Below are positions 1-64,000 of a DNA stretch of 64,000 nt, piece by piece. Source of the stretch: Candidatus Omnitrophota bacterium (lineage in GTDB: Bacteria > Omnitrophota > Gorgyraeia > Duberdicusellales > 4484-171); assembly GCA_041652815.1 (NCBI GenBank), contig JBAZGN010000003.1:129530-193529 (forward strand), in the 5' to 3' direction. How positions within the stretch are numbered: position 1 is the first letter of the stretch; every line of letters starts with the position of its first letter. Made by a program: the position numbers and the translations under genes. The notes under the pieces are model-generated. The model saw only the letters and a list, made by a program, of their open reading frames with translations, had not been told where the DNA came from and ran no database searches.

Positions 1-760
1 TTTTATCAAATCCTTGGGTTTATACACTCTATGCCGTATTTTTTATAATGTTTTTGGTATGAACGATGCACTTATGCATCTTTTTATGTTTTTGGGAGCA
101 CTTTCAATAATCATTGGCGGTTTTCTGGCCTTAGGGCAAAGCGACATAAAGAGGCTTCTGGGATATTCTTCTATAAGCCAGGTAGGATATATGGTGTTAG
201 GCTTAGGAATTGGCACACCGCTTGCCATAACCGGGGCGCTTTTGCATTTGTTGAATCACTCCGTATTTAAATCCTTGCTATTTTTAAATGCCGGTAGCCT
301 TGAGTATGCAACCGGCACCAGAAATTTAGAAAAACTTGGCGGGTTGCGGACAAAAATGCCAATGACTTCAGCAACGTCATTAGCAGCATCAATGAGCATA
401 TCCGGCATACCGCCTTTTGCCGGTTTTTTTAGCAAGCTATTAATCATAGCTGCCTGCATTGAAAGCGGTTATATCGGTTATGGCATTATAACGATTATTG
501 GCGCGATTCTTACGATTTCCTATATTTTGAAATTTCAAAAATATGTTTTTTTCGGGCAATTGAAAGAAACAAATAAAAATATCCGGGAAGTGCCAATCCT
601 TATGAAATTTTCAATGACTGTTCTTGCATTTATATGTATTTTTGGCGCTACGCTGATGATACCTAAGGTGAAGGATTACTTTTTAAAACCGGCAGTTGAC
701 AGTTTAACTAAGGGCATAAAGTATACCAATTTAGTTTCACAGCAGTTATATGAAAAATAA
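1..760 (+). CDS. NuoN/MrpD-family proton-pumping antiporter subunit; C-terminal part, 5' end outside the window
   Basis: Reading frame is open to position 1. Motif LLGYSSISQVGYMVLGLG matches the NuoL/M/N-MrpD signature. Multi-TM protein followed by MrpE/F/G-like genes. Confidence 0.7.
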   Translation, partial: FIKSLGLYTLCRIFYNVFGMNDALMHLFMFLGALSIIIGGFLALGQSDIKRLLGYSSISQVGYMVLGLGIGTPLAITGALLHLLNHSVFKSLLFLNAGSLEYATGTRNLEKLGGLRTKMPMTSATSLAASMSISGIPPFAGFFSKLLIIAACIESGYIGYGIITIIGAILTISYILKFQKYVFFGQLKETNKNIREVPILMKFSMTVLAFICIFGATLMIPKVKDYFLKPAVDSLTKGIKYTNLVSQQLYEK

Positions 761-1253
761 ATTAGTATTGTTTATTTTCTGTTTTCTTGTTTGGATATTT
801 TTGCGATACTTGCCTAATTGGCAGACAGATTGGCAAAGCCTCTTAGTTGGAGCTGTTGTAGCTTTTGTTGTAACCGCACTCTACGGCGACTTGTTCACGG
901 GACGGCCGGCATTATTCCTGGAATATAAACGCTACCTTTGGTTTATTTATTTTATTGTTTTGTGCACATGGGAATGCCTAAAAATTAATATAGAAATGAC
1001 GATGCGGCTTATCGTAAAAGATATACCAATAAATCCTGCAATTTTAAAATTAAAAACCAACCTAAAAACAGACATCGGCCTGACATGCCTTGCAAATAGC
1101 CTGACACTTACGAAAGGAGCGATAACCATAGATATCGAAAAAGAAAAAGGCTTAATCTATATACACTGGATTGATGTTAAGCGGGCGGGCAAAAATAAAA
1201 TAGAAGAAACTATTGAAAGGTTTGAAAAAATAATTAAAAAAATTTTTGAATAA
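750..1253 (+). CDS. Na+/H+ antiporter subunit E-like (MrpE/MnhE family)
   Basis: Segment LANSLTLTKGAITIDIE...LYIHWIDV resembles the MnhE signature ANSITLTPGT...LYVH. 4-nt overlap with the upstream gene. Confidence 0.6.
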   Translation: MKNKLVLFIFCFLVWIFLRYLPNWQTDWQSLLVGAVVAFVVTALYGDLFTGRPALFLEYKRYLWFIYFIVLCTWECLKINIEMTMRLIVKDIPINPAILKLKTNLKTDIGLTCLANSLTLTKGAITIDIEKEKGLIYIHWIDVKRAGKNKIEETIERFEKIIKKIFE

Positions 1254-1257
1254 TATA

Positions 1258-1626
1258 ATGAAAACACTACATTATATAATAGGGCTTTCGATTTTACTGG
1301 CAATACTTACGGTAATAGCATTTTTCCCCTTGAAAATACTTATTTATCAGCAATTGGACTTTTTATGGCTGCTCAAGCGCGGCATAAGCATTATTCTTTT
1401 ATGTGCGTTTTTTTGCCTTTTCCGTGTCCTTCGCGGGCCGACCTCCGCCGACAGAATAGCCGGAATGGACATGCTTGGAATACTTATAATAGGCATATGC
1501 GCACTTCTTAGCATAAGCACAAAAAGAACATGGTATATGGATATAGGCATTGCCTGGGCGCTGCAGAGTTTTATTTCAACTTTGGCATTTACCAAGTTTT
1601 TGGAGGGTAAAGACTTTGATGAATAA
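1258..1626 (+). CDS. Monovalent cation/H+ antiporter subunit F-like (MrpF)
   Basis: Motif RVLRGPTSADRIAGMDMLGILIIG is the MrpF/PhaF signature. The ORF-track start at 1246 is a TTG; the ATG at 1258 is more plausible. Confidence 0.6.
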   Translation: MKTLHYIIGLSILLAILTVIAFFPLKILIYQQLDFLWLLKRGISIILLCAFFCLFRVLRGPTSADRIAGMDMLGILIIGICALLSISTKRTWYMDIGIAWALQSFISTLAFTKFLEGKDFDE

Positions 1627-1933
1627 TATAGCCGGGATAGCTTTGATAATAGCAGGGCTTATATTTGATTTTATAGGCTGCCTGGGCCTGGTAAGGCTTC
1701 CTGATGTATATAACCGGTTGCAAGCATCAACTAAATGTGTAACCTTTGGGACTTGCGCCATTCTCCTTGGAACAGTGTTTATCATAGGATTAAATACTGC
1801 CGGAGTAAAATGTATTTTAACAATTATTTTTTTACTTTTTACATCACCCACAGCATCGCATGCGCTAGCGCGCGCCTGTTGCAAGACAGATGTAAAATTG
1901 TGTAACAAAAGCTTAATCAACGAATACAAATAA
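1619..1933 (+). CDS. Monovalent cation/H+ antiporter subunit G-like (MrpG)
   Basis: Motif RLQASTKCVTFG matches the MnhG signature RLHAxxKxxTxG. The ATG at 1619 overlaps the mrpF stop. Confidence 0.6.
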   Translation: MNNIAGIALIIAGLIFDFIGCLGLVRLPDVYNRLQASTKCVTFGTCAILLGTVFIIGLNTAGVKCILTIIFLLFTSPTASHALARACCKTDVKLCNKSLINEYK

Positions 1934-1936
1934 CTC

Positions 1937-2539
1937 ATGAAATATCCTAAATTAAGAGAGATTAAAGGCGCCTTAAAATCATTTTTCAGCAAGCCGTATA
2001 CGACCAGATTCCCGAAGGAACCGCACATTCCTTTTAGCTCATTTCGCGGAAGGCCTTATTATTACGAAGACAAATGCATTGGCTGTACCGCCTGCGTTAA
2101 TGTCTGCCCTACCAAAGCCTTAAGCTTTACGGATATCACCGATGGCAACACTGCAAAACGAGTTTTAACCATAAACTGGGATGTATGCATCGCCTGCGGG
2201 CAATGCGAGCTTAACTGCGTAAGCGTAGAAGGCATAATGCTCTCTAATGAATTTGATATCGCAACCACCGAACACCGGAGCGTTCTTCGCCAGACAATCG
2301 AGAAAGAAATGATTCTTTGCGAGCATTGCAACTCGGCTTTTGCCTGCCGCGACCATCTAAATTGGACAATAGAAAAACTCGGGCCACTTTATCCGCCGAA
2401 TACAACCCTGCTTACGTTTAACCAAAACGCCCTTGCGCTAAGTGCCGAAACACCCCATAATGAAAGGCTCATCGGCCGGCCTGACCGCTTCAGCGTTCTT
2501 TGCCCGAGGTGCCGTAGAGAAGCAGTTTTCCAATCGTAA
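1937..2539 (+). CDS. NuoI/HycF/MbhN-like 2x[4Fe-4S] ferredoxin subunit with a Cys-rich C-terminal extension
   Basis: Two motifs, CIGCTACVNVCP and CIACGQCELNCV. N-terminal TTRFPKEP...FRGRP resembles NuoI. Extra CxxC and CPRC motifs in the C-terminal half. Confidence 0.65.
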   Translation: MKYPKLREIKGALKSFFSKPYTTRFPKEPHIPFSSFRGRPYYYEDKCIGCTACVNVCPTKALSFTDITDGNTAKRVLTINWDVCIACGQCELNCVSVEGIMLSNEFDIATTEHRSVLRQTIEKEMILCEHCNSAFACRDHLNWTIEKLGPLYPPNTTLLTFNQNALALSAETPHNERLIGRPDRFSVLCPRCRREAVFQS

Positions 2540-2553
2540 ACGGAGTAAAAAAC

Positions 2554-3651
2554 ATGAAATGCCTTGCGTTTGACCTCGGAAAAGTTCTATTCGATTTCGA
2601 CTATGGTATTGCATTAAGAAAAATTGAAACCAAAATAAAAGTACAACCGAAAGAAATAATCAATCAACTTTTCTTTAATGATTTTGCCAAAGACTTCGAG
2701 AAAGGCCTTGTGAGCACGCGCGATTTTTATGAAAAATTCAAAAACGCATTCAAGCTATCATTAACCTATGAAGAATTCATAGATACCTGGTGCGATATCT
2801 TTTCATTAAATAAAGACGTTGCAAGCCTCATAGAAAAGCTAAGCTATATTTATCCTGTTTATCTTATATCGAATATAAACGAGCTTCATTTCGAATACCT
2901 TCATAAAAATTACCCTAATGTATTTTCATTTTTCGACGAACTCATACTTTCATATAAAGTAAAATCATTAAAGCCGGAAAAAGAAATTTACCAGCAGCTT
3001 AAAGATAAAAGTGGCTACAAATATGAAGACATTATTTATGTAGATGACCGGCCGGATCTTATATGTGAAGCAAAAGAACTTAACCTTAAATGCATTAATT
3101 TTACAGGGTTTAACGAATTATTGGCTGAACTTAACCATCATAATATCACAATTCCTACCGAGGAAGAAAAAACAGCGTTTAAAATGCTGAAGAATGAAAT
3201 CTTAAGGCACAAAAAAACACTTATTGTGGGCATAGGAAACACGGATAAGTCTGATGATGGCGTGGGTATATACTTAACAGAAAGAATCAAAAACAAAACC
3301 CATTTAAAAACTATAAACACAGGCCGAATGGTTGAAAATTACTTGGGCAAAATAGCAAAAGAGAAAGCTGATCTTATTATTTTTATTGATTGCGCCACAC
3401 TATCCAGCCCGCAAACATTTGGTTGTTTCAGCCCAAATAGCATCAAAGATTTGCCATTACATTTAACCCATGATGGCTCACTTTCGCGAATTTTCGAATA
3501 CTTGCAAAACGTAAACCGCTCTGATATACTATTCCTTGCCATAAGCGGATTTGATTATTCCTTGGGCCAAAATTTAAGCAAATCTGCCGAAAAACAATTG
3601 CAAATTTTGGGTAATTTTTTTGAAAAACATTTTTCTGCCGATTGTAATTAA
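2554..3651 (+). CDS. Fusion protein: N-terminal HAD-like domain (degenerate motif I) plus C-terminal HycI/HybD-type [NiFe]-hydrogenase maturation endopeptidase
   Basis: C-terminal half has TLIVGIGNTDKSDDGVGIYL (GxGN...DDGxG protease signature). N-terminal half has FDLGKV...YVDDRPD, which is HAD motif-IV-like. Confidence 0.6.
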   Translation: MKCLAFDLGKVLFDFDYGIALRKIETKIKVQPKEIINQLFFNDFAKDFEKGLVSTRDFYEKFKNAFKLSLTYEEFIDTWCDIFSLNKDVASLIEKLSYIYPVYLISNINELHFEYLHKNYPNVFSFFDELILSYKVKSLKPEKEIYQQLKDKSGYKYEDIIYVDDRPDLICEAKELNLKCINFTGFNELLAELNHHNITIPTEEEKTAFKMLKNEILRHKKTLIVGIGNTDKSDDGVGIYLTERIKNKTHLKTINTGRMVENYLGKIAKEKADLIIFIDCATLSSPQTFGCFSPNSIKDLPLHLTHDGSLSRIFEYLQNVNRSDILFLAISGFDYSLGQNLSKSAEKQLQILGNFFEKHFSADCN

Positions 3652-3655
3652 AAAA

Positions 3656-4075
3656 ATGATTTTCCGAAGAAAACCTCGCCAAAGAAACTTCCCTTTTATA
3701 AGAATTATTTATTTAAGCATCATAGTTTGTTCTTTATTTGCGGTTAACGCATGTGTTCCAGTTCTGGTGGGAACAGGTGTAGTTGCAGGATACACCCTAA
3801 GCAATGATTCGGCAATTGGGGAGGTAAAATGCGATTACCGCACTCTTTGGGATGTTTCCATGGATAAATTACAGAATTTAAAACCTAAAATATTGACTTC
3901 AAATGAATCCAAAGGACTGATAAAAGCAACCGTATCCGATAATGACGTAACCATTAAAATAGATACAATAAACTCGTCAATGCAAAAATTAAAAATTTCT
4001 GCGCGTAAATATCTTCTTCCAAAACCGCAATTCGCACAAAAGATTTTCGTTAAAATCGTACAAGACTTAGAGTGA
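3656..4075 (+). CDS. DUF3568-like lipoprotein
   Basis: Signal peptide with lipobox VNAC. The ORF-track start at 3620 overlaps the upstream gene, so the internal ATG is more likely. Confidence 0.45.
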   Translation: MIFRRKPRQRNFPFIRIIYLSIIVCSLFAVNACVPVLVGTGVVAGYTLSNDSAIGEVKCDYRTLWDVSMDKLQNLKPKILTSNESKGLIKATVSDNDVTIKIDTINSSMQKLKISARKYLLPKPQFAQKIFVKIVQDLE

Positions 4076-4860
4076 ATAAATCAAAAATTTTAAACAAAAT
4101 CCTGTCCGGGCTTTTCTTAACCATTTTATGCTCTTGCGTTCCAAGTTATGATTACTCGCACATACGTGTAACTCGGGTAATTGACGGTGATACGGTGAGG
4201 CTTGAGAACGGAGAAACTCTTCGTTACATAGGCATCGACACCCCGGAAATAAAAATAAAACAAAATAACCGCTTTATCTATAATCCGCAGCCCTTTTCGC
4301 TGGAAGCGAAAAGGCTTAACGAAAAACTTGTAAAAAATAAAATAGTACGCATCGAGTTTGACATAGAAAAAACCGATAAATACAAACGATTGCTGGGCTA
4401 CTGTTTTATCGAAAATACATTAGTAAATGCAAAACTGGTAGAAGAAGGCGTTGCTGTTACCTACACAATCCCGCCTAATATAAAATATGTAGATATTTTT
4501 ATAAAATCGCAAAAAAATGCGCGTCAAAACCTGAAAGGAATGTGGGGAGTCTACGAAACTATCACCGCAGATAAAGCAATTAACCATACAAACCAGATAC
4601 GTACTGTAAAAGGAAAAATAGTAAGCGGCCGGCGCACAAAAAACGGTATACTTTTAACTTTGGAGACGAGTCGTGAATCGCCTTTTAAGGTAATGATATT
4701 TAATAATTCTTTGAAATATTTTTATCAAAAAAATATAGACCCTGTTAACTATTATAGAGAAAAGGTAATAGAAGTCAGCGGAAGGATACGCCGTTACAAA
4801 CAAACCGCACAAATAATAGTAAGCTCGCCTGAAGAGATATCAATACGTAATGTGGAATAG
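4072..4860 (+). CDS. Thermonuclease-family (staphylococcal nuclease-like) lipoprotein
   Basis: Motif RVIDGDTVRLENGETLRYIGIDTPE is the SNase signature. N-terminal lipobox LTILCSC. Confidence 0.75.
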   Translation: MNKSKILNKILSGLFLTILCSCVPSYDYSHIRVTRVIDGDTVRLENGETLRYIGIDTPEIKIKQNNRFIYNPQPFSLEAKRLNEKLVKNKIVRIEFDIEKTDKYKRLLGYCFIENTLVNAKLVEEGVAVTYTIPPNIKYVDIFIKSQKNARQNLKGMWGVYETITADKAINHTNQIRTVKGKIVSGRRTKNGILLTLETSRESPFKVMIFNNSLKYFYQKNIDPVNYYREKVIEVSGRIRRYKQTAQIIVSSPEEISIRNVE

Positions 4861-4861
4861 C

Positions 4862-5516
4862 TTGTTAATCTTTCACAAGCTAGGCTGGAGCGTTTTGCTG
4901 CCTGTTCTATTTCTGGCAGGCTGCGTTACTATCTATAATCCTGCCACGTAAAAGCACGAAACTTATTTTATTGATGAAAAAACAGAAATCGCCATAGGAA
5001 AAAATATGACGAAAGAGATTCTGCAAGAAATAAAACCGTAAAAGATGCAAATCTTTCAGAATATGTAAATCGCATCGGAAAGAAAGTCGCCGCCAAAAGC
5101 GACAAGAATAATTTACCGTATTATTTTTATATACTTGATGACAAAAAAATAAATGCCTTTGCTGTACCAGGCGGCTATATTTTTATAAATAAAGGCCTGC
5201 TCGATAAATTAAATGAAGACGAACTTGCATTTGTTCTAGGGCACGAAATAGACCATATCGCTACACGGCATTCGATAAAAAAACTCCAGGTCGCTTTAGG
5301 ATTTAATATACTTACCAGTATAGCGCTGGATAACCCCGATTGCGCATCAACGCAACAGGCAATGGGCATAGCGTTTAACGTTGTATCTTCGGGGTATTCA
5401 CGCCAGGACGAGCTTTTAGCAGACTCGTTGGGGCTAAAATACTTAGCTAATGCAGGCTACATCCATATGCCTCTATAAATGCCTTAAATAGCTTAGAAAA
5501 AGAGGAGGGGGTCTAA
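4862..5516 (+). pseudogene. M48-family metallopeptidase lipoprotein (BepA/YfgC-like), disrupted
   Basis: TTG start with signal peptide and LAGC lipobox. In-frame TAA after ...IYNPAT. At least two -1 frameshifts (after ...LQEIKP and at AGY/DPYA). HEIDH zinc motif and NAFAVPGGYIFIN are still recognisable. Confidence 0.6.
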
Positions 5517-5786
5517 CTTAGGGTTAGTTTTTTTACGGACTCATCCTTTGACACAAGAACGGATTAAGCAACTATAAAAGAAGATCGAAGGTAAAATACC
5601 TTAAAATTTTTCTTAAAAAAATACTTTTTTGTTGTATAATATATAATTCGTAAATAAAAGCAACTACGTTGATTTTCTTATATTTTAATCCCCTTGTTAA
5701 AATTCCATGGGCTGCCGAAGGCTCGCCCATGGATAAATAAAGGAGCGGGACGTTGCCCCAAGGATACACTTGGGGCTCCAGTATAT

Positions 5787-7118
5787 ATGGCTGAAGATAG
5801 ATTATCAAAAATAGTATCTCTGTGCAGAAGGCGTAGCTTTGTTTTTGGAGGCTCGGAAATATACGGCGGGCTGGGAAGCTTCTGGGACTACGGGCCTTTA
5901 GGCGCCAGGCTTAAAAAACGCATTAAAGATATCTGGTGGGATACTTACGTAGAAAAGAAAGAAGACATCCTGGGGTTGGATAGCAGCATAATAATGCATG
6001 AAGATGTCTTTAAGGCTTCCGGTCACTTAGAAGGGTTCACTGATTCATTGGTTGATTGCCCTAAATGCAAAAAGCGATTTCGCATAGATAAACTTGAAAA
6101 AATAAATGAAAATCTATACCGCTGCGCGGAATGCAAAAGTGATATAGATAGCACTAAACACAAACCCCGCAAATTTAACCTGATGCTCAAGACAAACGTA
6201 AGCGCAACCGAAGATGAACCGAACTACGGGTATCTGCGGCCGGAAACTGCTCAAGGCATATTTACAAACTTTATAAATGTATTGAATTCAACCCACAAGA
6301 AACTTCCCTTTGGCATTGCTCAAATAGGAAAAGCATTCAGGAACGAAGTTACGACCGGAAGCTTTATTTTCAGAATGAAAGAATTTGAACAGATGGAAAT
6401 AGAATATTTCGTAAAGCCACAAGACGCAGCTAAAGCGTACGAATATTGGGTGAAGGAACGGTTTGATTTTTACACTTCGAAACTTGGAATTAGGAAGGAA
6501 AACTTAAGGCTGCGCGAGCACGAAAAAGATGAGCTCGCACACTATGCTAAAAGCTGCACAGATATTGAATATAACTTTCCCTTTGGCTGGAGCGAGCTTG
6601 AAGGTATCGCCAACAGGGGTAACTTCGATTTAACCGAACATGCGCGCGTAAGCAAAAAAGACCATAGCTATTTTGACGAAGCCACAAAAGAAAAATTTAT
6701 TCCCTATGTTATCGAGCCATCAGCAGGGGTAGACAGGACATTTTTTGCCGTAATTTCTGATGCTTACCATGAAGAAGAAGTAAATGGGAAAACAAGAGTG
6801 GTACTTAAACTTAAACCGAGCCTTGCTTCTAATTACGCGGCAATTTTTCCGCTTTTAAAAAATAAACCGGAACTGGTTGAGCTTGCAAAAAAAATTTTTT
6901 ATGATATAAAAGATAAATTCCCTGCTACTTATGACGATACCGGCGCAATAGGGAAATTATACCGTCGACAGGATGAAATCGGAACACCTTTCTGCATAAC
7001 TGTCGATGTCGAAAGCCTCACCGATAGTAAAGTTACAATCAGAGACAGGGACACAATGAAACAGGAACGAATAGGTATTGAAAAGATTCTGGAATATATC
7101 GAAGCAAAAATAAAATAG
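5787..7118 (+). CDS. glyQS: Glycine--tRNA ligase (alpha2 homodimeric type)
   Basis: Class II aaRS GlyRS signature throughout. Start chosen at ATG 5787 (MAEDRLSKIV...); the ORF-track 5' extension overlaps a leader hairpin. Confidence 0.85.
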   Translation: MAEDRLSKIVSLCRRRSFVFGGSEIYGGLGSFWDYGPLGARLKKRIKDIWWDTYVEKKEDILGLDSSIIMHEDVFKASGHLEGFTDSLVDCPKCKKRFRIDKLEKINENLYRCAECKSDIDSTKHKPRKFNLMLKTNVSATEDEPNYGYLRPETAQGIFTNFINVLNSTHKKLPFGIAQIGKAFRNEVTTGSFIFRMKEFEQMEIEYFVKPQDAAKAYEYWVKERFDFYTSKLGIRKENLRLREHEKDELAHYAKSCTDIEYNFPFGWSELEGIANRGNFDLTEHARVSKKDHSYFDEATKEKFIPYVIEPSAGVDRTFFAVISDAYHEEEVNGKTRVVLKLKPSLASNYAAIFPLLKNKPELVELAKKIFYDIKDKFPATYDDTGAIGKLYRRQDEIGTPFCITVDVESLTDSKVTIRDRDTMKQERIGIEKILEYIEAKIK

Positions 7119-7138
7119 AAACTAAAGGAGGCAGCATC

Positions 7139-9886
7139 ATGGCGAAGAAGTATGTTTATTCTTTTGGAGGAGGCAAGGCCGATGGAAATGAAAGTATGAA
7201 AAATCTTTTGGGCGGCAAAGGTGCAAACCTTGCTGAAATGGCTGGGCACAAAGATTTGCGCTTGCCAGTACCTCCGGGTTTTACCCTAACAACGGAAATT
7301 TGTACATATTATTACGAAAACAAACGTACTTATCCTAAGGGGCTCAAGGAAGATGTAGAGAAAGCTTTAAAAAGAGTAGAAACAATAATGGGCAAACAGT
7401 TTGGAAGCCAAACCAACCCATTGCTTGTATCGGTACGTTCCGGCGCAAGAAAATCAATGCCGGGAATGATGGAAACGGTTTTAAACGTAGGCCTTACCGA
7501 AAAAACCATTCCTGCCTTAATTAAACTAACAAAAAATGAACGCTTTGTATATGATGCATACCGCAGGCTGATTATGATGTATTCTGACGTTGTAATGGAA
7601 AAAGCTGCAGGAATTGAACCCGAAGGTGATGAAGCCGGCATCAGAAAGCAGCTTGAAAAGATAATGGCGGCGATGAAGAAAGAAAGACGCGTTGCTAACG
7701 ATACCGAATTATCTGCTGCCGATCTTAAAAAACTTTGCTCTTTATTTAAAGTCAGGATTAAAGAAGTTCTTAAAAAAGAATTTCCCGATGACCCGGAACA
7801 ACAGTTATGGGGCGGAATTTCTGCGGTATTTCTTTCCTGGAACGGAAAAAGAGCCATATCCTACAGAAGAATCGAAAATATTCCTGATGAATGGGGAACA
7901 GCAGTAAACGTGCAATCAATGGTTTTCGGCAATATGGGAGAGACAAGCGCAACCGGAGTCGCGTTTACCAGAAATCCCGGCAATGGTGAGAACAAGTTCT
8001 ATGGCGAATATCTTATTGACGCGCAGGGAGAAGACGTGGTTGCCGGAATACGCACGCCTGCACCGATAAATGAATATTCAAAGAGCGAACACAACAAGGC
8101 TCTGGTAAGCCTTGAAAAAGGTATGCCAAAAATTTACAAAGAGCTTGTCGACATACGAAACAGGCTTGAAAAGCATTATCGCGATATGCTTGATATAGAA
8201 TTTACTATTGAAAAAGGAATACTTTACATGCTTCAATGCCGCGTAGGAAAACGTAATGGCCCTGCGGCAATAAAGATGGCAGTTGATATGGTCAAGGAAA
8301 AACTTATCGCAAAAGAAGAAGCTGTAATGAGAGTGACGCCTGCGCAATTAGACGAATTACTTCATCCGATAATTGACCCTAAGGAAGAATTAGCAAATAA
8401 GCCTATCGCAAAAGGCCTTCCTGCTGGCCCAGGGGGTGCAGCCGGAATGATTGTTTTTAGCGCAAACGAAGCCGTAAAATGGGCGAAAGAAGGCAAAAAA
8501 GTGGTTCTGGTGCGCGAAGAAACAAACCCTGAAGACGTAGAAGGAATGCGCGCTGCACAGTGTATACTTACGGCAAGAGGCGGTATGACATCGCACGCTG
8601 CTTTAGTTGCCAGAGGATGGGGAAAATGCTGCATAGTTGGCTGCGGCGGCCTGTATGTAGATTACAATGCAAAAACATTAAAAGCAGGTGATAAAACACT
8701 CAAGGAAGGCCAGTGGCTTACCCTAAACGGCACAAAAGGAAACGTTTATGCAGGGCAACTTAGGATGATGGATGCTTCCGAAGAAAATCAACTCCTTTCG
8801 GAATTTTTAAAAATGTGCGACCTATTCAGGCGTTTAAAAATCCGAGCCAATGCTGACACTCCGGATGACGCTCAAAAGGCAAGGTCTTTTGGCGCAGAAG
8901 GCATCGGGCTTTTTAGAACCGAGCATATGTTTTACGGTAAAGGTGCGGAACAGCCGCTCTTTTTGCTACGTAAAATGATAGTTTCAAAAACAAAAGAAGA
9001 AAGGAAACGCGCGCTCAGCGAACTGTTTCCGTTTGCAAAAGCAGATATAAAACAAACCCTTGAAGCCATGAAAGGTTTTCCTGTAACTATACGTTTGTTA
9101 GACCCGCCGCTTCATGAATTTGTACCGCGGGACGAAAAGCAACAACAGGAATTAGCCCAGAGCTTAAGCATAGGAATTGAGGAATTTCGGAAAAGAGCCG
9201 ATGAGTTGCATGAAAACAACCCAATGATGGGCCATCGTGGTGTACGCTTAGGTATAACTTATCCTGAAATAACCGAAATGCAGGTAAGAGCTATCCTTGA
9301 AGCTTCAGCCGAGCTCATCAAATCCGGGGGCAAGGTTGAACCGGAAATCATGGTGCCGGTTGTATGCACCGTAGAAGAGTTAACTGACCAGTTAACTTTA
9401 GTTAAAAAAATCTATGAAGAGGTCCTTAAGAAATATTCCTTAAAAAAAGTACCTTCTATGTTCGGTACAATGATAGAAATCCCGCGCGCAGCATTAACTG
9501 CTGATAAAATAGCACAGGTTGCAGAATTTTTCTCATTTGGAACAAACGACCTTACACAAATGAGCTTTGGATTTTCCAGAGACGATATCGGTGGATTTTT
9601 GCCTGAATATCTAAAAAAAGGCATATTGGCCGATGACCCTTTCCAGACTATCGACCAGGAAGGCGTGGGCCAATTAATTAAGGTAGGCATCGAACGTGGC
9701 AGAAAAACCCGTAAAAATTTAAAAGTCGGTATATGCGGCGAACATGGAGGAGAGCCAAAGTCAGTTGAATTCTGCCACAAAGTCGGGATGAATTATGTAT
9801 CGTGTTCTCCGTTTAGGATACCTATTGCAAGGCTGGCTGCAGCACAGGCGGTTTTAAAAGAAAAAACCAGCAAAAGGAAAAAATAG
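7139..9886 (+). CDS. ppdK: Pyruvate, phosphate dikinase
   Basis: 915 aa with PEP-utilizing enzyme motifs (GGMTSHAALVARGWGKCCIVGC). RBS AAAGGAGG at 7122-7129. Confidence 0.92.
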   Translation: MAKKYVYSFGGGKADGNESMKNLLGGKGANLAEMAGHKDLRLPVPPGFTLTTEICTYYYENKRTYPKGLKEDVEKALKRVETIMGKQFGSQTNPLLVSVRSGARKSMPGMMETVLNVGLTEKTIPALIKLTKNERFVYDAYRRLIMMYSDVVMEKAAGIEPEGDEAGIRKQLEKIMAAMKKERRVANDTELSAADLKKLCSLFKVRIKEVLKKEFPDDPEQQLWGGISAVFLSWNGKRAISYRRIENIPDEWGTAVNVQSMVFGNMGETSATGVAFTRNPGNGENKFYGEYLIDAQGEDVVAGIRTPAPINEYSKSEHNKALVSLEKGMPKIYKELVDIRNRLEKHYRDMLDIEFTIEKGILYMLQCRVGKRNGPAAIKMAVDMVKEKLIAKEEAVMRVTPAQLDELLHPIIDPKEELANKPIAKGLPAGPGGAAGMIVFSANEAVKWAKEGKKVVLVREETNPEDVEGMRAAQCILTARGGMTSHAALVARGWGKCCIVGCGGLYVDYNAKTLKAGDKTLKEGQWLTLNGTKGNVYAGQLRMMDASEENQLLSEFLKMCDLFRRLKIRANADTPDDAQKARSFGAEGIGLFRTEHMFYGKGAEQPLFLLRKMIVSKTKEERKRALSELFPFAKADIKQTLEAMKGFPVTIRLLDPPLHEFVPRDEKQQQELAQSLSIGIEEFRKRADELHENNPMMGHRGVRLGITYPEITEMQVRAILEASAELIKSGGKVEPEIMVPVVCTVEELTDQLTLVKKIYEEVLKKYSLKKVPSMFGTMIEIPRAALTADKIAQVAEFFSFGTNDLTQMSFGFSRDDIGGFLPEYLKKGILADDPFQTIDQEGVGQLIKVGIERGRKTRKNLKVGICGEHGGEPKSVEFCHKVGMNYVSCSPFRIPIARLAAAQAVLKEKTSKRKK

Positions 9887-9895
9887 TATAAACAT

Positions 9896-10717
9896 ATGGA
9901 AGCAATAAAAGCATACTTGGATAGGATAAAACACATTTCTCTTCTTTCTAAGAGCGAAGAAGAGGATTTGATACGCAAAGCAAAACGCGGCAACCGTGAA
10001 GCACGGCGTAAAATCATAAACGCCAATCTTAAGCTGGTTGTAAACATTGCCAAACATTACAGCCACTTTGACCTGCCGCTGATGGATTTAATTGCTGAGG
10101 GCAATATCGGGCTTATGCGCGCAATTGACAAATTCAATATCGGCAAAGGCTTTCGTTTTTCAACTTACGCTGCCTGGTGGATACGGCAAGCAATTTCCCG
10201 GGCGCTGATTGACCAGGGCAAAACCATTCGTATACCGGTTTATATGAGCGAATTTATGTCCAAATACAAGAAAATAAACGAAAGCCTGCGGCAGAAATTA
10301 AAAAGGGAACCCAGTAGAAGCGAAATAGCTGTTAAGATAAAACTTCCGGTTGAAAAAGTCGGAGAAATAGAAATGTGGATGCAGAAAAAAGCTTCGCTCG
10401 AAGCTCCAGTAGGAGAAGACGGCGAATCTCAATTGGGAGATTTTATCCAGGGAAGCGAATATGCCGATACCAATAAGGAAGTTGAGAAGTTTTTTGACCA
10501 TGAAAGAGTTGTGCATTTGTTAGACTTCGTTACAGAAAGAGAGCGGCAAGTCCTTAATTTACGCTTCGGCATAGAAAACGGCAAATCACATACATTAGCG
10601 GAAGTTTCAAAAATTTTAAACGTTTCACGGGAACGTGTAAGACAAATCGAAAAAGACGCGTTAATAAAACTTAAAAAATACTCCGTGCAGGAACAGCAGA
10701 AAGACCTGGAAATTTAA
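9896..10717 (+). CDS. RNA polymerase sigma-70 family factor (RpoD/SigA-like, regions 2-4)
   Basis: Region 2 (DLIAEGNIGLMRAIDKFNIGKGFRFSTYAAWWIRQAI) and region 4.2 (TLAEVSKILNVSRERVRQIE) are present. Confidence 0.85.
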   Translation: MEAIKAYLDRIKHISLLSKSEEEDLIRKAKRGNREARRKIINANLKLVVNIAKHYSHFDLPLMDLIAEGNIGLMRAIDKFNIGKGFRFSTYAAWWIRQAISRALIDQGKTIRIPVYMSEFMSKYKKINESLRQKLKREPSRSEIAVKIKLPVEKVGEIEMWMQKKASLEAPVGEDGESQLGDFIQGSEYADTNKEVEKFFDHERVVHLLDFVTERERQVLNLRFGIENGKSHTLAEVSKILNVSRERVRQIEKDALIKLKKYSVQEQQKDLEI

Positions 10718-10736
10718 TTTACATAAAAGGAGGGTT

Positions 10737-11255
10737 ATGAAACTAGAAAAACATATCAGAAATATTCCTGACTTTCCAAAAAAAGGGATTCAATTCAAGG
10801 ACATAACCACCTTACTTAGTGATAAAAAAGCGTTCAAGGCTACGGTTAACGGCTTAGCAAAATTATTTAAGGACAAGGAGATAGACTATGTGGTTGCTGC
10901 TGAAGCCAGAGGTTTTATTTTAGGAGGAGCGCTTAGCTATAAACTTGGTTGCGGCTTTATTCCGGTAAGAAAACCGGGGAAACTTCCATATAGAACATAT
11001 AGCCATTCATATTCCCTGGAATATGGAACAAACGAATTGCATATTCACGAAGACGCTCTTCCAAAAAACGCAAAGGTACTTATCATTGACGACCTTTTGG
11101 CAACAGGCGGCACAGCATTAGCCTTAGTTAATCTGGTAAAAAAATTTGATGCTGATATCGTTGGCGTTGCTTTCCTCATCGAACTTACCGACTTAAAAGG
11201 TAAAGAGAAATTTAAAGAATATCCAGTGTATTCGTTAATCAAATTTGACATATAG
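10737..11255 (+). CDS. apt: Adenine phosphoribosyltransferase
   Basis: PRTase motif VLIIDDLLATGGT with overall APRT architecture. Confidence 0.88.
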   Translation: MKLEKHIRNIPDFPKKGIQFKDITTLLSDKKAFKATVNGLAKLFKDKEIDYVVAAEARGFILGGALSYKLGCGFIPVRKPGKLPYRTYSHSYSLEYGTNELHIHEDALPKNAKVLIIDDLLATGGTALALVNLVKKFDADIVGVAFLIELTDLKGKEKFKEYPVYSLIKFDI

Positions 11256-11345
11256 ACTGGAAACCTGGTTCATACCGTAAAATTCTGGATAATAAGACAC
11301 CAAAAAACCGTTATTTCTTATCAAGCTTATTTGGCTTGATTTCTT

Positions 11346-11418
11346 GCCCCTATAGCTCAAACGGACAGAGCGCGGCCCTCCTAAGGCTGAAATCCCCGTT
11401 CGACTCGGGGTGGGGGCA
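11346..11418 (+). tRNA. tRNA-Arg(CCT)
   Basis: Hand-folded cloverleaf: acceptor GCCCCTA/TGGGGGC, D-stem GCTC/GAGC, anticodon loop CTCCTAA (anticodon CCT), T-arm CCCCG-TTCGACT-CGGGG. CCA is not encoded. Confidence 0.8.
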
Positions 11419-11563
11419 TGGTTTAACACCCTTTAACGTCTCACAGCCTATCGATTTGCCTTTACGCCCTTACAGGCAGGTGTCGGATACACTGCAAAGA
11501 AAGCTTTGGCTTACAGCCAAAGAGTGTATACGACTCGGGGTGGGGGCATGGTTTAACACCCTT
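11401..11563. repeat. 33-bp perfect direct repeat (11401-11433 and 11531-11563) duplicating the tRNA-Arg 3' end plus 13 nt downstream
   Basis: The sequence cgactcggggtgggggcatggtttaacaccctt occurs twice, 130 bp apart. A small hairpin (ctttggcttacagccaaag) lies between the copies. Confidence 0.8.
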
Positions 11564-11708
11564 TGTATCACGTCCCACGTAACAAGTATCATGTTTAAGA
11601 CCTGTTACGTACCACTTGTTACTTGTTACCTTCTACATGGCTACGCAACCGCTTAACACAATCGACAGAAACTAAGCTATTCTTTTCATTAAAAAACCAC
11701 CTTTTGCC

Positions 11709-11736
11709 TTGCTGAATTGCAGTTATTTGGTATAAT
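11709..11736 (+). promoter_or_regulatory. Putative sigma-70 promoter for rpsU (TTGCTG-16-TATAAT)
   Basis: Near-consensus hexamers with 16-nt spacing, about 20 nt upstream of the rpsU RBS. Confidence 0.45.
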
Positions 11737-11757
11737 AAAAAGAATTAGGAGAAAAAT

Positions 11758-11919
11758 ATGGCTGAAGTACGCATAGAAAAAAGAGAAGATTTTGAGAAAG
11801 CCCTACGCGCATTTAAAATGCAATGCAAGCGTGAGGGTATATTACAGGATTTCAAAGACCGTCAATATTACACTAAACCTTCTCAAAAAAGGCGGGAAAA
11901 CGCAAAGAAGAAACGTTAA
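11758..11919 (+). CDS. rpsU: 30S ribosomal protein S21
   Basis: 53 aa, MAEVRIEKREDFEKALRAFKMQCKREGILQDFKDRQYYTKPSQKRRENAKKKR. RBS AGGAG. Too short for the ORF track. Confidence 0.85.
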   Translation: MAEVRIEKREDFEKALRAFKMQCKREGILQDFKDRQYYTKPSQKRRENAKKKR

Positions 11920-11997
11920 ATTTATTTTAAACAATGTAGAGTAAAAATTTTCACTGCCAAAAGCTAATAATCATTAACAGTAAAATTATTTAATTGC

Positions 11998-12276
11998 ATG
12001 AATTGCGAAGAAATAAAAATAATAATACCCTCCTACATAAAGCACACCGCTACCGACCAGGACATATCAAAAGTAGAAGAACATTTATGTATCTGCGATA
12101 GTTGCCGGCAGCACCTTGCGCAATTAATGAATAAGCCAAGCGCTATACCTATGCCGCAGAAAGAAACTCTTCCTGAAATACCCATGAAAAAAGACACAAA
12201 CATATTAGAGTATGTTATGCTTGGCATAGGTGTTGTCGTGTTACTTTTTGTAGTTTTTCTTTTAATAAAGGGGTAG
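11998..12276 (+). CDS. Anti-sigma factor, zf-HC2 (ZAS) type, with C-terminal TM helix
   Basis: Motif EEHLCICDSCRQHL (H-x3-C-x2-C) near the N-terminus. Hydrophobic C-terminal segment. Confidence 0.6.
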   Translation: MNCEEIKIIIPSYIKHTATDQDISKVEEHLCICDSCRQHLAQLMNKPSAIPMPQKETLPEIPMKKDTNILEYVMLGIGVVVLLFVVFLLIKG

Positions 12277-12310
12277 CTAAATACTACCTTCTTAGGTATT
12301 GCAAAAAACC

Positions 12311-13030
12311 ATGAAAATTACTACCCGCGAGAAAGAAGACGTCGTTATACTTGATTTGGAAGGAAGCATTGATATCAATTCTTCGGATTTCGTAGAAACC
12401 GTAGGATGGGCCCTGGTTACAAAATCCAAGAATATACTGTGTAATTTTGAAGGAATAAACCTAATCGATTATGTCGGTATATCGCTGATTGCGGTTGCTT
12501 ATAAAAACATTCTAAACCATAAAGGCAGAATGAAACTTTGTAACGTGCCTTCTCATGTACAAAAGTTATTTTCAATAGTAGGCCTGGATAAAGTATTTAC
12601 TTACTATGAAAATGAGGACGAAGCCGTAAAAAGCTTTACAGAAGAAGTATTGTTCTCACACATTCTTGAACAGAGGCTTCGCCGGCGGTTTAAACGTATA
12701 CCTTTACATAACATTATCGAGTATAAACAAAAATATTCAACGAAAGATGTTTTCTACAAGGGTAGAATAATCAATTTAAGTGCCATAGGTGTATTTATAG
12801 CCGCAGAGAAAGTATTTTCGATAGGCGAAATACTTACCACGCGCATAGATTTAACCCCTGCGCCAGGAGTCATCGAGGTTGACTCCAAGGTTGTCTGGGA
12901 ATCCGATAACGAAATCCAACCTATGGAATCTCCGGGTATGGGGCTTGAATTTTGCAACATAAGCCCCAAGGTCCAGGAACAAATTATAGATTTTGTAGAA
13001 AAACACCTTACGCATAGCTCTCAGGAGTAA
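12311..13030 (+). CDS. STAS-domain anti-sigma-factor antagonist fused to a C-terminal PilZ domain
   Basis: N-terminal MKITTREKEDVVILDLEGSIDINSS is a SpoIIAA-like STAS fold pattern. C-terminal RRRFKRIPLH...GRIINLSAIGVFIA is PilZ-like (RxxxR...D/NxSxxG). The ORF-track start at 12299 is a TTG. Confidence 0.6.
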   Translation: MKITTREKEDVVILDLEGSIDINSSDFVETVGWALVTKSKNILCNFEGINLIDYVGISLIAVAYKNILNHKGRMKLCNVPSHVQKLFSIVGLDKVFTYYENEDEAVKSFTEEVLFSHILEQRLRRRFKRIPLHNIIEYKQKYSTKDVFYKGRIINLSAIGVFIAAEKVFSIGEILTTRIDLTPAPGVIEVDSKVVWESDNEIQPMESPGMGLEFCNISPKVQEQIIDFVEKHLTHSSQE

Positions 13031-13032
13031 AC

Positions 13033-13146
13033 CCCGTTAGAGGATTAAATAGTTCTCTAACGGCATTGCCGACAGCGACATTGGGACGCAGTCGGTTTCA
13101 AACAGAGAAAGTTGCTAAACTTAATTGGTGGCTTTCTCTAACGGGG
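13033..13146. repeat. CCCCGTTAGAG/CTCTAACGGGG inverted-repeat element (nested hairpin)
   Basis: ccccgttagag at 13033-13043 pairs with ctctaacgg at 13055-13063 and with ctctaacgggg at 13136-13146. Confidence 0.6.
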
Positions 13147-13152
13147 TAAATT

Positions 13153-13737
13153 ATGAATATTATTATAATCATTTTCATTGCCGCCGGGGTCATCTTTACG
13201 TTATACGCTTTCATAGCTTCAACCAGCGAAACAAAAGATAAAAAACGAAAAGAAAGCAGCATCTTTGACCTTAAACAACAGGTCATTTCCTCAAATGTAA
13301 AAATACAAAATCTGGAGTTCGATAATTCATCGCTACGTACTGAAATGGAAAAATTGCGCAGCGAACTTACGGCTGCCAAAGAAGATTTAAACGATTCCCG
13401 CGAAAATGAAGGCGCCATCAAAGAAGACTTACAAAATATGCGGCTTGCTGAAGACAGCCTTAAATCAACTCTTGATACGCTTCGCGCGGAAAATGAAAGC
13501 CTAAAAGACAAACTCATGGAAAAAGAAAATGAAAATAAGAGGCTTCTCGACGAAAATAAAGATTTTAGAGAAAGAATGAAAATAAAACCGGCAGGCGCAC
13601 CTAACAGCGAAATAGATACGGTTAAGAAAAACATAACCGACGCGATACATAATATAGAAAAGAAAAATATAGAAGATAGCCAAAAGAATAAAGAAACGAA
13701 AATTGATAAAGATACCGAAAGTAAGGATTCCCTATAA
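13153..13737 (+). CDS. Membrane-anchored coiled-coil protein (hypothetical)
   Basis: N-terminal TM helix followed by a long charged heptad-like region (LEFDNSSLRTEMEKLRSELTAAKEDL...). The antisense ORF 13098..13787 is low complexity. Confidence 0.5.
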   Translation: MNIIIIIFIAAGVIFTLYAFIASTSETKDKKRKESSIFDLKQQVISSNVKIQNLEFDNSSLRTEMEKLRSELTAAKEDLNDSRENEGAIKEDLQNMRLAEDSLKSTLDTLRAENESLKDKLMEKENENKRLLDENKDFRERMKIKPAGAPNSEIDTVKKNITDAIHNIEKKNIEDSQKNKETKIDKDTESKDSL

Positions 13738-13752
13738 ACACAAGGAGGCTCT

Positions 13753-13914
13753 ATGAAGGTAGGTGCACGCCGGATAAAAATATTCAAAATAAAAAACCGC
13801 CGCGGCTATGCATGCATTTTTTCAAACCATCTCACTGAAGGTAAAAGCACTATCGAAGCCTATGACCGGATGCTGAAAGCCCTGCGTAGAAGCGGTATCA
13901 AAGTAAAAAAATAA
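13753..13914 (+). CDS. Small basic hypothetical protein (53 aa)
   Basis: Strong RBS AAGGAGG 4 nt upstream of the ATG. Protein sequence MKVGARRIKIFKIKNRRGYACIF... Confidence 0.4.
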   Translation: MKVGARRIKIFKIKNRRGYACIFSNHLTEGKSTIEAYDRMLKALRRSGIKVKK

Positions 13915-13961
13915 CCTTTCAAGCTTTAAAACCTGCTTACAAACGTTTAATTTTACAAGCA

Positions 13962-14294
13962 ATGACCTTACAAAATATAATTGATAAACTCTCTAGCATA
14001 AATATCACGGAGAAACGCACGATATCCGAGGAGTACGACGAAATAGTTATTTTGAATAAAGATATCAGTGCATTAAATAAAATATTTGCTGACATCTTCG
14101 GAGAACCTGAAAAAAAGCAAGGGGTGAAGCCCTCTAAAGATATCTTACTCTTAACTGAAGATTATGGCGGTGTTTGGGAAAATCAAACCCTTTTCAAAAA
14201 AGATAATGGACAAAATATCATAATCGCTATGCTTTGGCCGTGGCAGGACAATATACATACCACATTAAAAATGGCAACAATAAAGAGTAAATAG
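13962..14294 (+). CDS. Hypothetical protein
   Basis: 110-aa ORF with no recognisable motif. Confidence 0.35.
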   Translation: MTLQNIIDKLSSINITEKRTISEEYDEIVILNKDISALNKIFADIFGEPEKKQGVKPSKDILLLTEDYGGVWENQTLFKKDNGQNIIIAMLWPWQDNIHTTLKMATIKSK

Positions 14295-14296
14295 AC

Positions 14297-14950
14297 ATGA
14301 AATATATTTTTATATTTTTAATTTTACTGTTTTTTTCGTTAAATCTTCAGGCAAAAGAGTATAAATACATCGAAAGAATAAAAGATTGCTATACAGATAT
14401 ATTCTGGAAAATAAGATCGGAAAAGTACTGGACCGTGCTTGAAACGAAACACGCTCAAGAAACCTACACCACGACAAATGATTCGCATCTAAATGCCTTA
14501 GAGTGGCATCTGGTAAATACCACCGACAAAACAGATATTCTAGCTAAACGGCGAAAAGATTTAATCACGATAAGCGGGGTTTTTAAATCAAAACCGATAG
14601 AAAGAAGCATAAAAATCGACAAAGACCCCTGGTACCAACCAATGTCTTTTTCATTATCAAAACTCGCAAAGTCGAGAGGAAAAGCCATCACCTTTTGGAC
14701 GTTAAATCCTATGGACCTAAAGCCATATAAAATGAAGGCTTTAAATTACGGAAAAGAAACAATAAATGTAAACGGAAAAGAAATAAAAACCTATAAGATA
14801 AAAGTTATTCTTACCGGTTTTCGCTCAATGTTCTGGCATGCCTTTTATTGGTACCGCGTAGATGATAATGCCCTTGTGCAATATAAAGGCGCTGACGGCC
14901 CACCAACAAGCCCCATAACCGTAATTAACCTGGTAGAAGAAAGTTTTTAA
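14297..14950 (+). CDS. Secreted hypothetical protein
   Basis: Signal peptide MKYIFIFLILLFFSLNLQA. Tightly follows the upstream gene. Confidence 0.5.
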   Translation: MKYIFIFLILLFFSLNLQAKEYKYIERIKDCYTDIFWKIRSEKYWTVLETKHAQETYTTTNDSHLNALEWHLVNTTDKTDILAKRRKDLITISGVFKSKPIERSIKIDKDPWYQPMSFSLSKLAKSRGKAITFWTLNPMDLKPYKMKALNYGKETINVNGKEIKTYKIKVILTGFRSMFWHAFYWYRVDDNALVQYKGADGPPTSPITVINLVEESF

Positions 14951-14998
14951 ACCTTAGGCAGAGGAGAGACCACTCTTAGAGGGGTATCCTTTTATCGG

Positions 14999-15027
14999 TT
15001 TACAAAATCCTAAGTTTGTGTTATACT
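14999..15027 (+). promoter_or_regulatory. Near-consensus sigma-70 promoter (TTTACA-17-TATACT)
   Basis: Hexamers at 14999-15004 and 15022-15027, followed by a GT-rich leader of about 80 nt and the RBS of the 15108 gene. Confidence 0.5.
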
Positions 15028-15107
15028 CTTTCTGTGTTTTTTAGTGGTTTTTAGTGTTTTATGGTGTTCTCATAAATCCAAATTACTAAATAAATCAGGA
15101 GGAAGTA

Positions 15108-15320
15108 ATGGCGAGTAAAGCAAAAAAAGGCAGGCCTAAAAAGGTAGTAAAATACACAAAAACGATAAATGTCCGGTTAACCCGGGAACAATGGGTTGAG
15201 ATATTAAACTGGGCAGAAAAGGCCCACCTGGAACCATCCGTATACATACGAAAGATAGTCCTGGATTTTTTAAACATTCATTACAATCCGCAAGGCGTAA
15301 CAACCAGTCCCCAAAAGTAA
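15108..15320 (+). CDS. Ribbon-helix-helix DNA-binding protein, MobC/CopG-like
   Basis: Motif KYTKTINVRLTREQWVEILNWAEKAHLEPSVYIRKIVLDF is an RHH pattern typical of mobilisation or plasmid accessory proteins. RBS AGGAGG. Confidence 0.5.
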   Translation: MASKAKKGRPKKVVKYTKTINVRLTREQWVEILNWAEKAHLEPSVYIRKIVLDFLNIHYNPQGVTTSPQK

Positions 15321-15383
15321 GCTCGAGACGGAAAGATTTAACCCCATTAATAGCAATACCTGAACCCACCAGGCAGAACAAAG

Positions 15384-15409
15384 AGAATGTACCTTGAGAA
15401 TGTACCTTA
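15384..15409. repeat. 13-bp tandem repeat x2 (gagaatgtacctt)
   Basis: Perfect tandem duplication directly downstream of the RHH gene. Confidence 0.7.
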
Positions 15410-15883
15410 CTTCCTATAATATATCTTATGTTAACTTTTATTATTGTCTAAAATCAGCTAATAGCTAATAGGGTCAATCATTTATTGAATTATTATAAAA
15501 AGCTGTGAATTCAAGGCGGGCTTCTTACCTCTATCTATATATTCTTACTTTATGTTTATTACCGTATTCTTCCAAGCCTATAAGAATCCTACCGGAAACT
15601 AGCCTTATAATACCCCTAAATCAGTCAAAATAGCCTCGATTTTAGCTTTAAAATACGGGATAGGGTTTGTCTATGGCGGGAAATAAAAAAGGCCGATAAG
15701 GGAGATTTTCCGATGCAACCCAGCTGCCGTAGCAGCTCCAACTGCCTAGCTTGCTTTGGTCTAAAGCAACGGCTTGTTGTACTACTTTAGGCCTGTGGCT
15801 TTGCGACCCCCGGCTTTCGCGACGGGGTTTACCCTTACCGGCAATTAATATATACAATATATTTTTATTATTTTCAAGTAGGC

Positions 15884-16372
15884 CTAAATTTTGTAGGATC
15901 TTTTCCGTAGACTAAGGATTAAAATAGCAGCTATATAGCTAAGCAGGCCGCAGCAGATTGCAACAACCAAATACCCAAGCATAATAGGCAATATCATTTT
16001 TAAAACTGACATCTTAAATAGCCCTACGAAGGTGAAATCTTTCACGAATAATGACCATTTTTCTTTTATCTCCTGCCAGTTTACCCCTATTATAATTGAA
16101 CCTATTTTTATCGATATTAAAAAAGTTACAAAACTTAGCCAGGTATTTGTAACTAAACTACCAAGTAAGGCTGTTGCGCGATTGGCTCTGGCTAAGGAGG
16201 CTAAAAAGACTGCAGCAATTGGGCCTGTCCCCGGCAGTATGCCCGAAAATACACCTAAGCCAAGGCCTAAGGCAATTTTTTGCGGGGTATCGTTAGTCCG
16301 AACTAATTTTATATATAGTACAGTTATTAATCGTTTTAAACGTTGTAAGTTTATTAAATTTGAAATCCTCAT
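15884..16372 (-). CDS. DUF2062-family membrane protein
   Basis: Segment ALGLGLGVFSGILPGTGP...ATALLGSLVTNTW is a DUF2062 pattern. Confidence 0.5.
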   Translation of the reverse strand: MRISNLINLQRLKRLITVLYIKLVRTNDTPQKIALGLGLGVFSGILPGTGPIAAVFLASLARANRATALLGSLVTNTWLSFVTFLISIKIGSIIIGVNWQEIKEKWSLFVKDFTFVGLFKMSVLKMILPIMLGYLVVAICCGLLSYIAAILILSLRKRSYKI

Positions 16373-16390
16373 ATGGAAAAGTACGGTAAC

Positions 16391-17341
16391 TTACAGAAAA
16401 TTTTTCTCAAGGCTTGTATCCGGATTAAAATATACTCCAGCCATATCCTCTTTTTGGGTAAAATCCTGCACCCAGCCCTTTAGCCTAAGATTTTGCACTA
16501 ATTCTTTCACCTGGTTATATTCATCGAAATTTACGGTGCGGTTTATTTGAGGGTATAGTTTAGCTTTATAATACGGTTGATATTGAAACATTATACTGGT
16601 TAAACAATTAGGAATATTCTCTTTTATCCAGGAAAGTATCGTAACTGTTTCCTGAATATGCCCGGGAATAACCAAATGCCTCACTACAAGGCCGCTTATT
16701 AAGACATTGCCCTTAAAATGCGCTTTGTTTTTTTGCTTATACATTTCAAGTATTGCTTCTTTATTATAAACATTATAATCGTCAGCATCGGAACATTTGC
16801 GAGCTAAACTTTCGCTTATATATTTCATATCCGGTAGATAAATATCCACTATACCGGAAAGCTTGGCTATAATTTCTTTTTTCTCATACCCGGAAGTATT
16901 ATAAACAATCGGTATGTTTAGGCCGCCTGAAATAGCAATATGCAATGACTCTAAGATTTGGGGTAAAAAATGTGTAGGAGTAACAAGATTGATATTATGC
17001 GCTTTCTCACTTTGGAGCTTAAGCATCAAATCTGCCATTTTCTCACAGCTTTTTAAGCTGCCTTCAAGAAAGTGGGAAAATTTATAATTCTGGCAATATA
17101 TGCACCCAAGATTACAGCCTGAAAAAAATATGGTACCGCTCCCCTGCGTTCCGCTTATGGCAGGCTCCTCTCCCCTATGCAAAAATGCAGTATAAATAAC
17201 CGGGACATTCCCCGCCTTACAGTATCCGCGTTGACCGTTTAAACGGTCAACCTTGCAATTTCTGGGACAAATATCGCAAGCTTCGAGCCTGGGGGTAAGC
17301 AGTTTTAGGCTTTCTTCGATAAGCTTAATTTTACTTTTCAT
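16391..17341 (-). CDS. Radical SAM protein, PflX-like (pyruvate formate-lyase activase homolog, COG1313)
   Basis: N-terminal CDICPRNCKVDRLNGQRGYC plus SGCNLGCIYCQN (CxxxCxxC). Confidence 0.7.
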   Translation of the reverse strand: MKSKIKLIEESLKLLTPRLEACDICPRNCKVDRLNGQRGYCKAGNVPVIYTAFLHRGEEPAISGTQGSGTIFFSGCNLGCIYCQNYKFSHFLEGSLKSCEKMADLMLKLQSEKAHNINLVTPTHFLPQILESLHIAISGGLNIPIVYNTSGYEKKEIIAKLSGIVDIYLPDMKYISESLARKCSDADDYNVYNKEAILEMYKQKNKAHFKGNVLISGLVVRHLVIPGHIQETVTILSWIKENIPNCLTSIMFQYQPYYKAKLYPQINRTVNFDEYNQVKELVQNLRLKGWVQDFTQKEDMAGVYFNPDTSLEKNFL

Positions 17342-17864
17342 TGTTCTTTAACTGTTGCCTGTATTTTTCTCGTAGGACAAGAAAAATTTCCTTATATTCA
17401 GGCGTTTTATAGTCCGGGTAGGTTGTCGGAAGATCCTGGAAATTTGAATCTTTATAATATAAAGTTACTTCTTCAAATATTCCGCAACCCACGTATATGC
17501 GATGACAATAATCCTTTGTAGTTGTAAGCACTAATTTTCCTTCATTAATATAGCCAGGGTCTATGTTTATGGTGCGTTTCGCGTCATGCGCCAGCTTTTT
17601 TTCTATTTTTATACAAAATAATTTTATTGCCACAAACTCTGCCGGGTCTTTCAACTTTTCAAAAGAAACAAATCGCCTGTACAAAGGCTTACCCATTTCT
17701 TTTTCGTAATAATTAGTAAAACTAAAATCAAAGCAGCTGCTTGCAAAATCAATTTTACCGAATTTACGTTCGAGTATTTTATACGTTTTAAGGTAGCTAT
17801 CTTCGTTTGAATAAATAAAACTGCAGAAAAATTTGACGGCTAAAGGAAAGAGTCTTTTAAGCAC
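17331..17864 (-). CDS. DUF4416-family protein
   Basis: Motifs INIDPGYINEGKLVLTTTKDYCHRIYVGCGIFEEVTLYY and TYPDYKTPEYKEIF recalled as DUF4416. 11-nt overlap with the radical SAM gene start. Confidence 0.45.
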   Translation of the reverse strand: MLKRLFPLAVKFFCSFIYSNEDSYLKTYKILERKFGKIDFASSCFDFSFTNYYEKEMGKPLYRRFVSFEKLKDPAEFVAIKLFCIKIEKKLAHDAKRTINIDPGYINEGKLVLTTTKDYCHRIYVGCGIFEEVTLYYKDSNFQDLPTTYPDYKTPEYKEIFLVLREKYRQQLKNNEK

Positions 17865-17867
17865 TTT

Positions 17868-18233
17868 TTAAAAGATATTTGAAGGTTTCGATATCGAAGT
17901 AAGATAAGACATGAGGCAGCGACGGTCGGTTTCTTTTATTTCGCTAAAGTATATACCAAGACAGTATGATTGTTTACCATTGTCCTGCACGTGTTCGCTT
18001 CGAACGACTACACCCTTACAGTTTATTTTTTTTACGTTTTTATGGTTAGCCTTATTAAGCGGCACAAGCAAAACTATATCAAGTTTAGTCATCGGCGCAA
18101 TAGCTTTGTTTACCGCACAATACGCACCGCTACCACTTATATTTTTGGTTTCTGTAACCAGATCACAGTCAGCTGCACAAAGCTTTAAGGCAAGATTACC
18201 TTCGATGCGGGGATAACTTCTTTTTTCGCTCAT
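17868..18233 (-). CDS. PilZ-domain protein
   Basis: Motif RSYPRIEGNLALKL...KNISGSGAY is the PilZ RxxxR...DxSxxG signature. Confidence 0.6.
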   Translation of the reverse strand: MSEKRSYPRIEGNLALKLCAADCDLVTETKNISGSGAYCAVNKAIAPMTKLDIVLLVPLNKANHKNVKKINCKGVVVRSEHVQDNGKQSYCLGIYFSEIKETDRRCLMSYLTSISKPSNIF

Positions 18234-18379
18234 TAAGCTTTAGCGGCTTGTTTTTTGAGGTGCTCTTTAAAACAGTTTTTATTACAAAAATAACCGTTAT
18301 TTCTGTAATACCACTTAACTCTTTTCAAAGATTTATTACACGCAACGCAGTTTTTTCTTTTTTCTTCGCTTTTTGCCAT
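18233..18379 (-). CDS. 48-aa zinc-ribbon microprotein (CxxC...CxxxC)
   Basis: Protein MAKSEEKRKNCVACNKSLKRVKWYYRNNGYFCNKNCFKEHLKKQAAKA. Its stop overlaps the start of the downstream PilZ gene (TAATG). Confidence 0.5.
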   Translation of the reverse strand: MAKSEEKRKNCVACNKSLKRVKWYYRNNGYFCNKNCFKEHLKKQAAKA

Positions 18380-18414
18380 AATTAACCTACCCTCAGGATG
18401 TTAACCTGTTGAAC

Positions 18415-18732
18415 TTACTCTATTATTGAATTAAGATAATTTTTACTCTCTTCAGCTATCTCTACAAATTCTAAACCCGCGGAATACCTCTCAGAAGCCC
18501 TTTCTTTATTGCACCAAACAACTTTTGCTTTCATGCCTAAAACCTTATTTATAAGATTAATATTTAACTTAAGGCAATTATTTTTGGGTAAAAATTCGTC
18601 GCTAAGTATGCGCACCCCGCCTACGCTTAGGTCTTTGCTAACCGTATAAAAATACTCCTTCCCGGGAAGAATATTACATTCTATCGGAAAAGAAATAGGG
18701 CTGCGTGAATTTTTTCTCTTTTCGTCGATCAT
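18415..18732 (-). CDS. PilZ-domain protein
   Basis: Motif RKNSRSPISFPIEC...KDLSVGGV is a PilZ signature. Confidence 0.6.
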   Translation of the reverse strand: MIDEKRKNSRSPISFPIECNILPGKEYFYTVSKDLSVGGVRILSDEFLPKNNCLKLNINLINKVLGMKAKVVWCNKERASERYSAGLEFVEIAEESKNYLNSIIE

Positions 18733-18767
18733 AAATTATACTAATATAACATAATTTTACGCGCTTG

Positions 18768-19856
18768 TCAAATAAAGGCTCCGAATTCCTTCAGTGTTTT
18801 GCTTATCAGGCCCTCGGAAATTCCACCGACAACCTTTACCTTGCCAATTGACTCAAGCAATACCAGCCTAAACTGGCCCGAAACATTTTTTTTGTCGTAA
18901 CTCATTGCTTTATAGATAGTTTTAAAATCATATTTATATTTAACGGGAAGCTCGAATTTTTTAAGCAGGTCACGTATCTGACAAATTTCATTCATACTGC
19001 AAAGCCCCACTCTATTTGACAGAAAAGCCGCATAAAGCATGCCTAAGCTTACCGCTTCTCCATGCGAAATTTTCTTGTATTTTGAAGCTGCCTCAAGTGC
19101 ATGCGCAAAAGTATGGCCGAAGTTAAGTATAGTTCGTATGGATTTTTTTTCCACCTCGTCAATTTCTACTATTTTTGCTTTTATATTGGCACAAACATCG
19201 ATAACTTTTAAAATCGAAGAAGGCTTTAAGGAAAGAATTTCCCGGTAGTTTTTTAATAAAAAAATAAAAAACGCGCTGTTTTTAATAACTGCGTATTTTA
19301 CGGCCTCGGCAATACCTTCCTTGACTTGTTTCTTTTTTAAAGTATTTAGAAAATTTGGGTCAATAAATACAACTTTTGGCTGATAAAATGCGCCTAATAT
19401 ATTTTTTGCCTCTTTAAGGTCAATTGCGGTTTTTCCGCCTATGCTTGCATCAATTTGAGAGAGTAATGTAGTTGGAACCTGCACGTAAGGAATCCCCCTT
19501 TTGTATATCGAGGCAGCAAAACCTCCTACATCCCCCACCGTGCCTCCGCCTATGCAAACGATAAAAACTTTTCTATCTAGTTTGTTTGTCTTTATTATTT
19601 CTTGTATTATTCTAAACAAACTTTCTTTCGTTTTCGCACGCTCCCCGTCAGGAAGGACAATTATACGATGAGGAAAATTGGTAAAGGATTTTTCTATTTT
19701 CTTTCTGTAAAAAGCAAGGACACTGCGTGAGGCGAGAATTATTGCGAAATTTCCAAGGTTAAGCCCCTTAATACGAGAGCTGATGTTCTTAAATAAATTT
19801 TGTTCTATATATATATTATAAGGATTTTTAGATAAATTAATTTTTATAACTTTCAT
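18768..19856 (-). CDS. aroB: 3-dehydroquinate synthase
   Basis: Motifs GGGTVGDVGGFAASIYKRGIPYVQVPTTLLSQIDASIGGKTAIDL. Start at MKVIKINLS overlaps the upstream stop as ATGA. Confidence 0.85.
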   Translation of the reverse strand: MKVIKINLSKNPYNIYIEQNLFKNISSRIKGLNLGNFAIILASRSVLAFYRKKIEKSFTNFPHRIIVLPDGERAKTKESLFRIIQEIIKTNKLDRKVFIVCIGGGTVGDVGGFAASIYKRGIPYVQVPTTLLSQIDASIGGKTAIDLKEAKNILGAFYQPKVVFIDPNFLNTLKKKQVKEGIAEAVKYAVIKNSAFFIFLLKNYREILSLKPSSILKVIDVCANIKAKIVEIDEVEKKSIRTILNFGHTFAHALEAASKYKKISHGEAVSLGMLYAAFLSNRVGLCSMNEICQIRDLLKKFELPVKYKYDFKTIYKAMSYDKKNVSGQFRLVLLESIGKVKVVGGISEGLISKTLKEFGAFI

Positions 19857-20485
19857 ATTGCAGCCTTTATATTTAACAATGAAAAAATAGAACCTACTAT
19901 CGGCAGCATAAACCATTTTAAAAAACCTATCATAATCAGCAAAATTATGATAAATGAACCAATCGTCTCCATTTTAAGATATAAGTAAGAAAGTTTATAG
20001 GGAAGAATAGCACTTAAAACCCTGGAACCATCAAGGGGCGGTATGGGTATGAGATTAAAAATACCCAGGATAAGATTAATCAGTATCCCCTCTATAATTA
20101 TTTCTGGAATAAACAAATAATTCGTAGCCTTAAGCAGGCCGGTTAATAAAAGCGCTATAATAAAATTAATCGCTGGCCCGGCTAAACCTACCCAAAGTAT
20201 ATCTTTTTTCGGATTCTTGAAATGATATGGATTAATGGGAACGGGTTTTGCATATCCGAAAGCAAATTTTCCACTGCTCAAAACAAGTAAAAGAATCGGG
20301 AGTATCAGTGTCCCGAAAATGTCTATATGCGCTAACGGATTAAGGGTTAGGCGGCCGCTTGCCTTAGGCGTTGGGTCTCCGAATTTTGTTGCGACAAACC
20401 CATGTGAATATTCATGAAGCGTTATCGATACGAATAGTATTACACCGATAAAAACAAAATTTAAAATATCAACAGGTTGAATCAT
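19853..20485 (-). CDS. Site-2 protease family (peptidase M50) membrane metalloprotease
   Basis: HEYSHGFVA (HExxH) inside a TM helix, with multiple TM segments. Confidence 0.7.
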   Translation of the reverse strand: MIQPVDILNFVFIGVILFVSITLHEYSHGFVATKFGDPTPKASGRLTLNPLAHIDIFGTLILPILLLVLSSGKFAFGYAKPVPINPYHFKNPKKDILWVGLAGPAINFIIALLLTGLLKATNYLFIPEIIIEGILINLILGIFNLIPIPPLDGSRVLSAILPYKLSYLYLKMETIGSFIIILLIMIGFLKWFMLPIVGSIFSLLNIKAAI

Positions 20486-21153
20486 CTTACAAAGACTAAT
20501 TTATATACAACTACGTAAGAACATGAGCCTTTTGCCATTACGCCTTCTATTTTTACTTTTTTATTCATATACTTAGTTTTTCCTTTTGTAAGTATATTTA
20601 ATAAATATTTTTCTTCAGGTGTTTTCAATATGTAATTAGCTTCACAGTTCGCATCATTAACTGGAAATAAAGTGCCTTCAAGATTAATTACTTTTTCGCG
20701 TTTTTCTAAAAAGTTCTTATTTACCCAGCCATAAATATGCGGGTAGCCTCTTACTTCAAACCAATTATTTTTCTTTCTTCTAAAGAAAAATACTGTTCCC
20801 TTTTCTGCCTGGCCTATTACATAAGAAGACATACTGGGGGTATCGCGTAAATTTAAATTAGAAGCAATAACTTCAACCTTGTTGTTATCTATTTCTTTTA
20901 AGAATTCTGCCGCAGCATAAGCAGAAAAACGCTTGGGAAGTGTTATTTTATACCATTCGAATCTTTCATCAATTATCTTAACCTTTTCGCCGCGCTTTAA
21001 AAACCCTATAGAAGGAGCCATTGCGGTTGCGTCAACTCGTACATTTATTCTGTCTTTGGTTACAATAGCTTCATCCAGTGCATAACATAAGTTGGCGCTA
21101 GCCGAAAAAATGCAGTTGACGATCAAAAAACATCCTAGCCATCTAAGGTGCAT
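20482..21153 (-). CDS. Secreted protein with tandem SH3b-like domains
   Basis: Signal peptide MHLRWLGCFLIVNCIFSASA at the internal ATG. The ORF-track extension to 21327 runs through terminator hairpins. Two SH3_3-like repeats (...WYKITLP..., ...NWFEVRGYPHIYGWV...). Confidence 0.5.
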   Translation of the reverse strand: MHLRWLGCFLIVNCIFSASANLCYALDEAIVTKDRINVRVDATAMAPSIGFLKRGEKVKIIDERFEWYKITLPKRFSAYAAAEFLKEIDNNKVEVIASNLNLRDTPSMSSYVIGQAEKGTVFFFRRKKNNWFEVRGYPHIYGWVNKNFLEKREKVINLEGTLFPVNDANCEANYILKTPEEKYLLNILTKGKTKYMNKKVKIEGVMAKGSCSYVVVYKLVFVR

Positions 21154-21223
21154 TTTGCTAGGCATGCGCCACGGCGTGCTATTTAATACGCGGCATTTTT
21201 TTTGCATACCCCTTCGGCCTTTC

Positions 21224-21262
21224 GGGAAAAAAATGCCTGCGAAGCGTGCATTTTTTGGGTTA
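21224..21262. repeat. Hairpin AAAAAATGC-CTGCGAAGCGT-GCATTTTTT (family copy 1; copy 2 at 39033-39072 in opposite orientation)
   Basis: A 9-bp A/T-rich stem with an 11-nt loop is identical in both copies. Confidence 0.55.
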
Positions 21263-21272
21263 AAAAAGAAAA

Positions 21273-21319
21273 ACCCCGTTAGAACAAAGCCGATTACAAA
21301 TTTAACCTTTTCTAACGGG
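21273..21319 (-). terminator. Rho-independent terminator (CCCCGTTAGA/TCTAACGGGG hairpin plus T-tract) after the 21329-21658 gene
   Basis: A 10-bp perfect stem. On the minus strand it is followed by TTTTTCTTTTTTAA. Confidence 0.6.
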
Positions 21320-21328
21320 GTAATCATT

Positions 21329-21658
21329 TTACTGTTTTGCGGGCTGCTTTGCAGCCTGTTTTGCGGCTGCTGCAGGTTTCGCTTGTTGTGCCTGCGGTTT
21401 TACGCCGGCAGCGTCTGCGGCAGGTACAGCAGCGGCTTCTGCTGGTTTTTCTTCTTTTGCTTTCTCTTTCTTATCTGCCTTGACTTTTACGACTTTGATT
21501 TTTGGCAATCCCAATACCTTGTCGCCTTCTTTCCATGCGCCTCTTTCCTTAAGCCATTTAAGGCGCTCTGTGCGTTTCATTACTGAACGTGCCGATGATA
21601 ATTTTTCGGCCCTCTTCAAAGATGAATGTAAACCCATTATAACCTCCTCAATACGCAA
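21329..21658 (-). CDS. Small basic protein with Lys/Ala/Pro-rich histone-H1-like C-terminal tail (hypothetical)
   Basis: C-terminal KADKKEKAKEEKPAEAAAVPAADAAGVKPQAQQAKPAAAAKQAAKQPAKQ. The start may be the second ATG (MGLHSS...). Confidence 0.45.
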   Translation of the reverse strand: MRIEEVIMGLHSSLKRAEKLSSARSVMKRTERLKWLKERGAWKEGDKVLGLPKIKVVKVKADKKEKAKEEKPAEAAAVPAADAAGVKPQAQQAKPAAAAKQAAKQPAKQ

Positions 21659-22215
21659 TCTTTATAGGTTTTTTTAAGCAAACCCATATTCTTTTGAGCT
21701 TCATTAATAGTTTTAAAAGTCCCTACGTATAAAACAACGAAAGCGCCCTTTTTTGCCGTAAAGGAAGGAAAACCTTTGTCTTTTAACTTTTTTGCTTCGG
21801 CTTCAGCAAAACTTTCTTTATTGTAACTTGCTAATTGTATGTAATAACCTTCTTTAGGATTAATAGCCGCCTGCGTAGCCTCTATTTTTTTATCCGTAAT
21901 TTGCGTATTTTCCACTGCCTGAGTTTGGCGAATTTCGGTTTTTACAAACTGTCTTTCGGGTACATTTTTATCCGAAGTTACAGCCTTTATCGTTTCCCGC
22001 TTTGAATCTTTCTCTAGTAATTCAACCGCATCCTCGCTTTCTGTAGAAATTTTTCTTCCTTTCTCTACGCCCAGAGAAAAAGCCAGGATAAACAGCAAAA
22101 AGACCACAACCCCCGATAGAATAAAAGTATCAAGCGGTATTACGACTAACCGGCGTTTAAGCTTTGAATTTGACTCATCGCCGGCACCAAAAAGCTTCAA
22201 TTGTTCTCCGCGCAT
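21637..22215 (-). CDS. SPOR-domain cell-division/septal peptidoglycan-binding protein
   Basis: N-terminal TM, then C-terminal SPOR-like YYIQLASYNKESFAEAEAKKLKDKGF...AFVVLYVGTF. Confidence 0.6.
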   Translation of the reverse strand: MRGEQLKLFGAGDESNSKLKRRLVVIPLDTFILSGVVVFLLFILAFSLGVEKGRKISTESEDAVELLEKDSKRETIKAVTSDKNVPERQFVKTEIRQTQAVENTQITDKKIEATQAAINPKEGYYIQLASYNKESFAEAEAKKLKDKGFPSFTAKKGAFVVLYVGTFKTINEAQKNMGLLKKTYKDCVLRRL

Positions 22216-22233
22216 AGGGTTTTATTATAAGAT

Positions 22234-23277
22234 TTACAAGAAGGAACGCAAGTGTTTTCTGATGTCTTTCCGGTTAAGAATTTTCAGGAAAATTTCAACT
22301 ATCTGCGGGTCAAATTGCTTACCCATTTGATTACGTAACTCTTTTTCTATCTCCATAAGATGCATTTTTTTTCTGTAAGGCCTGCCAAAATACATTGCAT
22401 CAAATGCATCAAGCAAAGATAGTATCCTTGAGCCCAGAGGTATCTGGTCTTTACTGAATTTTGAAGGGTACCCTTTTCCGTCATACCGCTCATGATGATG
22501 TAAAATTATTGGTATAACCGGTTTTAATATTTCCAAGTCCTTTATCATCTCCACGCCCTTACGCGGATGTTTCATTATTATTTTATATTCCTCGTCGGTA
22601 AGCGGGGTCTGTTTTTTAAGTATCCCTGAGGGGAGTTGAATTTTTCCGGCGTCGTGCAAAAGCGATGCATATTCGAGCGATTTTGTTTCTGATTCAGAAA
22701 GTTTCATTTCTTTACCGATAGCTTTAATTAATTTAAATATACTTTTGGTGTGCAAGTATGAGGTCGGAACATACTGGTCAAGTAATTTTGTGAGCGACTT
22801 TATATAGTTTATCATTAACCTTTTTTCTTCGCGGTAAAGATTAAAAATCCTTAAGGATATGCTTATTTCTTCGGAAAGTGACAAAAACCATTTTTTTTCT
22901 AATTCATTGAATTCCGGGTTATTTGGATTACGTTTAAGATAAACAGCGCCAAGGGCATCGGCAAAAATAAAAGGATAAATCAGGCGGTTTCCGAGCATTA
23001 CTTCCTTCTCCTGATGCAATATTTCTTTCTCCCTGTTGGTAAGTATAGATATGCCTCCCTTTTTAAACGACTGGCTTTTGTCCTCAAGCCGCATCTTCAT
23101 AAACCCCTGGGTGTTAACATTTTTAAATACTACAGTCACTTTATCTGCCAAAAATGCATTTTTATATAACCGGCATATGCCCATTGCAAAATTTTTTATA
23201 TCGCCGGAAGTAGTAATCAGGCGGTATATCGTATGAAATGAAGAAAATATAGTTTTATACTTTTTCATAAGGATCAA
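22234..23277 (-). CDS. HD-GYP domain c-di-GMP phosphodiesterase
   Basis: Motifs HDAGK...HHERYDGKGYP (HD...HHExxDGxGYP). Confidence 0.8.
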   Translation of the reverse strand: MILMKKYKTIFSSFHTIYRLITTSGDIKNFAMGICRLYKNAFLADKVTVVFKNVNTQGFMKMRLEDKSQSFKKGGISILTNREKEILHQEKEVMLGNRLIYPFIFADALGAVYLKRNPNNPEFNELEKKWFLSLSEEISISLRIFNLYREEKRLMINYIKSLTKLLDQYVPTSYLHTKSIFKLIKAIGKEMKLSESETKSLEYASLLHDAGKIQLPSGILKKQTPLTDEEYKIIMKHPRKGVEMIKDLEILKPVIPIILHHHERYDGKGYPSKFSKDQIPLGSRILSLLDAFDAMYFGRPYRKKMHLMEIEKELRNQMGKQFDPQIVEIFLKILNRKDIRKHLRSFL

Positions 23278-24451
23278 AAAATTTCTTATATTCCTCTAAT
23301 GCATACTTATCCGTCATTCCTGCCAAATAATCGCATATTGTACGCTTAACACCATTACCTTGTGTTTCATCCCTAAAGGGCGGCGGAAGCAACTGCGGGT
23401 TATGAAGGTAAACATCAAAAAGGGCGCTGACAAACCTCGTAGCTTTATCGGTCATACGCAATACGCGCCAATGACAATAAAGATTATCAAAAAGGAATTC
23501 GCGAAGCTCACTTCTTAAGTTATTCATTCCATCGCTGAAAGACACAATACGCTCTTCACATTTTATAATATCTTTAAATGTGAACACTTTTAATTTCCTG
23601 ACATTACGAAAAGTATTTTCTATTAAATCGGTAACTTGCGTATTTATAAGGTTTCTTATCATAAGATAAACGCGCAGGTTGCTGTTGAGATTTGAATGTT
23701 CTGCCTTTACCTTTCGGTAAATCATATTCCATAACTGAGATTTCTTTCGTAAATCTTCTTCAAAGATTAACCCTGATTTTATGCCATCGTCTATGTCATG
23801 GTTATCGTAAGCAATTTCATCAGAAACATCCATCACCTGAGTTTCAAGAGTTGGCTGCTCAGCGGGATTAAACTCGGCGTAACGGCTGGCAAAATCTTTG
23901 CCCACATTCATACTGTGCTTGATTATGCCTTCGCGGGTCTCCCAGGAAAGGTTAAGCCCTTTAAATGAAGGGTATCTTTCTTCTAAAGAATCTACTACCC
24001 TGAGCCCTTGCTCATTGTGATTAAAGCCACCCTCCTCTATCATCAGCTCATTAAGTACGGCTTCAACTGCATGCCCAAAAGGGGTATGCCCCACATCGTG
24101 CGCAAGCGCAATTGCTTCGGTAAGGTCGTCATTTAGCTTAAGATTCTTGCTTATGGTCCTTGCTATTTGCGCAACTTCTAAGGTGTGGGTAAGCCGGGTA
24201 CGGAAATAATCGCCTTCATGATAAACAAAAACCTGAGTTTTATATTCGAGCCGTCTAAAAGCCGCAGAATGTATTATTCTGTCCCGGTCTCTCTGGTACA
24301 ATGAACGGTAAGGATGTTCTTTTTCATAATGTTTCCTTCCCCTGGAATGCTTAGACTTCATCGCCAAAGGAGAAAGCATTTTTTCTTCATAGTCCTGCCA
24401 ATTATACCTGCTGTTTAGCTTGATATTTTTTTTTGCTGTAATTTTACTCAT
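23255..24451 (-). CDS. dgt: dGTP triphosphohydrolase-like HD-domain protein
   Basis: Motifs YRSLYQRDRDRIIHSAAFRRLEYKTQV...RLTHTLEVAQIART. Confidence 0.8.
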   Translation of the reverse strand: MSKITAKKNIKLNSRYNWQDYEEKMLSPLAMKSKHSRGRKHYEKEHPYRSLYQRDRDRIIHSAAFRRLEYKTQVFVYHEGDYFRTRLTHTLEVAQIARTISKNLKLNDDLTEAIALAHDVGHTPFGHAVEAVLNELMIEEGGFNHNEQGLRVVDSLEERYPSFKGLNLSWETREGIIKHSMNVGKDFASRYAEFNPAEQPTLETQVMDVSDEIAYDNHDIDDGIKSGLIFEEDLRKKSQLWNMIYRKVKAEHSNLNSNLRVYLMIRNLINTQVTDLIENTFRNVRKLKVFTFKDIIKCEERIVSFSDGMNNLRSELREFLFDNLYCHWRVLRMTDKATRFVSALFDVYLHNPQLLPPPFRDETQGNGVKRTICDYLAGMTDKYALEEYKKFFDPYEKV

Positions 24452-24462
24452 AATCTCATTTA

Positions 24463-24534
24463 TCCCGTTAGAAAATATCCTGCGTGAGCCCCATTAGAAA
24501 CAAATCTCTAAATGGAGTAAGTTTTCTAACGGGA
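24463..24534. repeat. TCCCGTTAGAAAA/TTTTCTAACGGGA inverted-repeat element with nested hairpin
   Basis: 13-bp terminal inverted repeats flank 46 bp. Same terminal motif as the elements at 13033 and 21273. Confidence 0.6.
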
Positions 24535-24535
24535 T

Positions 24536-25021
24536 TTATTTCATTCCTGCGGTATGCTTAATTAATTTCTTGTAAAGTTCGCTCAAGCTTTGCGATATTA
24601 TTTTAGTATCCGATAAAACAGGCATAAAATTTGTATCTCCGAGCCAACGCGGCACAATATGGATATGTAAATGTTTATCTATACCGGCGCCGGAAACTTT
24701 TCCTAAATTTATACCCACATTAAAACCAGCGGGTTTCAATGTAGCTTTCAAAGCCGCTAACATTTTGATAAGCACTTTATTAATATCTAGAATTTCTTTA
24801 TCTTTAAGTTTTTCAATAGAAGAAACATGACGGTTAGAAACAACCATAACGTGGCCATTGTTATAAGGAAAAGTATTAAGAATGGCGAATGAATGTTTCG
24901 ACCTTAGAACTACAAGATTTCTTTTGTCCTTTTTTTCCTTAAAAGCCTTACAAAGGATACACCCTTTAGCGCGGGTGTTAGAAACATAGGTTATACGCCA
25001 GGGTGCCCACAATTTATTCAA
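24536..25021 (-). CDS. HIT-family (histidine triad) nucleotide hydrolase
   Basis: Ends with HLHIHIVPR (HxHxHxx) and has a HIT-like fold pattern. Confidence 0.8.
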   Translation of the reverse strand: MNKLWAPWRITYVSNTRAKGCILCKAFKEKKDKRNLVVLRSKHSFAILNTFPYNNGHVMVVSNRHVSSIEKLKDKEILDINKVLIKMLAALKATLKPAGFNVGINLGKVSGAGIDKHLHIHIVPRWLGDTNFMPVLSDTKIISQSLSELYKKLIKHTAGMK

Positions 25022-25511
25022 ACTTTACTATCCTCCTGTTGATGTTTTTCCCATCTATCTCCAAAATACCATAAGACGGGCATGGCACAAAAATCCTATC
25101 TGTGCAGGAACCAGGGTTAAAATATATCCTGCCATCGATTTCTTTATCAAGCGGATTATGAGTGTGCCCAAAGATAATTATATTTATTGTACTTAATTCT
25201 TGCTTAAACTCTGTATTTATGTAATCCATCAGCATTGCCGGAGAGCCTCTACCATGTATTAAACCTACCCTGATACTGCCCAATTCGATGATTTGTTTTT
25301 CCGGAAGTTCCTTTCTAAGGTCGGAATTATCCATATTACCGCACACAGCATAAGTTTTCGTTATCTTAGAGAGCTCATAAAAAACGCTTGCGGCGACAAA
25401 ATCACCTGCATGTATGCAAAAATTGCTCTTTTTAGCTTCTTCTATTATTACCGCAGGCAGTTTATCCGCCACAATAGGTATGTGCGTATCAGAAATTACC
25501 AATATTCTCAC
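25014..25511 (-). CDS. Metallophosphoesterase, YfcE/MJ0936 family
   Basis: Motifs MRILVISDTHIP...HAGDFV...IIFGHTHNP. Confidence 0.8.
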   Translation of the reverse strand: MRILVISDTHIPIVADKLPAVIIEEAKKSNFCIHAGDFVAASVFYELSKITKTYAVCGNMDNSDLRKELPEKQIIELGSIRVGLIHGRGSPAMLMDYINTEFKQELSTINIIIFGHTHNPLDKEIDGRIYFNPGSCTDRIFVPCPSYGILEIDGKNINRRIVKFE

Positions 25512-27105
25512 TTTCTCTACCCTCTACTCGTTTAGCTTCAACGCAAATAATAGGCTTATTGTATGCCCGGCATAAATCGTTCATCTCATTAATTCCCCAA
25601 GCAATTAATTTATTATTTTTTGCTATTAACTTGGCGCTGGATGTAAAATCCTCAAGCGAAACGAATATCTTTTTTACGTTTTTTCCTTTTAGAGAACCGC
25701 CCTTCTCAATAAAATCAAAAATATCATTATCGTTTGCCTCTTCTTCTTTAATCGCAACGAATAAAACTTCCCTGCCTTCGCCTATGAGTAAATGCATTTT
25801 TTTATCGGGATAAGACATCAGCCTGCTTTTTTCTATCAGTGGCAGCCGGTAGCGGTCCTTTCCCAATTTTAATACATCGTTTCTGAAAGAACCAAAAAGT
25901 TCAAGTACCTTTTTTATTTTATCCTTGTAGAAATCTTCTTTAAAAAGCGAAATCGATTCCTCGACTTTTCTACGGAATAAAAGAAGCCTTTTCTGCGAAT
26001 CAAAGACAGGGGTAGAAAAAAACATTTTGAAAACATGTGATATCCAGAAAGAGAACAAAGGGTCTTTTATCCCATAAACTGCGCCAAGATTTTCCACATA
26101 ATTTAAGTCGCAAAGTTTTTGTAATTTATTTTTTAGATTCTTGGAATCAAAAATACGCAGCGATGTAAGCTCTCCTTCCCTGATATAACCATCGCTTATA
26201 GCAATCAATAACTTGATTAATGCTGTTGAATCACGAAAGTTCTCTTCGATTTTATTTATTTTCTTCATGAATTTTTGGAAAAAATATGTTTCCCGTGCAT
26301 ACAGCGCATCACGCAGTGCCGCAATTATCGAGTAATTCTCATCTTCTTTTTTGTAAGTGTTTTTGACATAATGCCTCATTAAATTGTGGTAGATTGTATT
26401 TGGACCGAGAATGTTGACAAAAAATGACACGAAAAAAGGAAGGCACTCAATATCTTCAAAAGATTTCCTTACGCACATAAACCTGTTTACGAAGTTACTT
26501 TCATCAATAGCTATTTTTTCGAAATTTCCAAACAGAAAATTCAATTCGCTATAAAGCGTTTTTTCCGATTCTCTTGTGTCAACATCGCTTAAAATCACCA
26601 TACAATTGTTTTGCAAAATTATAAATTTAGAAAAATCCTGATGAAAAGTTGGAAAAATATCTCTTAATCTAAGAAAATCTTCTATTATAAAAGCACACTT
26701 TTTTGAGGTTTCATTTATAAATTTATTTATTACTTCAAGAGACTCAATGAATGACGGCGGATTGGTACGCTTAATTATATCTTTGGCAAAATCAAGTGTG
26801 GAAGGCAACATACCCTGGCTATAATTTATAAGATTATCCAGGCTATCCTCTTTATTCAAATATTCGCTAAGTAGAGAAAATAATATACTTTTGAAAAACC
26901 CTCGGCGGTCAATATGAGCAGTTGATGTGCGTATATAAATGACATCTTTAATCGTGTTTACGCTAAAATAATTATCCAAGAGATAGCTTATCTCATCGCT
27001 ATCTTCTCCTAGTATTGCAATATTCTGCCGATACCCTTGCGAAAAAGCGTTTAACCTTTTATCCAAAATTTGTAATTTATTTCTCCAGAATTCCTGCTCT
27101 TTCAT
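25489..27105 (-). CDS. Archaeal-ATPase/DUF234-family protein with degenerate P-loop (hypothetical)
   Basis: C-terminal GIKDPLFSFWISHVF resembles the DUF234 DPffrFW motif. Position expected for Walker A reads NIAILGEDSDEIS (no GxxxxGKT). Overlaps the downstream gene by 23 nt. Confidence 0.4.
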   Translation of the reverse strand: MKEQEFWRNKLQILDKRLNAFSQGYRQNIAILGEDSDEISYLLDNYFSVNTIKDVIYIRTSTAHIDRRGFFKSILFSLLSEYLNKEDSLDNLINYSQGMLPSTLDFAKDIIKRTNPPSFIESLEVINKFINETSKKCAFIIEDFLRLRDIFPTFHQDFSKFIILQNNCMVILSDVDTRESEKTLYSELNFLFGNFEKIAIDESNFVNRFMCVRKSFEDIECLPFFVSFFVNILGPNTIYHNLMRHYVKNTYKKEDENYSIIAALRDALYARETYFFQKFMKKINKIEENFRDSTALIKLLIAISDGYIREGELTSLRIFDSKNLKNKLQKLCDLNYVENLGAVYGIKDPLFSFWISHVFKMFFSTPVFDSQKRLLLFRRKVEESISLFKEDFYKDKIKKVLELFGSFRNDVLKLGKDRYRLPLIEKSRLMSYPDKKMHLLIGEGREVLFVAIKEEEANDNDIFDFIEKGGSLKGKNVKKIFVSLEDFTSSAKLIAKNNKLIAWGINEMNDLCRAYNKPIICVEAKRVEGRESENIGNF

Positions 27106-27108
27106 GTT

Positions 27109-27645
27109 TTAATTAGCCTTAAGATAACGTAAAGGGTTATCGGCGAGGTGCTTTTTTCTTATCTCAAAATGCAAAATCCCTTCTTTGTCAGGTGTAAGCT
27201 GGGCAACATGCCCCACTGGCTCACCTTTTTTTACTAGAAATCCCTCTCTTATTTTTATATCATTCAAATTAGCATAAACAGTATAAAAATTATTTGCATG
27301 CTTAAGTATCACTGTTTTGCCCCATCCGGTTATATGGTCAGCAAATACTGCCTGTCCGGATTCGGAAGCAACAACAACATCCTGCGGCTTGGCCTTTATA
27401 TTTATCCCTTTGTTTGAAGTGTGATTTACATTAGTACCGAAATTATTAATAACTTCGCCCTGAAGGGGCCAAACGAAATTAAGGTACGTATTTCTTGTGC
27501 TGGAGTTAACCTGGTAATTTTTAGAAGGTGTAGAATATGAGCAGGGCTGGTTCGTTACGGTGGCTGGAGTACAGGAAACAAAAGCAAGTATTATGGATAA
27601 AAACAATAGTATATACATAACCACGGAATATATATGATACAGCAA
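27109..27645 (-). CDS. M23-family peptidoglycan metalloendopeptidase
   Basis: Motifs GINIKAKPQDVVVASESGQAVFADHITGWGKTVILKH. Signal peptide with TTG start. Confidence 0.75.
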   Translation of the reverse strand: MLYHIYSVVMYILLFLSIILAFVSCTPATVTNQPCSYSTPSKNYQVNSSTRNTYLNFVWPLQGEVINNFGTNVNHTSNKGINIKAKPQDVVVASESGQAVFADHITGWGKTVILKHANNFYTVYANLNDIKIREGFLVKKGEPVGHVAQLTPDKEGILHFEIRKKHLADNPLRYLKAN

Positions 27646-27685
27646 TTTATAATTAAATACAAGCAGATAAATTACTTATGCGCCA

Positions 27686-27757
27686 GGCATTAGAAGCGGG
27701 ATACGGGACTTGAACCCGTTTCTCCAGCTTGGGAAGCTGGCACTCTACCAGTTGAGC
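27686..27757 (-). tRNA. tRNA-Gly(CCC)
   Basis: Minus-strand sequence GCGGGATTAGCTCAACTGGTAGAGTGCCAGCTTCCCAAGCTGGAGAAACGGGTTCAAGTCCCGTATCCCGCT folds as a cloverleaf with anticodon loop TTCCCAA. Confidence 0.8.
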
Positions 27758-27799
27758 TAATCCCGCTGAAAATGTATCTATACAGGGTTATTCCTTGAT
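27754..27799. other. 11-bp-stem hairpin (ccgctgaaaat...attttcagcgg) overlapping the tRNA-Gly 5' end
   Basis: Perfect inverted repeat with a 24-nt loop between the thiC 3' end and the tRNA. Confidence 0.5.
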
Positions 27800-27848
27800 T
27801 TTCAGCGGCATCGAGGATACATATCCGAGATGCCTAAATGTCCTTGCT

Positions 27849-29102
27849 CTATTTCAGTAAATTACACTTCTCAATTATCTTTAAGGAACAGAAGTTACCG
27901 CACATAGTGCACATATCTTTAGCATGCGTCTTTAGGCTGTTACGCAATTGACGCGCCTTCTTTTCATCAAGAGCAAGTGGAAACATTTTTTCCCAATTCC
28001 TATACGCACGATACGTAGAAAGTTTACGATCTTTTTCCAGCTCATCTTTAAAACGCAGCAAATCAACACAATGAGCGGAAATCTTCGAGGCCATCACGCC
28101 ATCTCTTATATCCGAAACTAACGGCTGGCGCAGATGTTCTGCGGGGGTAACAACACATAAAAAATCTGCACCGAAAAAAGCTGCTATTGTTCCGCCTATA
28201 GCTGCGCTGATGTGGTCATATCCTGCTGCGATATCAGTAGGAAGCGGGCCTAAAACATAAAACGGCGCGCCCTTGCAAATTTTTTTCTGTAAAAGCATAT
28301 TAAAGGCTATTTCATCTAAACGAATGTGTCCCGGGCCCTCAACCATAACCTGCACACTTTTCTTCCGGCATTTTTTAACCAACTCGCCTAAAACCATCAA
28401 CTCGGAAATTTGCAAATCATCGCTTGAGTCGGCTATTGCTCCCGGCCTAAGCGCATCACCCAGGCTAAGTGTAATATTATACTCTTTGGCTAAATCCAGT
28501 ATTTTGTCAAAATTTTCATAAAAAGGGTTTTCTTTTTTATTAACATACATCCATCGCGTTAATATCGCCCCGCCCCTGCTTACTATTCCGCCAACGCGTT
28601 TTTTCTTGGCTATAGTTTTTAAAAATTCCCTGACAATTCCTACGTGTATGGTAAAGAAATCTACGCCATCCTCTGCCTGGGATTTTAAAACATCCCAAAT
28701 ATCATCAAATGTCATCGTTTCGAAACCGCGATGCCGGTTTTCTACCCCTACGGCAGCTTCATATATAGGAACCGTGCCAAGCGGTACAGGACAATTTTTT
28801 AATATTTGCCTGCGGATTTGCGCGAGATTACCTCCAGTGCTTAAATCCATAATTGTATCTGTCTTGCAATCTAAAGCAACTTTCAGCTTTTTTATTTCTT
28901 CGTTTACGTTGGACTTTTCCGTAGATGTCCCTATGTTGGTGTTAACTTTTACCTTAAAACCCTGCCCGATAGCCGGAGGAATTATATGTCTTTTTGAATT
29001 AACGGGAATAACAACTTTACCCTGCTGCAATTGCCTTTCAAGAAACTTAAAGCTGACGCTTTCATTTTGCGCTATTTTTTTCAAGAAACTTTTTTTAAAC
29101 AT
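27849..29102 (-). CDS. thiC: Phosphomethylpyrimidine synthase
   Basis: ThiC-specific blocks such as NTNIGTS, DLSTGG, GTVPIYEA, and C-terminal CTMCGNFCSLK. Confidence 0.9.
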   Translation of the reverse strand: MFKKSFLKKIAQNESVSFKFLERQLQQGKVVIPVNSKRHIIPPAIGQGFKVKVNTNIGTSTEKSNVNEEIKKLKVALDCKTDTIMDLSTGGNLAQIRRQILKNCPVPLGTVPIYEAAVGVENRHRGFETMTFDDIWDVLKSQAEDGVDFFTIHVGIVREFLKTIAKKKRVGGIVSRGGAILTRWMYVNKKENPFYENFDKILDLAKEYNITLSLGDALRPGAIADSSDDLQISELMVLGELVKKCRKKSVQVMVEGPGHIRLDEIAFNMLLQKKICKGAPFYVLGPLPTDIAAGYDHISAAIGGTIAAFFGADFLCVVTPAEHLRQPLVSDIRDGVMASKISAHCVDLLRFKDELEKDRKLSTYRAYRNWEKMFPLALDEKKARQLRNSLKTHAKDMCTMCGNFCSLKIIEKCNLLK

Positions 29103-29104
29103 TT

Positions 29105-29518
29105 TTAGCCTTCCTTATAAATGTAAATCTTTTTTTCAAGCGAATAAATATCATAACGTATTTTTTTAAGCAGCTTAACCTGCGATGGGGAGATTATTTT
29201 GAAAAACTCTTCCAGGACCCTTACAGATTCTTTTGCCCTCTGCAAATTAGCATAAAGAATATCGCGGCTTGTTTTTCTGTTTAGCTCTAAGGCATCTATT
29301 TTCCTTCCTAAATCATAAACGGAGTTACGCGACTTAACCGCTTCTTTGAATAATTTATTTTTAGTTATCTCATCCAATGAATGGCGTAGCGTTCTGGCTT
29401 TTTTTCGCAGTTTGTCATTATCGGACACAAACCTGAAGATATCCTCAATAACCCTTAAGGCTTCCTTGGAACGATTAAAGTTGGCATCCAATACGCGCAG
29501 TAAGCCCTTTTTATCCAT
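29105..29518 (-). CDS. Hypothetical protein co-operonic with thiC
   Basis: 137-aa helical protein (LRVLDANFNRSKEALRVIEDIFRF...) with no confident family assignment. Confidence 0.4.
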   Translation of the reverse strand: MDKKGLLRVLDANFNRSKEALRVIEDIFRFVSDNDKLRKKARTLRHSLDEITKNKLFKEAVKSRNSVYDLGRKIDALELNRKTSRDILYANLQRAKESVRVLEEFFKIISPSQVKLLKKIRYDIYSLEKKIYIYKEG

Positions 29519-29969
29519 TTTTAATTTTTTGTATTATGTCGGTTGTAGAATAGCCGGGGTAAAATTTTATGCGGAATATCTTCTTGACGAACTCCCTGCC
29601 GACGATTTTATTCTCCTTCCAATCTTCGCCTTTAACAAGATAATCCGGCCTCAACTCTTTTATAATTCTGTAAGGAGTGTCTTCATTGAAGATAACAATA
29701 AAATCCACCAATCCTATCGCCTCAAGCACCTTGCTTCTTGCATTCTCATCCATTACCGGCCGGTTCGTCCCCTTTATTCTTCTAATCGAAGAATCTGAAT
29801 TAAGCCCAACAATAAGAATGTCACCTTTGCTTTTTGAATCTTTCAGTATTTTTATATGGCCGGGATGGATAATATCGAAGCAGCCGTTGGTGAAAACTAT
29901 ACGTTTATTTTTTTTCTTTAAATTATTAACTATTTTTTTTAATACCGATAAAGTTTTTACTTTGCTCAT
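29511..29969 (-). CDS. D-glycero-beta-D-manno-heptose 1-phosphate adenylyltransferase (RfaE/HldE domain II)
   Basis: Motifs VFTNGCFDIIHPGHIKIL...LIVGLNSD are cytidylyltransferase-like. Start taken at the internal ATG MSKVKTLS. Confidence 0.75.
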   Translation of the reverse strand: MSKVKTLSVLKKIVNNLKKKNKRIVFTNGCFDIIHPGHIKILKDSKSKGDILIVGLNSDSSIRRIKGTNRPVMDENARSKVLEAIGLVDFIVIFNEDTPYRIIKELRPDYLVKGEDWKENKIVGREFVKKIFRIKFYPGYSTTDIIQKIKNG

Positions 29970-29974
29970 AGTTA

Positions 29975-30050
29975 AGTAATTTATTGATGCTAGATTCCAG
30001 ATACTCGATGCTCGTAAAAAATAAAACAACAAGTATCAAGCATCTAGCAT
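29975..30050. other. About 75-bp imperfect palindrome in the hldE 5' region
   Basis: ttgatgctagat at one end pairs with atctagcatcaa at the other. Confidence 0.4.
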
Positions 30051-30087
30051 CAAGGATCTAAACTGCTTCGACCTGTCGTCTATCTTA

Positions 30088-30654
30088 CTAACGTGAGAGT
30101 TCTTCTTCAACAATTTCGCAGATTATATGCCCTGCCAGAATGTGCATCTCCTGGATACGCGGAGTGTCTTCAGTAGGAATTAACAGGGAAATATCTACAA
30201 GACCTTTTAGTTTGCCGCCGGATTTACCCAAGAAGCCTACAGTTTTTAAACCAAGCTGTTTTGCGCGCGCAACACCCTTAATCACGTTCTGCGATTCTCC
30301 AGAAGTAGAAATTGCAACTATTACATCCCCTGTTTTTGCAAGGGCTTCCACCTGCCGGCTGAATATTTCATCAAACCCATAGTCGTTGCCTATTGCGGTA
30401 ATTATGCAGATGTTGCTGGAAAGGGATATTGCGGCATACGCTTTTCTATTTTTTTTGAAACGGCCGACGAGTTCGGCAGCAAGGTGCTCGGCGTCTGCCG
30501 CGCTTCCGCCGTTACCCATAAAAATAATTTTTCCGTTGTTTCGTAAGCTGGAGGCGAAAAGCTTTGATATTTCCTTTATTTTTTCCTGGCTGCCTTCAAG
30601 CTGCTTAAACGCCTGCAAATGACTTGCCAGAGAATTTTTGATTACTGTTTCCAT
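30088..30654 (-). CDS. gmhA: D-sedoheptulose 7-phosphate isomerase (SIS domain)
   Basis: Motifs GKIIFMGNGGSAADAEHLAAELVGRF. Confidence 0.85.
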   Translation of the reverse strand: METVIKNSLASHLQAFKQLEGSQEKIKEISKLFASSLRNNGKIIFMGNGGSAADAEHLAAELVGRFKKNRKAYAAISLSSNICIITAIGNDYGFDEIFSRQVEALAKTGDVIVAISTSGESQNVIKGVARAKQLGLKTVGFLGKSGGKLKGLVDISLLIPTEDTPRIQEMHILAGHIICEIVEEELSR

Positions 30655-30674
30655 ATTATTAGAATTTATTTTTA

Positions 30675-31700
30675 TCAGCCAAAGAATATTTTGGCAATAT
30701 TGTAAAGTTTAAGATCAAGCGTTTTTAACGCTTTGGTTGCTTCCTCAAGCGGCACATCGACAATATCATTTCCCTTAAGGCTTACCATTCTGCCAAATTT
30801 TTTGGTTTTAACCAATTCATAAGCCTTAACGCCGAATCTGGTGCCCAAAACTCTGTCAAAAGCAGTTGGCGATCCACCCCTTTGGATATGGCCTAAAACC
30901 GTAACTCTGGTTTCATAACCGGTTTTCTCTTCAATAAGCTTGCCTAAACTATCTCCTATTCCGCCCAGGCGCACATGGCCGAATTCATCTAATTTTTGCT
31001 CTTGCAGTAAAAGATCTTTATTTTTAAAAGCTGCGCCCTCAGAAACAACTATGATACTGAAATTTTTTCCTCTTTCGTGGCGTTTTTTTATCGAAGCACA
31101 AAGCTCATCCATATCAATGGGGATTTCCGGAACCAGTATATAATCTGCCCCTCCGGCAATTCCGGAATAAGCTGCAATCCAGCCGGCATGCCTGCCCATA
31201 ACCTCAACTACCATTACCCTATTATGAGACTCTGCGGTTGTGTGCAGCCTGTCAATACACTCCATAACAATATTTACTGCCGTATCAAAACCGAAAGTAA
31301 AATCAGTGGCATTCAAATCATTATCGATTGTCTTAGGTACCCCTACTGTTTTTAATCCATCTTTAAAAAGTTTTGTTGCAACACCCAGAGTATCTTCTCC
31401 ACCTACAGCTATTAATGCATCCAAACCTAATTCCTTAAAATTTTTCTTTGCTGTCTCAACCCCGTTTTCTTTTTTATAAGGATTAGTGCGGGAAGTGCCG
31501 AGGATTGTGCCGCCTTTTGGAAGTATGCCTGAAACAGACCGTAAATCAAGCGGCATGCAATCTTTTTCCAACAAACCTTTCCAGCCGTATTTTATTCCTA
31601 CGACCTCACAAGAATCATTTATAGCAGCCCTGACTACTGCGCGGATTACAGGATTTAAGCCAGGACAATCTCCTCCTCCAGTAAGAATACCAATTCGCAT
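30675..31700 (-). CDS. 6-phosphofructokinase, PfkA family (possibly PPi-dependent)
   Basis: Start taken at MRIGILTGGGDCPGLN, with RBS AAGGAGG; the ORF-track TTG start lies inside that RBS. Co-occurrence with ppdK suggests PPi dependence, which is inference. Confidence 0.85.
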   Translation of the reverse strand: MRIGILTGGGDCPGLNPVIRAVVRAAINDSCEVVGIKYGWKGLLEKDCMPLDLRSVSGILPKGGTILGTSRTNPYKKENGVETAKKNFKELGLDALIAVGGEDTLGVATKLFKDGLKTVGVPKTIDNDLNATDFTFGFDTAVNIVMECIDRLHTTAESHNRVMVVEVMGRHAGWIAAYSGIAGGADYILVPEIPIDMDELCASIKKRHERGKNFSIIVVSEGAAFKNKDLLLQEQKLDEFGHVRLGGIGDSLGKLIEEKTGYETRVTVLGHIQRGGSPTAFDRVLGTRFGVKAYELVKTKKFGRMVSLKGNDIVDVPLEEATKALKTLDLKLYNIAKIFFG

Positions 31701-31727
31701 GTCAACCTCCTTCAAACGCTAATTTAC

Positions 31728-31875
31728 GCCAATCAAACGCCAATGGCCGCGAATAATTTTACTCGCATTTATCCAAAACCGAATAAAAATTCCGGTTCTT
31801 AGATTGTTTCCCATTCGCGTAAATTCGCGTTTATACCCAAAACATTATCAAGGTATAAATTCGCGAATATTCGCG
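31728..31875. promoter_or_regulatory. Operator-like array of 10-bp-phased heptamers: CGCCAAT/CGCGAAT x3 (31728-31754), ATTCGCG x2 (31813-31829), ATTCGCG x2 including the 14-bp palindrome CGCGAATATTCGCG (31859-31875)
   Basis: Exact 10-bp spacing within each cluster. A near-identical architecture occurs at 46700-46812. Confidence 0.55.
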
Positions 31876-31878
31876 TTG

Positions 31879-32451
31879 TTAATAATATCTGTAAGGCACT
31901 TCGGGCTCTTCTGCTTCGACTATTTTTTTCTTGCCCTTAAAAATCATTTTCTTTATTTCTATTTTTACTTTTATATCCTTTTCCTCGCCTAAAAGATTCA
32001 AAAGTTTTTCCCTGACTTTTTCCTGAACTTCTTTTGTAAACGATGCGAAGTTAACCTCTGAATTTAAATTTCCTTTTATTATAACGTTGATGCCACGTTT
32101 ACGGGCGCAAACTTTCGGCCGTACATGAGAAAAACCTTTTTCGGTTTCGAGCATGTTTTTAAGCATGTCCTCTATGGCAAAAAGCGTTATGCTTACCTTT
32201 CCGTAATTAGATTCAGAAATTATTGCGCGTTCTCTGCGATAAATAACGTGCTGAATATAACGGATACAGAAAAGAATAATTAATGCTCCGCCCAGGCCAA
32301 AAGCGAAACGTAAAAAAATATTAGAAAGCAGTTCTTTTTCGATATAGAACACAATATCTGTAAGTTCAATCCAATTCGCCGCTGAACCTATCAAAACAAA
32401 TCCTAAAAAGAATGAAATAAAAATATAGACGAGCACTGCAATGAAACCCAT
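31879..32451 (-). CDS. amaP: Alkaline shock response membrane anchor protein AmaP
   Basis: N-terminal TM plus an AmaP-like architecture directly downstream of the Asp23 gene. Confidence 0.6.
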   Translation of the reverse strand: MGFIAVLVYIFISFFLGFVLIGSAANWIELTDIVFYIEKELLSNIFLRFAFGLGGALIILFCIRYIQHVIYRRERAIISESNYGKVSITLFAIEDMLKNMLETEKGFSHVRPKVCARKRGINVIIKGNLNSEVNFASFTKEVQEKVREKLLNLLGEEKDIKVKIEIKKMIFKGKKKIVEAEEPEVPYRYY

Positions 32452-32454
32452 TTT

Positions 32455-32796
32455 TTACCCCCTTTCTACCTTTTTGACTTTTATATCAACGCTCAGAGAG
32501 TCTATGTTAAGGCCGTTTAACATTTGCGTGATAACTTTTTTTTGTATTTCATAAGCTACGTCAACTATGTTTTCTTCCCAGGAAATCACAACAGGTATTA
32601 CTATTCTCATGTCGTTATCAAATATAATCCTGGTGCCTGCCCAATCGAAGAATTTAAGCAGCCTTTTGAACCTGTAACATTCCCAACCAACCGCCTTTAC
32701 TCCTTTTATATTCTTCGCAGCTGCTTCTGCCAGTTGCCTTATTGCTCTTTTATGTATCTTTATCTGGCCGTATTCCGAGCTTATGTTTCTGTTCAC
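32455..32796 (-). CDS. Asp23/Gls24-family envelope stress protein
   Basis: Asp23 family pattern (...AVGWECY... VDVAYEIQKKV...). Confidence 0.65.
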   Translation of the reverse strand: MNRNISSEYGQIKIHKRAIRQLAEAAAKNIKGVKAVGWECYRFKRLLKFFDWAGTRIIFDNDMRIVIPVVISWEENIVDVAYEIQKKVITQMLNGLNIDSLSVDIKVKKVERG

Positions 32797-34145
32797 TCTT
32801 CCTCCTTACCTATGAATTTCTGCAGAAAGCCGGTATTATATTTTCCCCTTTGAAAATCAGGATCGGTTATTACTTCTTTACAAAATCCGGTTGTTGTCTT
32901 AATCGGCTCGATAAGAAACTCATCTAAAACCCTTTCCATTTTTTTCAATGCTTCCTGCCGGGTTTGCCCTTTTGTTATTGCCTTCGCTATCAAGGAATCA
33001 TAATACTGCGGTATTTTATAGCCGCTGTAGATATGCGTGTCTATTCTCACATCTTTTCCTCCCGGAATATAACAAAAATTTATGGTGCCGGGGCAAGGCA
33101 TAAAACCGTTCTCCGGGTCTTCTGCGTTAATGCGGCATTCAATAGCTGCACCCTTCATATGTATTTCATCTTGTTTTATGTTAAGCTTTTGTCCGGCTGC
33201 AATTGCAATTTGCAGTTTAACAAGGTCTATGCCGGTAATTTCTTCGGTTATTGGATGCTCAACCTGTATTCTTGTATTCATCTCCATGAAATAAAAATGG
33301 CCTTTTTCATCGAGAAGAAACTCTACAGTTCCCACACTCCTGTAATTCATAAGCTTAATGCCTTTTATACACATTTCACCAAGTTTCCGTCTCAAGCGCT
33401 GGTCTACTACAGGAGATGGGGTTTCTTCTATGATTTTTTGATGCCGGCGCTGAATGCTGCAATCCCTTTCCCCGAGATATATCGCATTACTAAAATTATC
33501 AGCGGCAATCTGTACTTCTATATGACGGGGATTTTCGATAAATTTTTCCATGTATATTTCGGAATCACCAAAAGCAGCCTTTGCTTCTGACTGGGCAGTT
33601 AAAAGTGCTCCAACCAGCCGGACATCACTGTGGCATACCCGCATACCTTTTCCTCCACCGCCGGCTTTTGCTTTAAGAATAACCGGATAGCCCATTTTTT
33701 TAGCAGTAGCAAGCGCATCGTCTTTTGTCTTTAGGGCGCCTTTACTTCCCGGTATGAGCGGCAGGTTTGCTTTATGCATAGTTTCCTTGGCCCTTAGCTT
33801 ATCACCCATAAGCCTTATATTCTCAGCAGAAGGGCCGATGAATTTTATGCCGCACGATTCGCATACCTCTGCGAAGTAAGGATTTTCCGCTAAAAAACCA
33901 TAACCCGGATGTATGGCATCACTATCGGTTATTTCTGCGGCACTGATTATGCTTGAAATGTTAAGGTAGCTTTCTGAGGAAGCTGCTTTGCCTATACAAA
34001 TTGCCTCATCGGCAAATTCCAAATGCAGGGAATTTTTGTCTGCCTCTGAATAAACCGCAACAGTCTTAATGCCCATCTCTCGGCAGGCCCTCATCACTCT
34101 TATTGCGATTTCCCCTCTATTGGCAATTAAAATTTTGGAAAACAT
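32793..34145 (-). CDS. accC: Acetyl-CoA carboxylase biotin carboxylase subunit
   Basis: ATP-grasp biotin carboxylase motifs throughout (MFSKILIANRGEIAIRV...). Confidence 0.92.
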   Translation of the reverse strand: MFSKILIANRGEIAIRVMRACREMGIKTVAVYSEADKNSLHLEFADEAICIGKAASSESYLNISSIISAAEITDSDAIHPGYGFLAENPYFAEVCESCGIKFIGPSAENIRLMGDKLRAKETMHKANLPLIPGSKGALKTKDDALATAKKMGYPVILKAKAGGGGKGMRVCHSDVRLVGALLTAQSEAKAAFGDSEIYMEKFIENPRHIEVQIAADNFSNAIYLGERDCSIQRRHQKIIEETPSPVVDQRLRRKLGEMCIKGIKLMNYRSVGTVEFLLDEKGHFYFMEMNTRIQVEHPITEEITGIDLVKLQIAIAAGQKLNIKQDEIHMKGAAIECRINAEDPENGFMPCPGTINFCYIPGGKDVRIDTHIYSGYKIPQYYDSLIAKAITKGQTRQEALKKMERVLDEFLIEPIKTTTGFCKEVITDPDFQRGKYNTGFLQKFIGKEEE

Positions 34146-34245
34146 TGAACCTCACTTCGTTCGGTTAGAGTACAGAAACCAGTAACCAGAAACTAGAACA
34201 GGAAAACATCTGGTTTCTGTGCTTTGGTTTCTGGTTTCAAATATA
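34146..34245 (-). repeat. Repeated leader element: twin CAGAAACCAG inverted repeats plus conserved box TCTAACCGAACGAAGTGAGGT abutting the accC start
   Basis: Same element family as 50070-50169 (rpsM leader). The SD-proximal box also occurs at 57053-57080 (rplX leader). Confidence 0.6.
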
Positions 34246-34246
34246 A

Positions 34247-34666
34247 TCATGCCGGCTCCAATACAAATAATGTTTGGCCGAATTCTACAGGTTGGCCGTT
34301 CTCAACTAAAACTTCAGTAACCTTTCCGCCTATCTCTGCTTTTATCTCATTCATAAGCTTCATTGCTTCTATAATACACACTACATCTCCCGATTTTATT
34401 ACATCGCCTATTTCAACGTAAGGCTTGGCCCCCGGAGACGGCGCGCGGTAGAAGGTACCAACCATTGGAGACTTTATTTCGATTGATCCTTCTCTTTTGG
34501 CGGGTTTTTCTTCTTTAACCGGTTGAGCTGCATGAGAAACAATAACCGGCTGGTTTTCCGAAAACTTTTTAAGCCTTATCTTCTTGCCTTCTTCTTCAAT
34601 CTCAAGCTCACACAGGCTGTTCTCATTCATAAAATTAATAAATTCTTTTAATTTTTCAAATTCCAT
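34247..34666 (-). CDS. accB: Acetyl-CoA carboxylase biotin carboxyl carrier protein
   Basis: Biotinyl-lysine motif EAMKLMNEI. Confidence 0.9.
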
Positions 34667-34730
34667 AACTCCTCCTGTTAAAGGATTTTGTTAATGTTAA
34701 ATCTATATTTATGATAAACATAAAATTATT

Positions 34731-35291
34731 TCAAACTCTGCTTAAATACTGTTTATCCTGGATATCTATTTTAACCAAATCTCCGACACCAATAAAAAGC
34801 GGGACTTGAACAGTGGCTCCGGTTTCAATCTTTGCCGGCTTTGTGCCTGATTTTACGCTATCGCCCTTAAAGCCCGGCTCTGTTTCAATAATTTTATACA
34901 CTACCGTAACCGGCATCTTTAAATTTACAAATTCATTATTATAAAAAAGCCCGGTAATTTCCAGATTTTCTTTTAACCATATTGCCTTATCTTCTATTGC
35001 CGATTTATTACAAATCAGCTCTTCGTAAGTTTCTAAGTCCATAAAATGATAATTATTTGCGTCATTATACAGATACTGTAGTTTTCTTTCTTCTATCTCT
35101 GCCTCTCTGACATTATCAGAGTCACGCAGAGTACAATCTAAAATCTGAGAACTTCTTAAATCCTTAAGTTTTACCTTGCAAAAAGCCGGCCCCCTTGCTA
35201 ATTTTACATGGTTACATTCAAGCACAGTATATGGTTTGTCGTCATAAATGATAACCATAGAAGGACGTATGCTACCTACAGAAATTCCCAC
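34731..35291 (-). CDS. efp: Elongation factor P
   Basis: EF-P fold pattern. Modification-loop region reads HVKLARGPAF (Arg at the position of E. coli Lys34). Confidence 0.88.
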   Translation of the reverse strand: MGISVGSIRPSMVIIYDDKPYTVLECNHVKLARGPAFCKVKLKDLRSSQILDCTLRDSDNVREAEIEERKLQYLYNDANNYHFMDLETYEELICNKSAIEDKAIWLKENLEITGLFYNNEFVNLKMPVTVVYKIIETEPGFKGDSVKSGTKPAKIETGATVQVPLFIGVGDLVKIDIQDKQYLSRV

Positions 35292-36333
35292 TTAAAACTT
35301 CTCCTTTATTTTTGCCGACTAAAACCATATCTTCTATGCGTATGCCAAACTTTCCATCTAGATATATTGCAGGTTCAATCGTAACAACCATTCCCTCCTC
35401 TAAGATTTCGCCGCTCCTTGGGCCTATAAACGGAATTTCGTGGACTTCTCGCCCTACACCATGGCCTACACCATGGCCGAAAAATTTTCCGTAGCCTTTT
35501 TTTTCGATAAAAGAACGGGCAGCCAAGTCTACTTCTTTGACCGCAACGCCGTCTCTTATTTTTTTTATGCTTAAATCCTGCGCCTTCCTAACAATATCGT
35601 AAATTCTCTTAAAGAAAGGGGTTATTTTACCCCAGGTAAACACCCTTGTCAAGTCAGCGCAATATTCATAATACTTTGCGCCCAAATCAATTAGGAAAAA
35701 ATTTTCGGTAAGTTTCTTGTCTTTGCTGGGTATGTGGTGAGGTATCGCGCTGTTTGCGCCATAGGCAACCACTGCAGGAAATGCCACAGAACCAGAACCA
35801 CGGATACGCAAGAATTTTTCTATCTCTATATTAAGCTGTTTCTCCGTCATTGTCCTGTCGCGTATTTCCGTGCTAAAATCAAAAGCATCTTTGCTTATCT
35901 CGGTTGCTTTCTTAATTAGAGATATCTCCTGCGGCTCTTTAATAGCCCTTATTTTTTCGACAAAATCTATTGTTTCGCATAATTCTACCCTGCAGCCTAA
36001 AAGATATTGTTTTATCTTTGAATATTCCAGGTAAGGAATATTTTTAGCTTCAAAACCTACACGGTGAAAATTATGGCTTTTAATCGTATCTGACAATTGC
36101 TTAAAAATATTACCCTTGGCAATAACCACCTTCCAGATACCCAGCGCTTTGGCTTCATATTCATAGATAAAATTAGTAAAATATATAAGTTCATTTTCCC
36201 GGGTAACAAGCAAATACCCATCTGCGTCACGAAAGTCAGAAAGATAGCTCGTATTTACCGGGTTAGAAAGCACAATCGCATCTAAACCCAAGGCTTTTAA
36301 TTGGGCCACACATTTTTTAATGCGGCTTTTCAT
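35272..36333 (-). CDS. pepP: Xaa-Pro aminopeptidase (M24B)
   Basis: M24 metal ligands in a creatinase/prolidase-fold C-terminus (HGVGHGVG...). Start at the internal ATG MKSRIKK. Confidence 0.8.
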   Translation of the reverse strand: MKSRIKKCVAQLKALGLDAIVLSNPVNTSYLSDFRDADGYLLVTRENELIYFTNFIYEYEAKALGIWKVVIAKGNIFKQLSDTIKSHNFHRVGFEAKNIPYLEYSKIKQYLLGCRVELCETIDFVEKIRAIKEPQEISLIKKATEISKDAFDFSTEIRDRTMTEKQLNIEIEKFLRIRGSGSVAFPAVVAYGANSAIPHHIPSKDKKLTENFFLIDLGAKYYEYCADLTRVFTWGKITPFFKRIYDIVRKAQDLSIKKIRDGVAVKEVDLAARSFIEKKGYGKFFGHGVGHGVGREVHEIPFIGPRSGEILEEGMVVTIEPAIYLDGKFGIRIEDMVLVGKNKGEVLSGNFCR

Positions 36334-36340
36334 TAATTTA

Positions 36341-36808
36341 TTACTTAGTTGTTGCAGGCGCGTTCTTAAGAAATTGCGCTGCGGCGCTAAATGCAAGAGT
36401 GTAGCTAGCGGGGCCAAACCCGGTTATAACACCGATTGAAATATCACTGATAAGAGATTTTTTTCTGAAATCCTCTCTTTTATAAATATTGGACAAATGC
36501 ACTTCTATAACAGGTTTATTAACTGCAAGTATTGCATCGCGTATCGCAACAGAGGTGTGCGTATAGGCCGCGGGATTTATAATCAATAAATCATATTTGG
36601 AATTTGTTATTTTTTCTACTATTTCGCCTTCTGAATTAGATTGCAGTATCGTAAGCGAGAATCCATTTTGCTGGGCTTTCTTTTTTAATTCTTCGTTGAT
36701 ATCTTTCAAGGTAAATTTTCCGTAAATTTGCGGCTCGCGGCTGCCCAGAAGATGCAAATTGGGGCCGTGGATTACAAGTATTTTATTTTTTTTCATTTTT
36801 GCTTTCAT
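36341..36808 (-). CDS. aroQ: 3-dehydroquinate dehydratase, type II
   Basis: Motifs [39 protein letters not shown]. Confidence 0.88.
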
Positions 36809-36962
36809 CGATTTCAGCCTCCTCTACCAACATTATTGGTATGCCGCCTTTTATTGGATATTTGCGTAAACACTTTAGGCAAACTATTTTATTGTCTTTC
36901 AAGACTACTTCACTCTTACACAAAGGGCAAGCAAGAATCTTCAATAGTTCTTCGTTAATCAT
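36783..36962 (-). CDS. Trm112/YcaR-family small protein (59 aa)
   Basis: Protein [45 protein letters not shown] matches the Trm112 pattern LLxILxCPxCKG. Overlaps the aroQ start. Below the ORF-track length cut-off. Confidence 0.6.
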
Positions 36963-36971
36963 TTGAATGTT

Positions 36972-37319
36972 TTAACCATTTATCTTGTTCTTTTCCTCAA
37001 CATACATCATTCTTAAGCTAAACAAAGAATCATCAAGGAGTTTTTCTTCTTCGGGGTTTAAATTCCCCTTGGTTTTCTCCTTAAGTATCCCTATTGTATC
37101 GACCAAAAAACGGGCCTGTTCAAGGTTTTTATCGGTTTTGCCGGAAACAGGATTTTCCAGCCTGCCCAGGGCAATCATTGCCTGCATACTTAGCGATGAT
37201 AAAAACAACCTGAAATTAGGCTCATGATATGCTTCATGCTTATCATGCGCTTCTTTTTTTTCTTTTTCCGCATTCGTCTTCCATTCTTCATCAACCTTTT
37301 TTCTTATTTCTTCACTCAT
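36972..37319 (-). CDS. DUF1844-family protein
   Basis: Motifs FRLFLSSLSMQAMIALGRLENPVSGK...KTKGNLNPEE. Confidence 0.5.
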   Translation of the reverse strand: MSEEIRKKVDEEWKTNAEKEKKEAHDKHEAYHEPNFRLFLSSLSMQAMIALGRLENPVSGKTDKNLEQARFLVDTIGILKEKTKGNLNPEEEKLLDDSLFSLRMMYVEEKNKING

Positions 37320-37330
37320 TAGCTCCCCCT

Positions 37331-38152
37331 TTAGCTGATAACTACTCCGGCATATCCGACTACAGAACTTGCATCTGCTCCACTGTCAGCACTTGTTTCA
37401 TACAAGCTGACGCTTGCTTTATTTGCGCCGATTTTTTTCATAATCAAAAGAAGTATAGCCACAGGTGCAATACCGCACATTGAAATATTATCTTTTTTTA
37501 CTGTTTTAACCAAACCCTCTGCGTCAAGATTGACTATATGCTCAAGTGCCAGCCTATCTTTACGCCGCGCGGTGCTATCTGCCTCGTAATGAGTCATGTC
37601 GCTTGAAGCAATAAAAAGAATATCTTCTTTAATGTTTTTTACAGCTAAAAAAATTTGTGTTGCTACTTTTTCGTAGGTACTTAAAGTGGCAACCCCGCAA
37701 ACTATAGGCACAAAACTAAAATTTCCAAAAAAATAATATAATATTGGTAACTCTACTTCTATGGAATGCTCGAATTTGTGCGCAAGCGTATCAGGCGTTA
37801 TGTTCGTGCCGGACTTAAGTATTCTTTGCGCTAAATCGCAATCTATGGATAAATCTGCAAAAGGTATTTTCCAGCTGCCGGAAGCATACATCCCAAAATC
37901 TTCGCCATAACCTGTATGGTTAGGCCCTAAAATTATAATCCGCTTTTTAGGAAGTACTTTATTTACGGCGCTAACCGCAACCCGGCCAGAATATACATAA
38001 CCTGCATGCGGAAGAATCAAGCCGTATGCCACGGCCCTTGCAGAATCTTTTAGCTTAAAGGCCTCAATTGCTTTTCTTAATTCTGACGCCTTATCCGGAT
38101 AAAATTGTCCGCTAACAACGGGTTCTCTAATCATAATAAACACCTGACACAT
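37331..38152 (-). CDS. MEMO1-family protein (AmmeMemoRadiSam system protein B-like)
   Basis: Motifs VVSGQFYPDKASELRKAIE...LPHAGYVYSG. Confidence 0.7.
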   Translation of the reverse strand: MCQVFIMIREPVVSGQFYPDKASELRKAIEAFKLKDSARAVAYGLILPHAGYVYSGRVAVSAVNKVLPKKRIIILGPNHTGYGEDFGMYASGSWKIPFADLSIDCDLAQRILKSGTNITPDTLAHKFEHSIEVELPILYYFFGNFSFVPIVCGVATLSTYEKVATQIFLAVKNIKEDILFIASSDMTHYEADSTARRKDRLALEHIVNLDAEGLVKTVKKDNISMCGIAPVAILLLIMKKIGANKASVSLYETSADSGADASSVVGYAGVVIS

Positions 38153-38338
38153 TTGATAAGCTTGGGGTTTCTGCGTGTCGATTAAACTTATTTGCGCTTA
38201 AATAGATTAACAATGATGTGGCTAGATGTCAATACTTTCCCGCGTCCACGCCTGTGCTAACCTGCTCGATTGACAATATTATCTCTGCGTATAGCTATAA
38301 ATTGCTTACAGGCCTGATGCCCAACGCAATTAACCAAT

Positions 38339-38977
38339 CTAGTTAGTTTTAAAAAGTATAACAACACCAAACTGACAGGTTGCTTCCTTAAGTTCCGGCG
38401 GAAAAGGCAAGAAAGGTAAAGATTCTTTTACACTTCTCTCTGCCACCTCTACCAATTCCTGATTATTACCATTAGCCTCTACAGTTTCTAGTTTTCCATC
38501 TCTTGAAAGCACGAAACTTACAAATACTTCTCCGCGCTCTTTACCTGTATAATTTTTGTGGCAAACTGCTTTGAGCTTTGCATTAAGTCCATTATAATAA
38601 CTCATGTAAGATGGATTATTCCGTAGTTTTGAGTTTTCCAATTTCTCGGAAATAACTATTTTGTTGGTGTTTTTTTCCAGGAGTTGAGCTTTATTCAAAA
38701 ATGGCCTCTCTTTGTCTTCCCCCATTAATTTACGCACAACATTTTTTATGTAAGGCGGCGGCGGGAGTATTTTTGATTCATTAATTTGGGAATTTTTAAG
38801 TTTAGTTTTAGATATTTCACTCTTTTGAATTTCTTTAACCGTGATTCTTACTTCTTTTATTTCCACTTTTTCGTTCAAAATGATATTTTTATTAAATACA
38901 GGAAAAAACCCCGCACCTAAAAATAACGAATGCATAGCAAAAGAAATACCTATGGAAACATTCCAATAATTTCTCAT
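38339..38977 (-). CDS. TonB-family energy transducer (C-terminal TonB domain)
   Basis: N-terminal TM, a Pro-rich PPPPY segment, and C-terminal GEVFVSFVLSRDGKLETVEA...PFLPFP. Confidence 0.6.
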   Translation of the reverse strand: MRNYWNVSIGISFAMHSLFLGAGFFPVFNKNIILNEKVEIKEVRITVKEIQKSEISKTKLKNSQINESKILPPPPYIKNVVRKLMGEDKERPFLNKAQLLEKNTNKIVISEKLENSKLRNNPSYMSYYNGLNAKLKAVCHKNYTGKERGEVFVSFVLSRDGKLETVEANGNNQELVEVAERSVKESLPFLPFPPELKEATCQFGVVILFKTN

Positions 38978-39032
38978 GTGTTAAATTATAACACAGTACC
39001 GTAAAAGTTAAATATTATTTAGATATTAACCC

Positions 39033-39072
39033 AAAAAATGCACGCTTCGCAGGCATTTTTTGGGTTAAGCAG
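39033..39072 (-). terminator. Hairpin aacccaaaaaatgc-acgcttcgcag-gcattttttgggtt at the 3' end of the Lpd-like gene (family copy 2)
   Basis: 14-bp stem. On the minus strand it is followed by AT-rich sequence. Reverse-complement copy at 21224-21262. Confidence 0.45.
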
Positions 39073-40339
39073 CGGCGCGCAAATGTGCGGGAATTATTTC
39101 AGAAATCGTAGGGTGGATGAAGAAACATTTCCTAAAACTATTTATATCTAAATTATTACAAATGGCATATGAAAAAATATTTATAAGCTCTGCGGCATAA
39201 TTTGAGATTATACTCGCCCCCATTATCGTATCCTTTTCTCCTACAAGCACTTGCATAAATCCATCCTGGTCATCGTAAACATATGAAGATGAAAACTTAA
39301 GGAAATTTGTCCTTAATATTTTATATTTTAGGTTTTTTTCTTTAGCTTCTGTTTCTTGAATACCTACCCGTGCTATTTGGGGAATAGAAAAAACACAATC
39401 AGCGATGCCACGATAATTCATGCTTTCCTTTCTTCCCATTATATTCTCGATGCATACTTGCGCCTCTGCCTCTGCAACATAAGCAAGAAGCCTTCCTCCA
39501 GTAACATCTCCGCAAGCATAAATATTTTCTATATTGGTCTGCATTTTATTATCGGTTTTTATCCATCCGCCTTTGTCGAAAAATAAGCCTGTCTTTTCAA
39601 TATCCAACCCGCCTGTATCAGGTGTTCTGCCTACAGCTAGAATTACTCTGTCGTAGCTTTCTAAATCATAATTTTTTAAATCTGCTGAGGTTTCTATTTT
39701 TATTCCATACTTCTCCAGAATAATCTTAAGGCGCCCGACAATTGCACTATCGAAAACCGGCAATATATTTTCCTGTTTTTCAATAAGTGTAACTTTCTTT
39801 TTTAACCTATTGAGCAATGAAGAAAATTCAATTCCAATATATCCTGCACCGACTATAAGAAAATTGTCATCAAGGTTAGAAATAGAAAAAAGTTCTTCGG
39901 CAAAAATACATTTCGGATGCCTCAACAAAGCTTTAGGCTTTGAACCGCTGGCTATAATAATATTTTTGGCTTCAATTTTCTCCTTGCCTGCCATAAGTGT
40001 ATGTTCGTCAATAAAAGAAATGTCAGCAAAGCAAATCTTAACTCCGGCTTTCTCAAGGTAATTGAAGGAGTCTTTTTTTATCTTTTCAATAATATCGTTT
40101 TTCTTGCTAAAGCTTTCCTGCCAGGTTTTACCCAGCTTTGAACTGTTGAGGAAAAATTTGGTGGGTATACAGCCGCGATTTAAGCAAGTCCCTCCGAAGT
40201 CAGCTCGGTTTCGGTCAAAAAGTATGGTTTTTAAACCGTACTTTAACGCATGCCGTGCGGAGGCTATGCCTGCAGCTCCAGAACCGATTATAGCCAAATC
40301 ATACATATTGGGTTTTCGTTTATCGTCTGTCGGTTGCAC
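39065..40339 (-). CDS. FAD-dependent pyridine nucleotide-disulfide oxidoreductase, dihydrolipoyl dehydrogenase family
   Basis: Motifs GSGAAGIASA...GGTCLNRGCIPTK (redox-active disulfide). Confidence 0.75.
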   Translation of the reverse strand: MQPTDDKRKPNMYDLAIIGSGAAGIASARHALKYGLKTILFDRNRADFGGTCLNRGCIPTKFFLNSSKLGKTWQESFSKKNDIIEKIKKDSFNYLEKAGVKICFADISFIDEHTLMAGKEKIEAKNIIIASGSKPKALLRHPKCIFAEELFSISNLDDNFLIVGAGYIGIEFSSLLNRLKKKVTLIEKQENILPVFDSAIVGRLKIILEKYGIKIETSADLKNYDLESYDRVILAVGRTPDTGGLDIEKTGLFFDKGGWIKTDNKMQTNIENIYACGDVTGGRLLAYVAEAEAQVCIENIMGRKESMNYRGIADCVFSIPQIARVGIQETEAKEKNLKYKILRTNFLKFSSSYVYDDQDGFMQVLVGEKDTIMGASIISNYAAELINIFSYAICNNLDINSFRKCFFIHPTISEIIPAHLRAAA

Positions 40340-40344
40340 AGCTC

Positions 40345-40465
40345 GTATCGTTAAACGTCAACCGTTAATCGTCCTTTCTGCATATTCTTGACGCAACCGA
40401 TTTACGATAAACGTAACGAGCTGCGCAACCGTTTACCGTATGACGAAATAGCAAGTGCATATACC
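40345..40465. repeat. About 120-bp palindromic intergenic element rich in GCAACCG/CGGTTGC words (copy 1; copy 2 at 49165-49287)
   Basis: cggttgcacagctcgt pairs with acgagctgcgcaaccg. Shares ttcgtct(a/g)tcg(t/g)ttgc and acgag(c/t)tgcg(c/t)aaccg...ccgtttaac with the second copy. Confidence 0.55.
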
Positions 40466-40481
40466 TCTTGTTGATAATAAT

Positions 40482-41408
40482 TTATAAGCCTAAATCTTTT
40501 AATTGTAAAAACTCTTTTTTTGCAATTAAAATTTTTTGTTTTTCTTCTTCAGTAAGCTCTATTTCAATTATCTTCTCTATGCCTTTCCTATTTATCACAC
40601 AAGGCACGCCTACGCATAAATTGCGAAGGCCATATTCTCCTTGCAATAAAGCGCAAACAGGTATGATTTCGTTTTTATCTTCGTAAATTGCCTCAATCAG
40701 GCGAAAAATAGAAAACGATGGGGCAAAGCTCGCACTTCTATTTTTTAAAAAACTTACTATTTCTCCTCCGCGTAAAGCAGTTTTATCTTGTATCTTCTTG
40801 ATGGCTTCTTTATTTAAAAACTTGCTTACAGCTTCGCCTTTAACGCGTATCTTATCCGTTGAAACTATCATGTCGTTATTATGCAAGCCGAAAACAAAAG
40901 CTTCAAAGCAGGATGTAGAGACTTTACACGCCTCGTAAAGTATGTTTAATAATCTTGCGCTGTCAAGAGATGACCCCATGCCTAATACACGATTTCGTTC
41001 AAAACCGGTTTCCTTGGCAAATATATATGTAATAAGATCTAATGGATTTGTAACAACGATGACAATTGCCGAAGGTGCATGCTCCTTTATATGCATGGAC
41101 ACGTCTTTGGCAACTTTAGCATTTATCTTTAAAAGATCCTGCCGACTCATACCATCTTTTCTGGCAACCCCGGCAGTTACAACCACAATATCGCTGTTAC
41201 TTATGGCACAAAAATCATCGGTTCCTATTATTTGTGTCGAAGAATCAAAGAATGACCGGGTATCTTCAATATCCAGGCTAACACCCTTAGCCAAACCCTC
41301 TGCTACATCAACAACGGCAATTTCCTTAAAAGACAATCGTGAAAATAAATGAAATGCCAAAGCTGAGCCAACAGCACCGGCACCTACAATTGATACTTTA
41401 TTAACCAT
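40482..41408 (-). CDS. mdh: Malate dehydrogenase (LDH-like family)
   Basis: Motifs GAGAVGSA and GMGSSLDSARL. The substrate-specificity position reads AGVARKDGMSRQDLL (Arg rather than the LDH Gln). Confidence 0.75.
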   Translation of the reverse strand: MVNKVSIVGAGAVGSALAFHLFSRLSFKEIAVVDVAEGLAKGVSLDIEDTRSFFDSSTQIIGTDDFCAISNSDIVVVTAGVARKDGMSRQDLLKINAKVAKDVSMHIKEHAPSAIVIVVTNPLDLITYIFAKETGFERNRVLGMGSSLDSARLLNILYEACKVSTSCFEAFVFGLHNNDMIVSTDKIRVKGEAVSKFLNKEAIKKIQDKTALRGGEIVSFLKNRSASFAPSFSIFRLIEAIYEDKNEIIPVCALLQGEYGLRNLCVGVPCVINRKGIEKIIEIELTEEEKQKILIAKKEFLQLKDLGL

Positions 41409-42498
41409 TTTTAAGTACCTTTTTGATCTCTTTTACAATCGCCTCTGCCATTTCCTTTGTGCCAACACTACTTGGGTCAGTTCTGGTTGGTTTTAAATCG
41501 TAGGTAACGTTTTTGCCTTTTTTTATAACCGTAGCTACAGCTTTTTCCAGGATATCTGCTTTCTTATGCTCTCCAATATGTTTAAGCATGAGGCTTGCGG
41601 AAAGTATTGTCGCAGTAGGATTTACTTTATTCTTCCCTGTATATTTAGGTGCTGCTCCATGGACAGGCTCAAACAATGCAATAGTATCACCTATATTTGC
41701 TCCGGGTGCAATACCCAGGCCGCCGATAAGCCCGGCGCAGAGATCTGACATAATGTCTCCATAAAGATTAGGCAACACCAACATATCAAATTCCTGCGGC
41801 CGCAGGACAAGTTGCATGGAAAGGTTATCCACAATTACATTATTTGTCTCAATTTGCGGGTATTTCTTTGCTATTTCATCAAATATTTGGAGGAAAAGGC
41901 CGTCTGTATACTTCATTATATTAGCCTTATGAATGCAGCTGATTTTATGCCGGCGCTCTTTCTTCGCAAGCTCAAAAGCAAACCGGATAATTCTTTCTGA
42001 AGCAAAATGCGATATAGGTTTAATAGAAATAGCGCTTGGCTTTCTTACTCTTTTTTCGCTTATTGCGTTTATATAATCTATCAAATCATTTGTTTTCTGG
42101 TCTTCGTTCTTAAATTCAACACCGGCGTATAAATCTTCGCTGTTTTCTCGGACAATCAGAATATCAGTTCCGGGATATTTTGAGTTAGTTCCTTCAATAT
42201 AACGCGCTGGCCGCACACAGGCATAAAGATCGAGTTCTTGCCTGAGAGCTACGTTAATTGAACGAAAACCAGACCCTACAGGGGTAGTGATTGGGCCTTT
42301 TAAGGCGACCTTATTTTTCTTTATTGAATTTAAAGTTTCGAAAGGAAGAAGGCTGTTATGCTGTTTAAGCGCAGGCTCTCCGGCTAAAACTATATCCCAA
42401 CTTATGTCTAAACCTAACGCATCGATACAAAGACGTGCTGCATCGGTAACTTCTGGCCCGATACCATCGCCTGGGATTAAACTTATTCTATATGACAT
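41401..42498 (-). CDS. icd: Isocitrate dehydrogenase (isocitrate/isopropylmalate dehydrogenase family)
   Basis: IVRENSEDLYAG closely resembles E. coli Icd FRENSEDIYAG rather than LeuB. 3-isopropylmalate dehydrogenase cannot be excluded. Confidence 0.65.
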   Translation of the reverse strand: MSYRISLIPGDGIGPEVTDAARLCIDALGLDISWDIVLAGEPALKQHNSLLPFETLNSIKKNKVALKGPITTPVGSGFRSINVALRQELDLYACVRPARYIEGTNSKYPGTDILIVRENSEDLYAGVEFKNEDQKTNDLIDYINAISEKRVRKPSAISIKPISHFASERIIRFAFELAKKERRHKISCIHKANIMKYTDGLFLQIFDEIAKKYPQIETNNVIVDNLSMQLVLRPQEFDMLVLPNLYGDIMSDLCAGLIGGLGIAPGANIGDTIALFEPVHGAAPKYTGKNKVNPTATILSASLMLKHIGEHKKADILEKAVATVIKKGKNVTYDLKPTRTDPSSVGTKEMAEAIVKEIKKVLKNG

Positions 42499-42512
42499 AG
42501 GCTGGTATATTT

Positions 42513-43013
42513 TTAGATCTTAAAATCTTTATGTTTATGTAAATAATTTATTATGCCCTCGCAAGCGACCAATTCTTTTCTAAAGCTATTCCAGGGAATA
42601 AATTCTAATGTTTCATTGGTGCTTAAATTCTGCATGATGCCCTTATCTACGTCGATCCTCAAAGCGTTGGCTTCGGCAATTGACGAAGTATCCGTTTCAA
42701 TCAAAGGAAGCCCGATGTTAAAAGCATTTCGATAAAATATACGGGCAAAACTTTTCGCAACTACGCATACTATGCCGGCTTCTTTAATTACCCAGGGTGC
42801 CTGCTCACGGCTTGAGCCCATGCCGAAATTTTCTCCGGCAACAATAATTGACTTGTTAGGAATTATCTCTTTATAAAAGTTGGGCCGTATGTCTTCAAAA
42901 AGATATTGGGATAGTTTTTTCATATCGGTAATAGAAAACTTATACCTTCCCGATATTATCCAATCGGTATTTATATTATCGCCAAACTTAAAAACTTTTC
43001 CCTCGAAATTCAT
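42513..43013 (-). CDS. 3-isopropylmalate dehydratase / aconitase-family small subunit (LeuD-like)
   Basis: Aconitase swivel-domain pattern, 166 aa. Confidence 0.7.
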
Positions 43014-44089
43014 AAGCTTTCGAATTCAACAACATTTCTTACCTTCATAAGGGCTATTTCTTTGGTTATTATGCCTTTTTTGTAAAGGTCTTTTAAATTT
43101 CTATCAATTGTATACATACCGTATTGGCCGCCCATTTGAATCATTGAAGGAATTTGCGCAACCTCTCCTTCTCTGATTAGATTTCTGATTCCGGGTGTAG
43201 CAACCAAAACTTCCGTAGCCAAGACTCTTCCTTGTCCTCTCGCACGCGGGAGAAGTAGCTGCGATATTACGCCCTGCAAACAATCTGCGAGCTGGACTCT
43301 TACTTGTTTCTGCTGGTGCGGAGGAAATACATCAATTATTCTTTGAACTGTCTGGGGAGCATCAGGAGTATGGAGTGTCGCAAACACCAAATGGCCGGTT
43401 TCTGCAGCAGTCAAAGTTGTGGCAATAGTTTCTAAATCACGCATTTCACCGACTACGATTACGTTCGGATCCTGCCTGAGGGCACGGCGCAAAGCTTCAG
43501 GAAATGAATGCGTATCTGCATAAACCTCTCTTTGTTTTATAATACTCTTTTTATTTGCGTGAACGAATTCAATCGGGTCTTCAATGCAGATAATCATTTC
43601 CTGCCGCTCACTGTTTATTATGTCAATCATTGCTGCAAGGGTTGTGCTCTTTCCCGTTCCGGTCGGGCCAGTCAGGAGGACCAAACCATTTGGTTTTCTT
43701 AAAAGATCATGCACTACGGCAGGCAAGCCCAAATCCTCTATCTTAGGTATTTGCTGGGGGATACGCCTGAAAGCGCCCTCAACATTTCCCTTCTGGTAAT
43801 GGATATTAACTCTAAATCTATCCATATTGGGTAGTGAAAATGAGAAATCAAGTTCTTTATCCTTTTCCAAAATAGCTTTTTGATCATCATTCAATATACT
43901 GTAAATAAGCGCTTTTGTCTCTTCTGAATGTAAAACAGGTAAGTCCTTTAGAATGTGCAATTTTCCGTCAATTCTTATTATAGGCGAACTATCGACCGTA
44001 AGGTGAAGGTCACTTGCCAACTTTTCCATCGTAGTCTTCAAGAGATTGTTTATATTTACCATGCCGCCTCCCTCTTTAAAAAAGACCAA
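43010..44089 (-). CDS. pilT: Type IV pilus retraction ATPase PilT
   Basis: Motifs LLTGPTGTGKSTTLAAMID (Walker A) and HLVFATLHT, in a PilT-length protein. 4-nt overlap with the leuD-like start. Confidence 0.85.
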   Translation of the reverse strand: MVFFKEGGGMVNINNLLKTTMEKLASDLHLTVDSSPIIRIDGKLHILKDLPVLHSEETKALIYSILNDDQKAILEKDKELDFSFSLPNMDRFRVNIHYQKGNVEGAFRRIPQQIPKIEDLGLPAVVHDLLRKPNGLVLLTGPTGTGKSTTLAAMIDIINSERQEMIICIEDPIEFVHANKKSIIKQREVYADTHSFPEALRRALRQDPNVIVVGEMRDLETIATTLTAAETGHLVFATLHTPDAPQTVQRIIDVFPPHQQKQVRVQLADCLQGVISQLLLPRARGQGRVLATEVLVATPGIRNLIREGEVAQIPSMIQMGGQYGMYTIDRNLKDLYKKGIITKEIALMKVRNVVEFESL

Positions 44090-44109
44090 AGAATTTTAAA
44101 ATTAAACAT

Positions 44110-45363
44110 CTATTTCTTAATATATTTCCTCGGGTCGGTAATTTCACCGCAAAGAGCGCTTGCTGCAACTGTTGCCGGAGAAGCAAGATAGATGAAACTA
44201 TTCGGATTACCCATCCTGCCCTTAAAATTCCTATTCGCGCTGGAAAGCACAATCTCCCCGTCCGCCGGCACTCCCTGGTGCGTTCCCACACAAGGCCCGC
44301 AGCCTGCCGGAAGCACAATTGCTCCAGACTCAAGAAATGTCTTAATATAACCTTTCCGCAAAGCTTCAAGGAATATTTTTGCGGAGGCAGGAGCAACTAA
44401 AAATTTTATTCCTTTACTTACTTTCTTTCCCTTTACTATTTTAGCTGCTATTTCTAAATCCTCAAGCCTTCCATTAGTACAAGTACCTAAATAGGCCTGG
44501 TGAATTTTTAACCCTTCCACCTCTTCTATACTTGCGCCATTATCTACGGTATGCGGTTTGGCCACATAAGGGGAAAATTTTGAGACATCAAACTCCAAAA
44601 CCTTTTCGTATTTACAATCACGATCAGAATAAACCGGTTTATGCTTCTTAACGCCTATTGAAGAAAGATAATCTAAGGCTTTTTTATCAGCAACCAAAAG
44701 CCCGCATTTTGCGCCGAATTCTATAGTCATATTGGTTATGGTAAAACGGCCATCCATTGAAAGCTTATCAATTACTTCCCCGGAGAATTCAACGGATTTA
44801 TAGGTTGCACCGTTTGCGGTTAACTTATGAATTATATGAAGGATTATGTCTTTGCTAAACACACCCTTTGGTATTTTCCCTTTGATAATAATTTTGTATG
44901 TAGAAGGAACTTTAAACCAGTTTTTCCCCGTAGCTAAAGTAATTGCCAGGTCGGTTGAGCCCACTCCGAAGGCTGCGGCAGAAAGCGCCCCAGCTGTAGA
45001 GGTATGCGAATCAGCGCCCAGTATAAGTGCACCAGGATAGGCAAAACCTTCCTCTATTATTAACTGATGCGATATTCCGCAGCCGACATCAAAAAACAGG
45101 TTTTTATTTAGCTTAGTAAACTCACGCATCCTGCTATGGACCTTAGAGACCCCCATGTTAGGAGAAGGAGCTGAATGATCGATAAACATTGCATATTTCT
45201 TTGGAGATTTTACGTTTCTAAACTGGCTCAAACCATCAAGCACAAGTGCGGAAGTTCCATCCTGCGAAAAACAAAAATCAACCGAACATATCCCCACTTC
45301 GCCGGCACGAAGTTTATTCTTAGAATGCGCCGATAATATTTTTTCTATGATAGTATGTCCCAT
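44110..45363 (-). CDS. 3-isopropylmalate dehydratase / aconitase-family large subunit (LeuC-like)
   Basis: Aconitase Fe-S ligand motifs in a 417-aa archaeal-type LeuC/homoaconitase-length protein. Confidence 0.75.
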   Translation of the reverse strand: MGHTIIEKILSAHSKNKLRAGEVGICSVDFCFSQDGTSALVLDGLSQFRNVKSPKKYAMFIDHSAPSPNMGVSKVHSRMREFTKLNKNLFFDVGCGISHQLIIEEGFAYPGALILGADSHTSTAGALSAAAFGVGSTDLAITLATGKNWFKVPSTYKIIIKGKIPKGVFSKDIILHIIHKLTANGATYKSVEFSGEVIDKLSMDGRFTITNMTIEFGAKCGLLVADKKALDYLSSIGVKKHKPVYSDRDCKYEKVLEFDVSKFSPYVAKPHTVDNGASIEEVEGLKIHQAYLGTCTNGRLEDLEIAAKIVKGKKVSKGIKFLVAPASAKIFLEALRKGYIKTFLESGAIVLPAGCGPCVGTHQGVPADGEIVLSSANRNFKGRMGNPNSFIYLASPATVAASALCGEITDPRKYIKK

Positions 45364-45364
45364 A

Positions 45365-45528
45365 AAGCATTAAACTCTAAACACTAAACTCGAAACTCTA
45401 AACAAATCTAAAACTCTAAATTCTAAATTTAAAACAAAATGTTTTAGGGTTGGAACATTGTGGTTTCGAATTTGTTTAGGGTCTAGGGTTTCGGATTTAG
45501 AATTTACCATATTATTTTAAAATATAAG
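45365..45528. repeat. Long imperfect palindrome built from CTAAAC-type repeats (left arm) and GTTTAG-type repeats (right arm)
   Basis: Left arm aaactctaaacactaaactcgaaactctaaacaaatctaaaactctaaattctaaat. Right arm is its imperfect reverse complement. Confidence 0.55.
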
Positions 45529-46683
45529 TTATAATTCTTCAGTGAACACTTTTATTCTGTCGATACCCTTTTCGATATCTTGAGCTGAAGTTGCAAAACT
45601 TAAACGTATATAGCCTTCCGCTCCAAAGGAATCTGCCGGTATAGTTGAAACAAGGTGCTTATCCAGAAGCTGCGATGAGAATTCCACGCTGCTTAAGCCG
45701 CTCTTTTTTATATCACAAAACATATAAAATGTTCCGCTTGGCTTAATCGGCTTAATTTTTTTCAAAGCTGACAATCCCGCAAAAAGCAGATTGCGCCTTT
45801 TTTCGAATTCTTCACGCATTGTTTGCGGCCATTTCTTATCCTGAATTGCCATAAGGCCTGCCGCCTGCGATATGGAAGATGCACAGCTTGTTGTATGGTC
45901 GATTACTTTTGAAATTGCTTCTATGAAATTGTTGGCTCCCTCAAGATAACCGAGGCGCCATCCTGTCATAGAAAAACTTTTTGAGAAACCATTGACCGTA
46001 ACTGTAAACTTATGAGCATCACCGATAGAAGCAAAACTTATATGTTTCGCTCCATCGTAAGTAAGTATTTCATATATTTCATCGCTTAAAACTATTATAT
46101 TTTTGTCTTTTACGGCCTCGTAAATTGCCTTCAATTCATTTTCATTATAAGTTACGCCTGTGGGATTACTTGGGTAGTTTAAAACAAGTAGTTTGGTTTT
46201 CTTCGATATGGCGCGGCTTAATCCATCTATGCTTAATTTAAAATTATCTTTTGCTTTAGTTTTTATAATTTTGACTTTCGCGCCGCACAACTTAACCATT
46301 TCAGGATAACTCACCCAGAAAGGTGCAGGAATCAAAGCTTCTTCGTTTCTATCAAGAAGGGCAGTCATCGCCGCAAAAAGCGCATATTTAGCTCCAGCTG
46401 TAACTATGATATTTGAGCTTTCGCAGGGAATGTGATTTTCTTCTTTTAGTTTGCGGCAAATCGCTTCGCGGATTTCGCTGGTGCCTACGGAAGGAGTATA
46501 TTTTGTAAGGCCTTGGTCTATGGCTAGCTTTGCTTTTTCCTTAATAAATGAAGGGGTATCAAAATCAGGCTCTCCAGCTGCAAAATTAACAACGTCTTTG
46601 CCTTCCTTCTTAAGTTTTTTGGTTAAAGCAGTTATCTTTAGAGTGGAAGATGAGCTCAAAGCCGAAACGCGCGAACTAATCAT
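45529..46683 (-). CDS. PLP-dependent aminotransferase class I/II (aspartate aminotransferase-like)
   Basis: Fold-type I pattern with the PLP lysine in SFSKSFSMTGWRLGY. Confidence 0.8.
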   Translation of the reverse strand: MISSRVSALSSSSTLKITALTKKLKKEGKDVVNFAAGEPDFDTPSFIKEKAKLAIDQGLTKYTPSVGTSEIREAICRKLKEENHIPCESSNIIVTAGAKYALFAAMTALLDRNEEALIPAPFWVSYPEMVKLCGAKVKIIKTKAKDNFKLSIDGLSRAISKKTKLLVLNYPSNPTGVTYNENELKAIYEAVKDKNIIVLSDEIYEILTYDGAKHISFASIGDAHKFTVTVNGFSKSFSMTGWRLGYLEGANNFIEAISKVIDHTTSCASSISQAAGLMAIQDKKWPQTMREEFEKRRNLLFAGLSALKKIKPIKPSGTFYMFCDIKKSGLSSVEFSSQLLDKHLVSTIPADSFGAEGYIRLSFATSAQDIEKGIDRIKVFTEEL

Positions 46684-46699
46684 TTTATATGCTAATTTA

Positions 46700-46812
46700 C
46701 GCGAATCTAACGCGAATTATCGCGAATAATAAAAATAATACACCCAACTAACGTAAATTTATAGAAAATATTTCATTCGCGAACATTCGCGTGCAATTAG
46801 CGAATATTCGCG
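46700..46812. promoter_or_regulatory. Operator-like array: CGCGAAT x3 (46700-46727), ATTCGCG x2 (46775-46791), palindrome GCGAATATTCGC (46800-46811)
   Basis: Same heptamer, spacing and order as at 31728-31875, upstream of the aminotransferase start. Confidence 0.55.
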
Positions 46813-46815
46813 TTA

Positions 46816-47331
46816 TCAAAGAGAGTCTCTCTCTTTTTTAAAAATTCCCTTAACCCCGTCGATTATAGTTTTTTTAGGCTTCTCTTTAAGCGGTGCGTGT
46901 CTTTCTTCTTTTCTTTCTATTTCTACGTGCTTTTGTTCTTTTTCCTTTTTATGTATTACTTTCTTTTCCTTTTTCTCTACTCTCGTAAGCTCTATAAGCG
47001 AAATCTTGGAAGCATCTCCCTTACGATAGCCTAAACCGAAAATCCGGCTATATCCGCCGTTTATGTCTTTAAAGCGCGGCGCAATATTATCAAATAATTT
47101 CTTAACCAGCATATGGTCGCAAAGCACTTTGTAAGCAAGCCGCCTGTTTGCTAACGTTGACTCTTTCGCCAAAGATATAAGCCTGTCTATCCAACTGCTT
47201 AATTCTTTCGCTTTTGCTTCACTTGTCTTAATGCGCTCGTAAATTATCAGCGAACGCAGCAACGATTTTTTAAGTGCTTTTCTCTGCGCTCTTGAACGGG
47301 AAAATTTTTGGCTTTTTTTTCTGTGCCTCAT
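46816..47331 (-). CDS. rplQ: 50S ribosomal protein L17 with a charged C-terminal extension
   Basis: L17 core (MRHRKKSQKFSRSRAQRKAL...) plus a Lys/Glu-rich tail. Confidence 0.9.
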   Translation of the reverse strand: MRHRKKSQKFSRSRAQRKALKKSLLRSLIIYERIKTSEAKAKELSSWIDRLISLAKESTLANRRLAYKVLCDHMLVKKLFDNIAPRFKDINGGYSRIFGLGYRKGDASKISLIELTRVEKKEKKVIHKKEKEQKHVEIERKEERHAPLKEKPKKTIIDGVKGIFKKERDSL

Positions 47332-48350
47332 ACTAATTCCAATTTCTTTCTATCTATTTTTACCCCAAGATTAAGCCCCATGGTTTTAAGAAGATTAACT
47401 ACTTCAGTGAGCGATTTCTTACCGAAATTCCGGTAGGATAATATCTCAGTCTCGGTTTTCTCAACCAAGTCAGCTAAAGATTTTATATTCGCCTCCCGAA
47501 GACAGTTTGCGCTACGCACCGAAAGCTCCAATTCTGTTATAGGAATTTTTAATTTCTCATAGAGCGAAACTTCCTCTGGCGTAAGCTCTTCTGTCTCTTC
47601 TTCGGGAATTTCGCCAAGAGTAAAGAAAAGCTCTAAATGCTTGCTTAAAACCTTGGCAGCATAAATTAGAGCTTCTTTTGGCTCTATACTTGCGTTTGTA
47701 AAAATTTCTATAATAAGTTTATCGTAATCCGTTCTTTTTCCAACCCTAGTATTTTCTACTTTAAAAGTGACTCTTTTAACAGGAGTAAAAATCGAATCTA
47801 TCGGAATAACTCCAATAGGCATGTCTTCTCTTTTATTATTCTCTGCAAGAACAAATCCTCTGCCGCGGCCTACTTCCATCTCTATATCAATTTTAGCCTT
47901 CTTTGAAGTAAGCGTTGCGATATGCTGGTCGGGATTTATAACTTCAATACTCTCGTCAGTTGTAATATCCGAAGCTTTTACTTGCTTTTCCCCTTCTACT
48001 TTCAGGGTTATTTTCTTGGGAGATTTGGAATATGACCTTAGAACAACGTTCTTGATATTTAAAATTATTTCCGGAACATCTTCCAGGACCCCTTCAATTG
48101 TAGAAAATTCATGGGAGCACCCTTCTATTTTAACAGAAGTGATAGCTGCACCCTCAATAGAAGAAATAAGCACACGCCTAAGGGCGTTACCCAGAGTAAC
48201 TCCATAACCTCTTTCCAGGGGTTCAGCGACGAATTTGCCATAATTAGGGCAATAGGTTTCTTGCTCAACTGTTATTCTTTTGGGAAATTGGAAATCTCGC
48301 CAGGTTATTCCCATTGTTTTACCTCCTTCAATGAGATAGCATTTTTTCAA
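47328..48350 (-). CDS. rpoA: DNA-directed RNA polymerase alpha subunit
   Basis: NTD and CTD motifs (LGNALRRVLISS...). Confidence 0.92.
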   Translation of the reverse strand: MKKCYLIEGGKTMGITWRDFQFPKRITVEQETYCPNYGKFVAEPLERGYGVTLGNALRRVLISSIEGAAITSVKIEGCSHEFSTIEGVLEDVPEIILNIKNVVLRSYSKSPKKITLKVEGEKQVKASDITTDESIEVINPDQHIATLTSKKAKIDIEMEVGRGRGFVLAENNKREDMPIGVIPIDSIFTPVKRVTFKVENTRVGKRTDYDKLIIEIFTNASIEPKEALIYAAKVLSKHLELFFTLGEIPEEETEELTPEEVSLYEKLKIPITELELSVRSANCLREANIKSLADLVEKTETEILSYRNFGKKSLTEVVNLLKTMGLNLGVKIDRKKLELV

Positions 48351-48354
48351 ATGG

Positions 48355-48510
48355 TAGTGCAGAAAAAATGCGTAATCGAATTGAACCCCGCCCTTTTGGC
48401 GAAGTCATAATTATTTTATTTACCCCACCAAAAGGGCGGGGTAAATTCGGCCTAACATTTTTCCTTCGGACGCCTGCCTTACGGCAGTCAGCCTTGAAAA
48501 AATGTTGGCC
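48355..48510. other. Structured spacer between rpsD and rpoA: two hairpins with 14-bp stems
   Basis: ccccgcccttttgg...ccaaaagggcgggg and ggcctaacattttt...aaaaaatgttggcc. Confidence 0.5.
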
Positions 48511-49140
48511 TCATTTAGAATAAAGTTCCACTATCAACTGTTCATTGACAGGTAATATAATATCTTCTTTTTCGGGAAGACGTATAATTTTTGCGCTGAA
48601 TGTATCTTTATCTATTTCTAGCCAACCTGCTATGCTGCGCTCTTTAGCATTTGCATCGTATGTTTCTTTAAGCGCTTTCTTAGTATTATCCTTTGCTTTT
48701 ATTTCTATAGTCGAGCCTGCGCTTACAAGATAAGAAGGGATATTTACTCTTTTACCGTTAACAAAAACAAACCCGTGCAAAACCATCTGCCGGGCCGCTT
48801 CCCGCGATGTAGTGAATAACATTCTAAAAATAACGTTATCAAGCCTTCGCTCAAGAAGCTGTAACAGCGCTCTTCCGGTTGCTCCTTTAGTCTTTGTCGC
48901 AATCTGGAAAAACCTTTTAAACTGTTTTTCCAACATTCCATACATCCATTTTACCCTCTGTTTTTCCCTTAACTGCAATGCGTAATAAGAAGGCTTGGAA
49001 GATATCCTTGTATGCATGCCTGGAGGTGTTGGCCTTTTTGAAAAGGCACATTTTTCCATCGAACAACGTGTACCTTTCAGAAAAAGTTTCATTCCTTCCC
49101 GTCTGCACAATTTACATTTTGACCCTAAATTTCTGCCCAT
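48511..49140 (-). CDS. rpsD: 30S ribosomal protein S4
   Basis: S4 signature including an N-terminal Zn-ribbon-like CKLCRREG. Confidence 0.92.
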   Translation of the reverse strand: MGRNLGSKCKLCRREGMKLFLKGTRCSMEKCAFSKRPTPPGMHTRISSKPSYYALQLREKQRVKWMYGMLEKQFKRFFQIATKTKGATGRALLQLLERRLDNVIFRMLFTTSREAARQMVLHGFVFVNGKRVNIPSYLVSAGSTIEIKAKDNTKKALKETYDANAKERSIAGWLEIDKDTFSAKIIRLPEKEDIILPVNEQLIVELYSK

Positions 49141-49164
49141 TTTAACCTCGCTATTTTGTAATAA

Positions 49165-49287
49165 CCTTTAGGTTGCGTTTTTCGTCTATCGTTTGCCTGC
49201 CCGCCTTCGGCGGGCGAGCTCGTTTCGTCTTACGCATAACGCAACCGTGACGAGTTGCGTAACCGCAACCGTTTAACATAGCTTTAA
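49165..49287. repeat. GCAACCG-rich palindromic element, copy 2 (see 40345-40465)
   Basis: Contains ggttgcgtttttcgtctatcgtttgcc, hairpin gcccgccttcggcgggc, and acgagttgcgtaaccgcaaccgtttaac. Confidence 0.5.
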
Positions 49288-49677
49288 TTACACTCTACGC
49301 TTCTTCCTCGGCCTGCAACCATTATGCGGAGAAGGTGTCACATCTTTTACTTTTTTTACATTCAAACCTGCTGCTTGTATGGAACGTATTGCCGCCTCTC
49401 TCCCGGGTCCAGGGCCTTTAACTAAAACCTCAACATCAGTTAAACCAAAGTCTTTTGCTTTTTTTGCAGCGTCGAAAGAAGCTATCTGCGCGGCATAGGG
49501 GGTTGATTTTTTCGTTCCTTTAAAACCAACTGTGCCGGCTGATGCCCACGCTAAAGTATTACCCGAAAAATCAGTGATTGTCACTATAGTGTTATTGAAT
49601 GTTGACTTCACATGGACAACACCCAGAGTTGAAGTCAGATGAACCTTTTTTCTTTTTTCTCTTTTTTGTTTCGCCAT
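49288..49677 (-). CDS. rpsK: 30S ribosomal protein S11
   Basis: S11 signature. Confidence 0.92.
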
Positions 49678-49691
49678 AATGCTCCTACTTT

Positions 49692-50069
49692 TTATTCGCC
49701 TTTTCTTTTAACTCCGCCGACTCTTGGCCTAGGGCCTTTACGGGTCCTCGCATTACACTTTGTGCGCTGGCCTCTTACCGGAAGGCCTTTTTTGTGGCGA
49801 GAGCCGCGGTAGCAGCCTATATCAACCAGCCTTCTTATATTTTGCGTTATCTCTCTTCGTAATTCACCTTCTATTTTATAATTAGCCTGGATATAAGAAA
49901 CTATCTTTGACATTTCTTCATCGGTTAAGGTTCCTGCCTCTTTTTCAGGGTCTATGCCTGTAGCAGAAAGTATACGAAAGCAATTGGTAGGCCCTACACC
50001 ATTAAGATACTGAAGAGCAATTTTTATTTTCTTTTCTTTTGGAATATCGACACCGAGAATTCTTGGCAT
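49692..50069 (-). CDS. rpsM: 30S ribosomal protein S13
   Basis: S13 signature [10 protein letters not shown]. Confidence 0.92.
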
Positions 50070-50169
50070 ATTTACCTCACTTTGTTCGGTTAGAAACCAG
50101 AAACCTGATTACAGAGTACAGAATGATTGCTTAATCTGGTTTCTGTTCTCTGGTTTCTGTAATCTCTTA
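50070..50169 (-). repeat. Leader element, copy 2: twin CAGAAACCAG inverted repeats plus box TCTAACCGAACAAAGTGAGGT abutting the rpsM start
   Basis: Alignable to the accC leader at 34146-34245. Confidence 0.6.
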
Positions 50170-50283
50170 TCATCCTTGTCTTTGCTTGTGCTTCTGGTTC
50201 TTGCAAATAACCCGCACAACGCCTTTTCGTCTTACAATCTTACACCTTTCGCAAATTCTTTTTACTGAACTTCTTACTTTCAT
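50170..50283 (-). CDS. rpmJ: 50S ribosomal protein L36
   Basis: 37 aa, [37 protein letters not shown]. Below the ORF-track length cut-off. Confidence 0.88.
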
Positions 50284-50290
50284 TTTTATT

Positions 50291-50405
50291 CCTGTTTTGC
50301 ACAGATTAGCACAGATTACAAAGCAAATGATCGCAGATAGAATCATCTGTGATCATCTGTGTCTGCCGTTTGTGATTATCTGTGTTTTTCATTTATATCT
50401 GTACG
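50291..50405. repeat. CACAGAT/ATCTGTG heptamer-repeat element, copy A
   Basis: Contains cacagattagcacagatt...gatgatcgcagat...atctgtgatcatctgtg...tatctgtg. Copy B at 55757-55882. Confidence 0.6.
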
Positions 50406-50604
50406 TAATCCTTCCCCTTGTCAAATCATAAGGAGAAAGCTCAACCTTTACTTTATCTCCCGGAAGAATCCTTATAAAATGCATCCGCATTTTTCCTGAA
50501 ACATGAGTAAGAACAATATGGCCATTCTCAAGCTTTACCCGAAACATTGCATTAGGAAGCGCCTCTACGATTTCTCCTTCAACTTCTATTAGTTCTTCTT
50601 TCAT
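50389..50604 (-). CDS. infA: Translation initiation factor IF-1
   Basis: S1-like OB fold ([20 protein letters not shown]). Confidence 0.92.
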
Positions 50605-51353
50605 ATCCGAGTTAAAATCACAGGGCCTTTTTTTGTTATAGCTACAGTATGCTCAAAATGAGCAGAAAGTGAACCATCTCTTGTTTTCGCAGTCCAGCCG
50701 TCTTTGGCTACTTCAACATCGTAATTCCCGGCTGTAACCATCGGCTCAATCGCAATGGCCATGCCATCGGAAAGCTCATCCCCTTTGCCAGGCGTGCCGA
50801 AATTAGGCACTTCCGGATGCTGATGCAAGGCCCTTCCTATGCCGTGGCCCACAAACTTTCTGACAACCGCAAACCCCTGTTTTTCAATAAAACTTTGCAC
50901 GGCGCTTCCGACATCCCCTGTGGTTGCTTGCGGCTTTGCCTTCTTTATGCCCTCGTAAAGCGCTTTAAGAGACGCTTTTAAAAGTTTTTTTGCCGGCGGT
51001 TGCGCTCTGCCCGCGATATAAGTATATGCTGTATCTACAAAGAGCCCTTTATACTTTATCCCCAAGTCTATACTGACCAAGTCCCCTTCTTTGATCGTCC
51101 TTTCCTCTGAAGGGATACCGTGTATAACCTCATCATTTATGGACACGCACAAAGATGCGGGATAGCCCATAAACCCCTTAAACGCTGATTCCATTTCAGG
51201 GTATTCTTTAAGATAATTGTCAAAGCTTTCTTCGATATATTTTGTTGTGACACCCGGCCTGACACACTTCTTAAGCTTCTTTAAGATAAGAGCTGCTACG
51301 CGGCCAGCGGCCCGCATACAGGCGATTTCTTCGTTAGAAAGCCCTTCGGTCAT
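50601..51353 (-). CDS. map: Methionine aminopeptidase type I
   Basis: M24A metal ligands. Confidence 0.9.
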
Positions 51354-51976
51354 ATCAACTTTTTTATGCGCACTAAAACAATATCCTTATTGCCTCGTGC
51401 ATCTATGGCAATAAGTTTATTTTTCTTCTTGTAATAATCCAACAGGCTCTTATTTTCGTTAAGAAAAACTTCCCAACGTTTCTTGATAACTTCAGGGGTA
51501 TCGTCTTTTCTCTGAATCAACTCTGAGCCGCAGCTGTCGCATATGCCTGTTTTTTTAGGAGGCATATTTACCATATGATAGTTCGCCCCGCATTGCTTAC
51601 ATACAAGTCTTTTGGTGAGCCTCTCTAAAATTGTCGGCTCATCAACTTCAAGATAAATAAAAGCATCAATACTCGCGCCTTTTTTTACCAAAATCTTATC
51701 CAGGGTTTTTGCCTGGTTAAGGTTACGCGGGTAGCCGTCGAGTATAAAATTTTCTTCGTTAAGGTTTTCTTCTATTACCTTTGAAACCAAAATATCCGGA
51801 ACCAGCAGCCCTTTTTCCATGTAGCTTTTCACTTCTTTTCCAAGCGGGCTGTCTTTTTTTACTTCTTCCCGAAAAATATCACCCAAGGATATACGTTTTA
51901 ATTTATAATGCTCGCTAAGAGCTATTGCCTGGGTACCTTTGCCTGAACCGGGTGCTCCAAAAAGAATTATCTTCAT
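51350..51976 (-). CDS. adk: Adenylate kinase (with Zn-binding lid CxxC...CxxC)
   Basis: P-loop GAPGSGKGTQ. Lid motif CKQCGANYH...CDSCGSEL. Confidence 0.92.
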   Translation of the reverse strand: MKIILFGAPGSGKGTQAIALSEHYKLKRISLGDIFREEVKKDSPLGKEVKSYMEKGLLVPDILVSKVIEENLNEENFILDGYPRNLNQAKTLDKILVKKGASIDAFIYLEVDEPTILERLTKRLVCKQCGANYHMVNMPPKKTGICDSCGSELIQRKDDTPEVIKKRWEVFLNENKSLLDYYKKKNKLIAIDARGNKDIVLVRIKKLI

Positions 51977-51990
51977 TGCATCCTTTTATG

Positions 51991-52081
51991 ATAGAAGCGG
52001 ATTGCCGCGGATATTTACGCGGATTTCCGCACGCAAGTCGCTGGCGTTTATCCGCGTTTAAATCCGCGGATATCCGCTTCT
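51991..52081. repeat. About 90-bp palindromic GCGGAT-rich element, copy 1 (between secY and adk)
   Basis: tagaagcggattgccgcggatatttacgcggat...atccgcgtttaaatccgcggatatccgcttcta. Second copy at 56097-56183. Confidence 0.7.
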
Positions 52082-52084
52082 ATA

Positions 52085-53440
52085 TTAACGCCTTGCTTTT
52101 AAAGAACCGCCCTTAATAAAACCTTCGTAATGGCGGACCATGAGTTGGCCTTCTATTTGTTTCATCGTATCTAAAACGACACCAATCATAATCAAAAGCG
52201 TTGTGCCGCCAAAAAACGATGCCAGCGCATAGCTAGGCACATTAAATATTTTCATAATGAAATTAGGGAAAACTGCAACCAGAGATACGTATAAAGCTCC
52301 GACAAAAACAATTCTGGTTGCGACAAAATCAAGATATTCTCCGGTTGTTCTGCCCGGCCTTATTCCGGGAATAAAACCACCGTATTTTTTTAGATTGTTT
52401 GATATTTCCTGAGGATTAAAAACTATGGCTGTGTAAAAATACATAAAGAAAAATATAAGTAAAACGTAAATTAGGTTATACCAAAGACCACGTTCCTGGA
52501 GAAGCATCTGCAAGAAACTTACTATTTTAAGTTTTTTCGGCATAAATGTTGCAAGTGTTGCCGGAAAAAGAATAACGCTTTGCGCGAAAATTATCGCGAT
52601 AACTCCGGACATATCAACTCTTACGGGTAAATACGTGCTTTGTCCGCCATAGACGCGCCTTCCAACCACGCGTTTTCCATATTGAACGGGGATTCTTCTT
52701 TGTGCCTGAGTAAAAAGTATAACCGCCATAACCACTAGAACCCATAAAACAAGCAAGGCAATAAGTGTAGTTACAGGGATTTGCCTCTTCGAAGCATCAA
52801 AAGGCGAATACAAAAGATATAACTGATAGAGAGAAGCGGGTATCCTTGAAATAATACTTGTCATAATGATAAGTGATATACCGTTGCCTATGCCTCTTTC
52901 CTGGATTTGCTCTCCAAGCCACATAATAAAAACCGTTCCGCAGGTAAGCGTGAGCACTGTAATGAATTTGAAAACAATTCCCGGATCATGGACCATGCTG
53001 ATACCCTGAAAATTATTCGGGTTTTCAAGCCACATCGCCAGAAACAGTCCCTGGACTACACAGAGGAAAAAAGTTAAATATCTTGTGTATTGGTTTATTT
53101 TTTCGTAGCCGGCTTTACCTTCTTTTGCAAGCCTTTCAAGTGCAGGAATTACTGCAGTTAAAAGCTGCATAATAATTGAGCTTGAGATATACGGCATAAC
53201 ACCCAAAGCGAATATACTTAAACGGTCTAAAGCGCCACCTGTAAAAATACCAAGTATACCGAGAAGAGTTTGCCCTTGAGTTTTAGCGAGATTCTCGAAA
53301 AATCTATTAAGCGCAAAAGTATCTATGCCAGGGGTTGGGATATAGCAGCCTACCCTGTATACTATAAGCAGAGAAAGAGTTATAAGGACCTTTCTCTTTA
53401 GCTCCTCTATCTTAAAGATATTTTTTACCGCTTCAAACAT
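52085..53440 (-). CDS. secY: Preprotein translocase subunit SecY
   Basis: 10-TM SecY pattern. Confidence 0.92.
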   Translation of the reverse strand: MFEAVKNIFKIEELKRKVLITLSLLIVYRVGCYIPTPGIDTFALNRFFENLAKTQGQTLLGILGIFTGGALDRLSIFALGVMPYISSSIIMQLLTAVIPALERLAKEGKAGYEKINQYTRYLTFFLCVVQGLFLAMWLENPNNFQGISMVHDPGIVFKFITVLTLTCGTVFIMWLGEQIQERGIGNGISLIIMTSIISRIPASLYQLYLLYSPFDASKRQIPVTTLIALLVLWVLVVMAVILFTQAQRRIPVQYGKRVVGRRVYGGQSTYLPVRVDMSGVIAIIFAQSVILFPATLATFMPKKLKIVSFLQMLLQERGLWYNLIYVLLIFFFMYFYTAIVFNPQEISNNLKKYGGFIPGIRPGRTTGEYLDFVATRIVFVGALYVSLVAVFPNFIMKIFNVPSYALASFFGGTTLLIMIGVVLDTMKQIEGQLMVRHYEGFIKGGSLKARR

Positions 53441-53880
53441 TGAGCCTCTCCTCCGGCACTTTCTATAATTTTTCTAGCTTTATCGGAAAACTTATCTGCC
53501 TTAAAAGTAGCTTTAATTGCAAACTTTTCTTTTATGCTGGCAAGTATTTTTATCGGCATATCCGCGTCTTTTATGAGTTTTGCGGCCTTGAGAGCTTCCG
53601 GGCCTATTTCTTTGGTATTTTTTATCTTTTCCTGTATGTCACGAAGATTGACTACCTGAAAATATTCTTTTGCGTAAATATTAAAACCTCTTTTGGGCAT
53701 CTTACGCGCGTAGGGAATATTACCGCCGTTAAAACCTATATATGGCCAAACATTGCCGCTTCTTGAACCTGCGCCTTTATTCCCGCGGCCTGCAGTCTTT
53801 CCCCATCCACTGCCTGTTCCTCTACCCAGGCGCTTGCCGGTTTTATTCTTTGTTTTTATGCTTATTTTGGATAAATCCAT
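53425..53880 (-). CDS. rplO: 50S ribosomal protein L15
   Basis: Gly-rich KRLGRGTGSGWGKTAGRG. Confidence 0.9.
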   Translation of the reverse strand: MDLSKISIKTKNKTGKRLGRGTGSGWGKTAGRGNKGAGSRSGNVWPYIGFNGGNIPYARKMPKRGFNIYAKEYFQVVNLRDIQEKIKNTKEIGPEALKAAKLIKDADMPIKILASIKEKFAIKATFKADKFSDKARKIIESAGGEAQCLKR

Positions 53881-53882
53881 AG

Positions 53883-54368
53883 CTATGCCTTCTTTAACTG
53901 GTTTAATCCCATAAATGTAGCCTTAACCACGTTTATCGGATTTGTGGATTTTTTTAAAATCTTAGTCAATATATCCTTGATGCCTGAACAGTCACATATG
54001 GCACGTATTGTCGATGAGGCTATAACGCCCGTTCCTTTTGATGCCGGCTTAAGAAGTATCCGGACAGCCCCGAATTCACCATAAACCTCATGAGGTATTG
54101 TTGTATCCTTTTTATTTATGACTACCAAACTTTTCTTGGCTTTTTTAATTCCTTTCTTTATGGCTTCGGCTACCTCGTTTGCTTTGCCTAGAGCAAAGCC
54201 TACTGAGCCGTCTGTATCTCCTACTACAACCAACGCTGAAAAGCCTAAATTTTTTCCGCCCTTAGTTACTTTAGTTACCCTATTTATAAAAATAACTTTT
54301 TCAACAAAAACTTTTTCCCTGGGTTCGGTTTGGACTTCTGTTTGTTTTGTGAAATTTGTGCCGCTCAA
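53883..54368 (-). CDS. rpsE: 30S ribosomal protein S5
   Basis: S5 signature. Confidence 0.9.
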
Positions 54369-54718
54369 AATTTCAACCCTCCTTCTCTTGCTCCGTCCGA
54401 TAGAGCCTGCACTCTTCCGTGATACTTGTATCCTGCCCTATCAAAACAAACCTCTTTTATGCCAAGCGATGTGGCTTTGGCAGCTATAAGCTTACCTATT
54501 TCTTTGGCCGCTTCTTTATTTCCGCTTTTCATATTCTTAGCTTTGAATTCTTTGCTTAAAGTGGAACAACCGGCAATTACCGTACTGGCATCGTCTTTTA
54601 CCAGCTGCGCATAAATATGCTTCTTGCTGCGAAAAACAACCAGCCTGGGCTTAACAGCAGTTCCTTGTACTTTCCTGGTTACCCTTTCATGCCTTCTTTC
54701 TCTTTGCGGTAATTTCAT
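54365..54718 (-). CDS. rplR: 50S ribosomal protein L18
   Basis: L18 signature. Confidence 0.9.
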
Positions 54719-54802
54719 TTTACTTTCCTTTAAACCTTGATTGTGTTAATTAAGATCCTTCAGCCCTTCGGGCTTCAGGATAAGCAGCCTGTTCCCGGCT
54801 GC

Positions 54803-55342
54803 TTATTTAGCTAAAGCTTTTCCTAATTTTTTCTTTACTTCCTCGCCCACGTATCTGATACCTTTGCCTTTATAGGGCTCAGGCGGGTAAATTTTACGTA
54901 ACACTGCTGCGAATTGGCCTAGTTTTTGCCTATCCGCGCCTTCAACTATAACGCGGTTCGGGTTGGGAACGGTAACTTTCAAATCTTTCGAAACAGGTAT
55001 CTCAACCGGATGCGAAAACCCCATAACCAAAACTAAATTCGTTCCCTTAATCATAGCTTTATAACCTGTGCCGACTATATCAAGCTCTTTTTTGTAGCCA
55101 TCGACAACACCTTTTACCATATTATTAATTATGGCTCTTATCGTACCATGCGAACTTCGTATCTGTTTTTCCTCGCTTTCTCTTTTAACTATCACCTTAT
55201 CGCTAGAAAGCTCCAAAGTTACCCCCTTAGGAATATTCAAGCTTAATTTTCCTTTTACGCCTTCTATTAGCAAGCTGCCGCTAGCAAAACTTGCCTTAAC
55301 TCCTTTGGGCAACTGAACTGGTTGTTTTCCTATTCTTGACAT
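54803..55342 (-). CDS. rplF: 50S ribosomal protein L6
   Basis: L6 signature. Confidence 0.9.
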   Translation of the reverse strand: MSRIGKQPVQLPKGVKASFASGSLLIEGVKGKLSLNIPKGVTLELSSDKVIVKRESEEKQIRSSHGTIRAIINNMVKGVVDGYKKELDIVGTGYKAMIKGTNLVLVMGFSHPVEIPVSKDLKVTVPNPNRVIVEGADRQKLGQFAAVLRKIYPPEPYKGKGIRYVGEEVKKKLGKALAK

Positions 55343-55357
55343 ATTATTTATTGTTAT

Positions 55358-55753
55358 TTACCAAATCTTACCTATATATTCTCCACCGATACCCTTGGCC
55401 TTGGCTTCTTTGTCGGTAAGTATATTAGCGGATGTAGAGATAAGGGCAATACCGTAACCGCGTAAAACCGACGGAATTCTTTCTTTTTTGACATAAATCC
55501 TTCTTCCCGGCTTCGATATTTTTTTAATTTCGCTAAGCACGCTCTTTTTACCGTCATATTTTAAGTATACTTTTATATTTTTGAAATTCTCCAAGTCTAC
55601 TTCTTTAAAGTTTTCCACATAGCCTTCTCTTTTAAGAATTTCACAAATTTTTAAAAGCACTTTGGAGTAAGGTATCAAAGTGTCTTCCTTTTTTACCTTT
55701 ACGGCATTCCTGATAATCGTAAATGCATCCGCTATTAAATCTGTTCTACTCAT
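55358..55753 (-). CDS. rpsH: 30S ribosomal protein S8
   Basis: S8 signature. Confidence 0.9.
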   Translation of the reverse strand: MSRTDLIADAFTIIRNAVKVKKEDTLIPYSKVLLKICEILKREGYVENFKEVDLENFKNIKVYLKYDGKKSVLSEIKKISKPGRRIYVKKERIPSVLRGYGIALISTSANILTDKEAKAKGIGGEYIGKIW

Positions 55754-55756
55754 TAT

Positions 55757-55882
55757 GTCTCCTTATATACACAGATTAGCGTAGATTTTGAAACGGATGA
55801 TCGCAGATGATTTTTATCTGTGGTCATCTGTGACTTCTCATTTCTGGCTATCTGTAATTTTTTATCCGTGATCATCTGTGTA
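55757..55882. repeat. CACAGAT/ATCTGTG heptamer-repeat element, copy B (between rpsN and rpsH)
   Basis: Contains cacagattagcgtagatt...gatgatcgcagatga...atctgtggtcatctgtg...gtgatcatctgtg. Confidence 0.6.
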
Positions 55883-56077
55883 TTACCAACTCGCCTTTTT
55901 TAAACCGGGGATAACCCCCTGCCAGGCAAGTTGCCTGAAACAAATACGGCAAAGTTCAAAATCCCTTATGTAACCGCGAGGCCTGCCGCATAACCGGCAA
56001 CGGTTTCTGTAGCGGGTTGAAAACTTTGGTTTTATTTTTTCTTTTTTCCATTTTTCAATTTTTGCAGTTGTCGCCAT
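55883..56077 (-). CDS. rpsN: 30S ribosomal protein S14, type Z (zinc-binding)
   Basis: 61 aa with [23 protein letters not shown]. Confidence 0.9.
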
Positions 56078-56096
56078 TTTTAACTCCTATTCTATA

Positions 56097-56183
56097 GATG
56101 CGGATTACCGCGGATATTTACGCGGATTTACGCACTGTCATTGCGGTTATCCGCGTTTAAATCCGCGGCTATCCGCTTCTATT
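56097..56183. repeat. About 90-bp palindromic GCGGAT-rich element, copy 2 (between rplE and rpsN)
   Basis: tagatgcggattaccgcggatatttacgcggat...atccgcgtttaaatccgcggctatccgcttcta. The arms are near-identical to copy 1; the centres differ. Confidence 0.7.
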
Positions 56184-56186
56184 CTT

Positions 56187-56765
56187 TTATCGCCTGAAAG
56201 GGAAACCTAACAAGCTAAGCAATTCTTTTGCTTCTTTGTCTGTTTTTGCGCTTGTGTTAATTGTTATGTTCATACCCTGAGCACGTGTGATTTTGTCAGG
56301 TTCGAGTTCTGCAAACACGTTTTGTTCTGTAAGGCCGAAAGTGTAGCTGCCGCTGCCATCAAATGAGCTTGGAGATAGCCCTCTAAAATCGCGTATTCGT
56401 GGAGCGGCAACAGTTACGAACCTATCCAGGAATTCATACATACGATAACGGCGTAAGGTAACGCAACAACCAACGGGCACGCCTTTTTTTAGCTTAAAAT
56501 TCGATATGGGTTTGCGCGAACGGCAGATTTTTGCCTTTTGGCCTCCGATTATAGCAAGTTCTTCTGCGGCTTTTTCTGTAAGTTTTGGGTCGGTAATAGC
56601 TGCGCCAACACCCATGTTAATAACAATCTTTGACAACTTAGGTACTGCTAAACTGTTCTTATAGCCAAATTTCTCCTTCATCTTGGCGATAACCTCCTCG
56701 CGATATACCTTTAAGAGACGCGGAATATATTTTTCTTTTAAATCTCCTGTTGGCATTTTTTGCAT
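56187..56765 (-). CDS. rplE: 50S ribosomal protein L5
   Basis: L5 signature. The start may be the internal Met. Confidence 0.9.
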   Translation of the reverse strand: MQKMPTGDLKEKYIPRLLKVYREEVIAKMKEKFGYKNSLAVPKLSKIVINMGVGAAITDPKLTEKAAEELAIIGGQKAKICRSRKPISNFKLKKGVPVGCCVTLRRYRMYEFLDRFVTVAAPRIRDFRGLSPSSFDGSGSYTFGLTEQNVFAELEPDKITRAQGMNITINTSAKTDKEAKELLSLLGFPFRR

Positions 56766-57052
56766 ATCCTTATTTTGTTTTTATCTTTTAATGTTTTTAT
56801 ACCAAATCTTACAGGTTTGTTGCAGCTTGTGCAAAATAACGCTATTTTAGAAATATGTAACGGCATAGGTATCTCTTTTATTCCGCCGACATCAGCCTCA
56901 GAGCGTTTTTTCATATGTTTCTTTGAAAGGTTTAAACCCTCAACTATCAATCTTGATTTATCCTTAAAAACTTCAAGGACCTTACCGCTCTTACCGCTAT
57001 CTTTTCCGGAAAGTATAATTACTTTATCGCCCTTTTTTATACCTAAACTCAT
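56738..57052 (-). CDS. rplX: 50S ribosomal protein L24 with C-terminal CxxC...CxxC extension
   Basis: KOW motif plus CTSCNKPVRF...CKKCQQ. Confidence 0.88.
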   Translation of the reverse strand: MSLGIKKGDKVIILSGKDSGKSGKVLEVFKDKSRLIVEGLNLSKKHMKKRSEADVGGIKEIPMPLHISKIALFCTSCNKPVRFGIKTLKDKNKIRICKKCQQEI

Positions 57053-57156
57053 TTAAACCTCGCTTCGCTCGGTTAGATAACATATGGCAGTTATCAGGTT
57101 GTAGATGCCAGATGAAATTATCTGCCTAACTGCTATCTGCAATCTGCTATCTGTTT
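57053..57156. repeat. rplX leader: conserved box TCTAACCGAGCGAAGCGAGGT plus ATCTGC/ATCTGT repeat tract
   Basis: cgcttcgctcggttagata abuts the rplX start. atctgcctaactgctatctgcaatctgctatctgt lies upstream. Confidence 0.5.
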
Positions 57157-57522
57157 TCACACCACTTCCGGGGCTAAAGACAAAATCTTACTAAAACGAT
57201 CCCTCAACTCTCTTGCTACCGGGCCAAATACTCTTGTTGAGCGGGGATTTCCCTGTTTATCTATTACAACACATGCATTATTATCAAACTTAAGGCACAT
57301 ACCATCAGAACGCCTTATGGGAAGGTGTGTCCTTACAACCACAGCCCGTACAACTTCGCCTTTTTTTATCGCGGCATTAGGAAGCGCTTCTTTCACATTT
57401 GCCGTAATTACATCGCCTATCAATGCAAAGGGGCGATTTTTTTTGCCAATTACCCCGATAAATGAAACCTTACGCGCTCCGCTATTGTCAGCCACATCCA
57501 GTTTTGTTTTTATGTAAATCAT
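57157..57522 (-). CDS. rplN: 50S ribosomal protein L14
   Basis: L14 signature. Confidence 0.92.
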
Positions 57523-57767
57523 TTCAAAACCTCAAGCAGTTTAAAACATTTTTCTTTTGATATCGGCCTTGACTCGACAATCCTTACCCTATCGCCGGTT
57601 TTTGCCTTTTTTTCTTCATCGTGAACTTTATACTTTTTTCTCTTTATCACCAGCCTGTTATATACAGGGTGAGATATTTTTGTAGTTACGGTAACTACGA
57701 TTGTTTTTTGCATTTTATCCGAAAGAACTACGCCCTCCAGGATTCTTTTACCTTTTATTGGTTTCAT
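57519..57767 (-). CDS. rpsQ: 30S ribosomal protein S17
   Basis: S17 signature. Confidence 0.9.
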
Positions 57768-57948
57768 TTTCTTTCTCCTTAAGCACCGTAAGAATTCTGG
57801 CTATGGTTTTACGAGCAACTCTAAAAACATGCGGCTTTTCCAGGTTTCCGCTACGCTTAAACTCAAAATCCATGAGTTCTTTTCTGAGGTCGGAAATTTT
57901 TTCCTTTAATTCTTCCTTTGATAATGCTCTTATGTCCTTTATCTTCAT
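57748..57948 (-). CDS. rpmC: 50S ribosomal protein L29
   Basis: L29 signature. Confidence 0.88.
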   Translation of the reverse strand: MKIKDIRALSKEELKEKISDLRKELMDFEFKRSGNLEKPHVFRVARKTIARILTVLKEKENETNKR

Positions 57949-58041
57949 CCAGCCCTTCCTTGTAATTTTTTAACTATCTATTGTATTGATGCGTAAATAA
58001 TCCTTATTTGTGCCGCTTCCATTTCATTGGAAGGGCTGGAT

Positions 58042-58452
58042 TCATTTACGCCTCGTAACAAACATTGTTTTGCACGGCAACTTATAGGCAACTAGCCTGA
58101 AAGACGCGCGGGCATAATCTTCGGGAATGCCTCCCATCTCAAAAAGAAGCATTCCCCGTTTTATAACCGCAACCCAGGTATCAACTTCTCCCTTGCCCTT
58201 ACCCATTCTTGCTTCAGCAGGATGCTTTGTTATGGATTTATCCGGAAAAACCCTTATCCAAAGTTTTCCGCCACGATGAATCCGCCTGCTTAAAATAATC
58301 CTTGCACTCTCAAGCTGGCTGCTTTTAAGCCATGCACATTCAAGCGCTTTTATTCCATATTCTCCGAAAGAAACCGTCGAGCCCCTTACTGCCAGGCCGC
58401 GGCGTTTGCCTCTCTGAGACTTTCTATATTTTACTCTTGCCGGAAATAACAT
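58042..58452 (-). CDS. rplP: 50S ribosomal protein L16
   Basis: L16 signature. Confidence 0.92.
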   Translation of the reverse strand: MLFPARVKYRKSQRGKRRGLAVRGSTVSFGEYGIKALECAWLKSSQLESARIILSRRIHRGGKLWIRVFPDKSITKHPAEARMGKGKGEVDTWVAVIKRGMLLFEMGGIPEDYARASFRLVAYKLPCKTMFVTRRK

Positions 58453-58453
58453 A

Positions 58454-59131
58454 TTAAGACCTGCCCTCCGCTACCTCTTCTTTTATCATGTAACTACCCA
58501 AGGGCTTTTCACCTTTATATATCCAAACCTTTACTCCGTTGGTACCATAAGTTGTTCTTGCTACGCCAAAACCGTAATCTATATCTGCTCTAAATGTTTG
58601 AAGCGGAACTTTACCGTATCGATAGATTTCGTTTCTCGCAATTTCAGCCCCCTCAAGCCTGCCTGAACATTTTATCTTTATTCCTTCACATCCTAAACCA
58701 AGCGCCTGGCTTATGGCTTTTTTCATTGCCCGCCTGAAATTTACTCTTTTTGTCATTTGAAATGCAATAAGCTCAGCTACGAGTTGCGCTTCCAAAGCCG
58801 GCTCTGTTACTTCTTCAACATCTACGATTACTTCCTTTTTAGCGAGCTTACCTATTTCCGACTTAACTCTTTCGATGTCCTGGCCGCGTCTGCCTATAAT
58901 CACACCGGGCCGGGATGTCCTTATTTTTATCCGTATCAAAGTAGGAGAAATGCGCTCGATAACTATAGCTGCAATTGAGCCCATCTGATAACTCTTTTTT
59001 ATCAATTCACGTATGCGTACATCTTCCTCCAGAAATTGGGCGTATTCAGTTCTTCGCAGCGAAATCCAGCGAGAGAGCCAATCTTTTCCAAACCCTATCC
59101 TTAAAATATACGGATGAACTTTTTGACCCAT
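58454..59131 (-). CDS. rpsC: 30S ribosomal protein S3
   Basis: KH domain plus S3 C-terminal domain. Confidence 0.92.
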   Translation of the reverse strand: MGQKVHPYILRIGFGKDWLSRWISLRRTEYAQFLEEDVRIRELIKKSYQMGSIAAIVIERISPTLIRIKIRTSRPGVIIGRRGQDIERVKSEIGKLAKKEVIVDVEEVTEPALEAQLVAELIAFQMTKRVNFRRAMKKAISQALGLGCEGIKIKCSGRLEGAEIARNEIYRYGKVPLQTFRADIDYGFGVARTTYGTNGVKVWIYKGEKPLGSYMIKEEVAEGRS

Positions 59132-59143
59132 AATCTCCTTTAA

Positions 59144-59503
59144 TTATTTTATCTTTGCCTTCTCGATTATTTTTTCCGGCGTATCCAATTCAACCAACAG
59201 GTGCGAAGTTCTTTTAATTATTGCTCCTGCTCTTCCAAAAGTAGCGGCACGAAAACGCTTAAGAGTCGGCCCAGGATTGGCAACAACCTTTGAAATAAAA
59301 AGCTTATCTTCTTCATAACCTTTATTCTTAGCATTCGCAATTGCCGATTTTAAAACTTTCTTAAGTAAAAAAGCACTTTTCTGGTTTAACACCTCAAGAA
59401 TGCTTTCTGCTTTTTTGGCATTTAAACCTTTTATCAGCCGGATTGCCATTCGCGCCTTAAAAGGTGAAATTCTTACGTATTTTGCTTCTGCTCTGCTAAT
59501 CAT
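59144..59503 (-). CDS. rplV: 50S ribosomal protein L22
   Basis: L22 signature. Confidence 0.9.
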   Translation of the reverse strand: MISRAEAKYVRISPFKARMAIRLIKGLNAKKAESILEVLNQKSAFLLKKVLKSAIANAKNKGYEEDKLFISKVVANPGPTLKRFRAATFGRAGAIIKRTSHLLVELDTPEKIIEKAKIK

Positions 59504-59506
59504 GTT

Positions 59507-59794
59507 TTATGTCTTTTCTACTGCTTTCTTTGATTTTACACCACCATGCTGACGGAAAATTCGCGTCAGTGCAAACTCTCCCAACCTATGCCCTACCATA
59601 GACTCCGTTATAAAAACAGGGACATGCTTTTTCCCATCATGAACCGCAAAAGTTAGCCCGACAAATTCCGGAGCAATCACCGAAGCTCTTGACCATGTTT
59701 TTATCGGTTTTCTTTCGCCCGTCTCCCTTGCCTTCTGAACTTTTCTAAGCAATTTTTCCTGTATAAACGGGCCTTTGGTTAAACTACGAGACAT
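59507..59794 (-). CDS. rpsS: 30S ribosomal protein S19
   Basis: S19 signature. Confidence 0.92.
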
Positions 59795-59797
59795 GGT

Positions 59798-60631
59798 TTA
59801 TTTTCTCCTCTTAATGATAAACTTGTTACTCATTTTTTTAGGTTGCCTTGTTTTTCCGCCCTTTGTTGGTTTCCCCCAAGGGGTAACAGGATGCGGGTTA
59901 CCCTGGCCAGCTTTACCTTCACCGCCGCCATGCGGATGGTCTATCGGATTCATAGCAGCACCCCTTACTGTTGGACGCCTGCCAAGCCAACGGGTCCTGC
60001 CGGCTTTTCCGGAAATAAAACTTGAGTGCTCAATAAGCCCGATTTGGCCGACTGTCCCACGACAATCTTCACTAACCAAACGAATTTCTCCTGATGGCAT
60101 CTGCAGCTGAATCATGCCTTTGTCTTTTGCCATAACCTGGCCCCAGCTGCCTGCGCTTCTTACTAAAACAGCGCCTCTACCGGGAATTAATTCAATATTG
60201 TGTATTAGCGTTCCCAGCGGCATATATTTTAACTTCATACAGTTGCCGGGCTTTATGTCAACCTGGGAATCTAGCGCACTTGTAACTTTATCGCCCACAT
60301 TAAGTTTATCAGGCCAAATAATATATCTTTTTTCTTTGTCGGGATATTCAAGCAAAGCAATGCGGGCGCTTCTATTCGGATCATATTCTACTGCCACGAC
60401 TTGCGCTTCAATATCAAATTTATCGCGTTTAAAATCTATTATTCTGTATTTTTGCTTATGGCCGCCGCCGATATGACGCGTAGTAATACGCCCTCTATTA
60501 TTTCTGCCGCCTGTTTTGTGAAGGCTTTTTGTCAGCGACTTCTCCGGTGTTGACTTTGTTATCTCGGAGAAATCAGCATTAGTTTTGAATCTCTGCGTTT
60601 GAGTTATTGGCTTAAAAGTTTTAATTCCCAT
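59798..60631 (-). CDS. rplB: 50S ribosomal protein L2
   Basis: L2 signature. Confidence 0.93.
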
Positions 60632-60671
60632 AATCTTAAGCCCCTCCTGGGGCGACGTCCCCGTAAGGGGA

Positions 60672-60962
60672 TTAACCTAATTTGATTTCAAAACCTTTTT
60701 TTAAAGTTATAACAGCTTTTTTCCAGTTGCTGGTTCTACCGGGCTGGTTGTATCTTACCCGTTTAATTTTACCCTTAACAACGGATGTATTTATCTTAAG
60801 AACCTTTACTTTATATATTTTTTCAACTGCCTTTTTTATTTCGATGACGTTTGCGTTATTATCAACTACAAAAACATATTTACCAAGCGCAGCATCTTTG
60901 CTTGCTTTCTCGCTGATAAGGGGGTATTTTAAAACTGAATAAATACTAGTTACTTCAGCCAT
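60672..60962 (-). CDS. rplW: 50S ribosomal protein L23
   Basis: L23 signature. Confidence 0.9.
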
Positions 60963-61585
60963 TTCTTAACTCTCGCCATAATTACCTCTAATGCATCTTT
61001 GGTAAAAATTATTTTTTTACAATCAAGAGCATAGTAGGTATTTAAGCTGGCTGCCGCATCAACCATTACGTTAGGCAAGTTACGGCAGGACAATTTTAAA
61101 TTTTTATCCAAACTTCCCACTACAAACCTTATCCTTAAATCGTCAAGTTTAAGTTTTTTTACTATTCCGAAAACTTCTTTGGTTTTTGGCGAATTTATTT
61201 TTAAACCTTCTAAAATAATCATTTCTTTATCCTGTAGTTTTGAGTTAAGAGCGCTTTTTAGGGCGAGTATTTTCATTCTGTTTGGAAGATCTTTGCGAAA
61301 ACTATGCGGTTTAGGGCCAAACGTTATTCCGCCTTTACGCCAAAGCGGCGAACGTGTGGAGCCAACACGCGCCCTGCCTGTTCCTTTCTGCCTCCAGGGT
61401 TTTCTGCCACCGCCAGAAACTTCTCCTCTTGTTTTAGTTGAAGCAAGGCCCATTCTTTGATTAGCTAAATGAGCTACAACCGCCTGATGCATAAGGCTGT
61501 TTCTGATTTTTCCGTCAAATACGGAAGAATCCAGCTCAAGTTTAGCGACTTCTTTACCTTGTGTATTTAATACGCTTATATTCAC
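60950..61585 (-). CDS. rplD: 50S ribosomal protein L4
   Basis: L4 signature. Confidence 0.9.
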   Translation of the reverse strand: MNISVLNTQGKEVAKLELDSSVFDGKIRNSLMHQAVVAHLANQRMGLASTKTRGEVSGGGRKPWRQKGTGRARVGSTRSPLWRKGGITFGPKPHSFRKDLPNRMKILALKSALNSKLQDKEMIILEGLKINSPKTKEVFGIVKKLKLDDLRIRFVVGSLDKNLKLSCRNLPNVMVDAAASLNTYYALDCKKIIFTKDALEVIMARVKKWLK

Positions 61586-61702
61586 CCAGCCCCTCCATTC
61601 AAAATTTGGCTAGTCTATAATTTATTTTTCTTACCTTGGTATCAAACAACCCTTACCTCTCCGATGAATTTCTTATGCGTTTTCGGAAGGGCGGGGTTCA
61701 TA

Positions 61703-62407
61703 TTATGCCTTCTCAACTGCAACTACCGAGCCTTTTCCCCCCGGTATGGAGCCTGCCACAAAAAGCAATTGTTTTTCTTTGTCAATTTTTACAACTTTAA
61801 GCTGCTTAACTACTCTGATATCTACCCCCATATGTCCCGGCATATGATGGCCTCTTACAACTCTTCCGGGATCGGTATTCGCACCATTTGAACCAATGCG
61901 CCTATGCGTCATTGAACCATGCGCACCAGGGCCTCCATGCCAGCCGTGGCGCTTAATTCCTCCGGCAAAACCTCTTCCTTTTGTGATGCCATGGATATTT
62001 ACAATGTCACCCTCGTTAAACATTTCTATGCCGACTTCCGGCTTTGCCTTTACTTCGGTAGCCGCGGCTTCGGCCGAGGGTATAGACGCGGACGCGGGAG
62101 CTTCCTGTGGTTTCTTTACATCTTTATCGATTGCAACTTCACGGATAAGCTTATACGGTGTTACTCCGAGTTTCTTAAAATATCCAAGAACCGGTTTCTT
62201 TATGTATTTTTGCCGGTGTTCCGGCCATTTAAAGCAGCCAATCCTTGCAACGTCGCCCTTTGCATATTTGATTTCTTCCAATATGCAAACCGGTTCTACC
62301 TCGATAAGCGTAACGCCGATTAAAGCACCGTCGCTACCGAAAATCTGCGTCATTCCCAATTTTTTGCCAAAAATTTCCCTAATCATTTTTATGCTTTTTT
62401 TGTTCAC
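61703..62407 (-). CDS. rplC: 50S ribosomal protein L3
   Basis: L3 signature FGKKLGMTQIF. The start may be the internal Met (MIREIF...). Confidence 0.9.
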   Translation of the reverse strand: MNKKSIKMIREIFGKKLGMTQIFGSDGALIGVTLIEVEPVCILEEIKYAKGDVARIGCFKWPEHRQKYIKKPVLGYFKKLGVTPYKLIREVAIDKDVKKPQEAPASASIPSAEAAATEVKAKPEVGIEMFNEGDIVNIHGITKGRGFAGGIKRHGWHGGPGAHGSMTHRRIGSNGANTDPGRVVRGHHMPGHMGVDIRVVKQLKVVKIDKEKQLLFVAGSIPGGKGSVVAVEKA

Positions 62408-62522
62408 AGATCCGTGCAGACTATTAAAAGTGGCGAGTAGCGAGACGGACGTAGAAGAATTAAGCTTTCTTTCTACTTTATCCCTATCTGCGTATCTTGC
62501 GCCTTCTATCTGCGTTACTACT

Positions 62523-62831
62523 TCAAACTTCTTGTTTTATCTCAACGTTTACACCGGACGGCAAATTCAGTTTTCGTAAAGCATCTATCGTCTTGGGTGT
62601 CGGGTCGTCCAGGTCAATTATTCTTTTGTGAACCGCCATCTGAAACTGCTCTCGTGACTTTTTATCGATGTTGGTTGAACGATTCACTGTATAAATCTTC
62701 TTGTGGGTTGGAAGCGGTATCGGACCATTTACCTTGGCTCCGGTACGCATTGCCACTTCCACTATTTCATGAGTAGACTGATCCAGGATGCGATGATCAA
62801 ACGCTTTAAGTTTTATTCTTAATTTAAGCAT
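62523..62831 (-). CDS. rpsJ: 30S ribosomal protein S10
   Basis: S10 signature. Confidence 0.92.
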
Positions 62832-62878
62832 ATTTCATGTTTCACAGAACCAGGATGCCTGCCTAAGGCTAAACTTAC

Positions 62879-64000
62879 TTAAGCAATAATCTGAGTAACT
62901 ACTCCAGCTCCTACTGTTCTACCGCCTTCACGGATAGCAAATCTTGATTCCTTTTCAATTGCCACAGGCTGAATAAGCTCAATCTCAAGCTCTGCAGTAT
63001 CCCCTGGCATAACCATTTCAACTCCCGCAGGTAGAGTTACAGAACCGGTTACATCTGTGGTTCTAAAATAAAATTGCGGCCTGTATCCTGCAAAAAACGG
63101 CGTATGCCTTCCGCCTTCTTCTTTCTTTAACGAATATATCTGAGCTTTGAACTTCGTGTGCGGAGTAATTGAGCCTGGCTTTGCCAAAACCATTCCACGT
63201 TCAATGTCGGTCTTTTCAACGCCTCTTAAAAGTAAGCCTACGTTATCACCGGCTAAGCCTTCATCGAGCTCTTTTCTAAACATTTCTACACCCGTAACAA
63301 TTGTCTTTTTTGTTTCCGGCTTAAGGCCGATCATTTCAATTTCATCGTTTACTTTAACTTTTCCTCTTTCAATTCTTCCGGTTGCAACTGTTCCTCTTCC
63401 GGAAATCGAAAAAACATCTTCTACAGCCATAAGAAACGGCTTGTCTATTTCTCTTTTCGGAGCAGGAATAAAATCATCAACTGCTTTTAAGAGATCAAGT
63501 ATTGGCTTACAATTCGGGCACTCTGCTTTTCCACAACCGCAGGCAAGCGCTTTTGTCGCTGAACCTTTTATTATAGGAGTTTCTTTGCCGGGAAATTCAT
63601 ACTTGGCCAGTAGGTCTCTTACTTCAACTTCAACGAGTTCAACAAGTTCAGGATCATCCATTAAATCTACCTTGTTGATAAATACTACAATTGCCGGAAC
63701 GTTAACTTGCCTTGCCAAAAGTATATGTTCTCTGGTTTGAGGCATTGGCCCGTCAACTGCAGAAACAACAAGTATAGCACCGTCCATTTGAGCGGCGCCA
63801 GTAATCATATTCTTAATGTAATCATGATGACCGGGACAATCTATGTGTGCATAGTGCCTCTTATCTGTTTCATACTCAACGTGCGAAATGGCTATTGTCA
63901 AAATTTTCGTTTCATCACGCCTGCCTTGCGACTCGGAAGCTTTCGCCACCTGGTCATAAGATATAAACGTAGCCATACCTCTTCCTGCAGATACTTTCGT
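62879..64000 (-). CDS. tuf: Elongation factor Tu; N-terminal part lies beyond the window edge
   Basis: GTPase domain II/III motifs and [26 protein letters not shown]. Open reading frame continues to position 64000. Confidence 0.9.

Follow-up and report, generated by a model that had tools for sequence, protein, structure and literature searches.

Group 4g hydrogenases associated with Mrp subunits have already been described from metagenome-assembled genomes of the Omnitrophota genera Saelkia and Gorgyraea (PMC8542988). In the cryo-EM structure of the E. coli formate hydrogenlyase (FHL), a quartet of cysteines in HycF forms a mononuclear metal site, located in an extension that touches HycB (PMC9474812), and a survey of [NiFe] hydrogenase neighbourhoods found a HAD-like cluster to be a recurrent neighbour, with 54 genes compared to 951 for the cluster of large subunits (PMC12727194). 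Within the HAD superfamily, E. coli YihX is a characterised alpha-D-glucose-1-phosphate phosphatase (PMC4251788). The window analysed here, a stretch of 64,000 nucleotides from an uncultivated Omnitrophota bacterium, starts with the 3' end of an operon that encodes a membrane-bound [NiFe] hydrogenase of the MbhL type (group 4), linked to Mrp. Its sole new feature in this region is the fusion of a HAD domain with a HycI-type maturation endopeptidase, a new domain architecture built of known parts; apart from the fusion, the region is ordinary.

Positions 1-3651, on the plus strand like all window features given below, encode the C-terminus of an MrpD-like protein, MrpE-, MrpF- and MrpG-like subunits, a HycF-type protein with two [4Fe-4S] clusters, and the 365-aa fusion. 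The tail of an Mrp/Mbh-type module recognised in the initial annotation is borne out by Pfam matches of all four membrane subunits: the C-terminal 252 residues of the MrpD-like antiporter subunit (2..760; PF00361, 7e-40), the MrpE-like subunit (167 aa, 750..1253; PF01899, 1.7e-32, 112.7 bits for a cut-off of 27), the MrpF-like subunit (122 aa, 1258..1626; PF04066, 4.5e-17) and the MrpG-like subunit (105 aa, 1616..1933; PF03334, 8.5e-25; TIGR01300, 90 bits for a cut-off of 63). The start of the MrpF-like gene is the ATG at 1258 according to the L001 gene call, the longest ORF running from a TTG at 1246, and that of the MrpG-like gene is either TTG 1616 or ATG 1619.

DNA upstream of the window was read from a near-identical contig (L001; 5 mismatches over 8000 nt), in which position 1 of the window corresponds to position 9252. 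The MrpD-like gene begins there and encodes 500 aa, matching PRK08376 MrpD over its full length (9.6e-117). The D-E-F-G arrangement had been taken as non-canonical, but it is the canonical Mrp order, and the module is complete in L001 and the window together, as A(split)-B-C-D-E-F-G. The only departure from the Pyrococcus mbh order is that the NuoI/HycF gene follows the Mrp genes, a position common to all Omnitrophota relatives examined. MrpD-E-F-G would complete the ion-translocating membrane arm. Further upstream lie NuoH, NuoB, NuoC and, as the initial annotation had anticipated, a [NiFe] large subunit, a 395-aa MbhL-like protein, followed by the remaining Mrp module. Genes for electron input are also present 5' of the window, namely a HycB-like polyferredoxin (L001 2077-2571) and a ShyB/ShyC-like flavoprotein pair.

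The large subunit carries both cysteine motifs, RICGICSSSH and DPCYCCTER, and continues for 35 further residues. Among solved structures it is closest to P. furiosus MbhL (2.2e-87), whose deposited chain stops exactly at the Arg aligned with R360; the Omnitrophota protein is 35 residues longer. A C-terminal extension of this kind was also found in L007 and L008.

The HycF/HyfH-type NuoI homologue (200 aa, 1937..2539) contains two [4Fe-4S] motifs (C47-C57 and C84-C94; Fer4, 1.6e-10), and its assignment to the NuoI/HycF type is confirmed by its top family match, the formate hydrogenlyase iron-sulfur subunit PRK12387 (4.8e-25), and its top solved relative, E. coli HycF (7z0s_F, 1.9e-18). The Cys-rich C-terminal half (2318..2512), with its CEHC and CPRC motifs (C128/C131 and C189/C192), is not the unusual addition it was first thought to be: the four cysteines align residue for residue with C117/C120/C155/C158 of the known metal-binding quartet of E. 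coli HycF, and are kept in the orthologues of L004, L030, L032 and L022. The protein would act as a two-cluster ferredoxin connecting the NuoB/NuoD-like catalytic pair with the subunits for electron input, and its quartet would bind one metal ion in the extension, the region that touches HycB in E. coli FHL.

The last protein (2554..3651) is identical to NCBI/JGI protein cluster P0001, and its AlphaFold2 model is confident (pLDDT 92, pTM 0.89). That it joins a HAD domain to a HycI-type endopeptidase, as initially proposed, is upheld by separate matches to the two halves. Residues 1-199 (2554..3150) form a YihX-like HAD phosphatase domain, which matches PF00702 (2.4e-8, 35 bits for a cut-off of 26.4), E. 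coli YihX (2b0c/8pne, 1.6e-17) and TIGR02247 ('epoxide hydrolase N-terminal domain-like phosphatase', 3.3e-11), and superimposes on 8pne with a Foldseek TM of 0.85. The catalytic set (nucleophile D7, S106, K140, D164/D165) shows little or no variation among 28 fusions. The motif I sequence FDLGKV had been read as degenerate; however, YihX has FDLGNV at the aligned position, and both the nucleophilic Asp and motifs II-IV are invariant in the fusions. The conservation of these residues, together with the same DxG variant in YihX, supports an active HAD domain. Residues 200-220 (3151..3213) are a linker consisting mostly of one helix (203-218, DSSP on the model), and are the least conserved part of the fusion (mean pairwise identity 34%).

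Residues 221-365 (3214..3651) correspond to the [NiFe]-hydrogenase maturation endopeptidase. This half matches TIGR00072, the hydrogenase maturation protease superfamily, at 58-61 bits (cut-off 47.45) and T. kodakarensis HycI (5zby) at 2e-10, and its model gives Foldseek TM values of 0.83 to 5zby and 0.76 to 2e85. The proposed protease thus scores above the TIGR00072 cut-off (58.4 against 47.45), whereas its Pfam HycI score stays below threshold (17.5 bits against 23) and that for the HycI equivalog TIGR00142 is far under the cut-off (47-50 against 119). The assignment is accordingly based on NCBIfam, PDB matches and fold, and not on Pfam. Residues 226-238 (GIGNTDKSDDGVG) contain the GxGN..DDG motif, and D235, D279 and H306 are the putative metal ligands.

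The fusion recurs in relatives, as had been raised for checking: independent assemblies yield 52 full-length protein clusters of the same architecture, with identities as low as 37-38%. It is conserved in part of the phylum, 23 species representatives having it among the 79 whose genomes carry this HAD gene. All named carriers are Omnitrophota, save a few doubtful bin labels. HycF lies upstream of the fusion in 17 of the 23 loci, within 666 nt in 15 of these, and in L030 and L032 the fusion ends a block of hyp genes, a position that also fits a protease of hydrogenase maturation. No separate HycI gene was found upstream in any of the 23 fusion loci, and the statement that the fusion is the only protease holds at this locus level. 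Conversely, a free HycI lies directly 3' of HycF in each of the four stand-alone-HAD loci extending to that gene (L004, L005, L046, L053). This complementary distribution supports the HycI half as the protease of the operon.

The HAD half has a neighbourhood of its own. Downstream lies a small DUF3568-like protein (139 aa, 3656..4075; PF12092, 25.5 bits for a cut-off of 23.2) with a lipobox-like N-terminus, which is probably a lipoprotein, judging from its ...NAC/VPVLVGTG sequence and a GC motif in orthologues, and whose gene comes after that of the HAD in almost every relative showing the nuclease cluster. It is overlapped by 4 nt by the gene of a 262-aa Staphylococcal-nuclease-like (SNase-like) OB-fold protein (4072..4860; PF00565, 9.5e-21), and the order lipoprotein-nuclease is conserved. 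The full order HAD-lipoprotein-SNase is present in 22/22 fusion loci with downstream sequence and in most stand-alone-HAD loci, many of which have no hydrogenase genes in reach. As a free gene, 50-60% identical, the HAD occurs in most Omnitrophota loci found. In one locus (L052) the HAD is intact and only a decayed remnant of HycI is left, and mean pairwise identity is 54% in the HAD half versus 40% in the HycI half. The persistence of the HAD before the lipoprotein and nuclease with or without a hydrogenase, the decay in L052 and the difference in identity all support the independence of the HAD domain.

Fused and free forms are interleaved in the HAD tree, which may reflect either one old fusion followed by losses or several events. 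A simple deletion between neighbours is ruled out as the origin, since the domain order is HAD-HycI, opposite to the gene order of separate-gene relatives, where HycI lies about 6 kb upstream of the HAD gene. The two genes would have merged in an operon holding both gene sets, the join being retained wherever the hydrogenase is retained.

The whole is probably best explained by a bifunctional protein, comprising the C-terminal HycI-type endopeptidase of the operon and an independent N-terminal phosphatase. We infer the activities of both domains, the point of cleavage and the mutual independence of the halves from what the analysis showed: the domain identities, the conservation of catalytic residues, a substrate whose extension can be cleaved, and fused and free HycI that complement each other in their distribution. 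The HycI half would be the dedicated endopeptidase for the [NiFe] large subunit, recognising the metal-loaded precursor via D235/D279/H306 after insertion of Fe(CN)2CO and Ni, and cutting behind Arg360 of DPCYCCTER, whereupon the last 35 residues would be removed and the active site would close. The HAD half would be a YihX-type, Mg-dependent phosphomonoesterase, forming an aspartyl-phosphate on D7 and acting on some sugar-phosphate or nucleotide, and would be functionally tied to the downstream lipoprotein/nuclease set rather than to the hydrogenase. As a counterpoint, the pTM of the model predicts a fixed interdomain interface exceeding a passive tether, which leaves room for functional coupling.

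Such coupling would be central if the HAD domain were a working part of [NiFe] maturation instead of a passenger, either hydrolysing a phosphorylated intermediate or docking or gating the protease on the precursor, a scenario we consider unlikely. It would fit the predicted rigid two-domain unit (pTM 0.89), the retention of the fusion down to 37% identity and the HAD-like cluster among recurrent hydrogenase neighbours (PMC12727194). In L030 and L032, moreover, the fusion is the last gene of a hypA-hypF-hypC-hypD-hypE block whose HypF is short: that of L032 consists of the Kae1-like domain only (HypF_C + HypF_C_2), lacking acylphosphatase, zinc-finger and YrdC, and that of L030 is likewise short (356-400 aa), so that the HAD might hydrolyse carbamoyl phosphate in place of the missing acylphosphatase domain. 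However, truncated HypF proteins such as HypF1 of Ralstonia eutropha work with no HAD partner, the same HAD is free and often away from any hydrogenase in most Omnitrophota loci found, L052 retains it while its HycI half decays, and the sequence motifs of fused and free forms do not differ.

A HycI-like half that has lost its protease role and serves the phosphatase structurally or as a regulator, with the hydrogenase left unprocessed or handled by a different enzyme, appears more improbable still. Such a loss could account for the subthreshold Pfam HycI and TIGR00142 scores, for the faster evolution of this half, for some fusion loci with no hydrogenase genes within 4-6 kb upstream (L010, L028, L054), and for L052, which shows that the domain can decay. 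Yet L052 also indicates that an unneeded domain visibly degenerates, and the HycI half of the window does not: G228, D234, D235, E261, D279 and H306 do not vary among 28 fusions, including those distant from hydrogenases, and the D/D/H triad is intact even in the L010 protein (P0055). Furthermore, the neighbouring large subunit retains its extension, fusion loci have no other HycI, and the HycI family is poorly conserved in general, stand-alone homologues being about 30-40% identical to this domain. Finally, a mis-assembly or lost stop codon joining two genes in one genome, considered because metagenome assemblies can yield chimeric ORFs and for which no supporting evidence was found, is refuted by the same ORF in three independent assemblies of the population (L001, L002 and the window), by the 52 clusters and 23 species representatives, and by the conserved linker helix and continuous, confident model.

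The bifunctional enzyme thus proposed is encoded with a hydrogenase resembling P. furiosus Mbh (6cfw) in its large subunit and in the Mrp-type subunits of the same operon, although the order is nuoH-B-C-D, mrpA'..G and hycF instead of mbhA-N. The Mrp link is shared with the Omnitrophota Group 4g hydrogenases (PMC8542988), the subgroup of the present one being putative, whereas two large antiporter-like subunits distinguish it from both. With E. coli FHL it shares the HycB-like polyferredoxin and a HycF (7z0s chain F) with two clusters and a one-to-one aligned Cys quartet, but it has a ShyB/ShyC (AsrA/AsrB)-like flavoprotein pair in place of FdhF as input module, and a full Mrp module in place of HycC/HycD as membrane arm. 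The protease half resembles the HycI/HyfK endopeptidases (E. coli HycI 2e85/2i8l; T. kodakarensis 5zby) in fold (TM 0.76-0.83), GxGN..DDG motif and Asp/Asp/His site, and the large subunit of the adjacent group 4 hydrogenase has, like HycE, an extension behind its C-terminal DPCxxCxxR; in contrast, known members are free proteins of about 150-165 aa, not the C-terminal half of a 365-aa protein, and sequence similarity is low, under the Pfam and HycI-equivalog cut-offs. The phosphatase half shares with E. coli YihX (HAD4) its fold, the unusual D-x-G motif I and motifs II-IV, but is joined to a protease domain and is no YihX orthologue, given only about 25% identity and 87 bits against an equivalog cut-off of 295. 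In overall plan, the protein recalls soluble epoxide hydrolase, where an N-terminal HAD class IA phosphatase likewise precedes a second, unrelated catalytic domain. There, however, this second domain is an alpha/beta epoxide hydrolase and not a HycI-type protease, and past the HAD part the Foldseek overlap has no meaning, with an rmsd of about 10 A. The two active sites of soluble epoxide hydrolase act independently.

The first 3651 nucleotides of the window carry six closely packed genes on the + strand, which bore out what the initial annotation had described there; its interpretation proved correct in the main, with errors in three details. As it had proposed, the stretch opens with the tail of an Mrp/Mbh-type module: the C-terminal 252 residues of a MrpD-like antiporter subunit, cut by the window edge (PF00361, 7e-40), are followed by MrpE (750-1253; PF01899, 1.7e-32), MrpF (1258-1626; PF04066, 4.5e-17) and MrpG (1616-1933; PF03334, 8.5e-25), the last three with scores exceeding the Pfam cut-offs. 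Next come a protein of 200 aa (1937-2539) that carries two [4Fe-4S] motifs and, 14 bases after it and behind a GGAG, the ORF of a 365-aa protein that joins an N-terminal HAD domain to a C-terminal HycI-type endopeptidase (HAD::HycI, 2554-3651).

A look-up with the MrpE protein yielded a near-identical contig (L001) that also covers the DNA upstream; its position 9252 is where the overlap with the window starts, and the two differ by 5 mismatches over 8000 nt. The contig begins with a ShyB/HydB/AsrA-like Fe-S protein, an AsrB/ShyC-like FAD/NAD(P)-binding protein and a 164-aa HycB/HydN-like polyferredoxin, continues with NuoH, NuoB and NuoC homologues, a 395-aa NuoD/[NiFe] large subunit (4367-5554), a 541-aa antiporter-like subunit, MbhD/E, MnhB and a MrpC/NuoK-like subunit, and then reaches a 500-aa MrpD, the end of which is the start of the window. 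Inspection of this contig for NuoB/NuoD-like subunits thus recovered NuoH, NuoB, NuoC and NuoD-type genes together. The first three genes form the start of the hydrogenase operon (L001 147-2571), a set conserved at least in the relative locus L007, and suggest a putative NAD(P)H-linked input module on a Mrp-linked group 4 hydrogenase.

The large subunit displays RICGICSSSH near its N-terminus and DPCYCCTER towards its C-terminus, followed by 35 more residues; a C-terminal extension after the DPCxxCxx(R/H) motif is likewise found in L007 and L008. Among solved structures, the large subunit is closest to P. furiosus MbhL (2.2e-87), whose deposited chain stops exactly at the Arg aligned with the last residue of DPCYCCTER. 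Judged by these features, it is a true [NiFe] enzyme whose precursor extension would need a HycI-type protease. The prediction of a [NiFe] large subunit upstream of the window was therefore correct, since the L001 protein has both Cys motifs and the 35-residue precursor extension. The Mrp (CPA3) homologues A to G run in A(split)-B-C-D-E-F-G order across L001 and the window, so the earlier claim that D-E-F-G is a non-canonical order fails. The difference that had been noted from the Mbh order is real: unlike in the Pyrococcus mbh operon, the Mrp genes here come after the NuoH/B/C/D genes and are followed by the NuoI-type gene, an order common to all relatives examined. L1/L2 Cys motifs and complex-I-like partner subunits are present. 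Modules of this hydrogenase/Mrp kind are known, Mrp-linked group 4 enzymes having been described before in Omnitrophota: Mrp-linked 'Group 4g' hydrogenases were reported in MAGs of this phylum (PMC8542988), a subgroup label that we borrow, as a candidate one for the present hydrogenase, from that study, which covers other Omnitrophota. In the 64-kb window, tblastn gave no match to HypA, HypC, HypD, HypE or HypF, and the maturation genes of this genome are located outside it.

The 200-aa protein is a NuoI-type ferredoxin, as had been stated, with the formate hydrogenlyase iron-sulfur subunit PRK12387 as best family match (4.8e-25) and E. coli HycF (7z0s_F) as best structure match (1.9e-18); at 88 bits, below the PRK12387 cut-off of 204, it is not an equivalog of that family. 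Its [4Fe-4S] motifs (CxxCxxCxxxC) lie at C47/50/53/57 and C84/87/90/94. The Cys-rich tail, which the initial annotation had pointed out as extra, contains a quartet (C128/C131/C189/C192) that aligns one-to-one with C117/C120/C155/C158 of E. coli HycF and is kept in Omnitrophota orthologues, so the 'extra' Cys residues are a known HycF/HyfH trait. The cryo-EM structure of FHL shows one metal ion, tentatively identified as iron, bound by the HycF quartet, which lies in a C-terminal extension contacting HycB, close to where the input subunit docks (PMC9474812). L001 has a HycB-like gene upstream.

The C-terminal half of the fusion (residues 221-365) exceeds the cut-off of the protease superfamily TIGR00072 (58.4 bits, or 61.1 for the domain alone, vs 47.45) and misses those of Pfam PF01750 (17.5 vs 23) and of the HycI equivalog TIGR00142 (47-50 vs 119); the protease motif assigned earlier thus stood in the first of these profile searches and fell short in the other two. 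By score, this half would be a member of the protease superfamily but not a HycI equivalog. Its alpha/beta fold matches T. kodakarensis HycI (5zby) with a target-normalised Foldseek TM of 0.83, E. coli HycI (2e85/2i8l) with 0.76 and HybD (1cfz) with 0.66. Across 28 fusions, six residues never vary (G228, D234, D235, E261, D279 and H306), D235 lying in GNxxxxDDG, D279 in IDCA and H306 in THD. By motif position, we take D235, D279 and H306 to correspond to the metal ligands Asp/Glu16, Asp62 and His90/93 of the HycI/HybD endopeptidases of peptidase family A31, and they would form the putative Asp/Asp/His metal site of the domain. An exhaustive HMMER search gathered 915 homologues of the HycI domain, of which the nearest are fusions or fusion fragments, followed by ordinary HycI proteins of ~160 aa. 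Other HycI-domain fusions also exist in metagenomes (the clusters P0227, 314 aa, and P0165, 490 aa; MobB::HycI and HycI::ApbE), so the domain appears fusion-prone.

The N-terminal half (residues 1-199) is a HAD domain that comes nearest, among proteins of solved structure, to E. coli YihX (1.6e-17); the corresponding model PRK09456 is also its best NCBIfam match, at 86.9 bits vs a cut-off of 295. The AlphaFold2 model gave Foldseek TM values of 0.85 to YihX (8pne) and 0.80 to BT-2542 (4dcc). We regard this half as YihX-like, in HAD subfamily IA, the fold of a Rossmann-like core and helical C1 cap being shared while the score falls short of orthology. The motif I nucleophile at the end of strand 1, D7 in AFDLG, is invariant in the 28 fusions and in free homologues (stand-alone HAD genes lacking the HycI half), and the same 28 fusions, down to 37% identity, all keep the motif III Lys (K140) and the acidic pair of motif IV (D164/D165), with near-invariance at the motif II Ser (S106). 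The Asp+2 that serves the classical DxDxT phosphatases as general acid/base is absent, Gly9 standing in its place. The initial annotation had read FDLGKV as a degenerate motif I, and a degenerate or inactivated motif is ruled out by alignment with YihX: this characterised, active glucose-1-phosphate phosphatase (PMC4251788) has FDLGNV, also with Gly, at the aligned position, so FDLGKV is the normal motif I of the subfamily. The joining of a HAD domain to a HycI-type endopeptidase was upheld, both folds being matched by Foldseek and the catalytic residues kept. Conservation is higher in the HAD half than in the HycI half (54% vs 40% mean pairwise identity). More distant family members of about 309-340 aa (L068-L073, L077), 33-39% identical, have a different N-terminal extension beginning MESKRSPYLKHIYVC, with a weak match to thioredoxin-like [2Fe-2S] ferredoxins (23.3 bits vs a cut-off of 24.8).

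The window derives from an uncultivated Candidatus Omnitrophota bacterium, and its fusion protein has exactly the sequence of an NCBI entry named 'MAG: hydrogenase maturation protease [Candidatus Omnitrophica bacterium]'. The fusion is conserved in relatives: the protein search returned 52 full-length fusion clusters (335 aa or more), together with many free HAD homologues of ~204 aa, 50-60% identical to the N-terminal half, and a scan with one genome per GTDB species found the fusion in 23 of 79 loci. Its named relatives are almost all from Omnitrophota. Many loci with Omnitrophota synteny (L021, L022, L026, L028 and others) are deposited as 'uncultured Planctomycetia bacterium', and L040 and L048 come from a bin called 'Methanosarcinales archaeon'; mislabelling or contamination of these bins is the probable cause. 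Foldseek retrieved no solved protein that meaningfully covers both halves, and a literature search of incomplete coverage found no description of a HAD-HycI fusion, which is absence of evidence only. HAD::HycI, which joins two known enzymes, is a real and conserved domain architecture that apparently has not been described before.

HycF lies upstream in 17 of the 23 fusion loci, within 666 nt in 15 of these, and no hydrogenase genes occur within 4-6 kb upstream of the fusion in L028, L054 and L010, the last obtained from a separate look-up. None of the 23 loci has a separate HycI gene. Downstream, a small DUF3568-like lipoprotein gene and then a staphylococcal-nuclease/OB gene follow in all 22 loci with sequence, and stop codons often overlap the next start codon. 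In the free-HAD relatives, the order is HycF, HycI (~165 aa), HypA, HypC::HydE-like, Rex, HydG, aldo-keto reductase, epimerase, HAD, lipoprotein, SNase, M48, aminoacyl-tRNA synthetase and PPDK; the genes after the fusion in the window (SNase, an M48 relic, aminoacyl-tRNA synthetase, PPDK) are the tail of this series. Some lineages thus have a free HycI function and others a fused one, and no locus combines the two. By these neighbourhoods, the HAD gene would belong with the lipoprotein/nuclease set, and the gene occurs whether or not a hydrogenase is present. In L052 (5995-7062), a 355-aa protein keeps the HAD half intact, while its HycI half is reduced to FDILLL and RFFR stretches, with loss of the GxGN..DDG motif and an hmmsearch match of 8e-4 over 44 residues. 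To judge from what is left of the domain, this is a decayed fusion, and since it keeps the HAD half, the protease half would be dispensable when unneeded and the HAD half not.

The M48 relic of the window (5038-5562, +) shares 40% identity with its intact counterpart in L004/L005 (211-253 aa) and still has HEIDH, but a start codon is missing and several stops interrupt the frame. It lies between the nuclease and aminoacyl-tRNA synthetase genes, in a gap where no other gene was called. Pfam annotation of the remainder of the window revealed a 243-aa two-domain STAS + PilZ protein (12299-13030, +), STAS and PilZ genes being also near the cluster in L007, and otherwise, over 9.9-64 kb, housekeeping genes (sigma-70, 3-dehydroquinate synthase, ThiC, PFK, biotin carboxylase, isocitrate/isopropylmalate dehydrogenase, an aconitase-family protein and SecY). 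Directly upstream of HAD::HycI, a short MazG-like gene of about 100-116 aa (PF03819, 22 bits, at cut-off), of which the window has none, occurs in L030 (5679-5993), L032 (5604-5918), L019 (5666-5983), L022 (5330-5680), L051 (5350-5652) and L010 (9538-9867); the MazG-like, HAD and nuclease genes hint at a nucleotide-related gene set.

Outside the window, L004 (4571-8036) has HypC::HydE-like, Rex-like and HydG genes after HycI-HypA in a [NiFe] hydrogenase/Mrp operon, and the trio recurs in other free-HAD Omnitrophota (L005, L033-L037, L044, L047, L079); tblastn with HydE-like, HydG, Rex, AKR and epimerase queries had no match in the 64-kb window. The 435-aa HypC::HydE-like protein combines an N-terminal MCYAIPG HypC domain (46.9 bits) with a radical-SAM HydE-like part (230 bits), and the HydG is bona fide (463 bits vs a cut-off of 312). 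Here, a [NiFe] operon contains radical-SAM maturases of the [FeFe] type, including one that is joined to the [NiFe] chaperone. The literature search, incomplete in coverage and so giving absence of evidence only, found no description of a HypC-HydE fusion. This trio may be a more interesting lead than the HAD::HycI fusion.

We favour the reading of HAD::HycI as a bifunctional protein that would have two independent active sites, because of the distribution of free and fused HAD and HycI, the decay in L052, the conservation of the two halves and the fusion-proneness of the HycI domain. Alternatively, the two halves could couple two steps of [NiFe] cofactor maturation, with the HAD hydrolysing an acyl- or sugar-phosphate for ligand synthesis, for example in the carbamoyl-phosphate phosphatase role absent from a Kae1-only HypF, and the HycI domain performing the final proteolysis on the same scaffold. 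Three observations are compatible with such a coupling and do not favour it. The AlphaFold2 model of the fusion, built on a 28-sequence alignment, has a pLDDT of 92 and a pTM of 0.89, the latter predicting a fixed interdomain interface and a rigid two-domain unit. In L030 and L032, a hypA, hypF, hypC, hypD, hypE and MazG-like block lies between HycF and the fusion, which ends it. The hypF of this block is short (356-400 aa; L030 1927-3129, L032 1918-2988), that of L032 encoding the Kae1-like carbamoyltransferase domain only (HypF_C + HypF_C_2), without acylphosphatase, zinc-finger and YrdC-like parts. With the high pTM and the truncated HypF behind it, participation of the HAD half in maturation keeps a low probability, and the coupled scheme as a whole seems to us very improbable. 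HAD-like genes have been listed among recurrent [NiFe] hydrogenase neighbours in a neighbourhood survey, without comment (PMC12727194).

As to the origin of the fusion, either one old event with repeated loss or several separate events are possible, fused and free forms being interleaved in a neighbour-joining tree of the HAD domain that does not separate the two. Simple deletion between adjacent hycI and HAD genes is ruled out, because the HAD-first domain order reverses the gene order of the free-HAD relatives.

If the reading with two independent sites is true, the fusion is mainly a matter of annotation and evolution, and it would carry greater weight only if the HAD half took part in cofactor maturation. 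Under the two-site reading, a whole Omnitrophota clade would carry its hydrogenase protease inside a fusion protein that goes by 'HAD family hydrolase' in some database entries and 'hydrogenase maturation protease' in others, and surveys of maturation genes based on the Pfam HycI family will miss it, since most members have no precomputed HycI match. Free genes, fusion and decayed domain would form a natural series on how operon compaction makes and dissolves multidomain enzymes. In architecture, soluble epoxide hydrolase offers the closest analogy: its N-terminal phosphatase falls within the same HAD subgroup (TIGR02247 match).

What the first reader, a model, noticed from the sequence alone, without database searches (positions are those of the whole stretch)
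11998..13030. Non-canonical partner-switching pair: ZAS-type membrane anti-sigma factor followed by a STAS-PilZ fusion
A zf-HC2 anti-sigma factor (HLCICDSCRQHL with a C-terminal TM) has no adjacent ECF sigma. It is immediately followed by a protein fusing a SpoIIAA-like STAS anti-sigma antagonist domain to a PilZ domain. STAS antagonists normally pair with kinase-type anti-sigma factors such as RsbW, not ZAS proteins. The PilZ fusion suggests c-di-GMP-controlled sigma-factor release. The nearest sigma gene is a short sigma-70 at 9896-10717.
Basis: partly seen in the sequence, partly recalled or inferred. Interest (0 to 1): 0.65.

Follow-up and report, generated by a model that had tools for sequence, protein, structure and literature searches.

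The report
Membrane zinc-finger anti-sigma plus c-di-GMP sensor
In an uncultured Omnitrophota bacterium, a small membrane-anchored anti-sigma-like zinc-finger protein sits in a conserved operon with a protein that fuses an anti-sigma-antagonist domain, lacking its usual phosphorylation site, to a c-di-GMP sensor; this suggests, without proving, that the second messenger replaces a kinase in switching a sigma factor.

Summary
ORF 11998-12276 is a zf-HC2 protein with a C-terminal TM helix. ORF 12311-13030 is a STAS-PilZ fusion, and all domain hits exceed Pfam cut-offs. The window comes from Candidatus Omnitrophota.

New evidence:
- STAS-PilZ is a conserved family in the phylum. Its c-di-GMP motifs (RRxxxR, [N/D]xSxxG) are near-invariant.
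- The SpoIIAA phospho-serine position is Tyr in 101 of 102 members.
- The ZAS protein is tail-anchored, with no extracytoplasmic domain. Its C3/H29/C33/C36 ligands are invariant and align with the zinc ligands of RsiW.
- In 43 of 58 genomes the two genes share one tightly packed operon, ancestrally ZAS-uppP-STAS-PilZ.
- uppP dropped out at least three times while ZAS and STAS-PilZ stayed adjacent. The window shows this derived state.
- No ECF sigma, RsbW-type kinase or PP2C phosphatase lies in the window or the related loci.
- The only nearby sigma is a 273-aa protein that sources name RpoD/SigA or primary sigma.

Best reading (confidence about 0.35): a kinase-free switch in which c-di-GMP sets whether STAS engages the ZAS protein. 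No interaction is shown and the sigma target is unknown. An envelope-regulation role without a sigma is a serious rival. I rate it a new variant of a known kind, of moderate interest.

The parts
11998..12276 (+). Tail-anchored ZAS-type (zf-HC2) anti-sigma-like protein, 92 aa
   Evidence: Pfam zf-HC2 26.2 bits against a cut-off of 22.2. Homologues were found in 43 related loci. A profile of the family gives RsiW (5wuq) as the best PDB match, E 0.07.
11998..12135 (+). Conserved cytoplasmic zinc-finger domain (aa 1-46), with C3, H29, C33 and C36 (plus C31) and three predicted helices
   Evidence: C-x25-H-x3-C-x2-C is invariant in 44 of 44 sequences and 19 of 19. It aligns residue for residue with RsiW C3/H30/C34/C37, which are the zinc ligands in PMC5358783. 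Predicted helices span aa 3-14, 20-30 and 33-44 (low confidence).
12136..12192 (+). Short variable Pro-rich linker (aa 47-65); in relatives it is 20 to about 400 aa, acidic and Pro-rich
   Evidence: pLDDT is below 50 for aa 46-64. Relatives are 90-455 aa long with the TM helix always at the extreme C-terminus.
12193..12270 (+). C-terminal transmembrane anchor (aa 66-91), followed by a single residue
   Evidence: AF2 helix 66-91 with pLDDT above 90. A hydrophobicity scan places the TM helix last in all 44 homologues.
12311..13030 (+). STAS-PilZ fusion protein, 239 aa (an alternative TTG start at 12299 gives 243 aa)
   Evidence: Pfam STAS 57.8 bits and PilZ 53.8 bits. TIGR00377 61.3 bits. A 100% identical 239-aa protein, P0001, exists in Omnitrophota MAGs. 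AF2 pLDDT is 87.7.
12311..12610 (+). SpoIIAA-like STAS domain (aa 1-100)
   Evidence: phmmer against SpoIIAA gives E 1e-7. Foldseek against 1th8_B gives TM 0.85, rmsd 1.7 A and 29% identity.
12467..12484 (+). D53-Y54-V-G56-I-S58 motif; Tyr54 occupies the position of the phosphorylated Ser of SpoIIAA and RsbV
   Evidence: The pairwise alignment places D-Y-V-G against D-S-S-G of SpoIIAA. Position 54 is Y in 101 of 102 members and never S or T. It is Y in all 58 loci.
12614..12676 (+). Long connecting helix (aa 102-122) between STAS and PilZ
   Evidence: AF2 secondary structure.
12680..12697 (+). PilZ c-di-GMP switch motif RRRFKR (aa 124-129; RRxxxR)
   Evidence: R124, R125, F127 and R129 are invariant in 102 sequences. 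This is a lower-pLDDT loop, as expected for the flexible switch.
12698..13021 (+). PilZ beta-barrel and C-terminal helix (aa 130-237), including the NLSAIG ([D/N]xSxxG) motif at 12773-12790
   Evidence: N155 is present in 101 of 102, S157 in 100 of 102 and G160 in 102 of 102. Foldseek matches c-di-GMP-bound Alg44 (4rt0), YcgR (5y6g) and MapZ (5xly).
11758..11919 (+). rpsU (ribosomal protein S21), the upstream gene; a promoter-like TTGCTG-16-TATAAT lies at about 11711-11738. It may be co-transcribed with the pair
   Evidence: Pfam Ribosomal_S21 59.6 bits. rpsU lies upstream of ZAS in 19 loci. Sequence read. No plus-strand terminator-like site lies between 11919 and 12311.
9896..10717 (+). 273-aa sigma-70 family protein (regions 1.2-4), the only sigma gene found in the window; a candidate target but unproven
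   Evidence: Pfam and NCBIfam matches. Orthologues across Omnitrophota are 66-96% identical and 271-275 aa, and sources name them RpoD/SigA or primary sigma. The ppdk-sigma-apt block is syntenic in L012, L028, L061 and L062.
15711..15843 (-). Context: c-di-GMP-I riboswitch aptamer
   Evidence: Rfam RF01051 50.9 bits against a gathering score of 35.
17868..18233 (-). Context: stand-alone PilZ protein (121 aa) with RxxxR and NxSxxG
   Evidence: Pfam PilZ 35.5 bits. Motifs read.
22234..23277 (-). Context: HD-GYP-type c-di-GMP phosphodiesterase candidate
   Evidence: Pfam HD_5 138 bits. The HHERYDGKGYP motif is present.

Best explanation
The two genes are the core of a conserved Omnitrophota operon, ancestrally ZAS-uppP-STAS-PilZ and here ZAS-STAS-PilZ.

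The first product is a tail-anchored membrane protein. Its cytoplasmic N-terminus is a CHCC zinc bundle of the type that anti-sigma factors such as RsiW use to hold region 4 of a sigma. It has no extracytoplasmic part, so it cannot sense anything outside the cell.

The second product is a cytoplasmic c-di-GMP receptor (PilZ). Its output domain is a SpoIIAA-type STAS domain that cannot be phosphorylated at the canonical serine.

Proposed mechanism:
1. c-di-GMP binds the RRxxxR loop, which lies at the end of the long helix that leaves the STAS domain.
2. This repositions the PilZ barrel and changes whether the conserved alpha2 face of STAS (D53-Y54-x-G56 ... K65-N66-x-x-N69-H70) is free.
3. That face binds the ZAS zinc-finger domain and competes with a sigma factor held at the membrane.
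4. c-di-GMP level, rather than a kinase/phosphatase pair, therefore sets sigma availability.

Shown: the domains, the motifs, the missing phosphosite, the tail-anchored topology, the operon conservation, and the absence of a linked kinase, phosphatase or ECF sigma.

Inferred: the STAS-ZAS contact, the direction of the c-di-GMP effect, and the identity of the sigma. The sigma could be an unlinked ECF or, less likely, the syntenic 273-aa sigma.
For: 1. Domain identities are above curated cut-offs and confirmed by fold.
2. The PilZ binding motifs are near-invariant across 102 proteins and 58 loci.
3. The phospho-Ser position is Tyr in 101 of 102 members. A different input is therefore needed, and the fused PilZ can supply one.
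4. The ZAS protein has invariant C3/H29/C33/C36, aligned with the zinc ligands of RsiW (PMC5358783).
5. In all 44 ZAS sequences (43 loci plus the window) the TM helix is at the extreme C-terminus with no external domain. Any regulatory input must therefore be cytoplasmic or intramembrane.
6. The two genes share one operon in 43 of 58 loci, down to 48% STAS-PilZ identity. Gaps are mostly -4 to +16 nt. The flanks fall into 16 different families on each side.
7. uppP was lost from between them in at least three separate lineages while ZAS and STAS-PilZ stayed adjacent. The window carries no uppP at all.
8. No RsbW/SpoIIAB-like kinase, PP2C or ECF sigma is present among the window ORFs scanned, which cover most of its 64 kb, or in the loci.
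9. c-di-GMP signalling is active in this genome region: a riboswitch, a stand-alone PilZ and an HD-GYP protein.
10. There is a precedent for a STAS antagonist binding a non-kinase anti-sigma, HsbA-FlgM (PMC5085249). There is also a precedent for c-di-GMP controlling an anti-sigma complex, RsiG-sigma-WhiG (abstract of PMC13232838).
Against: - No interaction has been tested or modelled.
- The ZAS domain is only 46 aa with three helices. It lacks the fourth helix that canonical anti-sigma domains use on sigma region 2 (PMC5358783).
- No ECF sigma is linked, which is unusual for ZAS factors.
- The only nearby sigma is labelled RpoD/SigA or primary sigma by its sources. Its proximity may simply reflect the old rpsU-rpoD linkage (own knowledge, not tested here).
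- The ancestral operon includes uppP, often overlapping STAS-PilZ by 4 nt.
- The deep ZAS-less clade sits next to KdtA or an M23 peptidase with a small lipoprotein-like ORF. Both points suggest envelope biology rather than transcription.
- The AF2 inter-domain geometry is uncertain (pTM 0.58).
Confidence: 0.35

Rival explanations
1. Envelope module without a sigma factor. STAS-PilZ would be a c-di-GMP-dependent regulator or adaptor of membrane or envelope enzymes, such as undecaprenyl-phosphate recycling by UppP or other lipid-carrier or LPS steps. The tail-anchored zinc-finger protein would tether or recruit it at the membrane.
For: - The ancestral operon is ZAS-uppP-STAS-PilZ. uppP and STAS-PilZ overlap by 4 nt in 23 of 32 loci.
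- The ZAS-less clade lies beside KdtA-like genes, or beside an M23 peptidase with a small lipoprotein-like ORF.
- PilZ proteins commonly act post-translationally on polysaccharide machinery. The nearest folds include Alg44 and BcsA.
- STAS domains also work outside sigma control, for example MlaB and SulP (own knowledge).
- The ZAS domain lacks the fourth anti-sigma helix.
Against: - uppP was lost from the cluster at least three times while ZAS and STAS-PilZ stayed together. The window has no uppP in 64 kb.
- The STAS domain scores above the cut-off of the anti-sigma-antagonist model, and its nearest sequence and fold relatives are SpoIIAA and RsbV.
- zf-HC2 with CHCC ligands is otherwise an anti-sigma signature (PMC5358783).
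Confidence: 0.3
2. The two genes are operon neighbours with separate jobs. The ZAS protein would control an unlinked ECF sigma through redox chemistry at its CHCC site or through site-2 proteolysis. STAS-PilZ would act on an unlinked target, such as a distant RsbW-like protein or another enzyme.
For: - ZAS factors such as RsrA are redox sensors, and RsiW is removed by intramembrane proteolysis (PMC5358783).
- An M50-family peptidase gene lies at 19853-20485.
- STAS-PilZ clades exist without a neighbouring ZAS gene.
- The whole-genome gene content could not be examined.
Against: - The tight, long-lived co-location persists despite turnover of both flanks and repeated loss of the intervening uppP.
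- The two proteins are complementary: the ZAS protein lacks a sensor, and the STAS domain lacks a phosphosite and a kinase.
Confidence: 0.25
3. Chance ORFs or a mis-called domain architecture, so not a real feature.
For: Neither start codon has a strong Shine-Dalgarno sequence upstream.
Against: - Both proteins have many conserved homologues: 167 hits for STAS-PilZ and 19 close hits plus 43 locus copies for ZAS.
- Functional residues are invariant.
- Domain scores exceed the curated cut-offs.
Confidence: 0.02

Closest known systems
SpoIIAA-SpoIIAB-sigmaF and RsbV-RsbW-sigmaB partner switching (Bacillus)
   Same: The STAS domain is the nearest relative of SpoIIAA and RsbV by sequence (E 1e-7) and by fold (TM 0.85). 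The proposed logic, an antagonist that titrates an anti-sigma, is the same.
   Different: The phosphorylatable Ser is replaced by an invariant Tyr. No serine-kinase anti-sigma or PP2C phosphatase is linked. The neighbouring anti-sigma-like protein is a membrane ZAS, not a GHKL kinase. The input would be c-di-GMP through a fused PilZ domain.
HsbA-FlgM / HsbA-HsbD (Pseudomonas aeruginosa HptB pathway; PMC5085249)
   Same: A STAS antagonist binds a non-kinase anti-sigma (FlgM), and the pathway is tied to c-di-GMP signalling.
   Different: HsbA is still switched by phosphorylation of Ser56 by HsbR. Its c-di-GMP link is to a cyclase, so c-di-GMP is an output, not a fused receptor input. FlgM is soluble and is not a ZAS protein.
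RsiW-sigmaW, RsrA-sigmaR and other ZAS anti-sigma factors (PMC5358783)
   Same: An N-terminal cytoplasmic CHCC zinc bundle with the same ligand spacing (C3, H29/30, C33/34, C36/37), followed by a single TM helix.
   Different: There is no fourth helix, no extracytoplasmic domain (the protein is tail-anchored) and no co-transcribed ECF sigma. The linker between zinc finger and TM helix is disordered and varies from 20 to about 400 aa.
RsiG-sigmaWhiG (Streptomyces), where c-di-GMP controls an anti-sigma complex (mentioned in PMC13232838)
   Same: c-di-GMP level would decide whether a sigma factor is sequestered.
   Different: In RsiG the nucleotide is bound at the anti-sigma/sigma interface itself. 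Here a separate PilZ-containing antagonist would carry the signal. No homology to RsiG was seen.
Sensor-STAS fusions such as YtvA (LOV-STAS) and RsbR (own knowledge)
   Same: The principle is a sensory domain fused to a STAS output domain.
   Different: The sensor here is a C-terminal PilZ domain. There is no evidence for stressosome partners such as RsbS or RsbT.

Membership tests
ZAS (zf-HC2, class I anti-sigma domain) anti-sigma factors | H-x3-C-x2-C motif plus an upstream Cys or His zinc ligand near the N-terminus | tested here: met
   C3-x25-H29-x3-C33-x2-C36 is invariant in all 44 sequences. Pfam zf-HC2 scores 26.2 against 22.2. The motif aligns with RsiW ligands C3/H30/C34/C37.
ZAS (zf-HC2, class I anti-sigma domain) anti-sigma factors | A four-helix sigma-binding domain: three-helix bundle plus helix 4 | tested here: not met
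   Only three helices (aa 3-44) are predicted. Conservation ends at aa 46, followed by a variable Pro-rich or acidic linker. The AF2 model of this domain has low confidence (pLDDT 53-58), so the helix boundaries are approximate.
ZAS (zf-HC2, class I anti-sigma domain) anti-sigma factors | A co-transcribed or adjacent cognate ECF sigma gene | tested here: not met
   No ECF sigma among the window ORFs scanned with Pfam, which cover most of the 64 kb. None lies within about 6 kb in 58 loci (phmmer; Pfam context).
ZAS (zf-HC2, class I anti-sigma domain) anti-sigma factors | Binds and inhibits a sigma factor | not testable with these tools
   Needs biochemistry or multimer modelling.
SpoIIAA/RsbV-type anti-sigma factor antagonists (partner-switching STAS) | STAS fold with sequence membership | tested here: met
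   Pfam STAS 57.8 bits. TIGR00377 scores 61.3 against 53.45. Foldseek gives TM 0.85 to SpoIIAA.
SpoIIAA/RsbV-type anti-sigma factor antagonists (partner-switching STAS) | Phosphorylatable Ser or Thr in the D-S-x-G loop | tested here: not met
   Tyr54 aligns with the phospho-Ser of SpoIIAA. Position 54 is Y in 101 of 102 members and never S or T.
SpoIIAA/RsbV-type anti-sigma factor antagonists (partner-switching STAS) | A linked RsbW/SpoIIAB-type kinase anti-sigma and a PP2C phosphatase | tested here: not met
The rest of the genome was not examined.
PilZ c-di-GMP receptors | PilZ beta-barrel fold | tested here: met
   Pfam PilZ 53.8 bits. The AF2 barrel spans aa 135-215. Foldseek matches Alg44, YcgR and MapZ.
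PilZ c-di-GMP receptors | RxxxR and [D/N]xSxxG binding motifs | tested here: met
   R124, R125, F127 and R129 are invariant, giving the RRxxxR pattern. N155, S157 and G160 are present in 100-102 of 102 sequences.
PilZ c-di-GMP receptors | Binds c-di-GMP | not testable with these tools
   Needs ITC, DRaCALA or a similar assay.

The most novel reading that the evidence does not exclude
The membrane ZAS protein sequesters the 273-aa sigma that sources label RpoD/SigA or primary sigma, the only sigma found in the window. STAS-PilZ releases it in response to c-di-GMP. In these very small Omnitrophota cells a second messenger would then gate bulk transcription through a kinase-free partner switch acting on the main sigma factor.
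Probability: 0.1. Interest if true: 0.85.

Novelty: new variant of a known kind. Interest (0 to 1): 0.55.

Why it matters
If the proposed contact is real, this would be a partner-switching module in which c-di-GMP binding replaces serine phosphorylation. The antagonist would act on a zinc-finger membrane anti-sigma rather than on a kinase. That is a new route from c-di-GMP to transcription.

It would also give a first regulatory handle on Omnitrophota, a widespread uncultured phylum.

The system is compact: a 46-aa zinc domain and a 239-aa soluble protein with obvious point mutants (Y54, R124/R125/R129). It can therefore be tested in vitro without culturing the organism.

Full-text searches found no paper on a STAS-PilZ fusion, and the Galperin-Chou PilZ survey preprint does not mention STAS.

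Tried and rejected
- AF2 of the ZAS protein gave low confidence for the zinc domain (pLDDT 53-58). The Foldseek search with that model was meaningless, with the best E-value at 2.6. Fold-level membership in the anti-sigma domain class is therefore unsettled.
- The afdb50 structure library was not available. I could not get the taxonomic spread of full-length STAS-PilZ folds.
- The look-up of encoding contigs returned only short copies of the window's own contig. The window had to be annotated by direct Pfam scans instead.
- The genome-wide gene complement (ECF sigmas, RsbW, PP2C) of the source genome, and of the complete genomes CP070684.1 and CP070797.1, could not be fetched.
This is a weak negative.
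- More distant STAS-PilZ fusions (P0218, P0301, P0166) have no consistent kinase, phosphatase or ZAS neighbour. They did not give the hoped-for contrast between Ser-type and Tyr-type proteins.
- Literature searches for STAS with PilZ, PilZ with 'anti-sigma factor antagonist', and Omnitrophota with c-di-GMP found nothing specific.
- I considered and set aside three ideas: a gene-call artefact (rejected on conservation), an MlaB-like lipid-transport STAS (nearest relatives are SpoIIAA and RsbV, and no Mla genes are nearby), and tyrosine phosphorylation of Y54 (no evidence and no linked kinase).
- Mirror-tree or co-variation analysis was not attempted. There are only about 44 pairs, all sharing one phylogeny.
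Full report

Both ORFs exist as described.

- ORF 11998-12276 (+) encodes 92 aa. It matches Pfam zf-HC2 over aa 3-37 at 26.2 bits against a cut-off of 22.2. It contains HLCICDSCRQHL.
- The next ORF runs 12299-13030 from a TTG. The homologues are 239 aa, so the ATG at 12311 is the likely start.
- That protein matches STAS over aa 7-109 at 57.8 bits and PilZ over aa 128-234 at 53.8 bits (residue numbers of the 243-aa TTG-start ORF, four higher than the ATG-based numbering used below). Both are far above the cut-offs.
- It also matches NCBIfam TIGR00377 'anti-sigma factor antagonist' at 61.3 bits against 53.45.
- ORF 9896-10717 is a 273-aa sigma-70 family protein with regions 1.2, 2, 3 and 4.
- Pfam scans of most other large ORFs of the 64-kb window, leaving the ribosomal-protein block at about 49-63 kb only partly scanned, found housekeeping genes only. 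These include Mrp antiporter subunits, ppdk, apt, rpsU, thiamine, TCA and amino-acid enzymes, rpoA and ribosomal proteins.
- Those scans found no other sigma, no HATPase_c anti-sigma kinase and no PP2C/SpoIIE phosphatase.

**2. Source and family**

The STAS-PilZ protein is 100% identical to a protein from Candidatus Omnitrophota MAGs. A word-indexed search returned 167 relatives, and the best 120 are 52-100% identical. Almost all are about 239 aa with STAS plus PilZ. Where named, they are called 'anti-sigma factor antagonist' or 'PilZ domain-containing protein' from Omnitrophota.

A scan of one genome per species found 58 loci, nearly all titled Omnitrophota. A few carry 'uncultured Planctomycetia' or archaeal MAG labels, which are probably binning or labelling problems.

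An exhaustive profile search of 1.84 billion cluster representatives gave only 30 proteins at E <= 1e-30. Below these is a thin tail of more distant STAS-PilZ fusions of about 230-245 aa. Some of these keep a canonical Ser, with 'SSSG' or 'DSFG' motifs.

**3. Anatomy of the STAS-PilZ protein**

AlphaFold2 with 102 sequences gave pLDDT 87.7 and pTM 0.58. The model contains:

- a STAS domain (aa 1-100);
- a long helix (aa 102-122);
- a lower-confidence loop carrying RRRFKR (aa 124-129);
- a beta-barrel (aa 135-215);
- a C-terminal helix (aa 219-237).

Foldseek against the PDB matched the N-terminal half to SpoIIAA (1th8_B, TM 0.85, rmsd 1.7 A, 29% identity) and to RsbV. It matched the C-terminal half to c-di-GMP-bound PilZ domains of Alg44, YcgR, MapZ and BcsA. 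No solved chain spans both halves.

The two c-di-GMP motifs are essentially invariant. R124, R125, F127 and R129 are present in 102 of 102 sequences. N155 is present in 101, S157 in 100 and G160 in 102.

In the phmmer alignment to SpoIIAA, the query D53-Y54-V-G56 lies against D-S-S-G. Tyr54 therefore takes the place of the phosphorylated serine. That position is Tyr in 101 of 102 sequences, Gln once, and never Ser or Thr. It is Tyr in every one of the 58 loci. The canonical on/off switch of partner-switching antagonists is absent across the whole family.

**4. Anatomy of the ZAS protein**

All 44 sequences, from 43 loci and the window, carry an invariant C3-x25-H29-L-C31-[IV]-C33-x2-C36.

A profile of the family gives *B. 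subtilis* RsiW as its best PDB match (5wuq, E 0.07, marginal). The alignment places C3, H29, C33 and C36 on RsiW C3, H30, C34 and C37. These are the zinc ligands in the crystal structure, where three N-terminal helices form the zinc bundle and a fourth helix completes the sigma-binding domain (PMC5358783).

Here only three helices are predicted (aa 3-14, 20-30 and 33-44; low confidence). Conservation stops at aa 46.

What follows is a Pro-rich or acidic, apparently disordered linker. Its length varies from about 20 aa (window) to about 400 aa (L031, L025). A TM helix then ends the protein in every case. The protein is therefore tail-anchored. Its zinc domain and linker are cytoplasmic and it has essentially no external part. 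Unlike RsiW-type factors, it cannot receive an extracytoplasmic signal.

**5. Neighbourhood and its history**

BLAST mapping of the 58 loci shows ZAS and STAS-PilZ together in 43.

- In 32 of these, the order is ZAS-uppP(BacA)-STAS-PilZ.
- ZAS-to-uppP gaps are -4 to +16 nt, apart from one 91-nt gap.
- The uppP stop overlaps the STAS-PilZ start by 4 nt in 23 of 32 loci (BacA assignment).
- In 11, including the window, uppP is missing and ZAS abuts STAS-PilZ, with gaps of -4 to +79 nt. The window gap is 34 nt.

A neighbour-joining tree of STAS-PilZ places the uppP-less loci in at least three separate lineages: the window clade, L018/L022/L023, and L038. uppP therefore left the cluster repeatedly while the other two genes stayed adjacent. 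The window has no uppP anywhere.

The flanks are not conserved to the same degree. The gene upstream of ZAS falls into 16 families across 39 loci, and the gene downstream of STAS-PilZ falls into 16 families across 42 loci. This argues that the linkage is selected rather than left over from general synteny.

A deep clade of STAS-PilZ genes (L043-L056, 37-49% identical) has no ZAS gene within about 6 kb. These lie next to a KdtA-like gene, or next to an M23 peptidase with a small lipoprotein-like ORF. They still have Tyr54 and intact PilZ motifs.

**6. What is missing**

Nothing resembling an ECF sigma, RsbW/SpoIIAB or PP2C turned up in three places:

- the window ORFs scanned with Pfam;
- the 20-kb Pfam-annotated neighbourhoods of three relatives;

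The rest of the genome could not be inspected.

**7. The nearby sigma**

The 273-aa sigma belongs to a family found across Omnitrophota. Members are 66-96% identical and 271-275 aa. NCBI names them 'RNA polymerase sigma factor RpoD/SigA' or 'sigma-70 family', and JGI names them 'primary sigma factor'.

The family is more conserved than STAS-PilZ. It lies in a ppdk-sigma-apt block that is syntenic even in distant relatives, where 3-5 kb of other genes separate it from ZAS. It looks like the housekeeping sigma. Its closeness to rpsU may echo the classical rpsU-dnaG-rpoD linkage (own knowledge). It is a possible but not a favoured target.

**8. c-di-GMP context**

The same region holds several c-di-GMP elements:

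- a c-di-GMP-I riboswitch (15711-15843, minus strand, 50.9 bits);
- a stand-alone PilZ gene with both motifs (17868-18233, minus strand);
- an HD-GYP protein with HHERYDGKGYP (22234-23277, minus strand).

Relatives carry further c-di-GMP riboswitches and a REC-GGDEF gene nearby. c-di-GMP signalling is evidently in use.

**9. Mechanism and rivals**

The two proteins are complementary. One is an anti-sigma-like zinc domain tethered to the membrane with no sensor. The other is an antagonist-like STAS domain with no phosphosite and no kinase, but with a fused intact c-di-GMP receptor.

The most economical reading is a kinase-free switch. c-di-GMP binding at the RRxxxR loop, directly after the STAS C-terminal helix, would change the accessibility of the invariant STAS alpha2 face. 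That face would bind the ZAS zinc domain in competition with a sigma. I put this at about 0.35.

- Shown: the domains, the motifs, the Tyr substitution, the topology, the operon conservation and the absence of canonical partners nearby.
- Inferred: the contact, the sign of the response and the sigma.

The main rival (about 0.30) is an envelope module with no sigma. It rests on the ancestral, translationally coupled uppP and on the envelope genes next to the ZAS-less clade. Repeated loss of uppP with retention of the ZAS and STAS-PilZ pair argues against it.

A second rival (about 0.25) is that the two genes merely share an operon. In that case ZAS would be controlled by redox or site-2 proteolysis (an M50-family gene lies at 19853-20485), and STAS-PilZ would act elsewhere.

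An artefact is excluded by the conservation data.

**10. Comparison with known systems and novelty**

The module works like a partner-switching system but fails two defining features of that family. It also fails two features of canonical ZAS factors: the fourth helix and a linked ECF sigma.

Precedents exist for the individual ideas:

- a STAS antagonist binding a non-kinase anti-sigma (HsbA-FlgM, PMC5085249);
- c-di-GMP controlling an anti-sigma complex (RsiG-sigma-WhiG, mentioned in PMC13232838);
- sensor-STAS fusions such as YtvA (own knowledge).

Full-text searches found no paper on a STAS-PilZ fusion, and the Galperin-Chou PilZ survey preprint does not mention STAS. The proteins are in public databases only under generic names. 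I therefore rate it a new variant of a known kind, of moderate interest, with a compact hypothesis that can be tested in vitro.

**11. Limits**

- No interaction evidence.
- No whole-genome census.
- The ZAS fold model has low confidence.
- The inter-domain geometry of STAS-PilZ is uncertain.
- The afdb50 library was unavailable.

Noticed in passing
window 15711-15843 (-), within the gap 14951-15883: A c-di-GMP-I riboswitch (50.9 bits, with a 45-nt insertion in one hairpin) lies just downstream of the DUF2062 gene on the same strand. No credible ORF follows it on the minus strand. The only plausible gene in the roughly 930-bp gap is a 70-aa NikA-like ORF on the opposite strand (15108-15320). 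The riboswitch could therefore drive an antisense or non-coding transcript.
   Followed up: partly
window 11401-11434 and 11531-11564: A 34-nt exact direct repeat. The first copy spans the 3' end of tRNA-Arg(CCT) (11345-11419) plus 15 nt of flank. The second lies 130 nt downstream. It looks like an att-type scar of an element that once integrated at the tRNA.
   Followed up: partly
L031 3877-5244, L025 2733-3878, L013 4201-5268 (ZAS homologues): The linker between the zinc finger and the terminal TM helix grows to 250-400 aa of acidic, Pro-rich, internally repeated sequence in some lineages. It is about 20 aa in the window. The purpose of such a long tether is unknown.
   Followed up: partly
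L034 217-927 and 1018-1767: Two STAS-PilZ genes in tandem. The second copy has a degenerate RxxxR motif (KKARTSKR) but keeps D-Y-V-G.
   Followed up: no
L020 (CP070797.1, complete genome) 6028-6666: The STAS-PilZ gene is N-terminally truncated, starting at residue 19, and has neither ZAS nor uppP upstream. It may be a rearrangement or a pseudogene.
   Followed up: no
window 17868-18233 (-), 22234-23277 (-), 19853-20485 (-): A stand-alone PilZ gene, an HD-GYP phosphodiesterase candidate (HHERYDGKGYP) and a short (210 aa) M50-family peptidase gene all lie within 10 kb downstream of the pair. The same genes are present in relative L060.
   Followed up: partly
L061 5965-6077 (-), 6253-6451 (+), 18019-18177 (+); L062 5419-5603 (+): In distant relatives the space between apt and ZAS holds a cobalamin riboswitch with a TonB-dependent receptor. 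Further c-di-GMP riboswitches (types I and I-GGC) lie nearby, one of them ahead of an M48 peptidase gene.
   Followed up: no
window 13153-13737, 13962-14294, 14297-14950 (+): Three conserved genes of unknown function follow STAS-PilZ on the same strand in the window clade: a TM plus coiled-coil protein of 194 aa, a 110-aa protein and a 217-aa secreted-looking protein. None has a significant Pfam family. They may belong to the same transcription unit.
   Followed up: partly
L011, L013, L017, L018, L057, L046 and others (record titles): Several MAGs carrying this Omnitrophota-type operon are labelled 'uncultured Planctomycetia', 'Methanosarcinales archaeon' or 'Aenigmatarchaeota archaeon'. These are probably mislabelled or contaminated bins.
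   Followed up: no

Follow-up and report, generated by a model that had tools for sequence, protein, structure and literature searches.

The GC-rich block that lies in a 64,000-nucleotide stretch of Candidatus Omnitrophota DNA (hereafter the window), between a ribbon-helix-helix (RHH) gene and a DUF2062 membrane-protein gene, is by its sequence a c-di-GMP-I riboswitch aptamer on the minus strand, transcribed leftward from a predicted promoter of its own. We lean towards the view that the unit is a self-contained, stand-alone RNA of ~155 nt that binds c-di-GMP and is associated with no gene, rather than the leader of a protein gene. A chromosomal dif site was recognised in the same interval; the stretch resolves into these two recognisable elements and is therefore no longer an unknown noncoding RNA or a mobile-element relic, which were the two candidates of an earlier, sequence-only reading. 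That reading was right in suspecting a structured noncoding RNA, since an RF01051 aptamer is present, but it had the strand wrong (the RNA is on the minus strand) and did not consider riboswitches.

To identify the block, the whole window was scanned with Rfam. A match to RF01051 (c-di-GMP-I / GEMM-I) was found on the minus strand at 15843-15711, covering the full length of the model (positions 1-87) with 50.9 bits, where the gathering score is 35, and with E = 5e-7 for the whole window; an overlapping match of lower score from the same clan was omitted, and no other Rfam family was found in 15000-16100 at E up to 1. The block does stand out from AT-rich flanks, as had been noticed by eye, with a GC content of 0.49-0.53 over 15650-15849 compared to 0.22-0.38 in the flanks. 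The fold energy of the whole block by itself was unexceptional (z = -1.8). In the Rfam alignment, the aptamer (15711-15843, minus strand) contains a P2 hairpin with a GAAA tetraloop (15827-15808) and a P3 hairpin with a receptor-like CCUAAAG/CUACGG motif and a 45-nt distal extension (15800-15717). The hallmarks of RF01051 membership, two hairpins at a junction with a GNRA tetraloop (GAAA, in P2) and its receptor (in P3), are present and supported by covariation. Among the short hairpins listed earlier, ccccg..cgggg corresponds to P2 with its GAAA loop and ttgcttt..aaagcaa to the tip of the extended P3, whereas the palindromic agctgc-cgta-gcagct lies within the 3' strand of P3 and forms no hairpin in the aptamer fold. 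In the Vc2 riboswitch of Vibrio cholerae, G20, A47 and C92 contact the ligand, which is bound with a picomolar Kd (PMC6140456). When the window was mapped to the Vc2 numbering by a manual count, the bases aligned with these three positions were G, A and C, and they were invariant in the family. At position 20, a G is the signature of c-di-GMP binding and an A that of cGAMP sensors (PMC6140456).

The aptamer RNA was found in 12 complete relatives from Omnitrophota genomes and metagenomes and in the more divergent locus L082, and the relatives scored 50.8-66.4 bits against RF01051. Among 52 RHH loci of species-representative genomes, a convergent aptamer at the Rfam gathering level was present in L001, L006, L016 and L021. 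Furthermore, a metagenome scan with a core-aptamer pattern that left the outer sequence free yielded eight further members and L082; the same scan returned about 20 ordinary GEMM-I riboswitches, each with a local terminator or an ORF after it. The family members are phylogenetically close (the effective sequence number of the family covariance model was 1.27), and this family-specific model found no further riboswitch copies in the remaining dif-bearing loci or elsewhere in the window. Across the structure, 95.7% of the cells in the family alignment were paired, compared to only 22-51% in slid controls, and double-sided changes occurred in 11 pairs compared to 4.0 ± 1.3 in shuffles; the compensatory changes were located in P2 and distal P3. 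The helices covary, and conservation of the block in relatives does not depend on its flanks; these are two of the properties by which the earlier reading had proposed to judge it.

The predicted promoter of the riboswitch (15848-15877, minus strand) was invariant among family members while the flanks diverged. It consists of a -35 element TTGAAA (15877-15872), a 17-nt spacer that ends in TG (15856-15855) and a -10 element TATATA (15854-15849), and L082 has a promoter of like design (TTGAAA-N15-TG-TATACT). A generic promoter scanner missed it because the scanner demands a T at the final -10 position. Transcription probably starts near 15843-15841, and the first 11 transcribed bases would then be GCCGGUAAGGG (15832-15842, minus strand; family consensus GCCGRUAAGGG). 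These bases form the 5' strand of a long-range helix, P0, and double as the source of the P1 5' strand (CCGGU) and of the residues hand-aligned to Vc2 A18 and G19-G21. The 3' strand of P0, CCCUUAUCGGC (15692-15702, minus strand), lies outside the aptamer and makes 11 bp with 15842-15832. One base past P0 there is a run of six U (15685-15690, minus strand), followed by AUUU. The order of promoter, aptamer, linker, CCCUUAUCGGC and U-run was conserved in the family, with a linker between the aptamer and CCCUUAUCGGC that varied in both length and sequence. P0 was paired 100% in 13/13 sequences and lay within the MFE structure of every one of these members, and in each of the 13 the 8 nt past P0 contained at least 4 U. 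In addition, CCCUUAUCGGC was invariant in 12 members, and L082 carried the variant CCUUUAUCGGC, for which G-to-A on the 5' strand compensates, a G-C pair thereby becoming A-U; one position of P0 was either A-U or G-U. As P0 is nearly invariant, its covariation support amounts to one compensatory pair in one sequence (L082). P0 and the U-run are predicted to act as an intrinsic terminator, which would place the 3' end of the ~155-nt RNA at about 15685. Such a terminator would be unusual in that its hairpin loop is a 129-nt folded domain, and it may be inefficient or ligand-dependent.

To see how P0 relates to the ligand-competent fold, we compared the two structures. A candidate 3' strand for P1, the proximal AUCGG at 15710-15714 (minus strand), was read directly from the sequence, giving a candidate ligand-competent P1 of 5 bp (CCGGU/AUCGG). 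In relatives the proximal AUCGG is UCGG or GUCGG at varying offsets, and the alignment is gapped there, with register shifts between lineages. Residues hand-aligned to the pocket and junction of Vc2 (A18, G19-G21) take part in the five inner pairs of P0 (AAGGG/CCCUU), so the full P0 and the ligand-bound fold should be mutually exclusive. When the ligand-competent junction was forced in constrained folding, the cost was 7.1-11.4 kcal/mol relative to the P0 fold, and the outer six P0 pairs persisted beside the U-run in the constrained folds of several members. By our own arithmetic, a Kd in the pM-nM range corresponds to ~12-15 kcal/mol of binding energy; ligand binding could therefore cover the cost of opening P0 (12-15 vs 7-11 kcal/mol).

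No protein gene was found to go with the riboswitch. Between the stop codon of the RHH gene (15320) and that of the DUF2062 gene (15884), only ORFs of 20-69 aa occur, none of which is kept open across the family, in agreement with the initial description of the stretch after the RHH gene as noncoding. On the riboswitch strand, no ORF of at least 30 aa was found before the RHH antisense. A small protein-coding gene, which had been named as a possible explanation of the GC-rich block, was rejected, as the 69-aa sense and 54-aa antisense ORFs under the block are not open in relatives and their tblastn matches break across frames. Also discarded was a conserved small ORF behind AGGAAG, the conserved dif complement, because start codons and lengths differ at every locus. 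The RNA is consequently not found in the position of a 5' leader to a cis-regulated protein gene, which concerns its role and not its membership in the aptamer family. What is found is the arrangement of a stand-alone RNA, with no conserved downstream ORF and with its own promoter and terminator, both of them sequence predictions.

The boundaries of the riboswitch cassette were defined by comparison with loci that lack it. In L004 and L005 the genes are arranged identically (RHH, dif, DUF2062, radical SAM, DUF4416), yet exactly the promoter-to-U-run segment is missing; the sequence downstream of it is held in common with riboswitch-bearing loci. Because riboswitch-less relatives keep the downstream sequence, nothing downstream is specific to riboswitch loci. 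The riboswitch is immediately preceded, on its own strand, by the DUF2062 gene (15884-16372, minus strand; Pfam PF09835, E = 6e-23), with which a DUF4416 / radical-SAM / DUF2062 run ends; the synteny of this run is shared with relatives. L016 retains the cassette though it has no DUF2062, and in L082 the promoter-P0-aptamer-terminator unit lies between unrelated genes. Shortly past P0 on the riboswitch strand, L006, L016 and L021 have a canonical terminator made up of a stem of 10-13 bp and a T-run, and a comparable second terminator was recognised by eye in L071 and L082. The window's own clade of 8 members has no second terminator, but it has the strongest U-run directly past P0. Termination right after the aptamer thus appears to be kept in every lineage. 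Every dif-adjacent riboswitch copy has one orientation toward dif, and this uniformity could reflect function rather than shared ancestry.

The second element is a dif-type XerC/XerD site, ACTTCCTATAA-TATATC-TTATGTTAACT, at 15409-15436 on the plus strand. It is identical at 25 of 28 bases to the experimentally confirmed dif of Bacillus subtilis (quoted in PMC3025954) and resembles it further in the 11-6-11 layout and in the switch of skew and gene orientation around it: the positive GC skew gives way to a negative one at about 14-16 kb, and the long ORFs are all on the plus strand up to 14950 and all on the minus strand from 15884. With up to 3 mismatches allowed, no second copy occurs in the 64-kb window, and 0/100 shuffles gave a match. 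In addition, a 30-bp block on the RHH strand (15409-15438) reached a conservation of at least 95% across 44 Omnitrophota loci, whether the riboswitch was present or not. The dif match, the skew and strand switch and the uniqueness collectively argue for a replication terminus with a XerC/XerD site rather than an iteron or oriT relic, and judged by these features the site is the chromosomal dimer-resolution site (dif). Among the 10 mid-sized window proteins tested, there was no tyrosine recombinase. A conserved block, termed D, that contains TATAAT had been considered as a promoter or as the 5' end of a noncoding RNA and was dropped after the dif match.

Several smaller features accompany dif. 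The 13-bp perfect tandem repeat reported earlier was recovered by Tandem Repeats Finder (GAGAATGTACCTT, 2.0 copies, 15383-15408, 100% match), as were the gctaata repeats (AGCTAAT, 2.3 copies, 15456-15471). The 13-bp duplication abuts the XerC-side arm of dif; relatives have a single copy of the unit (e.g., GAGAATATACCTT-ACTTCC in L002), and the duplication is therefore private to this genome. To the right of dif (15474-15549, plus strand), a set of motifs occurs at fixed offsets from it in most of the 44 loci, with the riboswitch present or absent: TCAATC (15474-15479), CTGTGAATT (15503-15511) and TTCTTAC direct repeats 20 bp apart (15522-15528 and 15542-15548). Judged by eye, these motifs fit neither a sigma-70 promoter, whichever the strand, nor a CRP-type palindrome convincingly. 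To the left, the 70-aa RHH gene (15108-15320, plus strand) is convergent with the riboswitch. Its match to the NikA-like family of Pfam (PF21983) is marginal at 27.6 bits with a cut-off of 27, and its promoter (14999-15027, TTTACA-17-TATACT with an upstream TG) agrees with the consensus at 10 of 12 positions; an RHH gene with a near-consensus promoter had been correctly called from the sequence. GTG-N7 repeats also lie upstream of the RHH gene. The 172 homologues of the RHH protein, about 60-92% identical to it, are nearly all annotated as Omnitrophota, and 31 columns are invariant among 25 diverse homologues. A search for relatives with solved structures gave nothing significant (best E = 0.04).

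Taking together the promoter, P0 with its U-run, the absence of an ORF, the cassette boundary and the second terminators, we read the unit as a self-contained, gene-less riboswitch RNA. Transcription would proceed leftward from the promoter at 15877-15849, and the first 11 bases (GCCGGUAAGGG) would pair with CCCUUAUCGGC, so that P0 would enclose the entire aptamer with the U-run next to it; the transcript would stop at about 15685, yielding a noncoding RNA of ~155 nt whose ends are paired. The ligand-bound form would be closed by the short P1 (CCGGU/AUCGG) or by just the outer six pairs of P0. The RNA would always end at the U-run, c-di-GMP merely remodelling the released RNA, which might serve as a buffer or sponge for c-di-GMP or whose released 3' segment might work in trans, along the lines suggested for Bdellovibrio merRNA. 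It is possible, though we regard it as improbable, that the unit is instead a transcriptional ON-switch, in which P0 and the U-run would terminate transcription without c-di-GMP, whereas with c-di-GMP the 5' strand would sit in P1 and the pocket, P0 would be blocked and noncoding read-through would extend over the motifs, dif and the RHH antisense. If true, this would couple the c-di-GMP level to RHH expression or to dif events. Such a switch would account for the same nucleotides being contested by P0 and the ligand pocket and for the proximal and distal copies of AUCGG, which look like a strand-exchange design; in the window clade (8 members) the second terminator is missing, no strong terminator was found between 15685 and the RHH gene, the convergent RHH gene is merely ~365 nt off, and riboswitch-controlled antisense RNAs are documented (RCd11 and RCd12 of Clostridioides difficile, PMC11477304; a case cited in PMC3627812). 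However, the path from the expression platform into the convergent RHH gene, which is open in the window clade, is blocked in L006, L016 and L021, and by eye in L071 and L082, by the canonical terminator directly past P0, which keeps read-through from getting to dif or RHH in those five members. Moreover, the downstream sequence is unchanged in relatives without the riboswitch, RHH and dif are kept without it at 40 other Omnitrophota loci, and the persistence of the outer 6 bp of P0 by the U-run in several constrained folds favours constitutive termination. That the riboswitch is aimed at dif itself through c-di-GMP-dependent read-through, or that the ligand opens the terminal helix and thereby bares a C/U-rich 3' seed that acts in trans, we hold to be unlikely; if the former is true, chromosome-dimer resolution or the organisation of the terminus would in Omnitrophota be tied to a second messenger.

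Somewhat more doubtful again is the idea that the riboswitch is dormant or co-opted, either as the terminator of the DUF4416 / radical-SAM / DUF2062 operon or as a decaying remnant whose target gene was lost at the terminus, in which case c-di-GMP would be sensed without consequence. There is no other terminator between the DUF2062 stop (15884) and P0, and the cassette is dispensable in close relatives; in addition, a c-di-GMP-I riboswitch that is conserved and has dual terminators can regulate nothing measurable, as Bc1 of Bacillus thuringiensis shows (PMC11218506). Yet the promoter, the ligand-contact positions, P0 and the helices have been kept, with compensatory changes, while the surrounding intergenic DNA diverged beyond alignment. 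A plain terminator needs neither an invariant promoter of its own nor an intact aptamer, and L016 holds the cassette despite the absence of DUF2062. Finally, the suggestion of the sequence-only reading that a mobile element with a MobC/NikA-type RHH gene left an iteron or oriT-like relic here is very improbable. The marginal NikA-like Pfam match, the tandem repeats and the occurrence of a site-specific recombination site are what speak for it, but the RHH gene is a chromosomal gene conserved across the phylum, the 13-bp duplication is confined to this genome, the conserved AT-rich element and recombination site is a chromosomal dif at the skew and strand switch, and no relaxase, integrase or other mobile-element gene was present among the neighbours tested.

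The self-contained RNA that we favour can be compared with known c-di-GMP riboswitches. It is like Vc2-type riboswitches in the full-length model match, the P2 GAAA tetraloop, the receptor-like motif in P3 and the G, A and C at the contact positions. Unlike the usual c-di-GMP-I riboswitches, it has no downstream ORF, it carries a 45-nt extension of P3, and it uses, as expression platform, an 11-bp helix that pairs the 5' end over a long range with post-aptamer sequence and is followed by a U-run. In Bdellovibrio bacteriovorus, the 445-nt merRNA, whose attack-phase expression is massive, contains a c-di-GMP riboswitch in a noncoding RNA that lacks a conserved downstream ORF; the authors put it forward as a store or sponge of c-di-GMP, a role that is unproven (PMC3627812). 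The window RNA resembles merRNA in being a gene-less RNA with a c-di-GMP riboswitch, a likeness of aptamer class, and is predicted at ~155 nt rather than 445 nt. In C. difficile, an orphan c-di-GMP-I riboswitch is listed without a known function, and two others precede the antisense RNAs RCd11 and RCd12 (PMC11477304). These aptamers likewise have no protein gene next to them, but they belong to another phylum and to type I toxin-antitoxin loci and have no dif or RHH neighbourhood. In Bc1, two successive terminators are present, the first ligand-responsive and the second intact and masking the response (PMC11218506). The dual-terminator layout of L006, L071, L016, L021 and L082 is similar, whereas Bc1 has downstream genes and the window clade has the first terminator (P0) only. 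The literature on Omnitrophota riboswitches yielded incidental mentions only. It is uncommon, though precedented, for a self-contained, gene-less unit to set its terminal helix in competition with the ligand pocket; very few gene-less c-di-GMP riboswitches have been reported (merRNA and one C. difficile orphan), and the present unit would provide a case, by comparative genomics, from an uncultured phylum in which the opposition of terminal helix and ligand pocket makes for a simple design.

The aptamer belongs to a known family, and the pairing of the RHH gene with dif is the fresher observation. The Omnitrophota site differs from the B. subtilis type in that a conserved RHH gene almost always precedes it and conserved extra motifs flank it. 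We know of no description of accessory gene or motif features of this kind for a chromosomal dif. The RHH gene and the fixed flanking motifs may hint at an undescribed accessory factor for terminus function, and the RHH-dif locus locates the replication terminus and the dif site of these Omnitrophota genomes.

The NikA-like RHH gene and dif, the XerC/XerD dimer-resolution site at the predicted replication terminus, together occupy window 15108-15436. The 70-aa RHH product retains ~60-92% identity across Omnitrophota and is better conserved than the neighbouring proteins (48-75% for the radical-SAM protein and 45-70% for the DUF4416 protein). Furthermore, dif lies 3' of the RHH gene and on the same strand in 40 of the 52 species-representative loci (L001-L052), usually at a spacing of 30-450 nt. 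RHH may thus be a DNA-binding protein associated with the terminus or with Xer. At three more distant Omnitrophota loci (L045, L047 and L049; positions 1-673), RHH was found ~750-1270 nt downstream of the end of a 23S-5S rRNA operon, and no dif was detected near it. Upstream of the RHH gene in the window, 10-bp periodic repeats (GTGTTTTTTA; window 15034-15068; 3.5 copies with the core GTG-N7-GTG) lie shortly 3' of the RHH promoter, and many relatives (L001-L003, L005-L007, L009, L016 and L021) keep the motif GTGTTTTTTAGTGGTTTTTAGT 5' of the gene. Such an element could serve as an operator through which RHH controls its own expression.

To the right of dif (window 15474-15549), several motifs are conserved phylum-wide at fixed offsets from the site: TCAATC at ~+65, (A)AAACCTGTGAATT at ~+95, and TTCTTACYT followed 20 or ~30 nt further by a second TTACTT. 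On the left side, CCCTTAAAGAC is present in many loci, ~45 nt from dif in relatives. A sigma-70 promoter was considered and rejected, since the dif-flanking motifs do not fit one; they may instead be accessory protein-binding sites. The XerC-side arm of dif is directly adjoined by a perfect 13-bp tandem duplication (window 15383-15408), which the closest relatives do not carry and which may have arisen by replication slippage or as the footprint of an Xer-mediated event. The predicted terminus was also found to lie only ~32-45 kb from the genes for rpoA (window 47328-48350) and ribosomal protein L2 (window 59798-60631), in the region window 47328-64000. Such genes are usually located closer to the origin; both are still oriented co-directionally with replication.

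The c-di-GMP-I riboswitch is surrounded in the window by a cluster of c-di-GMP signalling genes, encoding a STAS-PilZ protein (12299-13030), a PilZ protein (17868-18233), a third PilZ-like ORF called by eye (18415-18732) and an HD_5 (HD-GYP-type) protein (22234-23277). In three lineages of the riboswitch family, the 5' strand of the terminal helix P0 is duplicated locally: an additional copy (GRUAAGGG or UAAAGGU) stands immediately 5' of CCCUUAUC (L016 3040-3070, L021 3040-3063 and L082 1150-1196). This copy folds into a hairpin of its own, in competition with P0, and the one in L021 was flagged as terminator-like by the scanner. These results hint at a possible three-way strand competition. 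In addition, two metagenome contigs of other organisms contain c-di-GMP-I aptamers in tandem pairs ~175-180 nt apart (L072, positions 3-23 and 176-196; L075, positions 2197-2218 and 2379-2400).
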